Origin: an uncultured Rikenellaceae bacterium
Lineage (GTDB): Bacteria > Bacteroidota > Bacteroidia > Bacteroidales > VadinHA17
Direction of reading: 5' to 3'
Assembly (NCBI GenBank): GCA_964387565.1
Contig: CAYLYN010000005.1
Coordinates: 1 to 57,470, forward strand
DNA length: 57,470 nt
Part shown: positions 1 through 57,470 of the stretch, in pieces
Position numbering within the stretch: position 1 is the stretch's first letter
How the letters are laid out: the number at the start of each line of letters is the position of its first letter
Notes under the pieces: model-generated
The model's database searches: none
Seen by the model: the letters and a program-made list of their open reading frames with translations, nothing else
What the model was told of the DNA's origin: nothing
Program-made: the position numbers and the translations under genes

Positions 1-1143
1 ATGTCTGCCGTCCCTCCTGATACACCTGTTACAACACCGGTTGCTGATCCGACAGTTGCCACTCCCGTATTCAGGCTCGTCCATTCTCCCCCGCCTGTGG
101 CATTCGAAAGGGTTGTTGTTGATCCTGTGCATACTTCTGCTGTACCTGTTATGGCTGCAGGAAGAGGGTTTACTGTCACTTCGGCATCTGATGATGTAGC
201 TGAAACACAAATCCCGTTACTTACAACTGCCCTGTATTTAGTTGAAACAGTAAGATTCATTGCAGTGTATGTAGTGGCTGTATTGGCAATATCGGTGGAA
301 GAACCCCAGTTGTTTGTTGAATACTGCCATTTCTCTACTGTGCCTGTATGACCCGATAATGTAAGTACTGTGCTGTTCGTACCTGAACATACTGAAGCAT
401 CTCCTGTAACATCACCTCCAACAGAGGCTGCGTAAACTGTAACTGTCTGTGTTACATAACAACCTGTGGCTGTAATTGTATATTTGATATCGGCAGTGCC
501 ACCTGAAACACCTGTTACAACACCGGTTGCTGATCCGACAGTGGCAACTCCGGTATTAAGGCTGGCCCATTCTCCACCGCCTGTAGCATTTGATAGTGTC
601 GTTGTGGATCCAACACATACCTCGGCTGTGCCTGTTATGGGATCGGGCAGAGGGTTGACTGTTACTTCGGCATCGGTTGACGTTGCAGAAGAACATACTC
701 CACTCTTCACTACTGCCCTGTATTTGGTGGTCAAAGTAAGGTTAGTGGCTGTATAAGTTAAATTTGTATTACTTATATCAATTGGAGTTGTCCAGTTGTC
801 AGTTGAATACTGCCACTTCTCAACCGAACCTGTATGACCTGACAATGTTAGCACTGTACTGTTCGTACCTGAGCAAACTGCTGCATCTCCGGTAACATCT
901 CCTCCTACCGATGCAGGATCAACAGTAACTGATTGTGTAACAAAGCAGCCTGTGGCTGTAATGGTATATTTAATGTCAACAACACCTCCTGAAACACCTG
1001 TCACAATACCGGTTCCTGAACCAACAGTAGCTATTAAATCATCCAAACTGCTCCATGTGCCCCCACCTGTGGCATCAGCCAGTGTTGTTGTTGATCCTAC
1101 ACATACCTCAGCTGTACCCGTAATTGCGGCCGGAAGGGGATTG
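1..1143. repeat. Tandem coding repeats with a period of 486 bp (162 aa), about 2.3 copies inside the adhesin gene. The array continues beyond the window edge.
   Basis: The string cctgtggc occurs at 463-470 and again at 949-956, exactly 486 nt apart. The two full copies translate to near-identical module pairs, with most residues identical by eye. The three + strand shadow ORFs are also mutually similar. Confidence 0.85.
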
Positions 1144-1496
1144 ACTGTCACTGTAGCAACTGACGATGGATTTGGCCCACAATCAGCTGAAACAGAAGTA
1201 ATAACGCAATAATAATAAAATGTTCCTGCCGCAGAAGTATTAGGAGAATAAGTATCAGTTTGTGCTCCGTCTCCAGATCCAAGACTTGTTCCACCAGTAT
1301 TTGAATTTGTGGTATTCGAATACCACTGATAAGTATATCCTCCTGTACCACCTGAAGCAGATACAATTAGACTCACAGTCTCCCCGGCACATATAGTAGT
1401 GGTAGCTGCAGGTCCGGTAATAGTACAATCAACAGCGGATGCACTGAAAAAACCTGCCAACAAACTCAGTATTAATATTAAAATTCGCTTTTTCAT
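1..1496 (-). CDS. Secreted multi-repeat Ig-like/Big_2-like surface adhesin. Only the N-terminal 498 codons are present because the ORF runs off the left edge. It is absent from the supplied ORF track because there is no stop in the window.
   Basis: I translated the minus strand by hand from the ATG at 1496. It reads MKKRILILILSLLAGFFSASAVDCTITGP (signal peptide) and stays open to position 3. Two module types alternate. One is Big_2-like: ITGTAEVCVGSTTTL..GGG.W.S....ATV....G.VTGVSGG.ADIKYTITATGC. The other is Ig-like: GHTG.VEKWQYS......YRAVV..G.C.SATS.DAEVTVNP. The + strand ORFs 1-351, 466-756 and 952-1212 are antisense shadows of it. Confidence 0.8.
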   Translation of the reverse strand, partial: MKKRILILILSLLAGFFSASAVDCTITGPAATTTICAGETVSLIVSASGGTGGYTYQWYSNTTNSNTGGTSLGSGDGAQTDTYSPNTSAAGTFYYYCVITSVSADCGPNPSSVATVTVNPLPAAITGTAEVCVGSTTTLADATGGGTWSSLDDLIATVGSGTGIVTGVSGGVVDIKYTITATGCFVTQSVTVDPASVGGDVTGDAAVCSGTNSTVLTLSGHTGSVEKWQYSTDNWTTPIDISNTNLTYTATNLTLTTKYRAVVKSGVCSSATSTDAEVTVNPLPDPITGTAEVCVGSTTTLSNATGGGEWASLNTGVATVGSATGVVTGVSGGTADIKYTITATGCYVTQTVTVYAASVGGDVTGDASVCSGTNSTVLTLSGHTGTVEKWQYSTNNWGSSTDIANTATTYTAMNLTVSTKYRAVVSNGICVSATSSDAEVTVNPLPAAITGTAEVCTGSTTTLSNATGGGEWTSLNTGVATVGSATGVVTGVSGGTAD

Positions 1497-1548
1497 CTAC
1501 CTTTCATTTTCTCAGGTCATATTGAGGTAAAATTAAATACCTGGCTGA

Positions 1549-2802
1549 TCAGAACCTGAATTTTAATAAACTGATCATAGAATTACTCTCATATCTGTCT
1601 ATACCGACAGCATAAATATTTCCTGCTTCGTCTGATATTACATCATTAACCGACTGGCTCCCCGTACTTCCAAAAATGACTTGTTTTCCTGGTAAAAGGT
1701 TGCCTTCATCATCAGTAATAAAAACTATCATCCTGGAAGAACTTCCGCTACCGGCCTGACCAGCCATCACAAAGTAACTGGTCTTATACCTTGCAATGGA
1801 ATGGATTGAAAAAGAGACAGCGGATCCGGATGAGGATTCTATAGTTATAGCATGCTCATAAACCGGCTCCTCAAAGATATTCCGCTGCAATTCCCATACA
1901 TAGGCACTCTGGCCCGATGCTTCCGTACCATTAGTGGAAACAACCAGGTAACCATCGTCAAGCACTTCAATATCAGCTGCATTCTCCTCAGCAACGCCTC
2001 CTATTATCCTTTGCTGGTTGAAATTTCCCTGTAAGTCAATCTTTACCAGAAGGATATTATTAAGGCTCTGTAAATCAGATGTCTTTTGTGAATTGTCAGT
2101 TGTTGCAAGGACTATATATCCGCCACCGATATCCTCTTTTATTGTTACAGCATCATCATTCCCCGGGTAACCTGCGGCCCAGTTGCCGGTTTCCGACAGA
2201 TTATTATCAAGTTTCATCACAAGGATATCTTTCTTCCCTGCCACGTTCCCTGACGATTCAGTGGTGGCAACCCTATCTGCATCTGTTACACCCAGTACAA
2301 TAAATCCCCACGATGTCTTAAGCAGATCAACAGCATACTGATTATAATTATCGCCCGTTTTTTTATATACCTTTTGTGAGATAAGGCTACCCTGACCATC
2401 TGTCTTAACTATATATACATCCTTAAGTTTTGTTACGGCATCAACGGAATATCCCACACAGACAACAGACCCGTCATCAAGCACTACTGCCTTTGAACCA
2501 ACATTATATGATTCGTCTCCATAAAGATATTTCCATATCTGTTCCCCGTTATTATCAACTTTTATAAGCCCCAGCCTTTTAGAGGATTCTGCAGTGCTTA
2601 TCCTGTTTTCACCTTCAGTTCTTCTGACATCAGTGAGCTGCCCGGAAATAATAAACCCATCCCCGGCTTTTGCAATCCCGTAACCGATATCTTCCATGGC
2701 ATCACCATAGATCCTTACTATATTATTATTGATATCATCAGTCTTCCTGCATGAAGAGATAACAGCTGAAAACATCAATGTAAATAAAATTAACTTTCTC
2801 AT
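1549..2802 (-). CDS. Lipoprotein of unknown function with beta-propeller-like internal repeats
   Basis: The N-terminus MRKLILFTLMFSAVISSCRK is a signal II/lipobox-like sequence with Cys. A blade-like pattern recurs: LIKVDNNGEQIW, YIVKTDGQG, ILVMKLDNN, ILLVKIDLQGN, SLLKFRF. The stop lies 52 nt upstream of the adhesin start. Confidence 0.6.
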   Translation of the reverse strand: MRKLILFTLMFSAVISSCRKTDDINNNIVRIYGDAMEDIGYGIAKAGDGFIISGQLTDVRRTEGENRISTAESSKRLGLIKVDNNGEQIWKYLYGDESYNVGSKAVVLDDGSVVCVGYSVDAVTKLKDVYIVKTDGQGSLISQKVYKKTGDNYNQYAVDLLKTSWGFIVLGVTDADRVATTESSGNVAGKKDILVMKLDNNLSETGNWAAGYPGNDDAVTIKEDIGGGYIVLATTDNSQKTSDLQSLNNILLVKIDLQGNFNQQRIIGGVAEENAADIEVLDDGYLVVSTNGTEASGQSAYVWELQRNIFEEPVYEHAITIESSSGSAVSFSIHSIARYKTSYFVMAGQAGSGSSSRMIVFITDDEGNLLPGKQVIFGSTGSQSVNDVISDEAGNIYAVGIDRYESNSMISLLKFRF

Positions 2803-2805
2803 GAC

Positions 2806-3876
2806 CTACTGGTTCTTTTTTGAAGGTTTATAGAAGATCTGAGTATAACCGATGCTGAAATTCAGTGTGTTAATATTGAAATCATCATCAGCCAAATGAT
2901 AAGAACTAAGTTCGGCAGAACTGTGATCTGCCGTCGGAAGTGATGGCCTTACAGTCTGATTAAAGAGTCCGAAACCGGAACGGGCTTCTGCAAAAATATA
3001 ACCGCCTCTGGTCTTAAGTTTTACTCCTGCACCTGCCTGACCGAAAATATCCAGTGCTATCCTGGCATCCCTGCGGTTTATATCCGGACCTGTAACAGGC
3101 TGTCCGTTAATATCGGATGGACTAAATTCAGCTGTTGCAGTTGAGGAAAGCAAAATTGCAGGACCGGCACCCAGACGAACATAAGGTGTGATCTTTCCGA
3201 AATTCTTTATGTTATAATTTACAGAAACAGGTACTTCGATCCTGCTCTGCCGTTCATTATATTGCGATGTCCCGATGTTGAGTATCTTTTCTGTTTTTGT
3301 GAATGCGACCTGTGAGAATCCGGCTTCAGCATTCAGTTCAATTTTGCCTGTGAGCCTGAATTTTGCTTCAAGTCCACCGTACAGGTTCAGGGCATTAAAC
3401 GTGTACTGGCCTTCAGAAGAATTTCCCGATACTGACCGGTGGTCTATGAATGTGGTAAAGGGAAGATTGGTACCTAACCTTAGAGATATCTGTACAACAG
3501 GATCTACCTGAAAATTATTGTAAAGGTGAACAAACGAAGAATGATCCGTTTCACTTAGCTGATACTCCGGGTTTCTTTTAAGAAAATTGAGCATTGCTGA
3601 ATCGGCCTTTTCAAGCTCATCTTCAAACAGGTAGGTCTGAATGATAAGTTTATAAGCAGCCAGTGACTCTTCACGGTTAAATCCTGATTTAAGACACTCC
3701 TGAAGCAATCCGGCCACCTGCTCAACCTGGCCCCTGTCAAACAGGTTCTGCGCAGTCTGCAGCTTTTCGGCGCAGCTTCCAGCTTCTGCCTCCTGAGCCG
3801 ATAAAGCTACCGGGAAACAAGCCAGGAACAACAAGATGAGGCAATTTCGGATAAGACACTGAAAGAAAATTTTCAT
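2806..3876 (-). CDS. Outer-membrane protein with a signal peptide, a short TPR-like helical region and a beta-barrel
   Basis: The signal ends ...FPVALSAQE. Residues around 35-110 are helical and TPR-like (AQNLFDRGQVEQVAGLLQECL...AAYKLIIQTYLFEDELEKADSAM). The C-terminal two thirds show an alternating amphipathic beta pattern ending TLNFSIGYTQIFYK. There are only 3 nt between its stop and the next gene's start. Confidence 0.6.
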   Translation of the reverse strand: MKIFFQCLIRNCLILLFLACFPVALSAQEAEAGSCAEKLQTAQNLFDRGQVEQVAGLLQECLKSGFNREESLAAYKLIIQTYLFEDELEKADSAMLNFLKRNPEYQLSETDHSSFVHLYNNFQVDPVVQISLRLGTNLPFTTFIDHRSVSGNSSEGQYTFNALNLYGGLEAKFRLTGKIELNAEAGFSQVAFTKTEKILNIGTSQYNERQSRIEVPVSVNYNIKNFGKITPYVRLGAGPAILLSSTATAEFSPSDINGQPVTGPDINRRDARIALDIFGQAGAGVKLKTRGGYIFAEARSGFGLFNQTVRPSLPTADHSSAELSSYHLADDDFNINTLNFSIGYTQIFYKPSKKNQ

Positions 3877-3978
3877 GTGTAAATTATTTTAATTCACAGG
3901 TCACATGGAACCCACATGCAGATAGATTTTTCATGTTTTTTTGTGTTTTAGAACATGAGGGTTTCATCACAGTTATCC

Positions 3979-6900
3979 TTATTTAATTGGATTCATTTTA
4001 ATATTCAGACTCTTTTCAGGACAGGTCTTCTCAAGAGGAATATCCCTGCCAACATAGGTATTCCATTCATCCTGGGTCATATTACGCGAAAGCTTGTTAC
4101 ATACATCCTGTACCAGGTTATCAACGTGTGCAGGACGGCTCACAAGGTTCTCCTTATCATCATAGGAACCTGATACAATAAGCTGCCCGTCAGGACTGAA
4201 CTGTATTACCATAACGAACTTTTCATGGTCATTAAAGGTTAAAGGAGGTTCAGTAAGATCAGTGATATCTTTAATATTGAATATTTTAAGCGTCTGATCG
4301 TTACTTGCGGTTGCCATCTGCTTAAGCCTGTTATTGAACTGTATATCATTAACCTGAGCGGTATGCGCTTTTACATCTGATATTTTTCTGCGCTGAATTA
4401 TATCCCATAGTTCAACTGTTCCGTTAACATCTCCAAGTGCCAGAATATTATTGTCAGGATTAAACCTCACTACTTTTATGTTTTTACCAACTGTTTCAAT
4501 CCTGAAATTATCTGCTTTATTTTCCTGGTTCCATACCACAACTCCTCCTTCACTATTTATCCCGGCTACATATTTTCCGTTAAGTGAAACATCAATAGAT
4601 GTAAGAGGCAAAGTACCATCAGTCAAATTTGAACTGGTCCGTGCCGATAGATCCCATTTAAGAACTTTTCCATCAAGCGAAGCTGAATAGAGATACTTAC
4701 CGTCATAAGAGAAAATAAGTGACTTAAGTTTACCCTTGTGCCCGGTCATCTCATATCCCTGACTGTTCCCTTTAAGTGACACCATTTTAATTGACGCATT
4801 ACTGCTACCCATGGCAAGCCATGAAGCATCAGGGCTCACTGTCAGAACCTCAATTATATCTGTTCCGGAGTATACTATCTGAAGTGACTGATCCTCTCCG
4901 TCGAGCGACCATTTCAATACCTTCCCGTCATATCCTGAGGTGAAGAACTCCCGTTTGCCGGGAACAAATGCAATACTTCTTATTCCACCTGTGTGGCCGT
5001 GGAACGATTTATAGTTTACATTTCCATAGTTTTTGGCGACATTATAAAGCCCGGCATAGATATCAGCATCGTTATCAATGCCTCCGTTATTCTTGTTAAA
5101 TATATAAGCCTGGTATGCAAGCAGAGACTGAAGGTCTTTCTGCCCCTGTACCTGTAATGACTTTATTGACATGGACTTACCTATTGACAGCATCCTGAGT
5201 CTGAGAGCAGCATTTCTCTGTTCAAGGGCAGTCTGTGCATTCTGGTCAGCTCTTAAACTTGCTCTCTTGGCAGAATCAGATTGTTCAAGTGCTATCTGCT
5301 GTTGCTGTAAAGCATAAGCCTCATTTTCAACTGCCAGTTTTCTCTGGGCTTCGGCAAATATCCTCTGCCGCTCCGCTTCTTCAGCATTCCTTGTAGCTAC
5401 TGTGGCGTTTGAGTCTGCCACTACCCTTGCTTCAATAGCTTCAACTGTAGATGAGTCAGCTCTTACCTTTTCTCTTTCAGCCTGTATCCTTCTCTCCTCA
5501 GCAAGTACCGTCTGCCTGTCGGCAGCAATCTTCTGAACGAAGGCAAAGAGCATGAATCCGACAGAAATGATAGCTGCAACTCCAAGGATCAGGGCAACAA
5601 TCCTTGTCCTTCTCATCTGCCGCTTCTGCAGTCTGATCTTATTCTCTTCCTCTTCCAGGTACTCCTTCTCACTTGTCCGCAGATAGACCATTGCACGTTC
5701 AAATGCCGGGTTATACCTTTCGGCCCATGCAAGTGTGGGCTTATGCTTATCGCGCCAGTTTATTGCAAGCTGAAGGTCAGGTGGTCTCCACAGACTCGTC
5801 TTGCCCTGCTGGTACATCGCCGAAGCTTCCGAAAGCCTTAAATACATCTGCACTGATGCAGCCTCATCATCGACCCACTCCCTGAGCCTGTCCCATAAAC
5901 GCATAAGACTTTCGTGTGACAGATCGATAATGGAATTATCATCAAGAGACACATTCTGCCTTGGTGTAATAAATGATCTTGATGGTATCCTGAATTTCTC
6001 AACCACTTCAAAAAGATCCTCACTTGTACATCCTGCAATGGATTTTATTTCAGTTACGGAAGAGGGGTGACGCAGACCTTTGTTATCTGAACCTTTTTCT
6101 GTTATTGTTTTGAACATAATTTCGCAAACCTCCCTGCCTTTAGGGCTAAGCTCTTCATAAGCTTCGTTTGCATGCAGCGACATCGCATCGCTCATTGTTC
6201 CAACCGAGTCATAATCGGTCTTATCAATAGGTCTGTCAGGATCATCAAGTTCCTGCCAGCGGTTCCAGGTTCTCATCATAGCATGCTGAAGAACAGGCAG
6301 CTGATCAGTTCTGTCACCAATGTCCTTTAGAAGTATTTCTACCAGTCTGGGATCGATCTTAGCCCCGGCATAATTCACAGGACCTGTTATAGCTTCCCGG
6401 TAGTTTTCAGTCCCCATATGAGGGACGAGATAATTGCTGTTGTTTATTAATTGTGTAAGCCCCTGATAATGTGCACATTCTCCAATAAAATCGGAACGCA
6501 TTGTAACTATTGTGAAAACATTAACAGCGCTCTGGCCCACGGAATTTACAACACAATCAACGAATTTTGCAGTTGCTGCATGACTTGAATCACCTTTACC
6601 TAGTGAACTGTAGCGGAATAACTCTTCAAACTGGTCGACAACAATCAAAACCTTTCCCCCATCTCTCTGTATCATCTTTCTGACAGCTTCCGTAATTCCA
6701 TCCGGACTGGTGAGAAGCTCTTTCATAATGTTTTCTTTCTTTGCTGCCATGCCAGAGCCATTAGCAGATCCCTCTGCCATTGCCTCAGCCAGATTTCCAA
6801 AAGGATCATTCCCCGGTCTGAAAGATATTATCTTCCATGGTCCTGAATTACTTGTATCAAGCTTTCTTACCCTGGGTAAAACGCCGCAGTAGATGAGAGA

Positions 6901-7074
6901 AGATTTACCGCTTCCTGAGGCTCCTATTACTGTAACAAACCTGTTATTCAACAGTTTGCCCAATACTTCCTCACTCTCACCAGCCCGGCCGAAAAAGAGA
7001 TCACTCTCTTCCGGGGCAAAAGGTCTCAATCCGGGGAAGGGATTGAATTTCTTTGTTTCTGTTATCGGACCCAT
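3979..7074 (-). CDS. STAND-class P-loop NTPase (NACHT/nSTAND-like) with a winged-helix-like region, a single TM helix, a long coiled coil and WD40 repeats
   Basis: The N-terminal motif is NPFPGLRPFAPEESDLFFGRAGE. Walker A is VIGASGSGKSS and Walker B is VLIVVDQFEELF. A hydrophobic helix IVALILGVAAIISVGFMLFAFV sits near aa 490-510 (nt ~5545-5610) and is preceded by KRQMRRTR. A Q/A/E/R-rich heptad region of roughly 130 aa follows. WD40 units include HGHTGGIRSIAF..SGYDGKVLKWSL, TGHKGKLKSLIFS..SASLDGKVLKWDL and AHTAQVNDIQF..TASNDQTLKIFNI. Confidence 0.8.
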   Translation of the reverse strand: MGPITETKKFNPFPGLRPFAPEESDLFFGRAGESEEVLGKLLNNRFVTVIGASGSGKSSLIYCGVLPRVRKLDTSNSGPWKIISFRPGNDPFGNLAEAMAEGSANGSGMAAKKENIMKELLTSPDGITEAVRKMIQRDGGKVLIVVDQFEELFRYSSLGKGDSSHAATAKFVDCVVNSVGQSAVNVFTIVTMRSDFIGECAHYQGLTQLINNSNYLVPHMGTENYREAITGPVNYAGAKIDPRLVEILLKDIGDRTDQLPVLQHAMMRTWNRWQELDDPDRPIDKTDYDSVGTMSDAMSLHANEAYEELSPKGREVCEIMFKTITEKGSDNKGLRHPSSVTEIKSIAGCTSEDLFEVVEKFRIPSRSFITPRQNVSLDDNSIIDLSHESLMRLWDRLREWVDDEAASVQMYLRLSEASAMYQQGKTSLWRPPDLQLAINWRDKHKPTLAWAERYNPAFERAMVYLRTSEKEYLEEEENKIRLQKRQMRRTRIVALILGVAAIISVGFMLFAFVQKIAADRQTVLAEERRIQAEREKVRADSSTVEAIEARVVADSNATVATRNAEEAERQRIFAEAQRKLAVENEAYALQQQQIALEQSDSAKRASLRADQNAQTALEQRNAALRLRMLSIGKSMSIKSLQVQGQKDLQSLLAYQAYIFNKNNGGIDNDADIYAGLYNVAKNYGNVNYKSFHGHTGGIRSIAFVPGKREFFTSGYDGKVLKWSLDGEDQSLQIVYSGTDIIEVLTVSPDASWLAMGSSNASIKMVSLKGNSQGYEMTGHKGKLKSLIFSYDGKYLYSASLDGKVLKWDLSARTSSNLTDGTLPLTSIDVSLNGKYVAGINSEGGVVVWNQENKADNFRIETVGKNIKVVRFNPDNNILALGDVNGTVELWDIIQRRKISDVKAHTAQVNDIQFNNRLKQMATASNDQTLKIFNIKDITDLTEPPLTFNDHEKFVMVIQFSPDGQLIVSGSYDDKENLVSRPAHVDNLVQDVCNKLSRNMTQDEWNTYVGRDIPLEKTCPEKSLNIKMNPIK

Positions 7075-7091
7075 AATTAATAATTTCCGTA

Positions 7092-9074
7092 CTAAACTCT
7101 AACTCCTATCACCAGGATATCATCTATCTGTTCATTATCTCCTTTCCATTCATTAAGTCTGCGGTTAAGAGCCTCTTTCTGCTGGCTCATTGGCAGGGAA
7201 TGCACTTCAAGGAGAAGTTCCTGAAACCTCCTGAGCATGAATTTTTTATTATCCGGACCGCCAAACTGGTCGGGATATCCATCGGAAAACATATAAATAC
7301 AATCTCCATCAATAATATCTATCATATTGTTTGAAAATGGTTTAGGAACACCACCCTCATATACTCCGATAGGGTATCTGTCGCCTTTGTATAAGGTAAC
7401 CTCATCATTTCTGATCATTACCATAGGATTGTTTGCCCCGGCAAATTCCAGTTTTTTTGCTTCCAGATCAAAGATACAGAGGGCCATATCCATACCGTCC
7501 TTGATAGAATTCTCTGAGAGATTTTCATTAAGTGTATTGATGACACCTGCATTTAGTTCATCCATAATTGAGGCAGCAGACCTGGCTTTCTTTACGCTTA
7601 CGGCATAGTTAAGCTGGTTAAACCCTACAATCGACATAAATGCACCAGGCACTCCATGCCCGGTACAGTCTACAGCAGCTATCATGCATAAACCATCTAC
7701 ACCATTCATCCAGTAAAAATCACCGCTGACAATATCCTTGGGCAGATAAAGTACAAAGTATTCACTGAAACAGGCATCGATAACATTAAATGACGGCAAT
7801 ATTGCATTTTGTATCCTTCTGGCATAATAAATGCTGTCCATAATGTGCTTTTTCTGCTCTTCAATCTCCTCTTTTTGCTTTTCTATCTTCTCAGTCCTTT
7901 CCTTCACCTTCTCCTCCAGCTCATAGGTATAACTTTCAAGCTGGGCAATCATCATATTGAATTTCTCTGTAAGCCTTGTTATTTCGTTATTGCCTGAAAC
8001 CTCTGCTCTCTCTCTCAGATCACCGTTTGTGATCCTGTCAACATTCTCAACAAGCTTCTTTATAGGCAGAGTTATAACCTTTGTTTTGCGGTATATCACT
8101 CCGCTAAGTACCAGCATTGTTACAAAAAATACCAGGATAAACCTGAGTGCCTCATTCCTGAAGAGCTCCTGCTGGGCAGTCCGGTCAGAAATGATCCTGA
8201 TAACCGAACCCTTGTACAGGCTAGAACTGGATTTATCCTTGCCTGTTGCACGTTCCATATAGATATAATTGTAATGATACCACTTATCACCCTCCTGCTG
8301 CATTAGCTCAATGGTATCCTTGTACTGAAATACCTGCAGCAGCATATCGTCCTGGTTATCAATCCTCAGAACATTTTTATTCATGCTGAAAGGTTCGTCA
8401 GCCATCAGGAATAGTTCGACATCAATAATCCCTTCAGTTTCACTTTTCAATTCAGCCTTGGTATCTTCAATAGCCTGGACGATATCGTCCACCTGTTTTG
8501 AATAGGCTCCAAGCTCAATAATATATTTCTTATCACGGGTAGCCTGGTAGGAGAATTTCTTAGGCCTTTTGGTCGCCTGTTCAATAGCAAACAGTTCTGA
8601 AACAAATTCACCTGATTTCTGTATATCCTGCAGGGTTTTTTTCATATTCTCCCCGAGGGAAAATAGATTAAAACCCAGGTCTTGTTTGAAGGTAGTATTT
8701 ATGATTACCCCGTCGGATGAAATAATATAGATATCCTCATTCTGGTTATCCATTCCTATCTCATCAGCAATTTTAACCAGATCAGCTTTCTCAATACCAT
8801 CAGTATTTGCAAAATATCTATCGACAAGCAGAGAGCTCAGTTCCCTGAACCTGTTATTATACTGATCATCAATAATATTCGTGGCAATATCCTGAAATTT
8901 AAGAATTTTAGTGACCTCATTTGCCAGCAGTTTATTTTTCTCATCAGTACCGGTACTGAGAATTGAACGTGTACGTGTAAAATTGATTCCTGCAATAACA
9001 AGAAGAGCAACAACAGTGGGTATTGCTATATTGAAAATGAACTGCCGGAATATTGTCGTCTTTCTCAGGGCCAT
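7092..9074 (-). CDS. Membrane sensor PP2C (SpoIIE/RsbU-type) serine phosphatase with TM1, an extracytoplasmic Cache-like domain, TM2, HAMP, a coiled coil and a PPM domain
   Basis: There are two TM helices: FIFNIAIPTVVALLVIAGINF and ALRFILVFFVTMLVLSGVIY. The HAMP-like segment is LPIKKLVENVDRITNGDLRERAEVSGNNEITRLTEKFNMM. The PPM motifs are RRIQNAILP, SGDFYWM, AAVDCTGHGVPGAFMS and MFSDGYPDQFG. Its stop is 17 nt from the STAND gene start. Confidence 0.8.
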   Translation of the reverse strand: MALRKTTIFRQFIFNIAIPTVVALLVIAGINFTRTRSILSTGTDEKNKLLANEVTKILKFQDIATNIIDDQYNNRFRELSSLLVDRYFANTDGIEKADLVKIADEIGMDNQNEDIYIISSDGVIINTTFKQDLGFNLFSLGENMKKTLQDIQKSGEFVSELFAIEQATKRPKKFSYQATRDKKYIIELGAYSKQVDDIVQAIEDTKAELKSETEGIIDVELFLMADEPFSMNKNVLRIDNQDDMLLQVFQYKDTIELMQQEGDKWYHYNYIYMERATGKDKSSSSLYKGSVIRIISDRTAQQELFRNEALRFILVFFVTMLVLSGVIYRKTKVITLPIKKLVENVDRITNGDLRERAEVSGNNEITRLTEKFNMMIAQLESYTYELEEKVKERTEKIEKQKEEIEEQKKHIMDSIYYARRIQNAILPSFNVIDACFSEYFVLYLPKDIVSGDFYWMNGVDGLCMIAAVDCTGHGVPGAFMSIVGFNQLNYAVSVKKARSAASIMDELNAGVINTLNENLSENSIKDGMDMALCIFDLEAKKLEFAGANNPMVMIRNDEVTLYKGDRYPIGVYEGGVPKPFSNNMIDIIDGDCIYMFSDGYPDQFGGPDNKKFMLRRFQELLLEVHSLPMSQQKEALNRRLNEWKGDNEQIDDILVIGVRV

Positions 9075-9084
9075 CAGATAAATA

Positions 9085-12000
9085 TTACGCTTCGTTACTA
9101 TTTATGTAATTAAAAATTTCAATTGAGCTTTCCGGAAATTGATAATCAAAATCCTCTGCTACAGCAAGTGAAAGGGAATAGAAGGATCCTGTCCCTTTGT
9201 TTCCACCCGCAAATTCTTTCTCATCCAACTTGCCTTCATAATGAATAATCACTTTCCCATTTCCCTGTTTCTGTGAAACAGGCCAGATAATGGAATTATC
9301 CATTATGACTGAAGAAAGTGTTGGAAAATCCTTGTGAAACCGCAGATTTTCTGCAAGAGTAAGTATTTCATCCTCCAGAATCCCGGGGAAGCACTTCGTC
9401 AGGAACAAAGTCTTCTCAAAAAGCAACTCTTCGCCTGCCACTTCTCTTCCGGCTATCTGGTCGAGCCTGCTTCTGGCTGTGGCAGGCAGGCGAGGCGAAA
9501 CTGATTTGTATAGCTCTTTTCCTGTTCCTGAAACAATCCTTACAGCCTCTTCGCGCAGAATTTCCTCCGGACTAAAAAGAAGGGCAACCACTGATTCAGT
9601 CAATGCTTCGTCTTCTATCTCTCTTATGCTCCTGAGAACAGAAGCTTTTGTCCAGATGCTTACAAGGTTATAGTCACGGTTTATTATATCCTCAATCAGT
9701 CTTTTATATTCCGGCACCTCAACAGGGAAGAACTGGAAAAGATTCTTAAGCTTTTCCTCATCAGGAACGGCATCGACGAGCATTATCAGTTTCTGCTTTA
9801 TGGATTCATCTATCACTATATCAATCATCTCCAGTGCGAAGTTGACACTTTCAACAGTTTCACTGTCAAGATTTTCCTGTATTTTTACTATAGATCCTTT
9901 GTCGTAAGAAATTGACAGAAGGTTAAAAAGATAACGTCTCCATCGGGATATCTCCTTATTAATAACCTTCAGGAGCACCTGGTCATTATTTTTTTCAATG
10001 CTCCTCCTGGCTGAAAGATTCCATGTCATAATCCCGATTGTCTCTGTTATGAGTTGGTGAAGCTTATCTTTCTCCTCCATTGAAGGGCTGAAGTCTATAT
10101 CAAGAAGACATTTCAGGGCAAGTTCCTTAAGCTGCCTCGAATTTGACCATAACCGGGAAAAGAGAAATAGCCTTGTCTCCGGAGTATTTATCTTTCCAAG
10201 GAGCCTTAATATTGTCATGCTTGTATTAATATTGCCAGAGGAAGCAAGATAAAATCTCTCCAGCTCTTCCCCTGCCTCATTGCCGAAAGTCTTGAGTACA
10301 GCAAATGCATCAGTCTCCAGGCCTTTGAAATTCAGGCACTCACAAACTTCCGGAAGCATATCCTTAAGCTTAAATTTTCCTATCAGGAAAACACCCATCC
10401 TCTTAGCCTCTAATGAGTTATCGCGCAACAACCTGAGAATCTCTGTTGTTTGAGGCATTCTGGATCCTTCAAGTACTTTTCTCGCCGAAACAAGTTTATC
10501 TGATCCTGTTCTGCCGGCTGAAGAAATTTCCTCAAGTCGTTTCAGCAGTTCTCCGGCAAGCCGTCGGTTATTATCATCTATCGTCCCAAGACTATTCACT
10601 TTCCTGAGTACCGGTACTAGTGTTGTGTCATTCCCTGAGGATGAATGATCAATAATCTTCCTGAAATACCATTTGTTTATTCCACCTTCAAGGGTGGAAA
10701 AATCGCCTGAAATAAGATTAAAATAATCCTTTCTGAAAGCACTCTCTGCGGCAAATCTGCTATTTAGCTCTGCTTTAAAGACTCCCTGATCGGGTAAAAC
10801 ACTTTCCTCAGTAGTTTCAAGAGCTTTCCTGATGGACTTTCGGTACTCATTATAAAGCATCACTGCAACAAATACCCAGATTATTATGAATATGAAGAGT
10901 ACCCATGAAAAATGAATGAGCTTAATAAAACTCAGAACACCCATTCCGGCAAGGATCAGACCTGATGAAAGAGCGGCTATTTCATTTACAGTACCATCCA
11001 TTACCGATTGAATCTCATACCTTATCTTCTCATTTATGGTCTGATATATCACTTTGAATGAAGGTGATTCAATAGAATCTTTAAGTGATTTGGAGAATAG
11101 CCTGCTAAGAGCAAGCAGAAGGAAAAAAATGATGAATCCACTGGCAGCTTCAGGAGTATATCCCATTGTCATCCCGATGATTATGGCAACAGCAGTAAAC
11201 ACTGCAACCAGAACCGGAGAAATTGCGAGGCAGGTTCTCAGACCATAATTTCTTATGAGATAAGAGAATACCAGAAGCTTTACAAGAAGAGTAAAGATCA
11301 TCATGGAACCTGTAAATATTCCAAGGAACCTGGCCATATCTTCCTCTGCCGGATACTGGGCCCTTGTAACTGCCATAAAAGAATACTGTACAAAGAATGC
11401 CGTAATAACAGAAAGCGCCACAAATATCCCCATTACCCTTGTGTACCTGTCTTCCCTGAAAGTTGCAATAACTGATTTCTTCTTCTCTTTTTCACCGGGC
11501 AGTTTCTCTTCCTTTCCTGAAACAAAACTGAATCTTGATCCTATGATTATCTGTACAATTGTAGCTAACAGAACTGATAAGGCGCTAATAAGCAGAATAT
11601 TATGAGACTCGAACCGGAAAGCCAGCAATACAGGAATTGTGTAACAACTTATAATTATCCCAATTACCAGTCCTGCATCAACCAGACCGAACAGCCTTTT
11701 ACCCTGCCTCAGAGTAAATAAACGTCCTGCTGTTCCCCAGAACCCCAGAGCAGCAAGAATATTGAGAGGGCCAAGCATAATAAAAACAAGAAAGATCACC
11801 CATTTCGCAGAAAAGAGGATTACAGCAGTCCACAGCAACAAGCTCAGTATTGTAACAAAAGCAAGGTTAAGGATTGCGAAGTTTCTGAATTTCATTCTTG
11901 TCTGTAATCCGGTATAGAGGGCTGTAAGAAATATTCCTGCAAAACCGGAAACCACATAACCCCGGGCCATCATCTTCTCATCAAATATCGAAAGGAAAAG

Positions 12001-12126
12001 CGAGTGAGCGCTGATGTCAAATGCACCGAAAAAAATACCTAAAAAAACAGATTGGGTAAGAAGCATTAAAACCATAGATTCCTCACCGGATTCAATTCCA
12101 AGTGCAGAAAGCAGTTTTTCTCTCAT
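9085..12126 (-). CDS. Large fusion protein with an N-terminal ~12-TM transporter-like domain (MFS/TLC nucleotide-carrier-like), HEAT/ARM-like repeats and a C-terminal cNMP-binding-like domain
   Basis: About 430 aa are very hydrophobic, with around 12 predicted helices. A ~450-aa helical-repeat region follows. The last ~120 aa (LFEKTLFLTKCFPGILEDEILTLAENLRFHKDFP...IIHYEGK) resemble a cyclic-nucleotide-binding fold. Its stop is 10 nt from the PP2C gene start. The domain calls are by eye only. Confidence 0.55.
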   Translation of the reverse strand: MREKLLSALGIESGEESMVLMLLTQSVFLGIFFGAFDISAHSLFLSIFDEKMMARGYVVSGFAGIFLTALYTGLQTRMKFRNFAILNLAFVTILSLLLWTAVILFSAKWVIFLVFIMLGPLNILAALGFWGTAGRLFTLRQGKRLFGLVDAGLVIGIIISCYTIPVLLAFRFESHNILLISALSVLLATIVQIIIGSRFSFVSGKEEKLPGEKEKKKSVIATFREDRYTRVMGIFVALSVITAFFVQYSFMAVTRAQYPAEEDMARFLGIFTGSMMIFTLLVKLLVFSYLIRNYGLRTCLAISPVLVAVFTAVAIIIGMTMGYTPEAASGFIIFFLLLALSRLFSKSLKDSIESPSFKVIYQTINEKIRYEIQSVMDGTVNEIAALSSGLILAGMGVLSFIKLIHFSWVLFIFIIIWVFVAVMLYNEYRKSIRKALETTEESVLPDQGVFKAELNSRFAAESAFRKDYFNLISGDFSTLEGGINKWYFRKIIDHSSSGNDTTLVPVLRKVNSLGTIDDNNRRLAGELLKRLEEISSAGRTGSDKLVSARKVLEGSRMPQTTEILRLLRDNSLEAKRMGVFLIGKFKLKDMLPEVCECLNFKGLETDAFAVLKTFGNEAGEELERFYLASSGNINTSMTILRLLGKINTPETRLFLFSRLWSNSRQLKELALKCLLDIDFSPSMEEKDKLHQLITETIGIMTWNLSARRSIEKNNDQVLLKVINKEISRWRRYLFNLLSISYDKGSIVKIQENLDSETVESVNFALEMIDIVIDESIKQKLIMLVDAVPDEEKLKNLFQFFPVEVPEYKRLIEDIINRDYNLVSIWTKASVLRSIREIEDEALTESVVALLFSPEEILREEAVRIVSGTGKELYKSVSPRLPATARSRLDQIAGREVAGEELLFEKTLFLTKCFPGILEDEILTLAENLRFHKDFPTLSSVIMDNSIIWPVSQKQGNGKVIIHYEGKLDEKEFAGGNKGTGSFYSLSLAVAEDFDYQFPESSIEIFNYINSNEA

Positions 12127-12242
12127 TATTTCCCCTTTAGAATTTAATGAAAGCTAAATTAAGAATTTAATCCATAAAAGGTTACGGAATCCCCTTTTTT
12201 TTGACAAACTGCGCATTTTTGTATACCAGCTTGCACTGGTTT

Positions 12243-12776
12243 CTATGCTTCTCTATCCAGTTTTGAAATAATAAGAACTTTAAGCGAACTTAGATCAAGA
12301 TTATAACCATCAACAATAATGTGAGATTTTTCATACCATCCTGCCCTTTCCGACAGCTTACTTACAATATATTGCAGGAGTCTGTCCCCTGTGAGATTTG
12401 TAATAAGAGGTCTTTCATCAGATGATCTTTTAAGTCTGCCTGCAAGCTGCGATGGAGTGAGTTTCAGATATACTGTCAGACCCGAATTATTCATAAATTC
12501 CATATTACCATTGTAGCATGGCGCCCCGCCTCCTGTAGCCACAATAGTATCAGATTCGGGACTCAGGGCTCTTAGAGTTTCCGCTTCAATTTCCCTGAAA
12601 TGGTCTTCACCATGATCAGCAAATATTTCAGGAATAGTCTTACCTGTATGCTCTTCAATTCTTTTGTCAAGATCAATAAAAGACCAACCAAGTGAAGCTG
12701 CCAGCTTCTTTCCTGCGGTAGTTTTTCCGCTTCCCATAAACCCGATGATATAAAGTATATGGATTCCGGGCATCAC
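12243..12776 (-). CDS. aroK: Shikimate kinase
   Basis: Contains IIGFMGSGKTTAGKKLA, DLD and the typical ~175 aa length. Its start overlaps the parC stop by 4 nt. Confidence 0.9.
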   Translation of the reverse strand: MMPGIHILYIIGFMGSGKTTAGKKLAASLGWSFIDLDKRIEEHTGKTIPEIFADHGEDHFREIEAETLRALSPESDTIVATGGGAPCYNGNMEFMNNSGLTVYLKLTPSQLAGRLKRSSDERPLITNLTGDRLLQYIVSKLSERAGWYEKSHIIVDGYNLDLSSLKVLIISKLDREA

Positions 12777-15400
12777 AATTCCAGTTTCATCTGTGCCGGA
12801 TCATCTCCAGGTCCCGGCTGAGGAGGAGTTTCTTCCTCATCCTTAGGAATAACTGAAGGCATAGCTTCCTTCTTAACTACCGGCTCAATTTCCTGAATAT
12901 TGTCAACCATATAGCTTGTCAGCCTCTTTCCTTTGGCTTTATAGCTTTTAACCCCTATAAATTCAGCTACTTCAATTATTTCATTATCCCTGCTCTTGTG
13001 CTTCCCTCCGAAATGAATTTCAAATCTTGGATATTCAACTTCTGTAATACTAATAAGCCTTGACTCAGGATCCTCATTTATAAAGCATTGGGGCTTTTCC
13101 GACTCTTCGATCATGAACCGTTTGACATAATAGAACTTTTGTTCGGCATCCCAGTAAACGACTGAATAGACTTTACCAGGTTTATATTTTTCAATAAGCA
13201 GAATATTGTCCTCGAAATGATTTGACAGATCAAAGCCGGTAATCCGGAAATATCCGTTTTTGGTAATTACCTGTATTTTATCCTCTGCACTGAACTCGCC
13301 GAGGAATGTTCCCCTGCCATCCACATTCAGCCTGAAAACGGCATCATCAAACCATATTTTCCTACCGCCAAGTGTTGAAAGACCCTTCTCTTTGAGTGCT
13401 ATCTTGTGAACAGCATTCCTGGTGAGTATATTTCCCATTGAAGACTTTCCCTTAATGTTCATCTGCCCGAAATCAAATTCAAAGACAAGCTTTTTAAGTC
13501 TCGCTTTTGGTTTATGATGGACTCTTATGACTTCAGCTTCACCGTTTGGATTAACACTCAGGTAAACAATCCTGGAGCCCTGGGTCCCCCTTGTCAGATT
13601 ATATTCCTTGTCACGGGTAAGTCCGGTAATTGCACATCGTTTTGCCAGGAGAGGGCCATCCCTTCCGTCCTGGTAAACGATATTGTAGATTGTCCTTTCG
13701 TCATTCTTAAGAAATACCTGTGCATAAAGAATATCGGTACCCACAAAGACCTTTTCAGAAACCTTTGTTATAAGATATCCTCCGTCTTTCCTGATTACAA
13801 TTATATCATCAATATCAGAGCAGTCGCAGACAAATTCATCTTTCCTGAGCGCTGTACCCAGAAAGCCTTCCTTGTAGTTAATGTAAAGTTTGGCATTGTT
13901 GGCAACAACTTTCGTTGCTTCAATAGTATCAAAACTTCTGATCTCAGTTTTACGTTCTCTCCCCTTTCCGTATTTTTTCCTGATCTGCTTGAAATAATTT
14001 ATGGCAAAGGGAATAATGTTTTTAAGGTGATTTTTCACCTCTTCAAGTTCGCTCTCAATTCCTTTTATATGCTCATCAGCTTTTTTGACATCATATTTTG
14101 AAATCCTTTTTATCCTGATCTCTGTCAGCTGAATAATATCTTCCCTCGTAACCTCCCTGAGAAGCAGTTTCTTATATGGCTTCAACCCTTTATCGATCGC
14201 AGCAATAACACCTTCCCATGTATCAACCTCTTCTATATCCCTGTAGATCCTTTTCTCTATGAAGATCTTTTCGAGTGAAGACATGTGCCATTCTTCCTGC
14301 AATTCGTCCCTTCTGATTTCAAGTTCCTTCCTGAGCAGTTCAACAGTTTTATCAGCCGAATGCTTAAGGATAGTGCTGACACCCATGAAAGAAGGCTTAT
14401 CATCAACAATTACGCAGGTATTTGGTGAAATTGAGTATTCGCAGTCGGTAAGTGCATAAAGGGCATCGATGGTTTTATCGGGTGAGACCCCGGGAATAAG
14501 ATGAACAACAATCTCAACATCAGAAGAGGTGTTGTCATCTATTTTTTTGATCTTTATCTTTCCCTTTTCATTCGCTTTAATAATTGATTCAATAAGGGTG
14601 CTTGTCGTTTTTCCATAAGGTATCTCCTTAATAACCAGCGCCTTTTTGTCAATCTTATCTATCTTTGCCCTGACTTTAATGACACCTCCCCTCTGACCGT
14701 CATTATATTTTGATACATCTATTAATCCACCGGTCGGAAAGTCAGGATATATAACGAAATCCCTTCCCTCCAGGTAGTCAATTGAAGCATCAATAAGCTC
14801 ATTGAAATTATGCGGTAGTATTTTAGATGCAAGTCCGACTGCAATACCTTCGCCTCCCTGGGCAAGTAGCAGCGGAAATTTTACAGGAAGTGTTACTGGT
14901 TCCTTATTTCTTCCATCGTATGATAATTTCCATTCTGTTGTTTTTGAATTGAAAACCACCTCAAGTGCGAATTTGGATAGCCTGGCTTCAATATAACGTG
15001 GTGCAGCCGCACCATCACCGGTAAGCAGGTTACCCCAGTTTCCCTGGGCCTCAATTAAAAGATCTTTCTGACCTAACTGAACCAGGGCATCACCTATTGA
15101 GGCATCACCATGTGGATGAAATTGCATTGTATGACCGATAATATTGGCCACTTTATTATAGCGGCCATCGTCCATGCGTTTCATGGAATGGAGGATACGT
15201 CTCTGTACCGGCTTAAGTCCGTCATTCAAATGAGGTACAGCCCTTTCAAGAATAACATATGAGGCATATTCAAGAAACCAGTCCTGGTACATTCCCGACA
15301 AAGCCGTAACAGAATGAAGAGCAACCGGCCCTTCCTGGTCCTGCTCCTTACCTTCATTTTTGTTTAATTCAAGATCCTTTTCTTCCATATAAAACTGCAA
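12773..15400 (-). CDS. parC: DNA topoisomerase IV subunit A (type IIA topoisomerase A subunit)
   Basis: Contains YVILERAVPHLNDGLKPVQRRILHSM and the catalytic-Tyr region AAPRYIEARLS. It is paired with a short (616 aa) B subunit immediately upstream. ParC rather than GyrA is inferred from that pairing and the subunit lengths. Confidence 0.85.
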   Translation of the reverse strand: MQFYMEEKDLELNKNEGKEQDQEGPVALHSVTALSGMYQDWFLEYASYVILERAVPHLNDGLKPVQRRILHSMKRMDDGRYNKVANIIGHTMQFHPHGDASIGDALVQLGQKDLLIEAQGNWGNLLTGDGAAAPRYIEARLSKFALEVVFNSKTTEWKLSYDGRNKEPVTLPVKFPLLLAQGGEGIAVGLASKILPHNFNELIDASIDYLEGRDFVIYPDFPTGGLIDVSKYNDGQRGGVIKVRAKIDKIDKKALVIKEIPYGKTTSTLIESIIKANEKGKIKIKKIDDNTSSDVEIVVHLIPGVSPDKTIDALYALTDCEYSISPNTCVIVDDKPSFMGVSTILKHSADKTVELLRKELEIRRDELQEEWHMSSLEKIFIEKRIYRDIEEVDTWEGVIAAIDKGLKPYKKLLLREVTREDIIQLTEIRIKRISKYDVKKADEHIKGIESELEEVKNHLKNIIPFAINYFKQIRKKYGKGRERKTEIRSFDTIEATKVVANNAKLYINYKEGFLGTALRKDEFVCDCSDIDDIIVIRKDGGYLITKVSEKVFVGTDILYAQVFLKNDERTIYNIVYQDGRDGPLLAKRCAITGLTRDKEYNLTRGTQGSRIVYLSVNPNGEAEVIRVHHKPKARLKKLVFEFDFGQMNIKGKSSMGNILTRNAVHKIALKEKGLSTLGGRKIWFDDAVFRLNVDGRGTFLGEFSAEDKIQVITKNGYFRITGFDLSNHFEDNILLIEKYKPGKVYSVVYWDAEQKFYYVKRFMIEESEKPQCFINEDPESRLISITEVEYPRFEIHFGGKHKSRDNEIIEVAEFIGVKSYKAKGKRLTSYMVDNIQEIEPVVKKEAMPSVIPKDEEETPPQPGPGDDPAQMKLEL

Positions 15401-15412
15401 TGTCAGATATTG

Positions 15413-17263
15413 CTACAGTTGGATTTCCTCTTCCACTTTATCGTCTTCAATTTTCAGATTATCTATAATAAAATCCTGTCTCTCAGGAGTGTTCTTTCCC
15501 ATAAAGAATTCGAGGTAACCGTTTACAAGGTCATCCCTTTTCATCCGAACAGGTTCCAGCCTCATATCCTTTCCAATGAAATGCCTGAATTCATCAGGTG
15601 ATATTTCACCCAGCCCCTTGAATCGTGTAATTTCCGGATTTGGGCCCAGGGCCTTTATGGCTTTTGCTTTTTCCTCAGGGGAATAACAGTAACGAGTCTC
15701 TTTTTTATTTCTTACACGGAAAAGAGGTGTCTGAAGGATGTAGACATGTCCTTTTTTTACAAGATCAGGGAAAAACTGGAGAAAAAAAGTAAGAAGAAGG
15801 AGCCGTATATGCATTCCGTCAACATCAGCATCTGTTGCTATTACAACATTGTTATACCTCAGGTTTTCAATGCCATCTTCTATATTAAGTGCCGCCTGCA
15901 GCAGGTTGAATTCCTCATTCTCATAGACTATTTTCTTGGTAAGACCGTATGAGTTCAACGGCTTGCCTCTGAGACTGAAAACAGCCTGTGTTTCAACATT
16001 CCGTGATTTTGTGATTGATCCGCTTGCCGAGTCGCCTTCAGTTATGAAAAGAGTCGAATCGAGCTTATTGGCATCATTTGAATTATAATGGGTTCTGCAG
16101 TCGCGGAGCTTTTTATTGTGAAGACTGACCTTTTTTGCCCTGTCTCTTGCAAGTTTCTGGATAGAGGAAATTGCTTTACGCTCTTTCTCTGCATCCTGGA
16201 TCTTTTTCAGAATAATCCTTGCAGTTTCAGGATTCTTATGAAGGTAATCATCCAGCTGCTTTTTAAGAAACTCTGAGATGAAGTTTCTTACAGATGGTCC
16301 TTCAGGTCCCATATCTTTGGATCCCAGTTTTGTTTTGGTCTGCGATTCGAATATTGGTTCCTCAACCTTAATACTTATGGCTGCAATTATGGATGATCGT
16401 ATATCAGCCGGATCAAAATCCTTCTTGTAAAACTCCCTGATAGTCTTGACCAGCGCCTCACGGAAAGCTATGAGATGAGTTCCTCCCTGAGTAGTATTCT
16501 GCCCGTTAACAAAACTGTAATAATCCTCTCCGTACTGAAGTCCGTGCGAAAAAGCAATTTCTATGTCATCCCCCTTCAGATGTATCAGCGGATAAAGCCC
16601 CTCTTTGCTCATATTCTCATTGAGAAGATCTGCCAGTCCGTTGCGCGAAATGAATTTATTGCCGTTGAAATTGATAATGAGGCCGGCATTCAGGTAGACA
16701 TAATTCTTAATCATTGAATCAACATACTCAGAGATGTAGAAATAGTTTCCAAACATCTCTTCATCAGGTTCAAAGATTACTTCCACGCCATTTTCTTCCT
16801 GGGTAGCGGCCAGAGGCAGGTCGTTTTTTGTCAGTCCATGCTCAAATTCTATTGCCTTTACCTGGCCATCACGAAAAGATCTTATTATGAATTTCCCGGA
16901 CAGAGCATTAACAGCCTTGACACCAACACCGTTAAGTCCTACAGATTTTTTGAATGCCTTGGAATCATATTTGGCACCTGTGTTCATTTTGGAAACAACA
17001 TCGAGAACCTTTCCAAGCGGAATGCCCCTGCCATAATCACGAATCCTTACCTCCCTGCCAGTAATGGATACATCAATCTTTTTCCCGTTACCCATCATAT
17101 ATTCATCAATGGCATTATCCATTACCTCCTTAAGAAGCACGTAGATTCCGTCATCCTGTGAAGAGCCATCACCAAGCTTTCCAATATACATTCCTGGCCT
17201 GAGCCTGATATGTTCCCTCCATTCCAGGGTTTTTATATGTTCCTCTGAATAACCAACTGACAT
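15413..17263 (-). CDS. parE: DNA topoisomerase IV subunit B
   Basis: The GHKL ATPase motif is [12 protein letters not shown]. The Toprim motif is [12 protein letters not shown], and PLRGKPLN is present. It is 616 aa and lies 12 nt upstream of parC. Confidence 0.85.
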
Positions 17264-17432
17264 TTTAGGAGAAATTTGCGCAAATATAAGAATAAGAAGC
17301 AGGCGTTATTCCTGAATTTTTCAACAAAAGAGGTGATTTTTGGCACAAAGAAGGGATCAGACCTTACATTTACAAATCATTCAATCAGTTATTCAGGCAG
17401 GCGAAATTACTATCTTGTTGATAAAACAGCTC

Positions 17433-19235
17433 CTAATCCAGAATTCCCATCTGTTTCATTAAAAGGGCAGCATTCATCTTGTTTGTAACTCCATCACAGA
17501 GTTTATAATCGAACTTAATATCCTCTCCATCTATTTCAACCTCAAAGCATTTATTGAAAACCCTGCCCTTATACTCATCTTCCAGTTCACCGATTGAGAT
17601 ATCGTGAGTGGCAATAATGCCTGTCCCCGCTGAAACAATAAGCCTTTTAATAAAAAGCTTCGATCCGGTGCTTTTATCAGCTGAATTGGTACCTTTGAGA
17701 ATCTCATCCAGGATAAACATAACCGGTTCTCCCTTATCAACCAGTAACTTAAGATGCTTCAGTCTCTTCAATTCAGCATAGAAATATGATTCATGATCTG
17801 ATAATGAATCAGTTGTTCTCATACTTGTAAATAACATAACCGGTCTGAATTTCATTTCAGATGCACATACAGGAGCTCCGATCATTGCGAGGATGTAATT
17901 TACAGCCACTGTTCTGAGAAATGTGCTTTTGCCGGCCATGTTGGCCCCTGTAATTATTGTGATGCTTCCTTTTTGCGGAATTGAAAAATCATTACATACA
18001 CGGTCGACCGATCTGATAAGAGGATGTCCGAGATTAGTAGCAAAAAATATTTCATCATTTGAAGAGAGGTCAGGATATGAAAATCCGGGATTATTAAATG
18101 CATAATTCCCAAGGCTTATAAATGCATCGACTTCGCCCAGCATCTCAAGCCATAAAGGAAAATGGGCCCTGTATTCCGACTTCCACTTTTCAAGCCTCCT
18201 GATACTCTGATAGTCCCATAATAAAAGGCCGTTTAACAGAATCCCCATCAACATATTCAGCCTGGTGTCGAATGACTGAATCAGCCTGCCCAGCTTTCTT
18301 ACAGAAACAGAAGCAGATACTCCTTTACCTGATATTTTTTCCTTTATCTCCTTCAGAACTTCAGAATTAAAAGTCTCTTTTCCGAATGAGTCTAACAGGC
18401 TGTCCATAGATGACAGAAAATGATATTTCCGTGTAATAATATTGTGAATCCTGTTAGTTTTCCTGAGACCTGCGGAGACAAATAATAGGTTTACCAGAAA
18501 AATAAATGTAAATGCCGGATATGGCAGGATCCCGGCAATCAGTAGAAGAAGCAGTATTATGGCCGCACCCGGAAGCAGGACAAGCATGTATCTCTTTAAC
18601 GGGGATGTTTCATATTCAGCATCTTCATTAAGCCACTCGAGCAGTAAGGCAATCTCCTTTTTTTCAAGAGGATTTTTATACCCTTTCGCCATAAATTCCT
18701 GTCTCCACTGCTCTTTACCTGACAACTCTTTTACGGTCTCCTGTCTCCTCAGGATATGAGGGGAAAGCAGATAAGGATCGGAAAACCATCCGGCAAGAAT
18801 CTCCCTTCCATAGCTTGTCACTGTTCTGTTAATATACTGAAAAACAGACATCTGCCCAAATATATCGGTGTCATCTGAAAAAGGATGGTCTTTATCTGAA
18901 AACTCAGCTCCCGCGGCAAAAAAGGATGTATCTCCTTTAATAGCCATAGCTTCCCGGGAGTTTATTTCTGAAAGATTATTGAAAAAGGTTCTTCTCTCTG
19001 TATGATGCGAATAAAGCTTTATCAGCCATAGGAAAAGCATCACGGATAATGATAATATCAAAATCCCCTGCAAAATACCCAAATTAAACCCATACCAGCT
19101 AAGGAAAACACCACCGGCAAAAGCTGAGAGTCTTAACATTGAAAGAATAAACAACTTTCGGTCCTGCTTAAGAGTCAACAGCCTGAAATCTTCAGCTGCC
19201 CTCGTGTATTTCTCAAAAAGGCTTACCTCTGACAT
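17433..19235 (-). CDS. MutS-related ATPase (MutS domain V only) with an N-terminal membrane region
   Basis: Walker A is ITGANMAGKSTFLRTV and Walker B is MFILDEILKGTN. Several hydrophobic helices are present (FAGGVFLSWYGF, GILILSLSVMLFLWLI, LLPGAAIILLLLLIAGI). I moved the start to the ATG at 19235 (MSEVSLFEKY), 4 nt after the upstream stop. The track start at 19292 would overlap the upstream gene. Confidence 0.8.
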   Translation of the reverse strand: MSEVSLFEKYTRAAEDFRLLTLKQDRKLFILSMLRLSAFAGGVFLSWYGFNLGILQGILILSLSVMLFLWLIKLYSHHTERRTFFNNLSEINSREAMAIKGDTSFFAAGAEFSDKDHPFSDDTDIFGQMSVFQYINRTVTSYGREILAGWFSDPYLLSPHILRRQETVKELSGKEQWRQEFMAKGYKNPLEKKEIALLLEWLNEDAEYETSPLKRYMLVLLPGAAIILLLLLIAGILPYPAFTFIFLVNLLFVSAGLRKTNRIHNIITRKYHFLSSMDSLLDSFGKETFNSEVLKEIKEKISGKGVSASVSVRKLGRLIQSFDTRLNMLMGILLNGLLLWDYQSIRRLEKWKSEYRAHFPLWLEMLGEVDAFISLGNYAFNNPGFSYPDLSSNDEIFFATNLGHPLIRSVDRVCNDFSIPQKGSITIITGANMAGKSTFLRTVAVNYILAMIGAPVCASEMKFRPVMLFTSMRTTDSLSDHESYFYAELKRLKHLKLLVDKGEPVMFILDEILKGTNSADKSTGSKLFIKRLIVSAGTGIIATHDISIGELEDEYKGRVFNKCFEVEIDGEDIKFDYKLCDGVTNKMNAALLMKQMGILD

Positions 19236-19239
19236 ATTA

Positions 19240-20016
19240 TCATAATGTAACTGCAATAACGTGCATAACACTCCTGCTGTTGTAATTATCACTCCCCTTA
19301 AGATCGAAATTCCAGGTCCACTGTTCCCTGTTGCTTCCTGATGGTAATTCGGTTACAAGGGTAGGAATCTTTTTGACAACACCTGACCGCTGTGAGATAA
19401 CCTCCTCGAAGTCAGTAATCAGTACTGATCTGTGCTTTGATAAAAACCTGATATGACTCTCCTGTATTGCTATTCTGAACAGGAACATCTCATCATCGCT
19501 GACTACTGTTTTTTTCCTGAGATATCTTACAGGCAATACCTCAAGCTGCGTTATGAGGTTCAGTGAAATTATCATTCCGGGATCACTTTCCGGGATATAA
19601 TCAGGGATTTTAATTCCTTCAAGACTATCGGTTTTCCTGAAAAAGATCTTGCTCCTGATTTTTTTCTCTACTTGTTCTACCAGTCCCCCGGTAAGATCAC
19701 TTTCAATAAGTTCCACATTTGCTATCGCTCCGGCCTGCTTTATCACATCAGGCGGATGAATGATGTCGATGAGTGATATCTTCGCCGTTCTTTCAAGCAT
19801 TTCTGCTATGGGAAGCTCAAGAAGCCATCCGCTTCCAAGAACTGTCACTTTTTCAGGTTTAAAAATATCCATAGCCCTGATGATATAGCTTCTGCACTTT
19901 TCAAGATGGCTGTCCCATCCGGATTCCTGATGGAGGTGACGGTAAATAAGGCCGCTCTGGTAATCGTAGTAACCCATGCGGTTTAAGATTCGCCGGTATG
20001 ATTCGGAATAAGCCAC
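19240..20016 (-). CDS. Uncharacterised Rossmann-fold protein resembling a class I SAM-methyltransferase
   Basis: VTVLGSGWLLELP resembles motif I, ISLIDIIHPPD is an acidic beta2 end, and MIISLNLITQL is also present. Its GTG start shares 1 nt with the upstream stop (TAGTG). The function is not recognisable by eye. Confidence 0.45.
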   Translation of the reverse strand: MAYSESYRRILNRMGYYDYQSGLIYRHLHQESGWDSHLEKCRSYIIRAMDIFKPEKVTVLGSGWLLELPIAEMLERTAKISLIDIIHPPDVIKQAGAIANVELIESDLTGGLVEQVEKKIRSKIFFRKTDSLEGIKIPDYIPESDPGMIISLNLITQLEVLPVRYLRKKTVVSDDEMFLFRIAIQESHIRFLSKHRSVLITDFEEVISQRSGVVKKIPTLVTELPSGSNREQWTWNFDLKGSDNYNSRSVMHVIAVTL

Positions 20017-20759
20017 TAAGTTGTCGATTGATTTCTCATTTTATCCAGAGTCTCCTTCATAAGGTCAGCAAATTTCCGGGCAAGCTCATCAGGGTTATCT
20101 GTTCCAAAATTATCAGGAGGAACGGGATCGAGGACCTTAAGCTTTACATCATGACCTGTCCCGAAAATCAGACCATGCTTGGGCAGAATACCTCCCGTCC
20201 CGTCCAGAACAACAGGCAATATTGGTACATTTGCCTCTATTGCCAGCTGGAAAGCTCCTCTTTTAAAAAATCCTAACTCCCCGTTAAGTGAGCGTGTACC
20301 CTCAGGAAATATCATAATGGATATGCCGTTTCTCAGACATCGAAGTGAATTTTCAAGCATCTCTATCTTGCTCTCCTCGTTACCTCTGTCAACACTTATA
20401 TAATCAGCCATGCTCAGATACCATCCCAGGAAGGGAACCTTATGATTCTCAATTTTGGAAATCCACTTATAATTATAACCCAGACTGTTCATATACAGGA
20501 TATCGAGGATCGACTGATGATTTGAAATTATAACATAGGTCGCTCCTCTGACAGCCTTTTCTTTTCCTTCAGTACTATAGCTTCTTACAGGGATCAGGCT
20601 CTTATAAACATGGCTTTGCAATATCAGTATCCTGTGCATGACTACCCTGTTCTTGTCGAAAGGCAGTGTAAACAGCCAGATTAAAAAACTAATTGAGAAG
20701 AAAATGATAAGTAAGCTAACTCCTCCTGCCCAAACTAATGCCGATCTTATAAAATCCAT
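20016..20759 (-). CDS. Lysophospholipid (1-acyl-sn-glycerol-3-phosphate-type) acyltransferase, PlsC family
   Basis: Has an N-terminal TM helix, the HX4D motif NHQSILD, and FPEGTRS. Confidence 0.8.
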   Translation of the reverse strand: MDFIRSALVWAGGVSLLIIFFSISFLIWLFTLPFDKNRVVMHRILILQSHVYKSLIPVRSYSTEGKEKAVRGATYVIISNHQSILDILYMNSLGYNYKWISKIENHKVPFLGWYLSMADYISVDRGNEESKIEMLENSLRCLRNGISIMIFPEGTRSLNGELGFFKRGAFQLAIEANVPILPVVLDGTGGILPKHGLIFGTGHDVKLKVLDPVPPDNFGTDNPDELARKFADLMKETLDKMRNQSTT

Positions 20760-20778
20760 AACTCCCGTTCATATAAAC

Positions 20779-21723
20779 TTAAAAGAAATCAAAAACATTA
20801 ATCTCTGTTACACTTTCCTTTTCGAAAAACTCCTGCATATCTTCAGGCATATGCCTGGTACCCTCAAGCTTTGAAGAGATCTCTTCAAGAATTTTGTTTC
20901 CGTCAAGAGAACATTTTTTTATGACACCCCCTGTGACATCAAGCCTGCAGCTTATTGTAACTGCCTGATAATCAAAATGTTTAACGTATTGATAATCAGG
21001 ACCATAACCATAATTCCATTCCCATTTTCTGAATTTTGACTCCGCAAGTAATTCAATTTCCCTCTTGTAAGCATCAGGCAGCTGAAATTTAGTAACACCC
21101 GGGTAGTTCCGTACAAAAAAATCGATCATTAACTCTCTGAATTCAATAATATCCTTTACAGTAGGCAGAAGCCGGTCAAGGTTTGTTACAGAGGAAGGAT
21201 TTGATTCAACAGCCCGTGTTTTATAGGATGAGGTTTCTTTTCTTAATGAATTTCCAAGCAAATACATATCTGTACTGAAGAGCAGTGTTCCATGATGAAG
21301 AACCCTGTTCCTGTGGACATGTTCCGCATTTCCTGATATCTTCAGTCCATTTACCTTTATATCGTTTTTGCCTTCAAATTTTGCCTCAATGCCGAGTGTA
21401 ACGAGAAATTCAATCACCGGTTCTGTATATTTCCTGAAATCGGCCTGCTTACCCGGACTACTGTTCATGATAAAGGTGAAATTAAGATTTCCCATATCAT
21501 GAAATACTGTTCCACCACCAGTAATTCTTCTGATGACAGGAATATTATTTTTCACAACAAATTCAGTATTTACCTCACGGTGAGGCGACTGATGCTTTCC
21601 TGTTATTACTGAAGGTGAATTTATTGCTAATATCAGATACTCATCGCAGGTGTTCCTGAGAAGATACTCTTCTGCTGCAAGATAAAAATAAGGGTCAGAA
21701 GTCTGAAGTGAGATATAATGCAT
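20779..21723 (-). CDS. lplA: Lipoate-protein ligase A
   Basis: Contains RRITGGGTVFHDMGNLNFTF and NGLKISGNAEH, at about 314 aa. Confidence 0.8.
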   Translation of the reverse strand: MHYISLQTSDPYFYLAAEEYLLRNTCDEYLILAINSPSVITGKHQSPHREVNTEFVVKNNIPVIRRITGGGTVFHDMGNLNFTFIMNSSPGKQADFRKYTEPVIEFLVTLGIEAKFEGKNDIKVNGLKISGNAEHVHRNRVLHHGTLLFSTDMYLLGNSLRKETSSYKTRAVESNPSSVTNLDRLLPTVKDIIEFRELMIDFFVRNYPGVTKFQLPDAYKREIELLAESKFRKWEWNYGYGPDYQYVKHFDYQAVTISCRLDVTGGVIKKCSLDGNKILEEISSKLEGTRHMPEDMQEFFEKESVTEINVFDFF

Positions 21724-21729
21724 TTTTAT

Positions 21730-22302
21730 TCAGCTAAAGAATGCTTTCTTCTGCAGGATGCTATTATCAGTCCAGGTATAAAGCCTGTAAATACCCCATC
21801 CAATTAATGCACCCAGTATTGAACCACAAAGAACATCACCAGGATAATGCACTCCTAGGTATATCCTGCTGTATCCTACAATAAGCGCCCACAAAATAAT
21901 TGTAACTGTAAACCACCTCCTCCTTATAAAAAGAAGACTGAACAGGGCAACATAGAAGGAGTTGGTGGCATGTGATGATACAAATCCGTATAATCCGCCA
22001 CATTCACCCCTTACCAGGTGAACAAGCCCTTCAAGAGCAGGTTCGTGACATGGCCTGAGCCTTTGAAATACATTCTTGAAAAGATGAACCGAGGTCTGAT
22101 CAGCCAGGGTGATTCCAAGTATGATGAAGAGAAAAATTACGAGGAACCTTCTTTTATATTTCATTCCCAGGTAGACCATTATGGCAAGGTACAGGGGGAT
22201 CCAGATAAATTTCCCGCTTATTGCGTACATCACCTGATCCCAGAATGGTGAATTTATGGAATTAAGGTATAACAAAAGCTGCTGATCCAACCTGATTATC
22301 AT
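21730..22302 (-). CDS. PAP2-family membrane phosphatase (undecaprenyl-diphosphate/phosphatidate phosphatase-like)
   Basis: The three PAP2 motifs are present: FQRLRPCH, VSSHATNSF and SRIYLGVHYPGDV. Confidence 0.8.
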   Translation of the reverse strand: MIIRLDQQLLLYLNSINSPFWDQVMYAISGKFIWIPLYLAIMVYLGMKYKRRFLVIFLFIILGITLADQTSVHLFKNVFQRLRPCHEPALEGLVHLVRGECGGLYGFVSSHATNSFYVALFSLLFIRRRWFTVTIILWALIVGYSRIYLGVHYPGDVLCGSILGALIGWGIYRLYTWTDNSILQKKAFFS

Positions 22303-22313
22303 ATATTCCTGGT

Positions 22314-23303
22314 TTAATGATTGAGTATACTCCAGATCATATCCTTGAGATTAGTTATTCCATATCCTGTAACCGATGAGACAAAAACCCTGGGAATATC
22401 AGGAAGATCTTTCCGGATCTCATTCATCAGCTCATCATCGAGCATATCTGATTTTGTTATCGCAAGAAGCCTTTTTTTATCAAGCAATTCGGGATTATAT
22501 TCTTTAAGCTCGTTAATAAGGATATCAAATTCTTCTCTTATATTTTTGCTATCGGCAGGTACAATGAAAAGGAGCATTGAATTCCTTTCGATATGTCTCA
22601 GGAATCTTATACCAAGTCCTTTTCCCTCATGAGCTCCTTCGATAATCCCCGGTATATCTGCCATTACAAAGGACTTATCGTCTCTGTAGCTTACAATTCC
22701 AAGATTTGGAACCAGTGTGGTAAAAGGATAGTCTGCAATTTTTGGTTTTGCTGCTGAAACCACCGACAGGAGTGTTGATTTTCCGGCATTCGGGAAACCA
22801 ACCAGTCCAACATCTGCCAGTATTTTAAGCTCAAGAATAAATTCATCCTCAACTCCTGGTTCGCCAGGTTGTGCATACCTTGGTGTCTGGTGAGTTGCGG
22901 ATTTGAAATGAACGTTGCCCTGACCACCCCTTCCTCCTTTTGCAATTATCTTTTTCTCACCATGTCCGGTAATTTCAAAAATAAGATCTCCCGTTGATGC
23001 GTTTTTTGCAATCGTCCCCAGAGGTACCTGAACAATAACATCTTTACCATCTGCTCCTGTTGATTGCTGTTTGCCGCCATTTCCCCCGTCTCCGGCGAAA
23101 ATATGCCGCTGGTATTTAAGGTGCAGAAGGGTCCACATCTGGTCATTTCCTTCCAGTATTATATGTCCGCCCCGGCCTCCGTCTCCACCATCAGGTCCGC
23201 CCTTTGGTTCAAACTTCTCTCTCCTGAAATGTGCCGATCCTCCACCTCCTTTACCTGAGCGGCAATAGATCTTTACATAATCGACAAAGTTTGACTGGGT
23301 CAT
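22314..23303 (-). CDS. obg: GTPase Obg/CgtA
   Basis: Shows the Obg fold [26 protein letters not shown] and Gly-rich repeats. G1 is GFPNAGKST and G3 is DIPGIIEGA. Confidence 0.92.
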
Positions 23304-23460
23304 GGATGGATAGTTATTTTATTATAACCGGTTATTTGAGGGATTGAATGAGTGAGGGGGGAGGGGAAACTTATACCATTATCTTTTGCATTTTAACATA
23401 ACTTAGGTTGACGGTTATGGTGTGAGGGGTAGATAGTTTTATTCTCTCCCATTCTGCCCA

Positions 23461-24036
23461 TCATACTATCTTCGCCATCAGTCCCGAAAGTCTCAGGAAT
23501 ATATCATCAATGCTTCCAACGCCATTAACCGGTTGATACAGTCCTTTTTTCCTGCAATAATCAATAATCGGTTCTGTCTTATCCCTGTAAACATCAATCC
23601 TGTTTTCGATCACCGAAGGATCCTTGTCATCAGGTCTGCCTGAGAGCTCGGCACGGGCTATAAGTCTCTTTACGAGTTCATCATGGTCCACTTCCAGAAC
23701 AAGCATGCTGTCGATCTTCATACCGCGGTCATTCAGCATCTTCTCAAGAGCAACGGTCTGGGCAACAGTACGGGGGAATCCGTCAAACAGGAATCCAGCC
23801 TTGTCCTTTGTACTGTCTATCTTTACCGCAATCATTTCAATTACTACCTCATCAGGTACAAGTTCACCTTTCGACATTATCTGGCTCATTTTTAAACCCA
23901 GTTCTGTGCCTGAAGCAATTTCAGCACGAAGCATATCTCCAGTTGAGAGATGAAGAAGATTGAATTTCTCAGCCAGCATTACTGACTGAGTTCCCTTGCC
24001 TGAGCCCGGAGGGCCGAAAATCAGAAAATTAACCAT
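23461..24036 (-). CDS. adk: Adenylate kinase
   Basis: Contains IFGPPGSGKGTQS and GFLFDGFPRT, at 191 aa. Confidence 0.92.
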   Translation of the reverse strand: MVNFLIFGPPGSGKGTQSVMLAEKFNLLHLSTGDMLRAEIASGTELGLKMSQIMSKGELVPDEVVIEMIAVKIDSTKDKAGFLFDGFPRTVAQTVALEKMLNDRGMKIDSMLVLEVDHDELVKRLIARAELSGRPDDKDPSVIENRIDVYRDKTEPIIDYCRKKGLYQPVNGVGSIDDIFLRLSGLMAKIV

Positions 24037-24061
24037 AAAATAATGTAAATTTAAATATTGT

Positions 24062-24613
24062 TTAATGTATTAGAGAATAGACCGAGGGTAAATTACGTCC
24101 ATAACCGTCATAATCAAGACCATAACCCACTACAAAATCATTAGGTATTTCAAATCCGATGTAGTCAAGATGTATGTTCCTTTTGTAGGCATCCGGTTTG
24201 TAAAGCAGCGTAGCAATCTTAATCTCATAAGCTTTACGGATAATCAGCTCATCAACAATTCTTTCCAGTGTGTTACCCGTATCTACGATATCTTCAATAA
24301 CAACAATTGTTTTGTTTTTGATATCTTCATTCCATCCTATCAGTTCCTTTATTACACCCTGAGAAGTTGTACCATGATAGGAAGCAAGCTTAATAAATGA
24401 AATTCGGGCTTCCAGGCTGAGTCGCCTGAAAAGGTCAGCAGCAAATAAGAATGCCCCGTTAAGTATTCCCAGGAAGACAACATCCTTGTTCAGCAGGTCC
24501 TTATTCATCTGGTCAGCCAGTTCAGCTATCCTCTTCCCTATAGCTTCCTCGGTGATCATTTCCCTGAAATTTTTGTCGAGGATACGGATTTCCTTCATGA
24601 TGAAAGGTTTCAA
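24062..24613 (-). CDS. hpt: Hypoxanthine phosphoribosyltransferase
   Basis: Has the PRPP loop VVIEDIVDTGNTL and GFEIPNDFVVGYGLDY. The start may instead be the ATG at 24598 (MKEIRILDKNF). Confidence 0.88.
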   Translation of the reverse strand: MKPFIMKEIRILDKNFREMITEEAIGKRIAELADQMNKDLLNKDVVFLGILNGAFLFAADLFRRLSLEARISFIKLASYHGTTSQGVIKELIGWNEDIKNKTIVVIEDIVDTGNTLERIVDELIIRKAYEIKIATLLYKPDAYKRNIHLDYIGFEIPNDFVVGYGLDYDGYGRNLPSVYSLIH

Positions 24614-24647
24614 TTATTGACGCTGCGAAAATATAAAAATAATAGCT

Positions 24648-24655
24648 TATTTTTG
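24648..24655 (+). promoter_or_regulatory. Candidate Bacteroides-type -7 promoter box for purE
   Basis: tatttttg matches TAnnTTTG and lies 34 nt upstream of the purE ATG. I saw no convincing -33 TTTG at canonical spacing. Confidence 0.3.
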
Positions 24656-24688
24656 CCCTGATCAGTAAGTTAAATTAATTAAAATCAT

Positions 24689-25195
24689 ATGAAACCTGTA
24701 GTTAGTATCATAATGGGAAGTACTTCAGACTTGCCGGTAATGGAAAAAGCAGCAGAGGTATTAAACACATTCAAAATTCCTTTTGAAATAAATGCCCTTT
24801 CGGCTCACAGGACTCCCGGAGAGGTTGAGAAGTTTGCCAAAGAAGCAGCTGGCAGAGGAATTAAGGTAATAATTGCAGCTGCAGGTATGGCAGCCCATCT
24901 GCCGGGAGTAATTGCATCTATGACACCACTGCCGGTTATTGGTGTCCCGATAAAAGCCTCACTTGAAGGACTGGATGCACTTCTTGCAATTGTCCAGATG
25001 CCTCCCGGAATACCGGTTGCCACCGTAGGGATAAATGCAGCCCAGAATGCAGGGATACTTGCTGCTCAGATGATAGCAGCCGGTGATGTTACTGTTATGT
25101 CGGAGGTGATCAAACACAAGGAGTCGCTCAAAAAGAAAATAGTAGAGGCGAATGAAGAGCTTAAGGCAGTTAAGTTCCAGTATAAAACAAATTAA
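24689..25195 (+). CDS. purE: N5-carboxyaminoimidazole ribonucleotide mutase
   Basis: Contains [20 protein letters not shown] and GVPI, at 168 aa. Confidence 0.92.
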
Positions 25196-25231
25196 ATTTC
25201 CCCGGATATTAAATAGCAATAACAGTTCCGG

Positions 25232-27175
25232 TTATTTCAGTTTATACTTACAAATTAATACTGTCATTGGGTCAACAGAAATGTAGCCTGTTGATTCGCT
25301 TTCAGTTTTCCTTATATCAACATTTCGTTCCTGTCCCGGCTCATTAAATGACATCGGATCAGGATTGGAGACCATATAACAATCATCCGCTCCTGTTATC
25401 TTTCCGTTCAGGCATTCAATGTTAAAATCATGACTCAGGGAGTCACAATTGACAACTCCTATTGTCAGCAGGTTATTAACTGTATCTATTGCAGCAGAGA
25501 TGTCAAGTTGTCCGTTATACCCCTGTAATTCAACCGGTTTATGTCCGAAATGTTCCCTGTATAATTTCAATACGATACCGGTGGTTTCGAACTGAACATC
25601 TTTTTTTGTTGTTTTAATCGCGCCGATAACATTTACTGTCTGTGCATAGTTGGCCATATAGTAGATATCGCTGTTCCTGAAATATTCATGCAAACCTGCT
25701 GCTATGCCCAGGCCGTCACGCCAGAAATAGCGACAACCAAGTTCACCATATATATAATCGCCGTACCAGTAATTCCATTCATCCATGGCAATGCGGATAT
25801 CTTTATTTTCAAGTCCGGGTATTTCGCTGCGATATTTTCTGTGCTCATCAGCAACTCTTTTTATATTATCCCTGATCTGTGAAACATGCGCCTTTACATC
25901 AGGCAGATCCTTACAATAGATATGTTCACTGAGTAAGTCCATATAATCGCTTCCCTCAGCAAGCATTGTTCTGCTCCATTCACCAACAGCTCCTACTCCT
26001 ACCAGCGTTATAAAGGGATCGGCTTTTCTCATTGCTTCAACTACTGAAATATGTTTTTTAACATACTCTTCCAGAGGTATATGACCCAGCTGCCAGTCTC
26101 CGTACATCTCGTTTCCTACTGCCCAGAACTTAACTCCGAAAGGTTCAGAATGTCCATTCTCCGACCTCAGTCTGCCCTGCTCTGTTGTTGCAGATCCATT
26201 TATATATTCAACCTGCCGGGCAATTTCTTCGACAGTTCCCAGGCCTGTATTTACTGCAACATATGGTTCTGTACCCAGGAGCCTGCACAGCTCCATAAAC
26301 TCGTGTATCCCAACATCATTGTGCTCAACACCTGTCCATGCAGGATTTTTACGGGGAGGTCTTTTGTCACGGTCGCCTATACCATCTCTCCAGTTATAAC
26401 CGCTGACAAAGTTACCTCCCGGCCAACGGTAAACAGGTGAGTTCAATTCCTTCAGGTATTCTATCACTTCCCTGTTAAAACCATCAATATTATCACCGGG
26501 CATTAACGAAACCGTTCCTATTCTAAAGGTACCCTTTCCCGTTCCTGTGATCTGAACAGAAGCATTTTCAACCTCCCTGTCAGATGTAAAACTGAATTCG
26601 TAAGTCTTATAATCAGAAGGCATATCTGTAAACTCAGCTATTTCAAACAGAAGAAACTTACCCGAGTATACTGCAATTTTTACTTTCGATGTTTTATTTG
26701 TTGCTGAAAGGACAACCCTCCCTTTATAGTTAAGATCCTTCCTTAAGTATAGCCCCTCCTGGGATATACCTGACGGGTCTTTAACCGATAAAGTTATCTC
26801 GGGTGTATGCTTTCCTGTGAATGGATTTTTCACGGACATCTTTACTCTGTCCTTTTTTCCTATTGTCTTCCAGGGAGATGCCGTCAGGATTTTAAATTCC
26901 CCGGCATTCCAGTACTCATCTGTCCTGATACCCCATGGTTGATACTTATCTGTAACAGGATAATAGAATTTCCTGTCTTCGAGCATTTCTGCCCATATTC
27001 CCCCATAGATACATCTGCCAAGATGTTCAATAAACTGTCCGTATATATAAGGTGAAACAGATTCCCTGCTCTTTGAAAGGTCAATGGTCAGAGTATCATT
27101 GCTCTTTGGCCCGGTACAGGAGTTCAGAATTATTATCATGGAGATGATACCCGAGACTGAGATTACCTTCTTCAT
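25232..27175 (-). CDS. GH51 alpha-L-arabinofuranosidase, lipoprotein or secreted
   Basis: Contains YRWPGGNFVSGYNWRDGIG, WAVGNEMYGDWQ and DEWNYW. I moved the start to the ATG at 27175 (MKKVISVSGIISMIIILNSC signal). The 48-codon extension in the track lacks signal character and would overlap the divergent gene. Confidence 0.85.
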   Translation of the reverse strand: MKKVISVSGIISMIIILNSCTGPKSNDTLTIDLSKSRESVSPYIYGQFIEHLGRCIYGGIWAEMLEDRKFYYPVTDKYQPWGIRTDEYWNAGEFKILTASPWKTIGKKDRVKMSVKNPFTGKHTPEITLSVKDPSGISQEGLYLRKDLNYKGRVVLSATNKTSKVKIAVYSGKFLLFEIAEFTDMPSDYKTYEFSFTSDREVENASVQITGTGKGTFRIGTVSLMPGDNIDGFNREVIEYLKELNSPVYRWPGGNFVSGYNWRDGIGDRDKRPPRKNPAWTGVEHNDVGIHEFMELCRLLGTEPYVAVNTGLGTVEEIARQVEYINGSATTEQGRLRSENGHSEPFGVKFWAVGNEMYGDWQLGHIPLEEYVKKHISVVEAMRKADPFITLVGVGAVGEWSRTMLAEGSDYMDLLSEHIYCKDLPDVKAHVSQIRDNIKRVADEHRKYRSEIPGLENKDIRIAMDEWNYWYGDYIYGELGCRYFWRDGLGIAAGLHEYFRNSDIYYMANYAQTVNVIGAIKTTKKDVQFETTGIVLKLYREHFGHKPVELQGYNGQLDISAAIDTVNNLLTIGVVNCDSLSHDFNIECLNGKITGADDCYMVSNPDPMSFNEPGQERNVDIRKTESESTGYISVDPMTVLICKYKLK

Positions 27176-27260
27176 AACGATGAGATTTTGGCTTTCCGAA
27201 TTAATTTGAAGTACAATATCTGAAATTTTTTTATATCTTAGTTGATATATTCCGAAACAG

Positions 27261-28079
27261 TTGGGCTCGCTGCACAAATTATCTGTTTCTGTTATACTTA
27301 TACTCATCTCTTTAAACACCTCAGGAAGTGATAATTATCATTTATCTGCAGGTGCCGGTGAAGCAGGTGCAGGGAATCTTTTTGTCACGAAAACAGGTTT
27401 CTGGTCAGCATTTCATAACCAGGCGCTCCTTCCACGGAACAATTCATTCCTCTTTGCGATTAATTATGATAACAGATTTAATATCAGCCAGCTAGGAACA
27501 CGAACAGCCGGATTGATCATTCCGTCAGGTAAGACATCATTGGGTTTGGTCTATTCTCATTTCGGATATGCTGATTTCAGACGCAGCATGACAGGTCTTG
27601 CCTGTGGCCTAAGACTTTCTGAAAAGCTTTCAGCAGGAGCCCAGGTGGACTATTTTGCAGAAATTGTTCCGGGTGAATATGATGATATTCATCGTATTAC
27701 AGGAGAGGCTGGACTTATCTATTCAGCCACAGAAACTACTTCAATAGGGATTCATATCTTCAATCCGGTACCGGCTTCCATTAGAAAAAGCAATATGGAG
27801 ACCACACTTAGTGCCGGGGCAGGAACCATGCTTAATAATCTTCTTTTTGCAGGAGCTGAGGCTATAATGAGCACAGGGAGCAATATTAATCTCAAAATGG
27901 GATTTGAATATGAGATGTTAAAGAAATTCTGGCTCAGGAGCGGCTTCAATACAGAGCATAACTCATTCACATTCGGCTTTGGATACTTTGCAAAATTCGT
28001 AAAGATCGACCTTGCCTTTGCGACCCACGAAAAACTGGGTCTTACCTCCTCAGCTTCAATTATTTTCAAAATCCATTAA
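27261..28079 (+). CDS. Outer-membrane beta-barrel protein, possibly in the T9SS-associated PorQ/PorV-like family
   Basis: Uses a TTG start followed by a hydrophobic leader. YHLSAGAGEAGAGN resembles the Y.FL..SAR.AALGG N-terminal motif of PorV/PorQ-type proteins. The rest shows an alternating beta pattern. The specific family call is weak. Confidence 0.45.
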   Translation: MGSLHKLSVSVILILISLNTSGSDNYHLSAGAGEAGAGNLFVTKTGFWSAFHNQALLPRNNSFLFAINYDNRFNISQLGTRTAGLIIPSGKTSLGLVYSHFGYADFRRSMTGLACGLRLSEKLSAGAQVDYFAEIVPGEYDDIHRITGEAGLIYSATETTSIGIHIFNPVPASIRKSNMETTLSAGAGTMLNNLLFAGAEAIMSTGSNINLKMGFEYEMLKKFWLRSGFNTEHNSFTFGFGYFAKFVKIDLAFATHEKLGLTSSASIIFKIH

Positions 28080-28086
28080 ATATTTT

Positions 28087-28105
28087 AACCACAGAGGACA
28101 CAAAG
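28087..28105. repeat. Left inverted repeat flanking the GxxExxY gene
   Basis: aaccacagaggacacaaag. The reverse complement of 28582-28600 is aaacacagaggacacaaag, which matches at 18 of 19 positions. Confidence 0.85.
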
Positions 28106-28152
28106 TTCTAACACAAAGGACACAAAGAAACTTATAAACTAATAATTCGAAT

Positions 28153-28524
28153 ATGGAAGAAAATGAAATTTCTCGAAAGATTATTGGACTATCAATAGAA
28201 GTACATCGAACGCTCGGACCTGGATTACTTGAAAGTGCATATAAGGAATGTCTTTATTTCAAGATGGTTCAGTCAGGGCTTAAAGCTGAAAAGGAGAAAC
28301 CAATTCCTCTGGTTTACGAAGAAGTAAAACTGGATTGCGGATACAGGATTGACATATTAGTTGAAAATAAAGTGGTGATTGAAATTAAAAGCATTGAAGC
28401 ACTCACTGATGTTCATACTGCGCAGATACTCACTTATATGAAACTTGGATGCTTTAAATTGGGATTGCTAATCAATTTCAATGTATTTCTTCTAAAAGAT
28501 GGTATCAGAAGATTTATTATTTAG
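28153..28524 (+). CDS. GxxExxY family protein (PD-(D/E)XK nuclease-like fold)
   Basis: The family-name motif occurs as GPGLLESAYKECL (G-L-L-E-S-A-Y). The core D...EIK appears as RIDILVENKVVIEIKS. The ~123 aa length is typical. Confidence 0.85.
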   Translation: MEENEISRKIIGLSIEVHRTLGPGLLESAYKECLYFKMVQSGLKAEKEKPIPLVYEEVKLDCGYRIDILVENKVVIEIKSIEALTDVHTAQILTYMKLGCFKLGLLINFNVFLLKDGIRRFII

Positions 28525-28581
28525 AATTATTATGATAATTAATCCTTTTAAAAAGATAATCTCTGAGACCTCTGTGCATTC

Positions 28582-28600
28582 CTTTGTGTCCTCTGTGTTT
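28582..28600. repeat. Right inverted repeat flanking the GxxExxY gene
   Basis: ctttgtgtcctctgtgttt is the partner of 28087-28105. It contains the GTG at 28595 that I favour as the start of the downstream gene. Confidence 0.85.
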
Positions 28601-30580
28601 AAAAAAAACTTTAACCACAGGTTTCTGTCAATTATAATACTAGCATTTGTTACATTTATTTCATTATGCCAGGAGGCAAGTCTTTCCGAATCAATAATCT
28701 CAATTGCAGAGGAACTTGCCGCTGATGATTCCGATCCTGAAGCTGTTGCTATATATATTGAAAACCTTTATGAACTTGCTGAGAATCCGGTCGAAATCAA
28801 TTCTGCTGATGAAGATGAAATATCGCGCCTTTTCTTCCTTTCAGATTTTCAGGTCAAAGTGCTTGCCGATTACATTCGCCTTAACGGGAAATTAGTCTCA
28901 ATATATGAACTACCTAACCTTCCGGGGTATGACAGGGAAACTGCAATGGCGGTAGCTCTCTTTGTTAAACTGGATCACAAACCGAAGCCGGAGTCTTTCC
29001 ATCCCCGCTGGAGAAACAACTTTCTGACAAATCTTACATGTAAAACAAGCGATAATGACTCAGCATGGCTTGGATCAGCTGTACGAATACTCACAAAATA
29101 CAGGTTTACGGCAGGTGATTTCTCAGGCGGACTGGTAGCTGAGAAAGATCCGGGAGAAAAAATTCTTAACGGTGATCCTCCCCTGCCTGACATGTTATCC
29201 GGACATTTTGCCTACAATGGTAAAGGTTTGATAAAAAGAGTCATAATTGGTGATTACTCTGCCCGCTTCGGACAGGGATCAAATATAAATACCAGCCTGC
29301 GAAATGGTCTTTCACTCCTATCACCCGGATTTATGTCGGCCAGAAGTGAAATAAAGCCTTATACTTCATCAGACGAAAACAGTTACTTCAGGGGTGCCGG
29401 GGCAGAATTGTCCTTTAAAAATATCGGGTTATCGCTTTTCTACTCTAAGAACCGGGTTGATGCCTCTCTGGAATCTTCGGCTAATGAAATTGAGTCGGTA
29501 AGGACTTTTTACACCTCAGGGTTACATAATACAACTTCAACATTAAAAAAGAAAGACTCCCTGACTGATATGGTTTATGGAATCAACATATCTTACAGCA
29601 AAGGTAATTTCAAAGCAGGTACAACCTGGTCGCAGGAATGGCTTTCGCTTCCTTTCATACCGGCGAAGGACGATCCTGAAAAAATATTCAGCTTTTCAGG
29701 TGAAAGCAATTCGGTCTGTTCCATTTTCTATAACACACTTATCAGCAGAATACTTTTATATGGTGAAATGTCTGTTAATGAATCTCTGAAACATGCTATT
29801 ATCCAAGGATTTACATTAAGACCCTCCGACAGGCTGAGCATAAACCTCCTCTACAGGAACTATGAAAACGGATTTATAAGTCTTCATGGGAAAGGACCCG
29901 GAGGCAGTTCCTCTTCAGGATCAGAGAATTCACTCACAGGAAATTTTCTTTTTGAAGCAGCAAGATACCTGTTTATAAGCGGAGGCTGTCAGATACGTGA
30001 ATATCCGTGGCTCAGATACCGTAACAGCTCTCCTTCCTATTACAGGAGAAAGGAGATCAGGGGAAAATATATTCCATCAGACAGATTTACTGCAGAAGCT
30101 GCATATAATTTCACACTTACAACCACTGATGACAAAAGATTAAACAGCATCCCGGAACTTAAAGAACTTACTGTCAGGTCTTTTTCATCAATATTCCGCT
30201 ATTCTCTCTCAAATGATATGACCCTTGGTACAAGGTTTTACTGTAAGCTGGCAGAAGAATCAGAGACCAGTGGTATCGCAATGCTTCAGGACTTTAACTA
30301 CAGGTGTGGAAATATTCCGCTGACTATCTGGTTAAGATTTTGTCTTTTTAACACAAACAACTGGGATACAAGAATCTATGTTTATGAGAATGATCTTTTG
30401 TATGGATTCAGTATACCTCCTTTATATGGAAAAGGAAGCAGATCTTATGTGATGCTGAGCTGGAAAATAAGAGATAAAGCAGAATTAAGATTTAAATATG
30501 GAATTACTTCTAAAGAAGCTGATGGCCTGGTTTATCAGAACACTGAAGAATTTAAGCTTCAGCTAAGGTTGTTTATTTAG
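28595..30580 (+). CDS. Helix-hairpin-helix (ComEA-like) domain protein fused to a large predicted outer-membrane beta-barrel
   Basis: From the GTG at 28595 the N-terminus is (M)FKKNFNHRFLSIIILAFVTFISLCQEA, a canonical signal. HhH-like segments are INSADEDEISRLFFLSDFQVKVLADYI and IYELPNLPGYDRETAMAVALFV. About 500 aa of beta-rich sequence follow. The track starts at 28499 and 28532 would add 32 or 21 non-signal residues and overlap or abut the cassette. Confidence 0.65.
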   Translation: MFKKNFNHRFLSIIILAFVTFISLCQEASLSESIISIAEELAADDSDPEAVAIYIENLYELAENPVEINSADEDEISRLFFLSDFQVKVLADYIRLNGKLVSIYELPNLPGYDRETAMAVALFVKLDHKPKPESFHPRWRNNFLTNLTCKTSDNDSAWLGSAVRILTKYRFTAGDFSGGLVAEKDPGEKILNGDPPLPDMLSGHFAYNGKGLIKRVIIGDYSARFGQGSNINTSLRNGLSLLSPGFMSARSEIKPYTSSDENSYFRGAGAELSFKNIGLSLFYSKNRVDASLESSANEIESVRTFYTSGLHNTTSTLKKKDSLTDMVYGINISYSKGNFKAGTTWSQEWLSLPFIPAKDDPEKIFSFSGESNSVCSIFYNTLISRILLYGEMSVNESLKHAIIQGFTLRPSDRLSINLLYRNYENGFISLHGKGPGGSSSSGSENSLTGNFLFEAARYLFISGGCQIREYPWLRYRNSSPSYYRRKEIRGKYIPSDRFTAEAAYNFTLTTTDDKRLNSIPELKELTVRSFSSIFRYSLSNDMTLGTRFYCKLAEESETSGIAMLQDFNYRCGNIPLTIWLRFCLFNTNNWDTRIYVYENDLLYGFSIPPLYGKGSRSYVMLSWKIRDKAELRFKYGITSKEADGLVYQNTEEFKLQLRLFI

Positions 30581-32294
30581 TTCCCGGAGTCTTTATATCC
30601 TTGATATTCAGCTGCAGGTTCTTGTTACCCCTGAATTCATTCATCTCAAGTGAATAACACACATCGAATGGCCTGCCTGATTTTATATATTCAAAATGGT
30701 TTGCCTGGCTGAAAGCGATACCTGAAAAACTCTTTGATCCTGCAGACTCCTGGCAAAGCTCAAGCTTCAGGTGTTCTCCGCTTGAACCTACCATCCTGGC
30801 TGAACCAGTATCAAAGACATTCCTTGAAACAAACACCGGCGACATATTATCAGGACCAAAAGGCTGGAACTGATTCATCACCCTTAAGTATTCCTCATTG
30901 ATCTCCGAGAAGCCAAGCTCGGTGTCTATAAAGATCCTTGGTACAAGCTGATCTTCGGTTATTGTATTGTTTACATGATTTTCAAAACGTTCCATGAAAG
31001 GTTTTATGTTTTCCTTTTTTAAAGTAAGTCCTGCAGCAAACATATGACCCCCGAAACTCTCTAGAAGGTCGCTGCAGGCCTCAATGGCCTGGTAAAGATC
31101 ATACCCCTGAACCGAGCGTGCCGATCCGGTGGCAAACCCGTTAGATTCGGTCAGGATCACGGTTGGCCTGTAGTAGGTTTCAATTAGCCTTGAAGCAACA
31201 ATACCGATTACTCCTTTCTTCCAGCTGGGATTATAAAGTACTGTTGTCCTTGCATTTACAGTTCTCGGATCCTCAGCAATCATCCTCATTGCCTCTGTTG
31301 TTATTGTACGGTCAACACTTCGCCTTTCAATATTAAAATTGTTGATCTCCTTGCTGATACCCGTTGCCAGTGCAGAATCGAGAGATACAAGCAGGTCAAC
31401 AGCCTTGCTGCCTGTCTCCATTCTGCCGGCTGCATTTATCCGCGGTCCGATCTTGAATACCACATCTTCAATTGACAATGCTTTGCTTACTTCCGATTCG
31501 CGAATTATCTCTTTCAGCCCTGTTCGTGGCGACTCATTGAGCTGTTTGAGTCCGAAGTAGGCCATCACCCTGTTTTCACCTGTTATCGGAACAATATCTG
31601 AAGCAATACTTACTGCGACAAGATCGAGATAATGATAGATCTTGCTGAATGGGATCCCATGTACCCTTGAATAAGCCTGTATCAGCTTGAAGCCAACACC
31701 GCAACCCGACAGTTCCTTGTACGGATAGTTGCATCCGGGTTGCTTGGGATCAAGTACGGCAACAGCTTTGGGGATTACATCACCGGGATAGTGATGATCG
31801 CATATTATCACATCCAGGCCTTTTGTACGTGCATATTTGACCTTCTCAACAGCTTTTATACCACAGTCGAGAGTTATAACAACCTTGCAGTTATTCTGGT
31901 GAGCATAGTCAAGGCCCTGTAAGGAGACCCCGTAACCTTCTTTATATCTGTCAGGTATATAGTATATAACATTAGTATACTGTTCTTTAAGGAACGAGTA
32001 CATCAGGGCAACTGCTGTAGTACCATCAACATCATAATCGCCATAGACAAGGATTTTTTCATTCTTTTTTACTGCAGTTGATATCCTGTCGACAGCAATA
32101 TTCATATCCTTCATCAGGAAAGGATCATGGAGATATTCGAGGCTGGGATTGAAGAATGCGTCAGCTTCAGAAGCTGATTTGATACCACGCTGGGCCATAA
32201 GGTTTGCAAGGGAATCGGAGACACCAAGAGCAGCAGATAGTTGTTTTACAACTGCTGTATCTCCCCTGTCCTTAATAACCCATTTCTTTTCCAT
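30573..32294 (-). CDS. recJ: Single-stranded-DNA-specific exonuclease RecJ
   Basis: The DHH family motifs are present: VYGDYDVDGTT, ITLDCG, ICDHHYP and GGHMFAAG. It is 573 aa. Confidence 0.9.
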   Translation of the reverse strand: MEKKWVIKDRGDTAVVKQLSAALGVSDSLANLMAQRGIKSASEADAFFNPSLEYLHDPFLMKDMNIAVDRISTAVKKNEKILVYGDYDVDGTTAVALMYSFLKEQYTNVIYYIPDRYKEGYGVSLQGLDYAHQNNCKVVITLDCGIKAVEKVKYARTKGLDVIICDHHYPGDVIPKAVAVLDPKQPGCNYPYKELSGCGVGFKLIQAYSRVHGIPFSKIYHYLDLVAVSIASDIVPITGENRVMAYFGLKQLNESPRTGLKEIIRESEVSKALSIEDVVFKIGPRINAAGRMETGSKAVDLLVSLDSALATGISKEINNFNIERRSVDRTITTEAMRMIAEDPRTVNARTTVLYNPSWKKGVIGIVASRLIETYYRPTVILTESNGFATGSARSVQGYDLYQAIEACSDLLESFGGHMFAAGLTLKKENIKPFMERFENHVNNTITEDQLVPRIFIDTELGFSEINEEYLRVMNQFQPFGPDNMSPVFVSRNVFDTGSARMVGSSGEHLKLELCQESAGSKSFSGIAFSQANHFEYIKSGRPFDVCYSLEMNEFRGNKNLQLNIKDIKTPGTK

Positions 32295-32296
32295 TA

Positions 32297-33007
32297 CTAT
32301 ATATTTACTATATCCAGATCAAAAATTTCTACCAGCCTGCTCTTTACAATCCCCTTCGCTTTTTCAAAATCCTGGTGGCTGCCAAGTTCCTTTTCAAGCG
32401 ATGTGACACCTTTATCGGTGAATCCGCACGGGTTTATAAAATTAAAATACTCCAGACTGGTATTGACATTGAATGCAAATCCATGCATTGTAACATACCT
32501 GCTTGCCCTAACTCCGATAGCACATATTTTTCTGGCTTTTCCCTTCACTCCGGGATCAAGCCACACACCAGTTCCCCCCTCAAGTCTTGAGGCTTTCAGA
32601 CCATATTCAGCCACTGTCAGGATAATTGCCTCTTCCAGTCTGTAAATATACTCTTTAAGACCGATATTTATTGCATCAAGATCAAAAATCGGATAGCCTA
32701 CTATCTGGCCAGGTCCATGGTATGTTATATCCCCACCCCTGTCGATCCTGTAAAATGAAGCATCACTGGCTTTTAGATGGATGAAATCAACTAGCAGATT
32801 ATTCTCAGACCCGCTCTTCCCCAGTGTATACACATGTGGATGTTCAACAAAAATAAGTGTTCCTGCAGGTCTCTGACCTTCCTTTGATGTCACTTTATCA
32901 GAACTCTTTTTCAGGCTGACAAGCTTATTAAAGATCTCTGTCTGATAATCCCAGGTTTCCTTATAATCTCTTACACCAATATCCTTATATTCAATACTAT
33001 ATTTCAA
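32297..33007 (-). CDS. lipB: Octanoyl/lipoyl transferase
   Basis: Contains VEHPHVYTLG, RGGDITYHGPGQ and the KICAIGV lysine region. It is adjacent to lipA. Confidence 0.9.
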   Translation of the reverse strand: MKYSIEYKDIGVRDYKETWDYQTEIFNKLVSLKKSSDKVTSKEGQRPAGTLIFVEHPHVYTLGKSGSENNLLVDFIHLKASDASFYRIDRGGDITYHGPGQIVGYPIFDLDAINIGLKEYIYRLEEAIILTVAEYGLKASRLEGGTGVWLDPGVKGKARKICAIGVRASRYVTMHGFAFNVNTSLEYFNFINPCGFTDKGVTSLEKELGSHQDFEKAKGIVKSRLVEIFDLDIVNI

Positions 33008-33039
33008 TTTGAGTCTCTAAACAAAACCTTCAAAAGTAA

Positions 33040-33900
33040 TCAATTTCCCTGAGTATTCACATGCCTTTCTGCGTGAAAAGAGGAGCGTACAAGGGGGCTG
33101 CTCTCAACAAAAGTGAATCCAGTTTTCAGGGCAACTTCCCTGTATTCTTCAAACTTCTCAGGGACTATAAAGTCAACAACCTCCATATAGCCAAATGCAG
33201 GTTGAAGATATTGTCCTATTGTAAGAATTTTACACCCGGTATCATGGATATCCTTTATTGTCTGTAATACCTCTTCCTCTGTCTCTCCAAGACCAAGCAT
33301 GAATCCCGACTTTGCCGGCTTACCCTGTCGGGAAATATATCTTAGGACCTCAAGGCTTCTGTCATATTTTGCTTTTGTTCTGATCGCCGGGGTAAGCCTT
33401 CTGACTGTTTCAATATTGTGCGATACAACATCGGGTGAAGCATCAATAACTTTCTGAATGTTCTCCGGTTTTCCGTCAAAATCAGGGATAAGGCATTCTA
33501 TTGTCAATCCCGGGTTTACCTCCCTGACCCTCCTGATTGTAAGGGCCCAGTGACCTGAACCTCCGTCAGCAAGATCATCACGATCAACAGATGTTAATAC
33601 GCAATGATGCAGTTTAAGAAGCCGGATAGTTTCAGCAAGCCTGTCAGCTTCTTCATGATCAGGAGGAAGTGGCCTTCCTGTTTTGGTTGCACAGAATTTA
33701 CAGGCTCTGGTGCAAATATCACCAAGTATCATAAAGGTCGCCGTTCCTGCATTCCAGCACTCGCCTATATTAGGGCAATTCCCACTGGTACATATGGTGT
33801 GGAGACGATTTTTCGAAACCAGATTCCTGACCATTGAATAGTTCTCCCCTCTTGCTCTCTGCATTTTCATCCAGGCTGGCAGTCGTCTTCTGTTTTCCAT
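33040..33900 (-). CDS. lipA: Lipoyl synthase (radical SAM)
   Basis: Contains CNIGECW, CTRACKFCA (CxxxCxxC) and SGFMLGLGET. I placed the start at the ATG at 33900 (MENRRRLPAWMK). The track ORF extends to 33951. Confidence 0.9.
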   Translation of the reverse strand: MENRRRLPAWMKMQRARGENYSMVRNLVSKNRLHTICTSGNCPNIGECWNAGTATFMILGDICTRACKFCATKTGRPLPPDHEEADRLAETIRLLKLHHCVLTSVDRDDLADGGSGHWALTIRRVREVNPGLTIECLIPDFDGKPENIQKVIDASPDVVSHNIETVRRLTPAIRTKAKYDRSLEVLRYISRQGKPAKSGFMLGLGETEEEVLQTIKDIHDTGCKILTIGQYLQPAFGYMEVVDFIVPEKFEEYREVALKTGFTFVESSPLVRSSFHAERHVNTQGN

Positions 33901-34060
33901 TTCTGTTTTATGAATCTGCAAAGTTACCAAATCAATGAAGAACTGCGGCATCTGTATGAAATTTAATTAAGCAAATTTTTGTTGTTACTGAAGTCCACAT
34001 ATAATCAGAGATTTGATTGAAACAGTTTACTTATGATGATAATAAATAGTCAGAAATACA

Positions 34061-34068
34061 TATATTTG
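34061..34068 (+). promoter_or_regulatory. Candidate Bacteroides-type -7 promoter box for fucI-fucK
   Basis: tatatttg matches TAnnTTTG and lies 43 nt upstream of the fucI ATG. Confidence 0.3.
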
Positions 34069-34110
34069 TTAGACCTCTAATAAACACAGAAACTCTTAAT
34101 TAAAAATCAT

Positions 34111-35913
34111 ATGGCTAATAGTGAATTTAAAGTAAATACTGACTACCAGACAGTTATAGGTGATTTTCCGAAAATTGGGATTCGACCAGTCATTGACGGG
34201 AGAATGAACGGAGTAAGGGAAACTCTCGAAGAGCAGACAATGAATATGGCTAAAAATGCTGCACGGCTGATAACATCAAACCTTAAATATCCTAATGGCA
34301 AACAGGTGGAATGTATAATTTCCGACACAACAATCGGTGGAGTTGCCGAAGCAGCAAAGTGCGCTGAAAAATTTGCAAAGAATGGAGTGGGAGTAAGCTT
34401 GACCGTTACGCCCTGCTGGTGCTACGGCAGTGAAACAATCGATATGAATCCCGAAATTCCTAAGGCAATCTGGGGATTTAATGGCACTGAGCGTCCGGGT
34501 GCTGTTTACCTGGCTGCTGCCCTCGCCGGACATACCATGAAAGGATTGCCTGCTTTTGGCATATATGGCCATGATGTTCAGGATGCAGGCGACCAGGGTA
34601 TACCGGAAGATGTCAGAGAGAAGATCCTTCGGTTCATAAAGGCAGGACTGGCTGTATCATACATGAAAGGTAAGTCATATCTCTCAATGGGTTCAGTATC
34701 GATGGGCATAGCAGGTTCTATTGTAAGGGAAGATTTTTTCCAGGAGTACCTCGGGATGCGAAATGAATATGTGGATATGAGCGAATTTACGCGTCGCCTC
34801 AACCAGGAAATATATGATAAAGCTGAATATAAGAAAGCCCTTCAGTGGACAAAAAAATACTGTAAAGAGGGAAAGGACCTTAACAGCAAACCTCATTCAC
34901 GACAAACCAAAGACAGTGAGTGGGAAATTGTCGTTAAAATGACATTGATTGCACGCGACCTGATGGTAGGTAATCCAAGGCTGAAGAAGCTCGGGTATGG
35001 TGAAGAAGCAATGGGACATAATGCCATTCTTTCAGGCTTCCAGGGTCAGCGGCAATGGACAGATCATATGCCTAACGGAGATTTTCTTGAATCAATCCTA
35101 TGTTCTTCATTCGACTGGAACGGTATAAGACCTCCATACCTTGTTGCTACCGAAAATGATGCAATGAACGGGGTTCCGATGCTGTTTGGCTACCTCCTTA
35201 CAAATACAGCCCAGATGTTCTCCGATATCAGAACATACTGGAGCCCAGATGCAATTAAAAGAGTCACGAAAGTGAAACCCACAGGAACGGCGGCAAACGG
35301 TGTTATACACCTCATTAATTCAGGAGCCTCTTCCCTTGACTTCTCAGGCAAACAAAAAAGCAAGGGAAAACCTGTCATCAAACCCTTCTGGGAGATTACT
35401 TCAAAAGATGCTGCCGATTGTCTTAAAGCAACTGTATGGCCCCCGGCCAATACCGGATATTTCCGCGGAGGAGGCTTCTCATCACAGTTCGACAGTGAAG
35501 GTGGAATGCCTGTAACCATATCAAGAGTTAACCTTGTGAAAGGACTTGGACCAGTGTTGCAAATAGCGGAGGGATGGACAGTTGAACTTCCTGAAAAAGT
35601 CCATAAGATCCTCTCTGACCGTACTGATCCTACCTGGCCAACAACATGGTTTGTACCAAGACTGACCGGTAAAGGAGCTTTTTCAGATGTCTATTCCGTA
35701 ATGGCAAACTGGGGAGCCAACCATAGTGCTTCAAGTTATGGACATATAGGAGCAGATCTGGTTACACTTGCTTCTATTTTAAGAATACCTGTCTGCATGC
35801 ACAACCTTGATGATGAGAGTATTTTCCGTCCAAGTTCATGGAATGCTTTCGGAATGGATAAGGAAGGTTCTGATTACAGGGCATGCCAGACATACGGACC
35901 CCTTTATAAATGA
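34111..35913 (+). CDS. fucI: L-fucose isomerase
   Basis: The 600 aa length and N-terminal [18 protein letters not shown] are typical of FucI. It overlaps a downstream FGGY kinase by 4 nt. Confidence 0.88.
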
Positions 35914-37322
35914 CCAGCCGCGACATAGTAATTGTATTTGACTGCGGGGCAACAAATGTCAGATGCGTGGCCATTGACAGTAAAGGCGTCATCCTTGTAT
36001 CTGACTCATACACTAACAATACACGTCCTGATCCCTTATATCCCTCCTTTAAAATATGGGATGTAAATGAAATATGGGATAAAATGTGCAGAGCTTCATC
36101 AAAAGTGATGAAACAGATCCCTGCAGATAAGATCGCCGGGGTTACCGTAACCACCTTTGGCGTTGACGGTACCCTCTTTGACAATTCTGGTAAAATGCTC
36201 TACCCGGTTATTTCATGGCAATGTGAAAGGACAAACCCGGTTATGGCTGATATCGGAAAGTATATCCCGCTTGATATGCTTTATAGTGAGAGCGGGGTAC
36301 TGCCTTTTACATTCAATACAATAAACAAGCTGATCTGGTTTATCGAACAAAGAAGTGATCTGGTCGAAAAAAGTCACATATTTCTGATGATGCCATCAAT
36401 ATTTATGTATTTCCTTACCGGGATAATGGCAAATGATATGTCGATGGCCGGTACCACAATGACAACTTCACTGGCAGGCAGGAAATTTTCTGATAATATT
36501 CTGAAAAGGATAAATTTCCCAGCGGTAAAAATGGGAATACCTGTCGAGCCGGGAACAATAACAGGCAGAATAACAGCCGGAGCCTCTTCACTCACATCCA
36601 TCCCTGAAGGTATTCCTGTTATTGCTACTGGTCATGATACACAGTTTGCTGTTTTCGGATCAGGAGCTGAGATAAATCAACCTGTACTTTCTTCAGGAAC
36701 CTGGGAAATTCTGATGGTAAGATCAGGGGCATACAGATCCGGAAAAGAACAGCTGAGCAAGGGAATAACAACAGAACTCGATGCAAGGCCTGGATTTTAT
36801 AATATTGGCAATCAATGGATCGCGTCAGGTATACTTGAATGGGCCAGGAAGAATCTGTATAGTGATATAAAAGATAATGTATATGATCTCATGATCTCGG
36901 GAGCCGAAAAGGTTCCGCCAGGAAGCAATGGAGTAAAGGTTTTACCTAAATTCTATGAAGAACTTAAGGGAAAACCGGGAGGAGGAATACTGGGCCTTAC
37001 GCTTGAGTCGACAAGAGATGAGATCTACAGAGCAATGCTTGAGGCTCTGGCTGACAGACTTGCTGAAGGTCGCCTGGTGCTTGAAGAGGCAGGTGGATTC
37101 ACAACTGAAAGCATAATCTGTGTGGGCGGAGGTTCAAAAAACAGGTTATGGAACCAGCTCCGTGCAAATGCTACAGGAGTTCCGTTGAAGATAATCGATC
37201 AGAAAGAGACCACCGTACTCGGTGCATCCCTCTTTGTACAGGCTGCCTGCAGTAATTTCTCTTCTCCAGAAGAGGCAAGAAATTCAATTGATTATAAGAT
37301 TGAGATAGTTACCCCGAAATAA
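35910..37322 (+). CDS. fucK: L-fuculokinase (FGGY carbohydrate kinase)
   Basis: Contains [20 protein letters not shown] and [12 protein letters not shown]. It is coupled to fucI. Confidence 0.8.
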
Positions 37323-37353
37323 AAGGGGCACTTAGCCATTCAATCAAGCCCCC

Positions 37354-37475
37354 GGCCGTGCTATGTCGCGGCCACCCACTAAAGGGGGTTATATTTGTTG
37401 CAGAAATTATGCCCCCTTGAGGGGGCTGCCATTCAACGTCCCGATAGCTATCGGGAGGAGAATGGCGGGGGCCAT
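37354..37475 (+). other. Cluster of four G+C-rich perfect or near-perfect hairpins in the fucK 3' intergenic region. It could be a REP/MITE-like element or a structured RNA.
   Basis: The hairpins are ggccg..cggcc at 37354-37373, gccccc-ttga-gggggc at 37411-37426, the perfect 16-nt palindrome cccgatagctatcggg at 37440-37455, and atggc-ggg-gccat at 37462-37475. A direct repeat gccattcaa occurs at 37335 and 37428. Confidence 0.4.
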
Positions 37476-37531
37476 ACGGGGCAAAAGAATAGAGCTTGGT
37501 AAGTAATAGTAAAATAATATAAATTTCTCAT

Positions 37532-38383
37532 ATGGATATCTCTTACATAAATGGTCAGTTTCTTCCGGCAAATGAAATTTCTATCAGCCCGGATGACCGG
37601 GGTTTTCTTTTTGCCGATGGTATTTATGAAGTGGTAAGATGGTATGAAGGAGATTTTTTTGACATGGAGGGCCATCTTCTCAGACTGAAAAGAAGTATGA
37701 GGGAATTAAGAATAATATGGCCCCTGGCAGATGAGTTTCCCTCTCTGGCAAAAGAACTGATAATCCGGAACTCTCTTCAGAAAACACCCGCACTTGTATA
37801 TATACAGGTTACAAGAGGAGTAGCAAAACGATCACATTCATTTCCCTCTCCCCCGGTGTCTCCTACAGTATATGCGTTTGCCCGTGGCTTCACTCCTGAT
37901 CCGGGAAAAATAGCAGCCGGGATCAGGACAATAATGAAGAAAGATATAAGATGGGCTCGGTGCGATATCAAGTCAGTTTCACTTCTGCCTAATATTCTGA
38001 GCTTCCAGGGTGCAGTTGAAGAGGAATCTCTTGAATGTGTTTTCGTCAAAAATGGTATGATTACAGAATGTGCTCATTCAAATGTCTTCTTCGTCAGAGA
38101 TGGAACTGTTTATACCCACCCCGAGTCAGAAAGCATTCTGTCAGGTATCTCGCGAAAAAATGTTATCAGGCTGGCTAGCCAGGCCGGAATTCCTGTGAAT
38201 GAGACAGCAATTACAGAGAAAGATCTCCCTCATATGGATGAAGCATTTGTAACCAATACTTCATTTGAAGTAGCCCCTGTGATTTCAATTAACAATAAGC
38301 CTGTTGGTGATGGAAAACCAGGCCGGATTACTCTTGCACTACGGACATTATTTCAACAGGAAACATTAAAATTAAAAAAATAA
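37532..38383 (+). CDS. Class IV (fold type IV) aminotransferase, D-amino-acid or branched-chain type
   Basis: Contains NGQFLPANEISISPDDRGFLFADGIYEVVR and a later ...IKSVSLLPN.. region (candidate PLP-Lys area). It is 283 aa. Confidence 0.75.
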   Translation: MDISYINGQFLPANEISISPDDRGFLFADGIYEVVRWYEGDFFDMEGHLLRLKRSMRELRIIWPLADEFPSLAKELIIRNSLQKTPALVYIQVTRGVAKRSHSFPSPPVSPTVYAFARGFTPDPGKIAAGIRTIMKKDIRWARCDIKSVSLLPNILSFQGAVEEESLECVFVKNGMITECAHSNVFFVRDGTVYTHPESESILSGISRKNVIRLASQAGIPVNETAITEKDLPHMDEAFVTNTSFEVAPVISINNKPVGDGKPGRITLALRTLFQQETLKLKK

Positions 38384-38404
38384 CCATCTCAGAATTATAG
38401 AATA

Positions 38405-39751
38405 ATGAAAAGACGGGATTTTATTACAAGGACTGCACTGGCAGGAAGTGCTTTAACACTCGGACTGTCATGCAAAAGAAAAATCGAATCTGATACCGGT
38501 GATAATAAAACATCAGCAGGTGCAGCTTCAGCTTCCGGAGGTAAGACTATTACAGAACCTGAAAGAAAAATACCGGTATTTGCCGAAACGGATGTCCTGA
38601 TCATCGGAGGTGGTCCTGCAGGAACGGCAGCAGCAATTGCCGCAAGCAGGGCAGGTGCTGAAACTTATCTCATTGAGCGGTATAACCATCTCGGTGGTTT
38701 ATGGACAGGAGGACTTGTACTGCCACTCCTATCGACCCATGCAGTGGACAAAAATAACCGGACCAGGCAGGTTATATTCGGTATAGGTGGAGAAATGTCG
38801 GACAGGCTTAAAAAGCTAGGCATGTCAGTGTTTGAAATAAATCCTGTTATCGATCCTGAAGCAGGGAAATATGTACTCGATGAAATGATCACGGAATCTG
38901 GAGTTAAAATGCTTTATCATACCTGGGCTTCAAATGTGATAATGGATGGAAACATTATTAAAGGTGTTATCCTGGAAAACAAATCAGGCAGGATGGCAAT
39001 TCTTTCAAAGGTTGTAATTGATTGCACTGGTGATGGTGACATTTTTCACCTTGCCGGCGATAATTATGATACCATGAATTATCATATAGGTCTTGTTCAC
39101 AGGCTTGGGAATATTGACCGGATCAGACCTGAACTGAGCCCCGGTATAAAACCCGATCTGGGGGGAAAAACTCCCTTACCCGGGGTAAACTGGGTAAATA
39201 TGCATGGTGATAACGATCAGAACGGAACGGATATAATTACACTCTCAAATCTGCAGATGAAATATCGCAGGGAGATATGGGAAAGTGTTCAGAAAATAAA
39301 AAGCACTCCTGGTTATGAAGAGGTATTTCTTCTTGATACAGCTTCACAGCTTGGTGTCCGTATGTCAAGAATACTTGATGGTGAATATCGCCTTACACTT
39401 GATGATTCAATGACCTACAAAAGCTTCAGGGATGTAATAGGCATCAGTGGAGCCTGGACAACAATGCTTTATAAAGGACGGGCAATAAAGCCTGAAAACA
39501 GGCCGCTGTGGCAGATACCCTACAGGTCGTTGCTCCCCAGGAAAACAGAGAATCTTCTTACAGCAGGACGCTGCTTCTGCTTCGAAAAAGAACTTGTTGA
39601 AGATACCAGGATAATCGGCACATGCCTTATTACCGGACATGGAGCCGGAGCTGCTGCTGCAGTTGCAGTCAGGGATAATGAGCTTGTCCGGAATATTGAT
39701 ACCGGGAAATTAAAGAGTCTGCTGATCAATCAGGGCGCCTTGCTGGGATGA
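38405..39751 (+). CDS. Tat-signal FAD-dependent oxidoreductase, probably exported and possibly a lipoprotein
   Basis: Has the twin-arginine motif MKRRDFITRTALAGSALTLGLSC and the dinucleotide fold DVLIIGGGPAGTAAAIAASRAG..LIER. CTGDGD is also present. Confidence 0.75.
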   Translation: MKRRDFITRTALAGSALTLGLSCKRKIESDTGDNKTSAGAASASGGKTITEPERKIPVFAETDVLIIGGGPAGTAAAIAASRAGAETYLIERYNHLGGLWTGGLVLPLLSTHAVDKNNRTRQVIFGIGGEMSDRLKKLGMSVFEINPVIDPEAGKYVLDEMITESGVKMLYHTWASNVIMDGNIIKGVILENKSGRMAILSKVVIDCTGDGDIFHLAGDNYDTMNYHIGLVHRLGNIDRIRPELSPGIKPDLGGKTPLPGVNWVNMHGDNDQNGTDIITLSNLQMKYRREIWESVQKIKSTPGYEEVFLLDTASQLGVRMSRILDGEYRLTLDDSMTYKSFRDVIGISGAWTTMLYKGRAIKPENRPLWQIPYRSLLPRKTENLLTAGRCFCFEKELVEDTRIIGTCLITGHGAGAAAAVAVRDNELVRNIDTGKLKSLLINQGALLG

Positions 39752-40920
39752 CAAAACCGCCAAAACCTGAACAAATACGCATTGCATCTTCATTTGCGGC
39801 ACTCCTTCTCGCCCTGCCAGTTGGATTAAAAGGAGTGACCGGCCTTTTTATATGGACAAGTCCGTTCATAATGCTTAATTCTGTAATAATACTTAAGTCT
39901 TTTGTACTTCTGAATATCCTGGGATTAACGGTTCTGGTAGTGACAATTTTCAAAAGCAGGTTTTTCTGCCGTTACATGTGTCCCACAGGTTTATGCTGTG
40001 ATAAAATATCTGGTATAAGCAGGATTAAACCGGGTAAATTAAAAAATATGCCTCCGGCAGGAAGCTGGCTGGCAATAATTTCTCTGGCGGCTGCCTTTAC
40101 AGGTATTCCGCTTTTTATTATGTTAGATCCTTTGTCAATATTTCATAGCTTTTTTTCGTTATTTACTGCTGATATCTCATTCGTAACTGTTCTTTCCTTC
40201 TCAGGATTTCCTGTCTTGCTTGCTCTTAACTGGTTCGTTCCTGATTTCTGGTGTACCAGGATTTGTCCGCTTGGAGGTTTACAGGATATTATTACTGATA
40301 TCCGCAAAAGGATCAACAGGTTAATCAGCCGGACTGCGCATAAAAACAATTCATACTCTCCGGCACGTAGATATTTTCTGGCTTCAGGTGTCGGACTGGT
40401 TACGGGTTTCAGTATCTCAAAACTTATCAGACCGGAACCGGCAGACTATTTCCGTCCCCCCGGTTCTGTAGAACCAGGTGTTTTCAACACCCTTTGTATT
40501 AGGTGCGGGAACTGCATAAAGTCATGTCCGACAAAAATAATTTCGAAACATTCCGATTTGGGCGATCTTGTCTCATGGATGACACCTGAAGTAAAATTCG
40601 TTGATGGATACTGTCTTGAAACATGCAATATCTGCAGTACTGTTTGTCCTACCGGAAGCATAACCCTTTTCAGTCCCGGGGCTAAAAAAAGTATATTTAT
40701 GGGCTCTGCTGAGCTTATTTTTGACAAATGTCTCCTGTCAGAGAACAGGGAATGTGACCGCTGCCGGGCAGCATGCAGATACGATGCAGTAAAAATTGAA
40801 CCCTCTGAAAGACCATTGATAATGACTCCTGTAATTGACAGGACAAAATGCGTCGGATGTGGGGCATGTTCGGTTATCTGCCCCACAGATGCTATTAATA
40901 TGATACCTCCCGGCAACTGA
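39748..40920 (+). CDS. NapH/MauN-like integral-membrane polyferredoxin with multiple 4Fe-4S motifs
   Basis: Membrane-embedded CxxxCP motifs are FFCRYMCPTG and FWCTRICPLGG. Soluble ferredoxin motifs are CIRCGNCIKSCP, CNICSTVCP, CDRCRAAC and CVGCGACSVICP. It overlaps the flavoprotein gene by 4 nt. Confidence 0.75.
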   Translation: MTKPPKPEQIRIASSFAALLLALPVGLKGVTGLFIWTSPFIMLNSVIILKSFVLLNILGLTVLVVTIFKSRFFCRYMCPTGLCCDKISGISRIKPGKLKNMPPAGSWLAIISLAAAFTGIPLFIMLDPLSIFHSFFSLFTADISFVTVLSFSGFPVLLALNWFVPDFWCTRICPLGGLQDIITDIRKRINRLISRTAHKNNSYSPARRYFLASGVGLVTGFSISKLIRPEPADYFRPPGSVEPGVFNTLCIRCGNCIKSCPTKIISKHSDLGDLVSWMTPEVKFVDGYCLETCNICSTVCPTGSITLFSPGAKKSIFMGSAELIFDKCLLSENRECDRCRAACRYDAVKIEPSERPLIMTPVIDRTKCVGCGACSVICPTDAINMIPPGN

Positions 40921-40942
40921 GAATCTTTTAATACCATTTTTC

Positions 40943-40950
40943 TATCTTTG
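40943..40950 (+). promoter_or_regulatory. Candidate Bacteroides-type -7 promoter box for lysS
   Basis: tatctttg matches TAnnTTTG. It ends 7 nt before the TTG at 40958 and 19 nt before the ATG at 40970, so it favours the ATG as the start. Confidence 0.35.
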
Positions 40951-40969
40951 CAAAAATTTGAAAACAACC

Positions 40970-42697
40970 ATGAGCAACATGCATTTAAGTGAACAGGAGC
41001 AGATAAGAAGAAATTCCCTCACTGAACTCCGTAAACTCGGTATTGATCCTTATCCGGCTGCTGAATATAAGACAACAGTTTTTGCACAACAGGTGCTGGA
41101 TGAATATGACCCGGTACTCAATAATTTCCAGGAGGTAAGTTTAGCAGGCCGTATAATGAGCCGACGCATCATGGGATCTGCATCTTTTGCAGAAATAATG
41201 GATTCTTCCGGTAGAATACAAATATATGTACGTCGGGATGATATATGTCCTGGCGAAGATAAAGGCCTGTATAACAACGTATTCAAGCATCATCTCGATA
41301 TTGGCGATATAATTGGTGTAAAAGGGCATGTTTTCAAGACCCAGATGGGTGAAATAACAGTTCATGTAGATGAATTTACAATTCTTTGCAAATCGGTACG
41401 TCCATTGCCAGTGGTTAAGGAAAAGGATGGCGTTTATTTCGATACCGTCACCGATCCTGAGATGAGGTACAGGCAGAGATATGTAGACCTTATTGTAAAT
41501 CCAGGAGTCCGGAATGTTTTCAGAAAAAGAACACGGATAATACAGTCAATGCGCGATCTTTTCAACGCACATGGCTATCTTGAAGTTGAGACCCCTATAC
41601 TCCAGCCAATTCCCGGAGGAGCAGCTGCAAGACCATTTATTACACATCACAACACCCTCGATATACCCCTGTACCTCAGAATAGCCAATGAACTTTACCT
41701 CAAAAGGCTCATTGTTGGAGGGTTTGAGGGAGTATATGAATTTGCCAAGGACTTCCGCAATGAAGGGATGGACAGGACACATAATCCCGAGTTTACTGTT
41801 ATGGAGATCTATATAGCATACAAGGATTATAACTGGATGATGAGCTTTACAGAGGAGATAATCAGGAAAGCGGTGATGGATCTTCATGGTACTACTGAAA
41901 TTGCATATGGAGATAAGAGGATTAACCTTAATCCGCCATACAGGAGAATCAGCATGACAGATGCTATAAAGGAACACACAGGGATTGATATTACCGGCAT
42001 GGATGAAGAGCAGTTGCGTAAGGCCTGTGATAAACTGGGAGTCCCAAATTCACCAGAGATGGGTAAAGGAAAACTTATCGACCAGCTCTTCGGTGAAAAA
42101 TGCGAGCACCATTATATACAGCCAACATTTATTATTGACTATCCTGTTGAAACCTCTCCCCTGACAAAAATGCACAGGAGCAAACCCGGTGTCACGGAAC
42201 GTTTTGAACTTATGATAAACGGTAAGGAAATTGCAAATGCCTACTCTGAGCTTAATGATCCGATCGATCAGATGGAAAGGTTCCAGGATCAGCTCTCTCT
42301 TTCAGAAAAAGGAGATGATGAAGCCATGTTTATCGATCTTGATTTTGTCAGGGCTCTTGAATATGGGATGCCTCCTACTTCAGGAATGGGAATTGGCATT
42401 GACAGGCTAACGATGCTCCTTACGAACCAGCCATCAATCCAGGATGTTCTCCTTTTCCCGCAGATGAAGCCTGAGAAAAAATCTGCCTCTTCAGATCCGG
42501 AGGAAAAATATATATCAAAAGGCATTCCTCACGAATGGATCGATCCCTTAAAAAAGCTGGGATTTACAACAGTTGAAAAACTCCTTGAGGTGGAAAAACA
42601 TACAAAACTACATCAGGATCTTTGCGGATTTAATAAGAAAAACAAGCTGGGGCTGCAGAATCCTTCACAGGATGAAGTAAAAGAATGGATAAGCTGA
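40970..42697 (+). CDS. lysS: Lysine-tRNA ligase (class II) with a ~75-aa C-terminal extension
   Basis: Has an OB-fold N-domain. Motif 2 is FRNEGMDRTHNPEFT and motif 3 is GMGIGIDRLTM. The C-terminal tail is KGIPHEWIDPLKKLGFTTVEKLLEV... Confidence 0.9.
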   Translation: MSNMHLSEQEQIRRNSLTELRKLGIDPYPAAEYKTTVFAQQVLDEYDPVLNNFQEVSLAGRIMSRRIMGSASFAEIMDSSGRIQIYVRRDDICPGEDKGLYNNVFKHHLDIGDIIGVKGHVFKTQMGEITVHVDEFTILCKSVRPLPVVKEKDGVYFDTVTDPEMRYRQRYVDLIVNPGVRNVFRKRTRIIQSMRDLFNAHGYLEVETPILQPIPGGAAARPFITHHNTLDIPLYLRIANELYLKRLIVGGFEGVYEFAKDFRNEGMDRTHNPEFTVMEIYIAYKDYNWMMSFTEEIIRKAVMDLHGTTEIAYGDKRINLNPPYRRISMTDAIKEHTGIDITGMDEEQLRKACDKLGVPNSPEMGKGKLIDQLFGEKCEHHYIQPTFIIDYPVETSPLTKMHRSKPGVTERFELMINGKEIANAYSELNDPIDQMERFQDQLSLSEKGDDEAMFIDLDFVRALEYGMPPTSGMGIGIDRLTMLLTNQPSIQDVLLFPQMKPEKKSASSDPEEKYISKGIPHEWIDPLKKLGFTTVEKLLEVEKHTKLHQDLCGFNKKNKLGLQNPSQDEVKEWIS

Positions 42698-42724
42698 TTA
42701 AACTTATTGTTAAATATTAGATCC

Positions 42725-43345
42725 ATGCTTAAATTACTCAAACATCCGCTTCTTACACATAAGCTTGCAATATTAAGGAAAAAAGATACTGCCACAAGGG
42801 AGTTTCGTGAAACCCTGAAAGAGATTTCAGGACTTATGGCTTATGAAATAACACGCGATCTGCCTGTCAGGGAGATAACTGTTGAAACTCCACTTGGTCA
42901 TTGTAATACCGAGGAACTGGCAATTGATGTAGTTCTTGTGCCGGTATTAAGAGCCGGACTGGGAATGGTTGAAGGAATATCTGATCTGATCCCCAGTGCC
43001 CGTATTGGTCATATTGGCATTTATCGTGATCATGTTACTCTAAAACCAATGACATATTATTCCAAGTTTCCTCAGAATCTTTCGGAATCTATTGTAATGG
43101 TTCTCGATCCGATGCTGGCAACAGGAGGCAGTTCTTCTGATGCAATCAGGGTTCTGAAAGATAATGGAGCAAAAAGTATTAAGCTTGTATGCATTGTAGG
43201 AGCTCCGGAGGGTATAGAAAGAATAAGCAGAGATCATCCCGATGTGCAGATCTTTCTGGCCGGAATGGATGAGAAACTGAATCAGAACGGATATATTGTA
43301 CCTGGCCTCGGCGATGCTGGCGACAGGCTTTTTGGTACAAAATAA
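42725..43345 (+). CDS. upp: Uracil phosphoribosyltransferase
   Basis: Has the PRPP loop VMVLDPMLATGGS and the C-terminal YIVPGLGDAGDRLFGTK. I chose the ATG at 42725 over the TTG at 42707. Confidence 0.9.
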   Translation: MLKLLKHPLLTHKLAILRKKDTATREFRETLKEISGLMAYEITRDLPVREITVETPLGHCNTEELAIDVVLVPVLRAGLGMVEGISDLIPSARIGHIGIYRDHVTLKPMTYYSKFPQNLSESIVMVLDPMLATGGSSSDAIRVLKDNGAKSIKLVCIVGAPEGIERISRDHPDVQIFLAGMDEKLNQNGYIVPGLGDAGDRLFGTK

Positions 43346-43386
43346 GATCGTATGAACAATCCTTCAGCAGAAAGATTTCCCTCTGA

Positions 43387-43490
43387 GCCGCTGTGCCGTT
43401 GCGCCGTTGTGCCATTGTGTCGTTGCGCCGTTGTGCCGTTGTGCCATTGCGCCATTGTGCCGTTGTGCCATTGTGCCGTTGTGCCACTAC
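43387..43490. repeat. Tandem array of 13 units of 8 bp with consensus GCCRTTGT (GCCGTTGT/GCCATTGT)
   Basis: Read directly: gccgctgt gccgttgc gccgttgt gccattgt gtcgttgc gccgttgt gccgttgt gccattgc gccattgt gccgttgt gccattgt gccgttgt gccactac. The array is preceded by ctctgag. Confidence 0.9.
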
Positions 43491-43538
43491 ATCTTCTGAA
43501 TAATTAAACATATACTCCGGCAAAATTGTTATTTAATA

Positions 43539-44474
43539 ATGGCTGTGGAAAATGTCATCGAAGTAAAAAACGTCTGGAAATCATTCAAGACTGTTCAGGC
43601 AGTAAGAGGTATCAACCTGAATATTGAAAGAGGTCAGTTTGTTGCTCTCCTTGGGCCCAACGGAGCCGGTAAAACCACTCTCGTTGAGATGATAGAAGGG
43701 ATCCAGAAGCCTGACAGTGGTGAAATAACAATATTGGGTAAAAAATGGAAAGGCAACGAGGATGAACTGCACCAGATTATAGGACTTTCGCTGCAGGAAA
43801 CAAGATTTATTGATAAGTTAAGAGTTACTGAAACCTTAAAGCTATTTGCCGGTTTATTCAGCCTGCCTAAACAAAAGGTTGATAAGATTATCGAAATAGT
43901 AGGCCTGGAAGATAAAAGAAAATCATATGTTGTAAATCTGTCAGGAGGTCAGAGGCAACGCCTTGCGATTGGTATTGCATTGCTTAATGATCCGCGGATT
44001 CTATTACTTGATGAACCTACAACAGGACTTGATCCCAATGCACGGCGCGAAATATGGGAAATACTGCAATCCCTCAGGAAAAAGTCTGAAACATCAATGA
44101 TCCTGACCACTCATTATATGGAGGAAGCTGAGTCGCTTTGCGATTATATTGTCATCATGGATAATGGCTCAATACTTAAAGAAGGAACTCTCAGTCAGTT
44201 GCTTGAGGATGATTCAGCCGAAAAGATTGTGGAATTCTCTGCTGAGAAAGCTTTCAATATCAATGAAATAACAGCCGAAGGATTGCCATTTAAAGTATAT
44301 GCCGGAGATTCTGATGACAAGGGATTCATCACTCTCAGGAACTTTGAATCAGATTTGCCTGTTTTCATGTCATATATGAAGTCGCACAACATTTCCTTAA
44401 GGCACATGGAATGCCGCAGAAAGACACTTGATGACCTGTTTGTTTCATTAACCGGGAGGAAAATAAATGAATAG
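43539..44474 (+). CDS. ABC transporter ATP-binding protein (ABC-2/DrrA-like exporter type)
   Basis: Walker A is GPNGAGKTT, the signature is LSGGQRQRL and Walker B is ILLLDEPTTGLD. Confidence 0.88.
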   Translation: MAVENVIEVKNVWKSFKTVQAVRGINLNIERGQFVALLGPNGAGKTTLVEMIEGIQKPDSGEITILGKKWKGNEDELHQIIGLSLQETRFIDKLRVTETLKLFAGLFSLPKQKVDKIIEIVGLEDKRKSYVVNLSGGQRQRLAIGIALLNDPRILLLDEPTTGLDPNARREIWEILQSLRKKSETSMILTTHYMEEAESLCDYIVIMDNGSILKEGTLSQLLEDDSAEKIVEFSAEKAFNINEITAEGLPFKVYAGDSDDKGFITLRNFESDLPVFMSYMKSHNISLRHMECRRKTLDDLFVSLTGRKINE

Positions 44475-45609
44475 GTGGTTCAGTTTTCAGCAACTAAGGC
44501 AGCTATTCATGGCTTTACTCAGGGAAATAATCAGGGAACCCGGAGTTCTTTTCTGGGGTATACTATTCCCGATACTTATGGCTCTCGGACTGGGTATTGC
44601 TTTTTCGAAGAAGGCTGATGTAACAAGGAAGGTTGCAATTATAAAAAATGAGGGTCAGCCTGCCAGCCAGAAGGGTGATTCTCTCCTGAATGCATTCCTG
44701 GAAAACAGTTGCGTCAAAAAGAGTTCTGATGAAAAAGGGGAATGGAAGTGGCAGTATACAATTGCTGATGAAAAACTTGGCAACTCAATATTCCTATTTT
44801 ACGAAATGGAATGGGATGAAGCAATGGTACTTCTTAAAAGAGGAACCATTAATGTAATGATTACAGCCATGGAAGAAAAGGCTGAATATCATTTTGATCC
44901 CATGAATTCTGATGCAGAAATCACTTTTCTTAAACTCAGCAGTATTATAGGAAAAGGGGAGATTGTCAGCGCCCTGAGTAACTCAGTAATCAGACCGCTC
45001 ACTGTTACAGGTACCAGGTATATCGATTTCCTGGTTCCCGGACTTATGTCACTCGGTGTAATGATGTCATGCATGTGGGGAATAAGTTATGGTATTATTG
45101 AGAAAAGATCAAAAAAACTTCTGCGAAGGATGGTTGCCACCCCTATGAAAAAATCACATTTTCTTATCGCGCTTATATCTGTAAGACTGACAATGAATTT
45201 CTTTGAATCACTGGTACTGTTCATTTTTGCATTGCTCGCCTTCAAAATGACAATTCAGGGTGACATCACTGCTCTGATACTTATATTCATTGCCGGTAAT
45301 ATTGCATTCTCAGGGCTGGCGGTTTTTGTTTCATCACATACTTCCAATACTGAAGTCGGAAACGGACTGATAAACTTCGTGGTTACGCCAATGATGGTTT
45401 TGTCAGGGATTTTTTTCAGCTACCAGAATTTCCCTGAGTGGAGCCTCCCTGTTATAAAAAACCTGCCACTCACTATGCTTGCAGATGGCATGAGAAGCAT
45501 TTTTAATGAAGGTGCAGGATATAGCGAGGTAGCACTTCCTGTAACTATTCTTACATTTACCGGGATCGGCTTTTTCATAGCAGGTCTGAAAATCTTTAAA
45601 TGGCATTAG
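44467..45609 (+). CDS. ABC-2 type transporter permease
   Basis: It overlaps the ATPase gene by 8 nt. An N-terminal TM helix and a large loop are followed by five C-terminal TM helices, which is typical ABC-2 topology. Confidence 0.8.
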   Translation: MNRWFSFQQLRQLFMALLREIIREPGVLFWGILFPILMALGLGIAFSKKADVTRKVAIIKNEGQPASQKGDSLLNAFLENSCVKKSSDEKGEWKWQYTIADEKLGNSIFLFYEMEWDEAMVLLKRGTINVMITAMEEKAEYHFDPMNSDAEITFLKLSSIIGKGEIVSALSNSVIRPLTVTGTRYIDFLVPGLMSLGVMMSCMWGISYGIIEKRSKKLLRRMVATPMKKSHFLIALISVRLTMNFFESLVLFIFALLAFKMTIQGDITALILIFIAGNIAFSGLAVFVSSHTSNTEVGNGLINFVVTPMMVLSGIFFSYQNFPEWSLPVIKNLPLTMLADGMRSIFNEGAGYSEVALPVTILTFTGIGFFIAGLKIFKWH

Positions 45610-45624
45610 CATAATATTTTCTTC

Positions 45625-45646
45625 GAAATGCAGCATTTCTGTTTTT
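45625..45646 (+). terminator. Candidate intrinsic terminator after the ABC-2 operon
   Basis: The stem is gaaatg/catttc with loop cag, followed by tgttttt. Confidence 0.45.
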
Positions 45647-45688
45647 ATTAAGTCTTTTAAAAAAATTAAGGATCAAAAAAACAGAAAG

Positions 45689-46408
45689 ATGAACAGAATA
45701 AGATTAATAACAGCTTCATTTTTAATTCTTGCAATGGCTGTTGCATGCCAGGCCCAGACCAGAAAAACTGTAACCGGGAACAAAAATGTAGTTACAAAAG
45801 AGAGGGAGGCTGGTTCCTTTTCAGGTATTAAGGTAAGTACAGGTATTGATGTATATCTGAAACAGGGAAATCAGCAATCGCTCAAAGTTGAAGCTGATGA
45901 AAATCTTCACGAGTATATAATGACGGAGATAAGTGGTGATGTTTTGCATATCTATACAGATGCAAACATCAGATCCGCCAGCACCAGAAAGGTATACATA
46001 ACAATGAAGGAGATAAAATCTGTAAAAGCTACAAGTGCAGGTGATGTTATAGGTGAATCGCCTGTAAAAACAGACGAAATCGAAATTAGTGCAAGCAGTG
46101 CAGGTGACATCAAACTGGAAATCTATGCAGATAATATTGGTGTAAACGTCAGTAGCTCAGGTGATGTAACACTTTCAGGTGAAGCCGGTAATCTTGAAGC
46201 CGATCTCAGCAGTGCAGGAAATTTGAATGCATTTAATCTTAAAGTGAAAGAAGCTGAAGTATCAGTATCAAGTGCCGGAGATGCCGATGTAAATGTTACT
46301 GAAAGACTCAAAGCCAGGGCATCAAGTGCCGGTGATGTACGTTATACGGGTAATCCCTCACATGTTGATGCTCACTCTTCAAGCGCAGGAAGCATACACA
46401 AAAGATAG
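45689..46408 (+). CDS. DUF2807 / head-GIN-domain (putative adhesin-like beta-helix) lipoprotein
   Basis: The signal is LILAMAVACQAQ. S(S/A)AGD(V/I) beta-helix rungs recur about every 20 aa. Confidence 0.75.
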   Translation: MNRIRLITASFLILAMAVACQAQTRKTVTGNKNVVTKEREAGSFSGIKVSTGIDVYLKQGNQQSLKVEADENLHEYIMTEISGDVLHIYTDANIRSASTRKVYITMKEIKSVKATSAGDVIGESPVKTDEIEISASSAGDIKLEIYADNIGVNVSSSGDVTLSGEAGNLEADLSSAGNLNAFNLKVKEAEVSVSSAGDADVNVTERLKARASSAGDVRYTGNPSHVDAHSSSAGSIHKR

Positions 46409-46438
46409 TTACAATTCAATATATATTCCCTCATTATT

Positions 46439-46476
46439 ATAAGCCGCTGGATAAACTCCAACGGCTTATTTTTTTA
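46439..46476 (+). terminator. Intrinsic terminator
   Basis: An 8-bp stem ataagccg/cggcttat with a 15-nt loop is followed by a run of T residues. Confidence 0.6.
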
Positions 46477-46482
46477 ACTTTG
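46475..46482 (+). promoter_or_regulatory. Candidate Bacteroides-type -7 promoter box for pgi
   Basis: taactttg matches TAnnTTTG and lies 50 nt upstream of the pgi ATG. Confidence 0.35.
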
Positions 46483-46531
46483 CCTGATAAGATATTTTCA
46501 ATTGTAATAACTAAAATAACTGTCAGGTGAA

Positions 46532-47875
46532 ATGAAAGCAAAGCTAAATGTTAATCTGAAAAATGCAGGAGCATTTGTCCCATATGAAGAGGTTGTGGCG
46601 CTTGCGCAGCAATCAGTCAGGCATCTTGATGCTCTTAATAAAGGTACAGGCGCCGGCAGTGATTTTCTTGGATGGCTTACACTGCCCGATGACATACAGA
46701 AACAAATCGAAAAGATTGAAAAAACAGCCCGGCATCTGAGATCAGTCTCCGATACAACAGTTGTAATTGGTATCGGAGGATCCTACCTTGGCGCAAGGGC
46801 AGTTATGGAAGCATTATCGCACTCATTTGCACCATATCTTAAGAACAAACCTCATCATGATGTTATATTTGCCGGACAAAATATCTGTGAAGACTATCTG
46901 GCTGAGTTAATAGAAATTCTTGATGAAAGGAATTATTCCATAATAGTAATTTCAAAATCCGGAACCACAACAGAACCGGCCATTGCATTCAGAATACTCA
47001 AAGATCATCTTGAAAAGAAAGTTGGGAAGCAGGCTTCTGCAGGCAGGATAATAGCAATAACTGATGAAAAAAGAGGAGCCCTCAGATCACTTGCAGATAC
47101 AAACGGATACGAAACATTCATTATACCTGATAATGTCGGAGGGAGGTATTCGGTTCTTTCTCCTGTCGGATTACTTCCGATTGCCGTATACGGCCTTGAT
47201 ATAAAGACACTTGTCTCAGGTGCAAAAGAGATGGAAAAGATCACAAGGAACAATAAAGAGGTCACCTCAAACCCTGCTCTTCTCTATGCTGCAGCAAGAA
47301 ATCTTCTTTTGCAGGGGGGCAGATCCATTGAGATCATGGTTGGCTTCACTCCAAAGTTGCATTTCATGTCAGAGTGGTGGAAACAGCTTTACGGGGAAAG
47401 CGAAGGAAAAGACGGAAAGGGTATATACCCGGCTTCAGTTGATATGACTACCGACCTCCATTCCCTGGGACAGTATATACAGGACGGACAAAGGATACTG
47501 TTCGAAACCATAGTCTCAGTCTCCAGCCCGGTAAAAAATATTACTGTACCTCTGGAGAAAGATGATTCAGATCAGCTGAATTTCCTCGCTGGTAAAAGAC
47601 TGTCGGAGATCAACAGGAATGCAGAAGCAGGGACAATAATTGCTCACAACGACGGGAATGTGCCTGTAATCAAAATTGAAATACCGGTGCTGGATGAATA
47701 TTATACCGGACAGCTGATATATTTCTTCGAAATTGCCTGCGGAATAAGCGGATATATACTCGATGTAAATCCGTTCGATCAGCCGGGAGTTGAAGCTTAC
47801 AAGAAAAATATGTTCGCCCTTCTCAATAAACCGGGTTACGAAGAAGCCGGTAAGAAACTGAGGGAAAGGCTATAA
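46532..47875 (+). CDS. pgi: Glucose-6-phosphate isomerase (short ~450-aa type)
   Basis: Contains VVIGIGGSYLGARA, SKSGTTTEP, DNVGGRYSVLS and GESEGKDG. Confidence 0.9.
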   Translation: MKAKLNVNLKNAGAFVPYEEVVALAQQSVRHLDALNKGTGAGSDFLGWLTLPDDIQKQIEKIEKTARHLRSVSDTTVVIGIGGSYLGARAVMEALSHSFAPYLKNKPHHDVIFAGQNICEDYLAELIEILDERNYSIIVISKSGTTTEPAIAFRILKDHLEKKVGKQASAGRIIAITDEKRGALRSLADTNGYETFIIPDNVGGRYSVLSPVGLLPIAVYGLDIKTLVSGAKEMEKITRNNKEVTSNPALLYAAARNLLLQGGRSIEIMVGFTPKLHFMSEWWKQLYGESEGKDGKGIYPASVDMTTDLHSLGQYIQDGQRILFETIVSVSSPVKNITVPLEKDDSDQLNFLAGKRLSEINRNAEAGTIIAHNDGNVPVIKIEIPVLDEYYTGQLIYFFEIACGISGYILDVNPFDQPGVEAYKKNMFALLNKPGYEEAGKKLRERL

Positions 47876-48021
47876 TCTGAAATCTTGCACATAGTACATA
47901 TTCCTGCTGGCTCCTTGCCGGTAACTACGGGGACGTAACCGGTGCCATATTCTATAGCACGGATTGCAACCGACCGAAGGGAGCTCGCCGAAGGAAAATC
48001 CGCGCCTGTCCAGGGATATTT

Positions 48022-49374
48022 CTAATTCTTCCTGCCTTTAAGCTTATGCTTTTTAACAAAGTCATTTAACACCTCAGCCAGGTTCGGAAAACCAATCTCC
48101 TGCAGATCATAATGAACCCGGGTATTTGGTTTCCTGATCTTTATAATCCTGTTAAGATCAATGGGAGTAGCTATTATAACACTGTCGCAGTCAGTATTGT
48201 TGATTGTAGTCTCAAGGTCTTTCAATTGCTGCTTCCCGTAACCCATGGCAGGCAGAAGTGTACCAATTTCAGGATAAAGCCGGAATGTCTCGCTAAGTCT
48301 TCCGACTGTATAAGGACGGGGATCAACAAGCTCGGAGGCACCGTATTTGCGTGCTGCCACAACACCAGCACCAATCTTCATTTCACCATGAGTCAGTGTC
48401 GGTCCGTCCTCAACCACCAGCACTCTTTTTCCCTTAATAACTGACGGATCATCAACCTTTATCGGTGAAGCTCCATCAATTACTATCGCCTTTTTATTCA
48501 CCTTTTCAATACTTTCTCTTACCACCTGAATAGATTCAGGTGATGAACTGTCCATTTTATTGATGATAACAACATCTGCAAGACGAAGAGTAACCTCCCC
48601 GGGATAATATTTGAGTTCGTGGCCGGCCCTGTGAGGATCAGTAACTGTAATCATCATATCAGGCACATAAAACGGGAAATCATTATTGCCTCCATCCCAG
48701 AGAATTACATCACAACCAGCAGGATCTTTTTCAGCGGCACGAACAATAGCCTCATAATCAACCCCTGCATAAATTACATTGCCCCTTACAACATGTGGTT
48801 CATACTCCTCCATCTCCTCAATGGTACATTTATGCTTTGCCAGGTCTTTTATATCGGCAAACCTCTGGACTTTCTGAGCATTCAGATCACCATAGGGCAT
48901 GGGATGACGTATAGCGACAACCTTAAGACCCTTCTCCATAAGCAGTTCTATAACCCTTCTTGAGGTCTGGCTCTTACCGCATCCTGTCCTTACAGCTCCC
49001 ACAGCAATCAAAGGCTTTGTACTTTTTATCATTGTTTCAGCCGGACCCAGCAGAACAAAGTTAGCACCGGCAGCATTAACAATGGCACTTACCGACATTA
49101 CTTTCTGATATGTCACATCACTGTACGAAAAAATACAGTCAGATACATTGTGCTTCTTTATCAGTTCAGGAAGATTCTCTTCAGCAACAATGGGAATACC
49201 TTCCGGATACAGTTTTCCGCATAATTCCTGAGGGTATTTCCTGCCATCAATATCAGGTATCTGAGCTGCAGTAAATGCAACCACATTGTACAGTGGATTG
49301 TTTCTGTAGTAAGTATTGAAATTATGAAAATCGCGACCTGCAGCTCCTATTATAATGACATTTTTCTTAGCCAT
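48022..49374 (-). CDS. Cyclic 2,3-diphosphoglycerate synthetase-like P-loop protein, often annotated simply as GTPase
   Basis: The N-terminus KNVIIIGAAGRDFHNFNTYYRNNPLYNVVAFTAAQIPDIDGRKYP and the P-loop AVRTGCGKSQTS match my recollection of this family. Its function in bacteria is unknown. Confidence 0.6.
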   Translation of the reverse strand: MAKKNVIIIGAAGRDFHNFNTYYRNNPLYNVVAFTAAQIPDIDGRKYPQELCGKLYPEGIPIVAEENLPELIKKHNVSDCIFSYSDVTYQKVMSVSAIVNAAGANFVLLGPAETMIKSTKPLIAVGAVRTGCGKSQTSRRVIELLMEKGLKVVAIRHPMPYGDLNAQKVQRFADIKDLAKHKCTIEEMEEYEPHVVRGNVIYAGVDYEAIVRAAEKDPAGCDVILWDGGNNDFPFYVPDMMITVTDPHRAGHELKYYPGEVTLRLADVVIINKMDSSSPESIQVVRESIEKVNKKAIVIDGASPIKVDDPSVIKGKRVLVVEDGPTLTHGEMKIGAGVVAARKYGASELVDPRPYTVGRLSETFRLYPEIGTLLPAMGYGKQQLKDLETTINNTDCDSVIIATPIDLNRIIKIRKPNTRVHYDLQEIGFPNLAEVLNDFVKKHKLKGRKN

Positions 49375-49625
49375 AAATCCTCCCTGGTTTTTAGTATTTT
49401 TTTTAGAGAAACTTAAATTATTTCAAAATGAAGCAACAAATTTATAATTTGCATACCGAATATCCGAGTATTTCAGTCTATTTTTTGAAATACCATTTGC
49501 ATGTATTATTTTATTGATTTACATCTATTTAGCATAGTTTTTTGGGTGTCCTGAAAACATGTTAAAGAAAATGTTTTTTAACATCTGAGTCATATGGCAA
49601 ATTCTTTGTACTATTATACCTGATT

Positions 49626-50237
49626 ATGAATGTCCTTGCCCACATATATCTTTCCGGGGACTCTGAACAGGTGATCATCGGTAATTATATAGGTGACTAT
49701 GTAAAGGGCAGGGATTATCTGAATTATCCTGAGCTAATAAGAAAAGGTATAATAATTCACAGGCATATTGACGATTTTACCGATCGTCATCCTGTGGTGC
49801 ACCGGAGCAAGATTTTCTTCACCAGAAAATATCATAAATATGCCGGAGTGGTAACTGATATCATTTATGATCATTTTCTAACTAAAGAATGGGACTTTTT
49901 TTCCAGGAGACCCCTTGAAAGCGTAACCTATAATTTTTACAGGGCAATGGTAAATAACTATGACCGTATGCCTGAAAATGTCAGAGAGATGATGCCATTC
50001 TTTATTATAAACAACTGGATAGAATCATACCAGACAGTAAATGGCATAAGGCTGGTACTCAAAACATTAAGCAAGCATTCAACATTACCGAATGAGACCA
50101 GGTTCGCTATCAGGGCACTGAAGAAGAATTATTATTCACTCCAGGATGACTTCATGGAATTCTTCCCTCAGCTTATCGATTACGTTGAAAAAGAATTCGG
50201 AATTGAGATATCACACAGAATCACTATGCCTTTCTGA
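49626..50237 (+). CDS. acpH: Acyl carrier protein phosphodiesterase
   Basis: Contains MNVLAHIYLSGDSEQVIIGNYIGDYVKG and HRHIDDFTDRHP. Confidence 0.8.
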   Translation: MNVLAHIYLSGDSEQVIIGNYIGDYVKGRDYLNYPELIRKGIIIHRHIDDFTDRHPVVHRSKIFFTRKYHKYAGVVTDIIYDHFLTKEWDFFSRRPLESVTYNFYRAMVNNYDRMPENVREMMPFFIINNWIESYQTVNGIRLVLKTLSKHSTLPNETRFAIRALKKNYYSLQDDFMEFFPQLIDYVEKEFGIEISHRITMPF

Positions 50238-51662
50238 TCATACCAGATATTCATTTCGGCTGGCATCAAGCCTCAGAAATACAAAAAGCAGAATCGTAAA
50301 GCCCCATAATGAGCTGCCTCCGTAGCTGAAGAAGGGAAGAGGAATTCCAATAACCGGTACGATCCCTATTGCCATTCCTATATTAATGAATACATGAAGA
50401 AATAATATTGATACTACCCCGTACCCGTATACCCTTGAAAATACGGAACGTTGTCGCTCTGCCAGGAAGATAAGCCTCAGGAACAGAAACAGGTATGTGC
50501 CTATCACAACAAATGATCCAAGAAAGCCCCATTCCTCCCCAATAGTACAGAAAATAAAATCGGAGCTCTGCTTCGGTACAAACTTGAATTTCGTCTGGGT
50601 ACCCTGCAGATATCCCTTGCCTGTAAGACCGCCTGAACCAATTGATATTAATGATTGATTAACATTATACCCTGTACCGTGAGGATCTGATTTTATGCCA
50701 AGCAAAACGTTGATCCTGTCTCTCTGGTGTTCAGGAAGGATATTATTAAAGGTATAATCAACAGAATTTACAAATACCAGGCTTCCCAACAGAAAGATAT
50801 AGATAACCAGAATTGATATTGCTTTCCTTAGATAAATATACCATGCAAAAAGAAACCCTGAGATAAAAAGAGCAATTAAAATAACCATCTCATTATCAAG
50901 CCTCTTAAGCAAATAATGATCAAGGAGATACAACAAGGCCGCAATAAAAACAAATATTCCCGTACCGGCAGATGCTACTTTCCATTTCCTTGTAACAAAC
51001 CAGACAAGAAGTATTCCGATTACAGAAAGACCAATTGAGAGATATAAATTATCCACAAGCAGAGTAAGAAAAAATAGAATCAGTGCAAGCAATCCTGATA
51101 CAAATACATATGGGCTCATTCCTTCCCTGAAAAGAACAATGAATAATGCCAGAAACACTACTGTAGAGCCCATATCAGGCTGCAATGCAGTAAGCAGGGC
51201 AGGTAACAAAATAATTGCAGATGCTGGAATAAGAACATTCCAGCGGGTCAGATCATGCCTCCTTGTATTGAGGTAACCTGCAAGAGCTATAGCAGTGCCA
51301 AACTTTGCAAACTCAGAAGGCTGGATACTGAACCAGCTAAACTCAAACCACGATCTTGCACCATTTATCTCTGCACCAAAGATAAGTACAAGAATAAGCA
51401 GGAACATTAAAAATCCATAAATGAACCATGAAAAAAAGAAATAAAAACGGTTATCAATTATGAGGGTAATGATACCTGTTACAATTGCAGCAATGATCCA
51501 TATGAATTGTTTGCCATAACGCTGCGAGAAATCAAGTATTGCTGTATGCTCCTCATCGTATACGGCAGCATAAATATTGAGCCAGCCCATTATGACCAGA
51601 ACCAGATACAGAAGTATCGATAACTTGTCAAGACTTATCCATATATTAATTCTGCGTCTCAC
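50238..51662 (-). CDS. rodA: Rod shape-determining peptidoglycan polymerase RodA (SEDS family)
   Basis: It is polytopic and contains QPSEFAK, PKQSSDFIFCTIGEEWGF and LPFFSYGGSS. It sits in the mre-mrd operon and overlaps the mrdA stop. Confidence 0.88.
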   Translation of the reverse strand: MRRRINIWISLDKLSILLYLVLVIMGWLNIYAAVYDEEHTAILDFSQRYGKQFIWIIAAIVTGIITLIIDNRFYFFFSWFIYGFLMFLLILVLIFGAEINGARSWFEFSWFSIQPSEFAKFGTAIALAGYLNTRRHDLTRWNVLIPASAIILLPALLTALQPDMGSTVVFLALFIVLFREGMSPYVFVSGLLALILFFLTLLVDNLYLSIGLSVIGILLVWFVTRKWKVASAGTGIFVFIAALLYLLDHYLLKRLDNEMVILIALFISGFLFAWYIYLRKAISILVIYIFLLGSLVFVNSVDYTFNNILPEHQRDRINVLLGIKSDPHGTGYNVNQSLISIGSGGLTGKGYLQGTQTKFKFVPKQSSDFIFCTIGEEWGFLGSFVVIGTYLFLFLRLIFLAERQRSVFSRVYGYGVVSILFLHVFINIGMAIGIVPVIGIPLPFFSYGGSSLWGFTILLFVFLRLDASRNEYLV

Positions 51663-53484
51663 TTCTGATTATCTTTTCTTCAAGATTCAAGTTTAAAATT
51701 CTTTGTTCCAATGCCTTGTTTGAGATTGTATCCCTAAGATATTTTTCAATCATCAGGCTGGCGACAGGAGCTGCATAGGTCGATCCGAAACCTGCATTTT
51801 CAACATAAACAGCTATAGCTATTTTCGGATCATCCTTCGGAGCAAAAGCAATAAAAACAGAATGGTCGTCACCATGAGGATTCTGAGCTGTTCCAGTCTT
51901 TCCACAAACAGTAATTCCCCTTATTGCAGCAATCCTTGCCGTCCCTCCCGGAGCACCATTGACTGCTCCCTCCATGCCCAGTATTATCTTTTCAAAATTT
52001 GCCGAGTCAATATTTATTTCATGTCTTTTAGTAAAATCATTTTTTATAGTCATCTCCCTGCCAATTCCCTTAACTATATGAGGTGTATAATAAAATCCTC
52101 TGTTGGCAATTGCTGCTGTCATATTAGCCATCTGAAGTGGTGTGGTACCAATTTCTCCCTGTCCTATTGCAAGGGATATCACGGTAAGAGCCTTCCATTT
52201 ATTCCTGCCATGATACCTGTCATAATAAGAGGTGGCCGGCACAAAACCTGCCAGCTCATTAACAAAATCGGTGCCCAGCTTGTTACCAAATCCGAATTCA
52301 GAGAGGTAACTCCTCCATTTTTCATAAGCCTCGGCTATGCTGCCATAATTTTTGTTCTCAAGTACTCGCCGGTAAGTCTGGCAAAAATATGAATTACATG
52401 AATTAGCCACAGCTGCAGCCAGATCGAGTGGAGAGGCATGGCTATGGCAGCCGACAAACAGATAACCATGGTCGCAGCCAAATTCCGTATTTTCCGTAAT
52501 TACTCCTTCCTGCAGCCCTATTAAGCCATTGATTGGCTTGAATGTGGATCCGGGAGGATAAGAGGCCATTAGTGCCCTGTTAAAAAGAGGCAGCAAAGCA
52601 GTGTCTGACTGAAGCCTGGCAAAATTGTCCGATCTGACCCTGCCAACAAGAAGACCCGGATCATAGTTAGGTGCAGTAACAAGTGAAAGGACCTCTCCGG
52701 TTTGAGGTTCTATGGCCACAATACTGCCTCGTTTGTTCTTCATCAGCAATTCCCCGTATTCCTGCAAATCAAGATCTATCGATGATATTATATCCAAACC
52801 CTGTACAGCAGTAGTATCCATCTCTCCATCAGCATAAGCTCCCTTTATCCTGCTAAAAACGTCTACCATATATATTTTAACTCCCTTGTGGCCACGGAGC
52901 TCAGTCTCATATGCCTCTTCGATACCGCTTTTTCCAATGTAATCACCAGGTTTATAATAGGGATTCTTTTTTATGTTTCCTTCATCAACCTCGCTCACAT
53001 AACCAAGAATATGTGATGCCACCGGCCTGGTATATTTGCGCAGTGTCCTGGGCTGAACATAAAAGCCGGGATAGAGAAACATCTTTTCCTGAAGACGAGC
53101 ATAGGTTTCATCAGAAATCTGTTTAAGAAATTCTGAAGGGGCTCTTCTCGAATAGGCCCTGGCTGCACGCATCTGCTTGTTGAACATCTCCTCAGTTATC
53201 CCCAATAGAGAACAGAATTCTGCTGTATCAATATCTTTTGTCTGTGCGGGAATTACCATTAGGTCATAGGCAGCCATATTAGATACAATAAGCTCACCAT
53301 TCCTGTCATAAATAAGTCCCCGTGCAGGATACTGTACAACATATCTGAGAACATTATTATCAGCTGATAGCCTGTAGGTGTCTTTTACAATCTGTATTAT
53401 AAATAGCCTGACAAGGAGCATAAAACAGGCAAACACAATGATTGCCATGATCAGATACTTCCTGTTTTTAAATGCATCCTTCAT
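51646..53484 (-). CDS. mrdA: Penicillin-binding protein 2 (elongasome transpeptidase)
   Basis: Contains SxxK (PGSTFKP), SxN (SCNSYF) and KTG (GKTGTAQ), with an N-terminal TM anchor. Confidence 0.88.
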   Translation of the reverse strand: MKDAFKNRKYLIMAIIVFACFMLLVRLFIIQIVKDTYRLSADNNVLRYVVQYPARGLIYDRNGELIVSNMAAYDLMVIPAQTKDIDTAEFCSLLGITEEMFNKQMRAARAYSRRAPSEFLKQISDETYARLQEKMFLYPGFYVQPRTLRKYTRPVASHILGYVSEVDEGNIKKNPYYKPGDYIGKSGIEEAYETELRGHKGVKIYMVDVFSRIKGAYADGEMDTTAVQGLDIISSIDLDLQEYGELLMKNKRGSIVAIEPQTGEVLSLVTAPNYDPGLLVGRVRSDNFARLQSDTALLPLFNRALMASYPPGSTFKPINGLIGLQEGVITENTEFGCDHGYLFVGCHSHASPLDLAAAVANSCNSYFCQTYRRVLENKNYGSIAEAYEKWRSYLSEFGFGNKLGTDFVNELAGFVPATSYYDRYHGRNKWKALTVISLAIGQGEIGTTPLQMANMTAAIANRGFYYTPHIVKGIGREMTIKNDFTKRHEINIDSANFEKIILGMEGAVNGAPGGTARIAAIRGITVCGKTGTAQNPHGDDHSVFIAFAPKDDPKIAIAVYVENAGFGSTYAAPVASLMIEKYLRDTISNKALEQRILNLNLEEKIIRSETQN

Positions 53485-53495
53485 ATTATGACAGA

Positions 53496-54002
53496 TTATC
53501 TGCCTTTCCTGTAAAACTCAAAAATTAAGACAAATAGTATAGTAAAAACAGAACTTAGTAAAACCCTAAGCAGGGTTCTGAAGAAATCTGTGAACCTGAA
53601 TACTTCCAGGTAAAAAAGAGCTGTATGATGTATAAATACAATAACAATAGTATACAGCAGAAACCATCTGAATCCATATACAAGCATTGAAGGATGTGCT
53701 CCAGGCTCATATCCGTCACGAGGTGAAATTGACCTCAGAACAAAAGGACGTATCATACCTGCAAGAACAGTAGCTGAGGAATGCATTCCCGGGGTGCCTG
53801 TGAAAATATCTATAAGCATACCTGTACCAAATGATAAAAGCATCAGAAGCCATGCCGGGATCTCAACTGGCAGAAGCATGATAAACATTATATATACATA
53901 AGGATTCACATACCCGCTGAACTGGATATTATTAAATAATAATACCTGCAGAAGTACAAGGACTATTAAGATCAGACCAAACCTTAGTATCGAGTTGATC
54001 AT
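53496..54002 (-). CDS. mreD: Rod shape-determining protein MreD
   Basis: A small polytopic membrane protein lying between mreC and mrdA. Confidence 0.75.
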   Translation of the reverse strand: MINSILRFGLILIVLVLLQVLLFNNIQFSGYVNPYVYIMFIMLLPVEIPAWLLMLLSFGTGMLIDIFTGTPGMHSSATVLAGMIRPFVLRSISPRDGYEPGAHPSMLVYGFRWFLLYTIVIVFIHHTALFYLEVFRFTDFFRTLLRVLLSSVFTILFVLIFEFYRKGR

Positions 54003-54820
54003 TGAATTTGATTTTCCAGTTCTACAAATTCATTCTTCCTCTTATTCGCCACTACATCAACAAAATGCAGTTTCCTGAAATCTGTCTTTAGCTGAACAGT
54101 TATCAGGTAAAAATCACTTCCCGGCTTCTCATATCCCACCACTGTCCCAACAATAATTCCTTCAGGGAATATAGCAGAATACCCTGTAGTTTCGATAGTA
54201 TCACCAATATTTACAGTGACATGCTGTGGAATATCACTCAGAATAGCTTTTCGATAATCCCTGCCATCCCAGCTCAAAGAGCCAAAATATCCGTTTGACC
54301 TTATCCTGGAACTTAGCCTGAAGTCAAGGTTTAGCAACGACATTGCCACAGAGAAATTATCAGAACAGCCTACAATTACGCCTGCCACACCTCCATCGGC
54401 AATAACTGCCATATCAGGCGTAAGTCCGTGAATTGTCCCTTTGTTAATAGTAAAAAAATTCTTCTGTTTATTTACAGAATTACTTGTAAGTCTTGCCGAT
54501 GTATACTGATAAAGCTGCTGATAGATAGTATCAGATATAGAAACAAAAAGTGAATTATCATTCCGTACCATCCTGTTAATGCTATTCCGCAAGGCTGTAT
54601 TTTCAGCAGCAAGGTTTTCATTAACCTGCCTTAAGCTGAGGTAGCTTCTTGTATTGCTTATTTTCTCCTCTATACCGTAGGTAAACCACCTGATACCGTT
54701 TACTACCCGTGTATTATGATAATAGTTTCTTGTTGCTAATAAATAGAAAGCTAAACCTTCAAGTATAAGAAAGATTATAAGGCTGTGGTATCGCTCCAGG
54801 AAATTCAGAAGACTCCTCAT
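53999..54820 (-). CDS. mreC: Rod shape-determining protein MreC
   Basis: Has an N-terminal TM helix, a coiled coil and beta-rich C-terminal domains. It lies immediately downstream of mreB and overlaps mreD by 4 nt. Confidence 0.8.
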   Translation of the reverse strand: MRSLLNFLERYHSLIIFLILEGLAFYLLATRNYYHNTRVVNGIRWFTYGIEEKISNTRSYLSLRQVNENLAAENTALRNSINRMVRNDNSLFVSISDTIYQQLYQYTSARLTSNSVNKQKNFFTINKGTIHGLTPDMAVIADGGVAGVIVGCSDNFSVAMSLLNLDFRLSSRIRSNGYFGSLSWDGRDYRKAILSDIPQHVTVNIGDTIETTGYSAIFPEGIIVGTVVGYEKPGSDFYLITVQLKTDFRKLHFVDVVANKRKNEFVELENQIQ

Positions 54821-54832
54821 TCACCTGTCGGA

Positions 54833-55855
54833 TTATCTCATTAGGAACTGGAACCTTTCAACATTTTTTAATGCAACACCGGTACCCCGTGCAACAGCGT
54901 GCAGCGGATCTTCAACAACATTGAAATGAATGTTAATTTTATCAGCAAGCCTTTTGTCAAGACCTCTCAGCAATGCTCCGCCACCTGCCAGATATATCCC
55001 TTTGTTTACTATATCTGCATATAGTTCAGGAGGGGTTTGTTCAAGTACACTAAGAAGAGCAGCTTCAACCTTAGATAAAGATTTATCAAGGCAATATGCT
55101 ATCTCCTGATATGAAATGGGAATTTCAATTGGCAGAGCGGTCATGATATTCGGACCTCGTACCACATAATCAGCAGGTGGATTTTCGATATCAGGAAGAG
55201 CTGCTCCTACTGCTATCTTGATATCCTCTGCTGTCCTTTCCCCAATTTTGATATTATGCTGATGTCTCATATATGCCTGAATATCTGCAGTAAAACCATC
55301 TCCGGCAATTCTGATTGATTTGTTACAGACAATTCCTCCAAGCGCAATAACAGCAATCTCGGTTGTTCCTCCGCCTATATCAACCACCATACATCCTTCA
55401 GGAGCTTCAACATCAAGACCAATACCAATTGCTGCAGCCATTGGCTCATATATCATATATACATCACGCCCTCCGGCATGCTCTGATGAATCACGTACTG
55501 CCCTGATCTCAACTTCAGTACTGCCTGATGGTATGCAAACCACCATTTTAAGTGAAGGGGAGAATAACCTGGGGCCCTTGTTGATCATCCTTATCATACC
55601 CCTGATCATCAGTTCAGCTGCATTAAAATCAGCAATAACACCGTCCCGCAAAGGCCTGATGGTCTTTATGTTTTCATGTGTCTTTCCATGCATCTGTCTT
55701 GCAGCTTCACCTATGGCAATCAGTTTCCCGGTATTTTTATCTATAGCAACAATTGACGGTTCATCAACAACAACTTTATCATTATGGATTATGATAGTGT
55801 TGGCAGTTCCTAAATCTATTGCAATCTCCTGTGTTAAAAAAGAAAATAGGCCCAT
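54833..55855 (-). CDS. mreB: Actin-like rod shape-determining protein MreB
   Basis: Contains IAIDLGTANT, VVDIGGGTTE and LAGGGALL, at 340 aa. Confidence 0.93.
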   Translation of the reverse strand: MGLFSFLTQEIAIDLGTANTIIIHNDKVVVDEPSIVAIDKNTGKLIAIGEAARQMHGKTHENIKTIRPLRDGVIADFNAAELMIRGMIRMINKGPRLFSPSLKMVVCIPSGSTEVEIRAVRDSSEHAGGRDVYMIYEPMAAAIGIGLDVEAPEGCMVVDIGGGTTEIAVIALGGIVCNKSIRIAGDGFTADIQAYMRHQHNIKIGERTAEDIKIAVGAALPDIENPPADYVVRGPNIMTALPIEIPISYQEIAYCLDKSLSKVEAALLSVLEQTPPELYADIVNKGIYLAGGGALLRGLDKRLADKINIHFNVVEDPLHAVARGTGVALKNVERFQFLMR

Positions 55856-55872
55856 TATGTGTGATTATATTA

Positions 55873-57396
55873 TTAGTGTTTAAAATGTCTTATTCCTGTT
55901 AAAACCATTGTCATTTCATTTGCTATACAATAATCTGTGGATTCCTGGTCTCTGACTGACCCGCCTGGTTGAACTACTGATCTGATCCCGGCTTTATCTG
56001 CTATTTCAACACAGTCGGGAAAAGGGAAAAAAGCATCTGATGCCATTACTGCACCATTCAGATCGAAACCAAATGACCTTGCCTTTTCAATTGCCTGCTT
56101 CAGTGCATCAACCCTTGATGTCTGTCCGATTCCACTTGCGCATAACTGCTTGTTTTTCGCCAGTACTATTGCATTTGACTTACTATGCTTGACAATTATA
56201 TTTGCGAATACCATGTCATCCTTCTCAGAACCTGAAGGCTGTCGCTTTGTAACAAGCCTCATATCATCTGAAGTCTGTGTACTCATATCTTTCTCCTGCC
56301 ATAAAACTCCACCTAATAATGATCTGAAACTAAATCCGGTTTCAGATGTATCCTTCCTTACCAGTATTATCCTGTTCTTTTTCTGGGCGAGAATAGAAAG
56401 GGCAGACTCAGAAAAGCCCGGCGCAATAATAATCTCAAAAAATAACTTGTCAATTTCTGTGGCAGTTTCCTCCTCAACAATTCTGTTGGTTGCAATAACT
56501 CCTCCGAACGCTGAAACAGGATCTCCTGCCAGGGCATCCTTCCATGCATCAAGGGGGTTGTTCCTGGATGCCACGCCACAGGCATTGTTATGCTTGATTA
56601 TGACAAATGTATCTTCTGTAAATTCATTTATCAGGCTCACAGCTGAATCAAGGTCCAGAAGGTTGTTATAGGATAGTTCCTTTCCATGAAGCTTTGTGAA
56701 TATCTCGTCAGGATTCCCGAAAAAGATACCTCTCTGGTGAGGATTCTCCCCATACCTTAACGGATATGATTCATTGATACTTTCTCTGAAAACCGGAAGA
56801 TTCTCTTTATTATTAAAGTACCTGAAAATAGCTGTATCATAATGAGATGAGGTCATGAAGGCTTTAGCCGCGAACAACCTTCTCTGATCCAGTGTGGTAG
56901 TTCCGCCGGCATCGTTGAGCATTGAGAGAAGATCACCATACTGCTCACGACCTGAAACAACGAGCACATCATTGTAATTTTTAGCGGCGGCCCTGATAAG
57001 CGAAATACCTCCGATATCTATTTTCTCAATAATTTCCTCCTCACTTCCGGTGATTCTAACTGTCTCTTCAAAAGGATACAAATCAACAATTACAAGGTCA
57101 ATCTCCGGAATCTTATACTTTGCAAGCTGCCCGGCATCTTCCTGGTTTTCGCGCCTTGCAAGAATCCCTCCGAAAACATTGGGGTGAAGTGTCTTCACTC
57201 TGCCCCCGAGTATGGAAGGATATGTAGTAAGATCCTCTACCTTTTCTGCGCTTATTCCAAGCTCTTCAATAAAGCTGAATGTACCTCCTGTGGAATATAG
57301 TTTTACACTTAGTTCATCCAGTTTTCTGACTATAGCATCAAGTCCCTCTTTATAATAAACTGAGATCAGAGCGCTTTTAATTCTTTTGTTACTCAT
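55873..57396 (-). CDS. purH: Bifunctional AICAR transformylase / IMP cyclohydrolase
   Basis: The MGS-like N-terminus is ALISVYYKEGL..LYSTGGT, with VKTLHP and the AICARFT C-terminal half. It is 507 aa. Confidence 0.92.
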   Translation of the reverse strand: MSNKRIKSALISVYYKEGLDAIVRKLDELSVKLYSTGGTFSFIEELGISAEKVEDLTTYPSILGGRVKTLHPNVFGGILARRENQEDAGQLAKYKIPEIDLVIVDLYPFEETVRITGSEEEIIEKIDIGGISLIRAAAKNYNDVLVVSGREQYGDLLSMLNDAGGTTTLDQRRLFAAKAFMTSSHYDTAIFRYFNNKENLPVFRESINESYPLRYGENPHQRGIFFGNPDEIFTKLHGKELSYNNLLDLDSAVSLINEFTEDTFVIIKHNNACGVASRNNPLDAWKDALAGDPVSAFGGVIATNRIVEEETATEIDKLFFEIIIAPGFSESALSILAQKKNRIILVRKDTSETGFSFRSLLGGVLWQEKDMSTQTSDDMRLVTKRQPSGSEKDDMVFANIIVKHSKSNAIVLAKNKQLCASGIGQTSRVDALKQAIEKARSFGFDLNGAVMASDAFFPFPDCVEIADKAGIRSVVQPGGSVRDQESTDYCIANEMTMVLTGIRHFKH

Positions 57397-57470
57397 TTTT
57401 TGATATTTAGGAAATGACCTGGCCCCCTTCTACAGGGGTTTAAAAATAAATATTTTTTTATTACTCATAG

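Follow-up and report, generated by a model that had tools for sequence, protein, structure and literature searches.

Gene content of the locus

The window, the whole 57,470-nt stretch of DNA that was analysed, opens with six genes on the minus strand, separated from gene 1 to gene 6 by gaps of 10, 17, 102, 3 and 52 nt in the ORF list, in exact agreement with a first-pass annotation of this DNA. As that annotation also stated, the block begins directly after aroK-parC-parE (12243..17263, minus strand), housekeeping genes for shikimate kinase and topoisomerase IV subunits A and B that lie outside the module. Searches against Rfam returned no match across positions 1-12800. A promoter and terminator scan, with Bacteroidota-type promoters outside its models, found neither class of site to be commoner than in shuffled sequence and placed no terminator-like site in the intergenic gaps of the block. 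The 102-nt gap ahead of the outer-membrane barrel gene (gene 4) is long relative to the median of 5 nt seen at this position in relatives, and the six genes may hence form two transcription units.

Gene 1 (P0001; 9085..12126, minus strand; 1013 aa) had been described as a fusion of 12-TM, HEAT and cNMP-like parts. Eleven hydrophobic segments were detected in the window protein, 12 being the commonest count among its orthologues, and Pfam offered nothing for this domain beyond a weak MFS_1 match. The family profile of the 12-TM domain matched plastid-type ADP/ATP carriers (9j3j, E 5e-20; 9j3n, E 1e-19), and a direct Pfam TLC match was obtained for two of 26 family members. Judging from the profile match, the TM domain is a nucleotide-transporter domain of the NTT/TLC type. 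The HEAT half was modelled as an alpha-solenoid (pLDDT 89); its profile matched HEAT-type alphaRep proteins (E 2e-33), and Foldseek returned HEAT/ARM proteins, all of them generic solenoids that offered no functional lead. The C-terminal domain is homologous at the family level to PKG and PKA cNMP-binding domains (E 3.5e-24 for PKG), but in the window protein, and across its genus, ~27 alignment columns are missing at the phosphate-binding cassette, whose arginine was not found in the inspected relatives. The original description thus stands for the TM domain and the HEAT solenoid, while its cNMP-like part is a degenerate domain, and the deletion of the cassette led us to reject the window protein as a functional cNMP sensor. 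Some members of the genus have lost the NTT domain entirely, which leaves a soluble HEAT protein.

Gene 2 (P0002; 7092..9074, minus strand; 660 aa) encodes a membrane phosphatase in which two TM helices enclose a periplasmic sensor of ~280 aa, followed by HAMP (E 5e-11) and SpoIIE-type PP2C (E 9e-20) domains. Its PP2C membership is established by the match to PF07228 (71.9 bits against a cut-off of 25), and 24 module PP2Cs show full (100%) conservation of the motifs SGD452, D469-C-T-G-H-G, D598-G and D651-D652. An earlier reading as Cache-like/HAMP/PP2C was borne out for the latter two domains; the Cache-like label found no support, as the sensor had no Pfam match at E <= 10 save one at chance level and returned nothing below E 0.03 in a profile search of the PDB. 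No other of the 17 PP2Cs in the genome shares this sensor (residues 1-310), which occurs at 32-94% identity in all 23 module PP2Cs, pointing to a phosphatase dedicated to the module. A tree of the catalytic domain alone decides neither for nor against one origin of these PP2Cs, and their orthology was settled by the unique sensor domain common to all of them.

Gene 3 (P0003; 3979..7074, minus strand; 1031 aa) matched nSTAND1 (PF20703) at residues 12-425 (E 3.8e-92, 310 bits against a cut-off of 27.1) and also WD40. Between these domains lie a single TM helix (residues 492-510), with one such helix in 96 of 105 orthologues, and a coiled-coil stalk of 129 residues (interquartile range in orthologues 129-129), as anticipated by its annotation as a TM-anchored STAND/coiled-coil/WD40 protein. 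The Walker A (G51-x-x-G-x-G-K57-S-S) and Walker B (D147-Q-F-E-E) motifs are 98-100% conserved in the 105 orthologues, the net charge is +5 before the TM helix and +1 after it, and the tail following the WD40 propeller carries two conserved cysteines (Cys992, 94%; Cys1018, 92%). These features fit a cytoplasmic STAND NTPase with a WD40 propeller held in the periplasm on a stalk of constant length; the single predicted TM helix is indirect evidence of this topology. With its NTPase beginning at residue 12, gene 3 has no N-terminal effector or adaptor domain. With metal-binding residues and Walker motifs conserved at ~100%, both the module PP2C and the STAND protein are predicted to be active.

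The remaining three genes encode an outer-membrane and surface trio. Gene 4 (P0004; 2806..3876, minus strand; 356 aa) comprises a signal peptide, a helical, putatively periplasmic head of ~95 aa (residues about 28-125) and an OMP_b-brl_2 barrel (E 1e-10). Within the head, Q28 is 100% conserved and Cys35/Cys61 about 89%. Both barrel and head had been recognised in the initial annotation, which called the head TPR-like, an assignment for which the evidence was weak. Gene 5 (P0005; 1549..2802, minus strand; 417 aa) had been annotated as a propeller-like lipoprotein, in line with its invariant lipobox Cys18 and a model with a 7-bladed beta-propeller (pLDDT 92; best match the CylK propeller 7fh7, E 1.5e-15, TMq 0.72).

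Gene 6 (P0006; 1..1496, minus strand; ORF 3-1496, open at the contig start) is the 5' part of a giant gene whose signal peptide and Ig_7/Big_2 repeats, arranged in 486-bp tandem modules that are 77% alike, agree with the signal-peptide repeat adhesin proposed earlier. Through an exact 55-nt overlap with the end of contig C133, from the same assembly, the reading frame runs on; the joined ORF spans about 2571 aa and ends in a Por_Secre_tail (C133:6172-6399). Downstream of it, this genome and its relatives alike have gpmI, a DUF gene and SusC. The Por_Secre_tail is also present in orthologues of 2179 and 2527 aa, and a gene for SprA, the T9SS translocon, is part of the genome. The sorting domain and the presence of a T9SS in the genome point to T9SS cargo.

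Conservation and joint loss of the genes

The comparative analysis identified 110 related loci in the Bacteroidales and Cytophagales, in which one gene order recurs: NTT-HEAT, optional PP2C and TIR-like genes, TM-STAND-WD40, head-bearing outer-membrane barrel, propeller lipoprotein and giant T9SS cargo. Median intergenic gaps range from 2 to 59 nt, and at least 10 different neighbours were encountered on the upstream side. Gene 1 adjoins the STAND gene, or is separated from it only by the PP2C and/or TIR-like gene, in nearly all loci; the lipoprotein gene always adjoins the barrel gene (median gap 2 nt), and almost all loci that extend past the lipoprotein have a giant T9SS cargo gene next. 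The aroK-parC-parE flank is kept in the genus and in some related Bacteroidales, other genes taking its place in the Cytophagales and in other families. The synteny check that the first-pass annotation had proposed hence turned out in its favour, with homologues syntenic in other genera, other families and a second order under different flanks, and this conservation across lineages led us to reject a fortuitous adjacency of the six genes. The loci compared belong largely to related lineages of one phylum.

Conservation of the barrel head followed the same pattern. A head HMM had P0004 as its sole match in this genome, and among 1116 locus ORFs its matches were restricted to barrels encoded after STAND genes and to one TonB-dependent receptor that likewise follows a STAND orthologue (E 3e-7). 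In a 400-genome sample of the phylum, all five of the top full-length head-and-barrel matches examined sit between STAND and lipoprotein genes, and a further STAND gene with a head-bearing TonB receptor behind it was detected in another class of bacteria. Furthermore, a barrel paralogue comes after each of three distant STAND paralogues (about 23-25% identity).

The locus is single-copy, and across the genus its position between aroK-parCE and gpmI is fixed, with an orthologue in all 24 genus genomes of the first sample. The PP2C and the outer-membrane trio co-vary perfectly in the genus, having been lost together at least four times by deletions on both sides of a retained STAND gene. Searching 61 genus genomes recovered barrel and lipoprotein orthologues, each in roughly one quarter of them, and as neighbours in every genome where both were detected; about three quarters of the genomes searched retain the HEAT and STAND genes, with barrel, lipoprotein and PP2C nowhere in the genome. 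On this comparative sequence evidence the module is hierarchical, with HEAT and STAND as a constant core and the PP2C and outer-membrane trio as a jointly dispensable shell. Most relatives also carry a TIR-like (DUF4062) gene, and an HMM of this partner detected no homologue in the window genome (88.8% complete). The ancestral form of the module usually includes a TIR-like gene as well; the window holds the rarer form that bears a PP2C and lacks the TIR-like gene.

Identity to the nearest relative is 90-95% for the three inner genes and falls to 71% for the barrel, 65% for the lipoprotein and 41% for the adhesin. Divergence thus increases outward, suggesting that the surface components evolve fast. 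In genomes without the outer-membrane trio, the WD40/NTPase divergence ratio is 0.95, compared with 1.29 in genomes with it, and the cysteine pair is retained. The persistence of this constraint rules out a WD40 propeller serving the trio alone and implies that it must have a role independent of the trio.

Relation to known systems

The three-part architecture of gene 1 is that of the NTT-HEAT-cNBD fusions, a monophyletic, widespread and uncharacterised group in bacteria (Major, Embley and Williams 2017, Genome Biol Evol, PMC5381601). That study draws no link to STAND proteins, and gene 1 differs from the group in the loss of its cNBD cassette. The combination nSTAND1+TM+BetaPropeller is listed in the supplement to a survey by Kaur, Iyer, Burroughs and Aravind (2021, eLife, PMC8195603), in rows for Fulvivirga, Marinilabiales and Bacteroidales that run from 12-TM+cNMP through TIR+DrHyd to nSTAND1+TM+BetaPropeller. 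In the supplement passages concerned, no PP2C stands beside nSTAND1 and the Bacteroidetes rows end at the STAND protein, without barrel, lipoprotein or cargo gene; as far as these passages go, only the upstream half of the module is in print.

Gene 3 belongs to the same NTPase family as the nSTAND1 conflict systems of that survey (PMC8195603), but it lacks a fused effector or adaptor, none of the six proteins carries TIR, caspase, trypsin, EAD or similar domains of those systems, and the locus is a single-copy, vertically inherited part of the core genome at a fixed aroK-parCE/gpmI position across the genus, instead of a variable island with patchy inheritance. A known anti-phage defence system was rejected, as none of the six proteins matched a PADLOC-DB v2 family at E <= 0.001.

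The locus also recalls signalling by TonB-dependent transducers, anti-sigma factors and ECF sigma factors, in that a barrel with an extra N-terminal periplasmic domain lies beside an inner-membrane protein with large periplasmic and cytoplasmic signalling parts. In two relatives (L052 and L172) the head precedes a TonB-dependent receptor plug, the position occupied by the transducer signalling domain. Unlike these systems, the locus lacks both sigma and anti-sigma factors, and its inner partner is an NTP-driven STAND switch; in addition, gene 4 encodes a small OMP_b-brl_2 barrel without a plug, its head matched no known TonB-transducer signalling domain in Pfam scans, and the window contains no TonB-dependent receptor.

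Partner switching of the SiaABCD/RsbU-SpoIIE type presents a further parallel. The HAMP and PP2C half of gene 2 (residues 305-660) aligns with residues 303-657 of SiaA (NCBIfam NF038263, E 5e-77), and the genome encodes 10 SiaC-type (DUF1987) proteins, on other contigs, together with 17 SpoIIE-type phosphatases. However, a score of 260 bits against a cut-off of 700 (NF038263) led us to reject gene 2 as a SiaA orthologue, its sensor is unrelated, and the locus encodes no SiaB, SiaC, SiaD, STAS protein or kinase. Domain scans of the six proteins likewise detected no classical effector, sigma or anti-sigma factor, or output domain (transcription factor, cyclase) within the locus. The absence of kinase, STAS/anti-sigma partner and classical effector noted in the initial annotation was thus upheld, as was its view that the block follows no known template.

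Receptor Ser/Thr kinases such as PknD of Mycobacterium tuberculosis combine a cytoplasmic enzyme, a single TM helix and an extracytoplasmic beta-propeller sensor. The layout of gene 3 is alike, but its cytoplasmic part is a STAND NTPase and not a kinase, and its propeller has dedicated outer-membrane partner genes. STAND and NLR-type ATPases are generally regarded as cytoplasmic sensors with roles in immunity and cell death. The one at this locus seems to be an integral envelope device of the core genome, whose sensor lies outside the cytoplasm and which has outer-membrane, lipoprotein and secreted surface partners of its own.

A putative trans-envelope signalling module

Taken together, the six genes very probably constitute a local form, with PP2C and without TIR-like gene, of a conserved Bacteroidota module, passed on vertically, that centres on an nSTAND1 NTPase spanning the membrane. 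The proposal that they form one envelope-spanning unit, made from the window sequence at first pass, is supported by the conserved synteny and by the sequence evidence for a periplasm-spanning STAND protein. From the observed domain content, conserved order, joint losses and topology-indicating sequence features we infer physical contacts, a direction of signalling and an output. The resulting account of module identity, anatomy and outside-in signalling is the best overall explanation that we can offer, with a probability of roughly 0.5.

On the inside, the STAND ATPase would lie in the cytoplasm, its TM helix and 129-residue coiled coil holding the WD40 propeller in the periplasm. On the outside, the barrel would present its head to the periplasm, and the propeller lipoprotein and giant T9SS Ig-repeat protein would complete a surface unit. 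The NTT-type HEAT protein is the invariable partner on the inner side, to which this lineage adds a PP2C with its own periplasmic sensor. A change in the surface unit, such as contact, adhesin load or damage, could be passed by the barrel head to the WD40 propeller and stalk, so that the STAND domain in the cytoplasm changes its nucleotide state or its oligomerisation, with an output via the HEAT/NTT partner. The PP2C would read the same periplasmic compartment and dephosphorylate a target encoded elsewhere, for which the SiaC-type proteins are candidates.

We regard outside-in signalling from the cell surface, following the logic of cell-surface signalling systems, as a reasonable but tentative reading, at somewhat below even odds. 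More tentatively yet, the module could represent a new class of diderm trans-envelope signalling, in which an NLR-like STAND receptor, spanning inner membrane and periplasm, docks through its WD40 propeller the dedicated head of a barrel that is itself coupled to the propeller lipoprotein and the giant T9SS adhesin, and converts surface events into a cytoplasmic NTP-dependent switch, with outputs through the HEAT/NTT protein and the co-inherited PP2C. The persistence of HEAT and STAND without the trio in about three quarters of the genus genomes searched, the undiminished constraint on the WD40 propeller in such genomes, the absent output domain, the degenerate cNMP-like domain and the long gap ahead of the barrel gene were all counted against the outside-in account.

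The recurrent cargo gene, together with the gain and loss of barrel, lipoprotein and cargo as one block, would also suit a module working from the inside out in the anchoring, positioning or quality control of a single giant T9SS adhesin, with barrel and lipoprotein holding the cargo and the STAND stalk tethering or licensing the complex through its NTP cycle, and no signal passing inward. A stalk of fixed length would suit a structural spacer, and a passage on the T9SS component PorE (PMC12773672) describes periplasmic TPR and WD40 domains. Such a role sits poorly with HEAT and STAND genes that persist under constraint in genomes devoid of cargo and outer-membrane parts, and a HAMP PP2C with its own sensor points to signalling instead. 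STAND NTPases are established as switches and are not known as motors or tethers, which further counts against anchoring, and we consider this explanation unlikely.

An envelope-level conflict or anti-phage system of nSTAND1 type would cast the surface protein or barrel as phage receptor or decoy, with the STAND protein detecting adsorption or injection and triggering a response. The nSTAND1 domain was defined within predicted conflict systems, and the supplement rows described above group it with 12-TM+cNMP and TIR+DrHyd proteins in the Bacteroidetes (PMC8195603); the TIR-like gene of most relatives and the fast divergence of the surface components are in keeping with such a system. Against it stand the missing N-terminal effector or adaptor of gene 3, the lack of a TIR-like gene in this genome, the absence of PADLOC matches for all six proteins, and a single-copy locus at a fixed core position, inherited vertically with reduction in place. 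We hold this explanation to be quite unlikely, and a defence role less likely than trans-envelope signalling that starts at the cell surface.

It is improbable that the block consists of two or three unlinked units (HEAT with STAND, the PP2C, and barrel with lipoprotein and adhesin) that adjoin by shared ancestry only. In favour of such units, most of the genus has the core pair without the others, gaps of 102 and 52 nt leave room for separate promoters, and much of the synteny was observed in related lineages within one phylum. Against them, the order is retained across two orders behind at least 10 flanks, the head domain was found only after STAND genes, even on another barrel type and beside distant paralogues, and the non-contiguous PP2C and trio were jointly lost at least four times.

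The genus offers a natural experiment, with full, reduced and minimal forms of the module at the same chromosomal site, which makes the question testable by comparative genomics, and by genetics in cultivable Cytophagales carriers. If true, outside-in signalling by this module would provide a first functional context for two uncharacterised families, the NTT-HEAT-cNBD fusions and the TM-nSTAND1-propeller proteins, and would constitute a new route by which information or mechanical state crosses the two membranes of diderm bacteria.

Organization of the module and its conservation in the Bacteroidota

ORF calling delineated six genes on the minus strand of the window which, in order of transcription, encode an NTT-HEAT-cNBD-like protein (gene 1, P0001; 9085-12126), a HAMP-PP2C protein (gene 2, P0002; 7092-9074), a TM-STAND-WD40 protein (gene 3, P0003; 3979-7074), a head-bearing outer-membrane (OM) barrel (gene 4, P0004; 2806-3876), a propeller lipoprotein (gene 5, P0005; 1549-2802) and an Ig-repeat adhesin (gene 6, P0006; 3-1496). 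The latter is cut off where the window, and with it the contig, begins; the assembly comprises 391 contigs and is 88.8% complete. The intergenic gaps of 10, 17, 102, 3 and 52 nt are in exact agreement with the first-pass annotation. The block is flanked upstream by the genes encoding shikimate kinase (aroK) and topoisomerase IV subunits A and B. No Rfam families matched the stretch of the block, and terminator-like sites, absent from its intergenic gaps, were not more numerous than in shuffled sequence.

Orthologs of the STAND protein were identified in all 24 genomes sampled from the genus and in 5/16 other families of the order. Thirty STAND loci were examined with up to 20 kb of surrounding sequence, together with 80 further loci (10-kb flanks) obtained through a pattern scan based on the STAND alignment and belonging to named Bacteroidales and Cytophagales, including Marivirga tractuosa, Fulvivirga kasyanovii, Chryseosolibacter histidini and Ekhidna. 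ORF calling and clustering of these loci outlined a recurring order: NTT-HEAT, optionally PP2C and a ~480-aa protein matching DUF4062 (TIR-like), STAND, barrel, lipoprotein and a large protein (>1000 aa, mostly ~1450-2600 aa). Median gaps were 10 nt from NTT-HEAT to PP2C, 27 nt from PP2C to STAND, 5 nt from STAND to the barrel, 2 nt from the barrel to the lipoprotein and 59 nt from the lipoprotein to the large protein. In the genus and in some Bacteroidales the block lies downstream of aroK, and in other lineages its upstream neighbor comes from at least nine further gene clusters, indicating that it moves as a unit and that the arrangement is not peculiar to one strain. The first-pass annotation had proposed an envelope-spanning sensing/adhesion module and had named synteny in other genomes as its decisive check; the conservation of the same order behind varied flanks in other Bacteroidales and Cytophagales supports this interpretation. 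No homolog of the DUF4062/TIR-like protein was detected in the genome analyzed here. The typical Bacteroidota order was also observed in contigs labelled as Chloroflexota (JBLNAO010000261.1; STAND 64% identical to that of the window) and Thiohalospira (JBKHIH010000039.1; 43%), both of which are probably mis-binned Bacteroidota.

Proteins of the cytoplasmic membrane

The STAND protein (P0003) combines an nSTAND1 domain (residues 12-425, E 3.8e-92) with C-terminal WD40 repeats. Across 105 orthologs, the Walker A and B motifs are 98-100% conserved, and a single transmembrane helix is predicted in 96 of them, with a net charge of +5 in the 15 residues that precede the helix and of +1 after it. The segment connecting this helix to the propeller spans 129 residues (interquartile range 129-129), and a pair of cysteines following the propeller is well conserved (Cys992, 94%; Cys1018, 92%). 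Jointly, the helix, its charge bias, the cysteine pair and the fixed length of the stalk fit an N-in, C-out topology, in which the stalk would carry the propeller in the periplasm.

The product of gene 1 (P0001) had been described as a 12-TM/HEAT/cNMP-like fusion. Eleven hydrophobic segments were detected in P0001, with orthologs most often presenting 12, and Pfam returned only a weak MFS_1 match for the membrane domain. A profile of this domain built from 26 orthologs matched plastid-type ADP/ATP carriers (9j3j, E 5e-20; 9j3n, E 1e-19), which assigns it to the NTT/TLC type of nucleotide transporters. A structural model of residues 440-1013, based on 55 aligned sequences (pLDDT 89), predicts an alpha-solenoid with a small alpha/beta domain at its C-terminal end. 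Foldseek matched this modelled half to generic HEAT/ARM proteins only. The family profile matched HEAT-type alphaRep proteins (E 2e-33) and, over its final ~120 positions, the cNMP-binding domains of PKG/PKA (E 3.5e-24). The HEAT assignment hence stands and the cNMP homology holds at the family level, but the phosphate-binding cassette region has been lost in P0001 and its genus (a gap of ~27 alignment columns), and the other relatives inspected likewise showed no cassette arginine. The cNMP-like domain is thus degenerate in the window protein. P0001 shares the architecture of a known but uncharacterized NTT-HEAT-cNBD fusion family (Major et al. 2017, PMC5381601), differing in that its cNBD lacks the cassette.

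In the product of gene 2 (P0002), transmembrane helices at residues 12-28 and 312-328 enclose an ectodomain of ~280 aa, followed by HAMP and SpoIIE-type PP2C domains, and the metal-binding motifs of the latter are 100% conserved among 24 PP2Cs located inside the module. Its SiaA score of 260 bits falls short of the cut-off of 700, and only the HAMP-PP2C half aligns, so that identification as SiaA was rejected. The earlier labelling of the ectodomain as Cache-like found no support in Pfam and PDB profile searches. The ectodomain is 32-94% identical across all 23 module PP2Cs and has no relatives among the other 16 PP2Cs of the genome. It returned no match in a sample of 400 genomes from the phylum, which makes the PP2C-bearing variant an uncommon one. 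The genome encodes 17 SpoIIE-type PP2Cs and 10 SiaC/DUF1987 proteins, several of them sharing contigs within a few kb (e.g. C146:8808-11209, C113 and C35), and a single HATPase_c_2 kinase above the cut-off. Together these genes make up a large phosphatase-centered signalling network.

The outer-membrane trio and its genomic linkage to the STAND gene

The barrel protein (P0004) comprises a signal peptide with an invariant Gln28, a helical head of ~95 residues carrying a conserved Cys35/Cys61 pair, and an OMP_b-brl_2 barrel. For the first-pass description of this head as TPR-like, support is weak, and slightly better in a paralog. For P0005, both the invariant lipoprotein Cys18 and a model with a seven-bladed propeller (pLDDT 92; best match to the CylK propeller 7fh7, E 1.5e-15, TMq 0.72) corroborate its annotation as a propeller-like lipoprotein.

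The adhesin (P0006) presents a signal peptide and Ig_7/Big_2 repeats, and its gene contains 2.1 copies of a 486-bp tandem module (16-1028) that are 77% alike, and hence not near-identical. Contig C133 of the same assembly ends with 55 nt that match the start of the window exactly, and the frame stays open across the join, identifying the two contigs as neighbors. The assembly therefore broke inside the repeat modules of the adhesin, and the copy number of these repeats may have been collapsed at the join. The joined ORF (with C133:6165-12434) encodes 2571 aa with a T9SS sorting domain at the C-terminus; orthologs of 2179 and 2527 aa likewise end in Por_Secre_tail. SprA is also encoded in the genome, together with at least 28 proteins whose sorting-domain matches exceed the Pfam cut-off. 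Beyond the adhesin, C133 carries gpmI, a DUF gene and SusC, in the same order as in relatives.

Two forms of the locus occupy the same chromosomal site within the genus: the full form of the window (aroK, NTT-HEAT, PP2C, STAND, barrel, lipoprotein, adhesin, gpmI) and a reduced form (aroK, (NTT-)HEAT, STAND, gpmI). Among 61 genomes of the genus, the lipoprotein was found in 16 and the barrel ortholog in about 16, adjacent wherever both were found; neither was detected anywhere in the remaining genomes, many of which reach 95% completeness or more. On the STAND tree, the presence of the PP2C and that of the OM trio coincide without exception; a minimum of four changes follows from the well-supported branches, and maximum parsimony gives six. 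Since the PP2C lies upstream and the trio downstream of STAND, each joint loss requires two separate deletions, which we take to indicate that the PP2C acts together with the OM unit. Two groups with the reduced form, a clade and a separate lineage, have in addition lost the NTT domain, so that gene 1 encodes only a soluble HEAT protein (575-594 aa); it lies directly upstream of STAND in these relatives from the genus, which lack the OM trio (L038, L040-L048 and L062-L064). The HEAT-STAND pair is the core of the system, with the OM unit and PP2C as an optional shell. The ratio of WD40 to NTPase divergence is 0.95 in the reduced form, versus 1.29 in the full form, and the cysteine pair is kept in all. 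This constraint on the WD40 domain implies that the propeller must have a role independent of the barrel, lipoprotein and adhesin. In G022, a genome of the genus with the reduced form at the usual site, a second, partial STAND on a different contig (G022:C29:289203-292699; residues 585-1015 only, 53% identity) is followed by barrel and lipoprotein genes, and could represent a second copy of the module or an assembly split.

The head domain tracks the STAND gene. An HMM of this domain matched P0004 alone in the whole genome and, over 1116 ORFs from the compared loci, only barrels following STAND and one TonB-dependent receptor in the same position (L052). Of 400 high-quality genomes sampled across the phylum, five, all from one family, yielded full-length matches to head and barrel, and the five genes examined all lie between the STAND and lipoprotein genes; in another class, a head-bearing TonB-dependent receptor once more occupies the position after STAND. 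These two receptors, from distant lineages (L052, G032:C169; L172, G153:C43), are 865-886 aa long, replace the small barrel and carry the helical head with its cysteine pair ahead of the plug. Similarly, each of three distant STAND paralogs in the genus (~23-25% identity) has a barrel paralog next to it, downstream. Placed ahead of the plug, the head sits where transducers of cell-surface signalling have their signalling domain, and we therefore favor a signalling contact of the head with the periplasmic portion of STAND.

A putative outside-in signalling system and its alternatives

Our preferred reading, to which we assign a probability of roughly 40%, is outside-in signalling following the logic of cell-surface signalling. 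A change of state in the surface unit (the T9SS adhesin, propeller lipoprotein and barrel) would be relayed by the head to the WD40 domain and stalk, upon which the cytoplasmic STAND domain would shift its nucleotide state or oligomerize, and the output would be carried by the HEAT/NTT partner. The PP2C would read the same compartment and act on a phosphoprotein encoded elsewhere, possibly one of the SiaC-type proteins. Identity to the nearest relative is 90-95% for the three inner proteins, 71% for the barrel, 65% for the lipoprotein and 41% for the adhesin, a divergence that rises outwards and is compatible with a surface-exposed sensing end.

The same genes might instead constitute an inside-out apparatus that anchors or licenses the adhesin, a reading we consider unlikely. 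An envelope-level defense system, as the history of the nSTAND1 family would suggest, appears somewhat less plausible still, given that an effector is missing, that PADLOC returned no match and that the module occupies a fixed position in the core chromosome. Finally, that these genes are separate units, neighbors by ancestry only, is improbable for an order conserved across lineages with different upstream genes.

The nSTAND1 family goes back to its definition in a survey of conflict systems (Kaur et al. 2021, PMC8195603). The passages of the survey's supplement that were returned contain rows from Fulvivirga kasyanovii, Marinilabiales and Bacteroidales in which "12 TM + cNMP" is followed by TIR+DrHyd and nSTAND1+TM+BetaPropeller, so that the module's upstream half has already been published in tabular form. 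Within these passages, the Bacteroidetes rows end at the STAND gene and no PP2C is listed beside nSTAND1. Full-text searches, which cover the literature incompletely, returned no paper describing the whole module. We regard the module as an nSTAND1 system whose envelope-spanning architecture is so far undescribed, represented in the window by a rare form that bears the PP2C and lacks the TIR-like gene.

Follow-up and report, generated by a model that had tools for sequence, protein, structure and literature searches.

A STAND NTPase with a predicted transmembrane helix and WD40 propeller, encoded among envelope genes in an uncultured Rikenellaceae bacterium

What could a STAND NTPase do when a hydrophobic helix divides its switch module from its WD40 propeller, and on which side of the membrane would the propeller lie? 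The question is raised by a gene in a 57,470-nucleotide stretch (the window) of contig CAYLYN010000005.1 (assembly GCA_964387565.1) from an uncultured Rikenellaceae bacterium. The gene is a single ORF for 1031 aa at 3979-7074, where the first-pass annotation had placed it, and it lies on the minus strand, which that annotation had left out; the motifs quoted there (FFGR, Walker A, Walker B and KRQMRRTR) were all found when the translation was checked.

Domain architecture and predicted topology

The gene and its parts are as follows.
3979..7074, minus strand, whole STAND gene: nSTAND1 NTPase, TM helix, coiled-coil stalk, WD40 propeller and Cys-pair tail (ORF translation, Pfam, AF2, Foldseek)
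5800..7041, minus strand, STAND NTPase module with NBD, helical and winged-helix-like region, residues 12-425, predicted cytoplasmic (PF20703 nSTAND1)
6898..6924, minus strand, Walker A/P-loop GASGSGKSS, residues 51-59 (translation check; invariant G/K/S columns)
6622..6648, minus strand, Walker B LIVVDQFEE, residues 143-151 (translation check)
5602..5703, minus strand, juxtamembrane helix ending in the K/R cluster KRQMRRTR, residues 458-491, predicted cytoplasmic (AF2, K/R count)
5536..5601, minus strand, single TM helix IVALILGVAAIISVGFMLFAFV, residues 492-513, 22 residues (hydropathy, homologue conservation)
5152..5535, minus strand, predicted periplasmic coiled-coil stalk, residues 514-641 (heptad listing, AF2, length conservation)
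4132..5010, minus strand, seven-bladed WD40 beta-propeller, residues 689-981, predicted periplasmic (Pfam, AF2, Foldseek)
3982..4131, minus strand, C-terminal tail C..RNMT..EW..YVG.DIP.E.TC with Cys992 and Cys1018 (conservation in homologues)

The first-pass annotation had described a complete STAND NTPase at the N-terminus, and this agrees with the match of Pfam PF20703 nSTAND1 to residues 12-425 (E=3.8e-92; 310 bits, cut-off 27), with the conserved Walker motifs and with an Apaf-1-like fold. In 100 homologues G51, G54, G56, K57, S59 and D147 are invariant, and Q148, F149, E150 and E151 of the Walker B motif are at least 90% conserved. The AF2 model of the whole protein has a mean pLDDT of 84, with a value of ~90 in the NTPase module and low confidence at residues 509-558, i.e. 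the TM exit and the stalk start. Its top Foldseek matches are full-length Apaf-1 structures (3shf/3sfz/3j2t, E~1e-20). The family is very large, with more than 10,000 clusters at 50% identity (E<1e-30), and uncharacterised.

Residues 492-513 are the sole hydrophobic segment of the protein (Kyte-Doolittle 19-residue mean 2.81, no other value above 1.6), with seven K/R within 15 residues on the N-terminal side, and in the AF2 model a helix of residues 458-498 runs unbroken into it. The single TM helix that had been proposed to split the protein is kept in 120/120 close homologues and in 147/150 distant representatives (41-62% identity), and its uncharged core has 22-23 residues among homologues. 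Moreover, residues 481-515 have a mean identity of 83% to the query in the close set (60-99% identity), and the TM sequence is rich in small residues (G/A/S, ILGxAAIISxGF), which points to packing between helices rather than to a passive anchor. Counts of K+R, like the hydropathy values simple calculations, are 7.0 on the N side and 3.8 on the C side in 120/120 close homologues and 6.8 and 3.3 in 135/139 representatives, so that the N side is the richer in 255/259 homologues overall. Because of this positive-inside bias and the ATP requirement of the NTPase, the WD40 part is predicted to lie outside the cytoplasm and the N-terminus inside, the orientation that had been put forward before.

The heptad-rich segment noted after the TM helix consists of 17 consecutive in-phase heptads (residues 514-632), of which 16 have Ala at the same position, with Gln/Asn four residues before the fixed Ala. 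A518, A525, A539, A567, A588 and A616 are at least 90% conserved in a region that is overall only 28% identical, and AF2 models a helix at residues 556-641. With 128 helical residues the stalk would measure about 19 nm, long enough to approach the outer membrane, as had been supposed, and homologues vary little in its length (162±11 aa across 73 representatives). The multi-blade propeller at the end has seven blades: many Pfam WD40 and propeller models match residues ~677-980, AF2 gives 28 strands at 689-981 with pLDDT ~90, and Foldseek matches the PkwA WD40 domain 5yzv with a TM-score of 0.90. In addition, Cys992 and Cys1018 of the tail, the sole Cys of the C-terminal 518 residues, recur in 83% and 82% of 100 homologues, respectively, as would fit a disulfide formed in an oxidising compartment. 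That WD40 domains can be periplasmic is accepted for Bacteroidota, with PorE as the precedent (PMC12773672).

Neighbouring genes and inheritance

The genes around the STAND gene are listed below.
9085..12126, minus strand, NTT (TLC/MFS-like, ~12 TM)-HEAT protein, 1013 aa (weak MFS_1 and HEAT_2 matches)
7092..9074, minus strand, two-TM sensor with HAMP and PP2C (SpoIIE) phosphatase, SiaA-like (Pfam HAMP, SpoIIE)
2806..3876, minus strand, outer-membrane protein with signal peptide, ~90-aa TPR-like N-domain and small beta-barrel (Pfam OMP_b-brl_2, AF2)
1549..2802, minus strand, predicted lipoprotein with signal peptide ...VISSC, 417 aa, repeated DGGYIV-like motifs (sequence)
1..1496, minus strand, 5' part of a giant secreted Ig-repeat protein running off the window (signal peptide and repeats)

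The most constant partner of the STAND gene is the NTT-HEAT gene, found on the same strand and adjacent or near in 35/42 loci with enough flank; a TLC domain was detected in its orthologues, and a cNMP_binding domain in those of Cytophagales. The HAMP-PP2C gene lies upstream, with 17 nt between its end and the STAND start, and encodes TM helices at 7-34 and 307-331; it scores 260 bits with the NCBIfam SiaA model, under the model's cut-off, and as a neighbour it is limited to part of Bacteroidales. On the other side, the barrel protein (AF2 pLDDT 88, four helices and then the barrel) has its N-domain at nt 3502-3795 with Cys35/Cys61, and Foldseek relates the barrel to OmpA, OmpW and OmpT-like barrels. 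In 55/74 loci of Bacteroidota and Acidobacteriota the gene that directly follows STAND carries the TPR-like N-domain. In other classes and phyla this domain is fused to Plug and TonB-dependent-receptor barrels, which is the type of STAND-linked barrel in Chitinophagia, Sphingobacteriia and Acidobacteriota. The 417-aa lipoprotein gave no confident family in Pfam and has syntenic homologues in Bacteroidales and Cytophagales. At the position of the giant protein, related loci encode secreted proteins of 1200-2800 aa, with a T9SS Por_Secre_tail in L001 and L002. Adjacency with envelope genes is in itself no proof of contact between the products.

Thus, the survey of homologues that had been proposed found both a conserved TM helix and recurrent neighbours: the STAND gene is linked across phyla to NTT-HEAT(-cNBD), the barrel with the TPR-like N-domain, the lipoprotein and giant secreted proteins. 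Since these conserved partners belong to the envelope side and to the cytoplasmic side, the STAND protein would be the sole component with parts on both. In some lineages of Bacteroidales just NTT-HEAT and STAND remain, with no outer-membrane protein or lipoprotein nearby, so the outer-membrane partner may be dispensable or encoded elsewhere. As for an effector, the statement that none is recognisable holds for the STAND protein and its lineage, and the best tblastn match to a TIR-like gene in the window had E=0.1; it does not hold for 41/82 related loci, where a TIR_2+DUF4062 (TIR+DrHyd) gene lies immediately upstream of STAND.

The cluster occupies a fixed parE-parC-aroK synteny across Bacteroidales, and the surroundings in the window are housekeeping genes. 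In locus L001 the identities are 87% for ParC, 57% for AroK and 73% for STAND, with similar values in 13 further syntenic loci, and STAND thus evolves more slowly than AroK. The GC content of the window is flat, with no island composition signal; PADLOC gave no significant match, its two P-loop matches being sub-significant (E 0.004-0.006); and close homologues differ no more in the WD40 part than in the NTPase. Vertical inheritance, the housekeeping synteny, the PADLOC result and the lack of sensor hypervariability speak against the antiphage framing of the first-pass annotation, and the gene looks like a conserved envelope-signalling gene and not a mobile phage defence.

Proposed mechanism and alternatives

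We assume, with a probability of roughly 0.5, that the protein is a bitopic inner-membrane, Apaf-1-like nSTAND1 NTPase acting as a trans-envelope switch. The NTPase module, which takes up about 490 residues at the N-terminus, would be cytoplasmic, one TM helix would pass through the inner membrane, and the ~19 nm Ala-heptad coiled coil would hold the seven-bladed WD40 domain across the periplasm, towards the outer membrane. There the propeller might dock to, or monitor, a complex of the barrel protein with the TPR-like N-domain and the lipoprotein, possibly also with the giant secreted protein, and the stalk and TM helix would couple this complex to the nucleotide state or oligomerisation of the NTPase. 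The NTPase could then act on partners in the cytoplasm, which in the window lineage are likely to be the HEAT tail of the NTT-like transporter and the HAMP-PP2C phosphatase, and in many other lineages the TIR+DrHyd protein. Ring oligomerisation is the usual mode of STAND proteins, and this counts against a membrane-tethered, stalked switch.

The same parts could also work from the inside outwards, with the NTPase sensing and switching and the stalk and WD40 domain as the output, which we regard as a minority possibility. The trigger might be, for example, a nucleotide or cyclic-nucleotide state received via the NTT-HEAT-cNBD partner or the PP2C, and the output the capture or release of the barrel N-domain, the lipoprotein or a giant adhesin, like the LapD-LapG control of LapA. 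In at least 18 loci a giant secreted, T9SS-tailed protein indeed keeps its place behind the cluster, the STAND protein has no effector domain, the continuous geometry of helix, TM and coiled coil could transmit either way, and the WD40 part shows the same degree of conservation as the NTPase, which points to a constant endogenous partner rather than to a variable ligand. However, the giant proteins share no homology with each other, and the effector-type TIR+DrHyd gene upstream in half of the relatives fits better with an outside-in flow. The STAND proteins that have been characterised receive their input through the C-terminal repeats and have the NTPase as the switch, and Apaf-1 is the top fold match here. 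The hydrophobic helix might, on the other hand, not span the membrane, leaving a soluble Apaf-1-like STAND protein with a buried helix and a cytoplasmic propeller. The low AF2 confidence around residues 509-558 would allow this, and the source table of PMC8195603 has some 'nSTAND1+BetaPropeller' entries without TM; yet 22-23 uncharged residues (KD mean 2.8) with a K/R cluster alongside in 255/259 homologues, the position behind a long cytoplasmic helix and ahead of a long amphipathic stalk, outside any globular domain, and the co-encoded outer-membrane protein and lipoprotein, which fit an envelope location, make it highly improbable.

A sensor for conflict or abortive infection would have the propeller detect an invader component or an envelope breach (phage entry machinery, a predator or a toxin are candidate triggers) and STAND switch on effectors directed at nucleotides or NAD; the window copy would then be an effector-less derivative, or the NTT-like transporter would be the effector. 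The TIR_2+DUF4062 gene directly upstream in so many loci agrees with this, and the cNMP-binding domain of the Cytophagales NTT-HEAT proteins could receive a nucleotide signal, for which the nucleotide-signal logic of Pycsar or Thoeris type is an analogy. According to Kaur et al. 2021 (PMC8195603), the nSTAND1 clade was defined within predicted counter-invader systems, and the source data of their Fig. 2 list the exact architecture with TIR+DrHyd or caspase partners; together with the TIR+DrHyd genes of the relatives, this 'counter-invader' placement suggests that the ancestral role may be conflict-related. Nevertheless, for the window copy such a role seems unlikely: it has neither a TIR-like gene anywhere in the window nor an effector domain, only sub-significant PADLOC matches, a vertically inherited housekeeping position in Bacteroidales with slower evolution than AroK, and no island composition or sensor hypervariability. 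Furthermore, the TIR-containing versions of Cytophagales also lie within the same conserved multigene envelope cluster, and a 2026 survey (PMC13581612) left 391/589 STAND clades outside its defence-associated class. The first-pass alternative that the TM helix itself is the effector, assembling into a pore or disrupting the membrane when the NTPase oligomerises, found no support and is very doubtful. The helix is unusually conserved and small-residue-rich, but this is equally expected of a signalling dimer or oligomer; a single central helix that has to enter the membrane during translation makes a poor latent toxin, the behaviour of the gene is that of a conserved core gene, and there would be no explanation for the outer-membrane partner, the propeller and the strongly conserved stalk of constrained length.

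Relation to described systems

The first-pass annotation knew of no characterised member with this topology; the architecture itself is already on record, as 'nSTAND1+TM+BetaPropeller' is listed 278 times in the source data of PMC8195603, often after a TIR+DrHyd gene; a Bacteroidales entry there is preceded by an 11-TM+cNMP gene, i.e. the NTT-HEAT partner. The window gene has the same order of NTPase, TM and propeller; however, the catalogued form typically has an upstream TIR+DrHyd gene or an N-terminal caspase, whereas the window copy has neither and is preceded by HAMP-PP2C instead. In the searched text of that paper the topology, stalk and outer-membrane partner are absent from the discussion. 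The 1013-aa neighbour belongs to the NTT-HEAT(-cNBD) fusions, a widespread, uncharacterised family (PMC5381601; Major, Embley & Williams 2017), whose link to a STAND NTPase was not reported there and is seen here.

Apaf-1, the best structural match, likewise has an NBD-helical-winged-helix module followed by WD40 propellers, but it shares about 12% sequence identity with the window protein, which has no NB-ARC Pfam match. Moreover, Apaf-1 is soluble and has a CARD and two propellers, whereas the window protein has no CARD, one seven-bladed propeller, and a TM helix and ~130-residue coiled coil between switch and propeller. With Avs1-5 and bNACHT it shares the superfamily and the tripartite logic of switch and repeat sensor; unlike them, it has no fused effector and no significant PADLOC match, is vertically inherited outside any defence island, and is predicted to span the membrane with its sensor outside the cytoplasm. 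The layout resembles FecA-FecR-FecI, in which a barrel with a periplasmic N-domain, an N-in/C-out single-pass transducer and a cytoplasmic output are combined, although there is no homology: the N-domain in the window is TPR-like and helical, not STN, the barrel is small and OmpA/OmpW-like whereas FecA is a TonB-dependent transducer, and the transducer is a STAND NTPase without an encoded ECF sigma factor, whereas FecR is an anti-sigma factor. PknD-type proteins are bitopic Ser/Thr kinases with an extracytoplasmic beta-propeller. Planctomycete Ser/Thr kinases also combine an ATP-using cytoplasmic N-domain, one TM and C-terminal WD40/TPR repeats that are predicted to be periplasmic (PMC11032199), but they have a kinase instead of a STAND switch, and both the long Ala-heptad stalk and a conserved outer-membrane partner are missing. 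In addition, nSTAND1-TM-TPR variants exist.

Domain architecture and predicted topology of the STAND protein

The interval 3979-7074 holds a single open reading frame of 1031 aa on the minus strand, which the first-pass annotation had not specified; a plus-strand reading was rejected because its translation is riddled with stops. In the encoded STAND protein, the Pfam profile nSTAND1 (PF20703) covers the entire NTPase module at residues 12-425 with 310 bits against a curated cut-off of 27.1 (E=3.8e-92, profile positions 1-375 of 379), and the WD40 and beta-propeller models of Pfam cover residues ~677-980. No NCBIfam model matched the protein. The motifs quoted in the first-pass annotation, Walker A GASGSGKSS, Walker B LIVVDQFEE and KRQMRRTR, are all where it had placed them. 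In sequence, the P-loop (GxxGxGKS) and the acidic residue of Walker B are intact, and all of 100 homologues have G51, G54, G56, K57, S59 and D147. Searches of Pfam and NCBIfam found nSTAND1 and WD40 only and no fused effector domain (nuclease, TIR, protease etc.), the NTPase beginning at residue 12.

A fold search was needed because the PDB sequence search with the N-terminal 530 aa gave nothing meaningful. The AlphaFold2 (AF2) model built from 100 homologues has a mean pLDDT of 84, with a confident NTPase module (~90 at residues 10-480), a helix (458-498) that continues directly into the transmembrane (TM) segment, a stretch of low confidence (509-558), a helix (556-641) followed by two short ones, and 28 strands that make up seven blades at residues 689-981. 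The three best full-length matches of Foldseek against the PDB were full-length Apaf-1 (3shf, 3j2t and 3sfz), the top one aligned over ~1050 columns, and the propeller matched the WD40 domain of PkwA with a TM-score of 0.90. The modelled chain has a STAND-type fold, in which a nucleotide-binding domain, helical and winged-helix domains are followed by superstructure-forming repeats. Pfam, hydropathy, the AF2 model and a listing of the heptads together bear out the first-pass description of a STAND NTPase, a TM helix, a heptad-rich segment and a WD40 domain.

The sole hydrophobic segment is IVALILGVAAIISVGFMLFAFV at residues 492-513, with a Kyte-Doolittle 19-residue mean of 2.81, and 7 of the 15 residues before it are K or R. 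The K+R count is 7 on the N side vs 3 on the C side in the query, 7.0 vs 3.8 in the close homologues (120/120) and 6.8 vs 3.3 in the representatives (135/139), so that the N side is richer in 255/259 homologues. The STAND protein bears the marks of a bitopic N-in/C-out inner-membrane protein, namely one TM helix, a positive-inside bias and no N-terminal signal peptide, and this orientation is predicted here. The first-pass proposal that the WD40 domain lies outside the cytoplasm is well backed by conservation and context, and it keeps the rank of a prediction. The TM helix is followed by a region of regular heptads:

5152-5535, minus strand: coiled-coil stalk, residues 514-641

In the stalk, 17 heptads (514-632) follow one another in phase, and 16 of them have Ala at a fixed position. 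Its core pattern is unusual, since Gln/Asn mostly stands four residues before the fixed Ala, and the 16-17 heptads run on with no stutter. With a rise of about 0.148 nm per residue, the helix of 128 residues would reach about 19 nm. In 73 divergent representatives, 162±11 residues lie between the end of the TM helix and the propeller entry, and stalk identity to the query is merely 28% in the distant set; the conserved feature of the stalk is its length, not its sequence. Moreover, the C-terminal tail contains C992 and C1018, the only cysteines of the C-terminal half, which are conserved in 83% and 82%, respectively, of 100 homologues.

A large family in the published catalogue

STAND/NLR proteins are textbook cytosolic receptors. 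The family described here, by prediction, puts its repeat sensor across the membrane, and it is very large. The best 120 database hits are all 1016-1040 aa long, 67-100% identical to the query and from Bacteroidales or Bacteroidia metagenome bins, and all 120 have the TM helix, the sequence of which is itself conserved. An exhaustive search with residues 1-530, in which family size was counted as 50%-identity clusters matching this N-terminal query, gave 44,427 representative proteins at E<=1e-3, of which 10,446 reached E<=1e-30. Among the best 150 representatives (most 41-62% identical), the TM helix is at the same place in 147, the three exceptions being two fragments and one protein with the helix elsewhere. 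A WD40 domain follows the helix in 113 of these 150, and TPR arrays follow it in others. One homologue is named 'High-affinity carbon uptake protein Hat/HatR', which gave no literature lead and was treated as an uninformative legacy annotation.

The name nSTAND1 comes from Kaur et al. 2021 (PMC8195603), where it has one main-text mention. The source data of their Figure 2 (PMC8195603, supplementary file 1) list 'nSTAND1+TM' 412 times and 'nSTAND1+TM+BetaPropeller' 278 times, and the latter is the architecture of the window protein. The operons listed there (PMC8195603) include 'TIR+DrHyd-> nSTAND1+TM+BetaPropeller' from Bacteroidetes, Verrucomicrobia and Acidobacteria, 'CASPASE+nSTAND1+TM+BetaPropeller' from actinobacteria, and '11xTM+cNMP-> nSTAND1+TM+BetaPropeller' from one Bacteroidales bin. 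The topology or its consequences are not discussed in the searched text of Kaur et al. 2021 (PMC8195603) and its 2020 companion paper, nor in the DGR paper (PMC10907252) or the 2026 STAND survey (PMC13581612). The architecture, listed 278 times without such discussion, is therefore catalogued but uncharacterised. The first-pass remark that no characterised member of this topology is known stands; the design itself, which it implied to be unrecorded, was already in the source data of Kaur et al. 2021. The window protein thus belongs to a known, computationally defined kind, and the novelty of the architecture is weakened by the published catalogue and the family size. What is new here is the conserved link of the STAND gene to an outer-membrane barrel N-domain and an orphan NTT-HEAT transporter, the ruler-like stalk, and evidence that the TIR-less variant is inherited vertically. 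Hitherto the family existed solely as strings in a supplementary table, and if the predicted topology is true, NLR-type switching would be extended to extracytoplasmic sensing.

Gene cluster and conserved neighbours

The STAND gene lies within a co-directional run of genes with short gaps:

9085-12126, minus strand: NTT-HEAT protein, an NTT/TLC-like (NTT/MFS-like) 12-TM protein with a HEAT tail, 1013 aa
7092-9074, minus strand: two-TM HAMP-PP2C (SpoIIE) phosphatase, ending 17 nt before the STAND start
2806-3876, minus strand: outer-membrane protein with a signal peptide, directly after the STAND gene; its N-domain at 3502-3795
1549-2802, minus strand: predicted lipoprotein, 417 aa, with repeated 'DGGYIVxG'-like motifs
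1-1496, minus strand: 5' part of a gene that runs off the left edge, encoding the signal peptide and tandem Ig-like repeats of a giant secreted protein

Upstream of the cluster are aroK and topoisomerase IV-like parC/parE, and farther along are mutS2-like, plsC-like, lplA, PAP2, obg, adk, hpt and purE genes, with a flat GC content of 0.39-0.43. A 258-aa ORF at 19240-20016 on the minus strand, for which Pfam gave nothing at E<=1e-5, shares about 50 nt with the end of the MutS2-like gene. Scans for sigma-70 promoters and terminators, a method ill-suited to Bacteroidota, gave sites no more numerous than in shuffled sequence.

The neighbourhood was compared in 82 related loci (L-numbered below), of which two surround close homologues and 80 come from GTDB species genomes, out of >582 matching stretches. 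The most constant neighbour is the NTT-HEAT gene, present on the STAND strand in 35/42 loci with enough flank. Its orthologues match the TLC nucleotide-transporter family, and a C-terminal cNMP-binding domain (cNBD) was matched in Cytophagales orthologues only and not in the NTT-HEAT protein of the window. The NTT-HEAT(-cNBD) family is widespread and has been described as uncharacterised (Major et al. 2017, PMC5381601). Several Bacteroidales (L003, L005-L008, L029, L036, L077 and L082) have a minimal cluster of NTT-HEAT and STAND between aroK and gpmI, with no PP2C, TIR, outer-membrane protein or lipoprotein, and there the STAND protein still has its TM helix, stalk and WD40 domain.

On the envelope side, the outer-membrane protein comes immediately after the STAND gene in 55 of 74 loci among the 82 collected, and its conserved part is a ~90-residue N-terminal domain. 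The AF2 model, built with homologues from the protein search (pLDDT 88), has four TPR-like helices with two conserved Cys, then a small OmpA/OmpW-like barrel. A fusion of this N-domain to a Plug and TonB-dependent-receptor barrel of about 870 aa replaces the small-barrel protein in Chitinophagia, Sphingobacteriia and Acidobacteriota. This TPR-like domain, which is covered by no Pfam family, always adjoins a STAND gene, whether on small or TonB-receptor-type barrels. No confident family was found for the 417-aa lipoprotein, which is possibly a beta-propeller; its homologues were detected in 14/67 loci at E<=1e-5, an undercount because they are divergent. In L055 and L070, the outer-membrane protein and the lipoprotein are each represented by two to four tandem paralogues surrounding a single STAND gene, which suggests diversification of the envelope partners. 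Furthermore, in at least 18 related loci the lipoprotein gene is followed at once by one for a secreted protein of 1200-2800 aa, with a T9SS Por_Secre_tail in L001 and L002; since these proteins share merely weak, repeat-level similarity across loci and are not homologous, they are counted as conserved by position, not by sequence.

The HAMP-PP2C gene, which only some of the Bacteroidales have in the cluster, resembles SiaA (260 bits vs an NCBIfam cut-off of 700), and its product has an unassigned ~270-aa periplasmic domain; no STAS or kinase partner was seen near it. In 41 of the 82 loci, a ~500-aa TIR_2+DUF4062 gene, the 'TIR+DrHyd' of Kaur et al., is immediately upstream of STAND and often overlaps it, for example:

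L057, 8462-9970: TIR_2+DUF4062 gene, upstream of STAND
L015, 8506-9957: the same
L046, 8451-9950: the same
L074, 8511-10013: the same

These loci are from Bacteroidota, Acidobacteriota, Cyanobacteria and one proteobacterial bin. Some Bacteroidales keep a degenerate copy (L010, 8599-9972), and the nearest Bacteroidales loci lack the gene. It is likewise absent from the whole window (tblastn of five TIR-like partners, best E=0.1), where the position directly upstream in the catalogued two-gene system is taken by HAMP-PP2C, 17 nt away. The TIR+DrHyd gene has been lost in the window lineage.

Descent of the gene and a possible trans-envelope switch

In 14 related loci with the parC-aroK anchor, the STAND gene always keeps its place after parE-parC-aroK, and its identity to the window protein tracks that of ParC and AroK (87% for ParC, 57% for AroK and 73% for STAND in L001; 82%, 56% and 69%, respectively, in L002). 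Among close homologues, the WD40 domain (73% identity) is no more variable than the P-loop region (65%), and the helical/winged-helix region is the highest (84%). PADLOC gave just two sub-significant, P-loop-level hits for the STAND protein, mad3 and mad8 (E=0.004-0.006 over ~20 residues), and neither the curated model match, nor the fused effector, nor the defence-island or patchy mobile context of antiphage STAND proteins (Avs, bNACHT) was found. The antiphage framing of the first-pass annotation therefore fits the window copy poorly: identities that track vertical descent, a WD40 domain that is not hypervariable, the lack of a significant defence match and the housekeeping neighbours argue against a mobile antiphage gene, and the neighbourhood analysis adds evidence that in Bacteroidales the STAND gene is a conserved core gene, not mobile defence. 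A conflict-type origin or role is still possible for the wider family, because relatives have the TIR+DrHyd partner. Overall, the first-pass interpretation is partly supported.

The STAND protein is the only component of the cluster with predicted parts on both sides of the inner membrane. Its candidate partners without signal peptides are cytoplasmic, namely TIR+DrHyd, the PP2C domain and the HEAT-cNBD tail; those with a signal peptide or lipobox belong to the envelope, namely the lipoprotein and the barrel that carries the TPR-like N-domain. The simplest reading is that the STAND protein is a trans-envelope switch. Beside the observed domains, conservation, periodicity and synteny of the gene, we infer for this switch an orientation, contacts, a direction of information flow and an output: the propeller on its length-conserved stalk would contact the outer-membrane complex, the continuous helix-TM-coiled coil would couple this contact to the NTPase, and the NTPase would act on the cytoplasmic partners. 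A more far-reaching reading, with a probability of roughly one in five, is an undescribed phylum-wide NLR-like pathway, in which a barrel (small or TonB-receptor-like) reports a surface event through its dedicated TPR-like periplasmic N-domain to the WD40 domain at the tip of the periplasm-spanning, ruler-like stalk, and the STAND NTPase beneath the membrane turns on nucleotide-based outputs. Where the pathway is complete, TIR+DrHyd would generate or use up a nucleotide signal, and the cNMP-binding tail of the NTT-type nucleotide transporter would sense it.

The rival reading of inside-out control, in which the STAND protein governs a periplasmic or outer-membrane partner, is regarded as rather unlikely. 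It is just as unlikely that the protein is a conflict sensor whose TIR effector is gone or whose effector is the transporter, and the core-gene behaviour of the window copy is set against this. That the TM helix itself is the effector, as the first-pass annotation had offered, is very improbable for a helix leading into a stalk of conserved length. Equally hard to credit, given its hydropathy, its near-universal presence and the charge bias around it, is a hydrophobic helix that does not span the membrane, although the AF2 model is of low confidence at residues 509-558.

If the trans-envelope pathway is true, the STAND protein would be the first demonstrated case of an NLR-type receptor with extracytoplasmic sensing, and the orphan NTT-HEAT family would gain a function; the cluster gives these widespread transporters their first functional lead. 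The neighbourhood also supplies testable partners on both sides of the membrane, namely the outer-membrane barrel N-domain, the lipoprotein, NTT-HEAT-cNBD, TIR+DrHyd and PP2C. FecA-FecR cell-surface signalling is a parallel of layout alone, without homology: the outer-membrane N-domain has no STN match, the genes scanned around the STAND gene contain no FecR or sigma-70 ECF domain, and the window cluster does not have the make-up of a FecA/FecR/FecI system. A periplasmic WD40 domain, as predicted for the STAND propeller, is accepted in Bacteroidota for PorE, and the topology predicted for the STAND protein has also been described, again as a prediction, for kinase-TM-WD40/TPR proteins of Planctomycetota.
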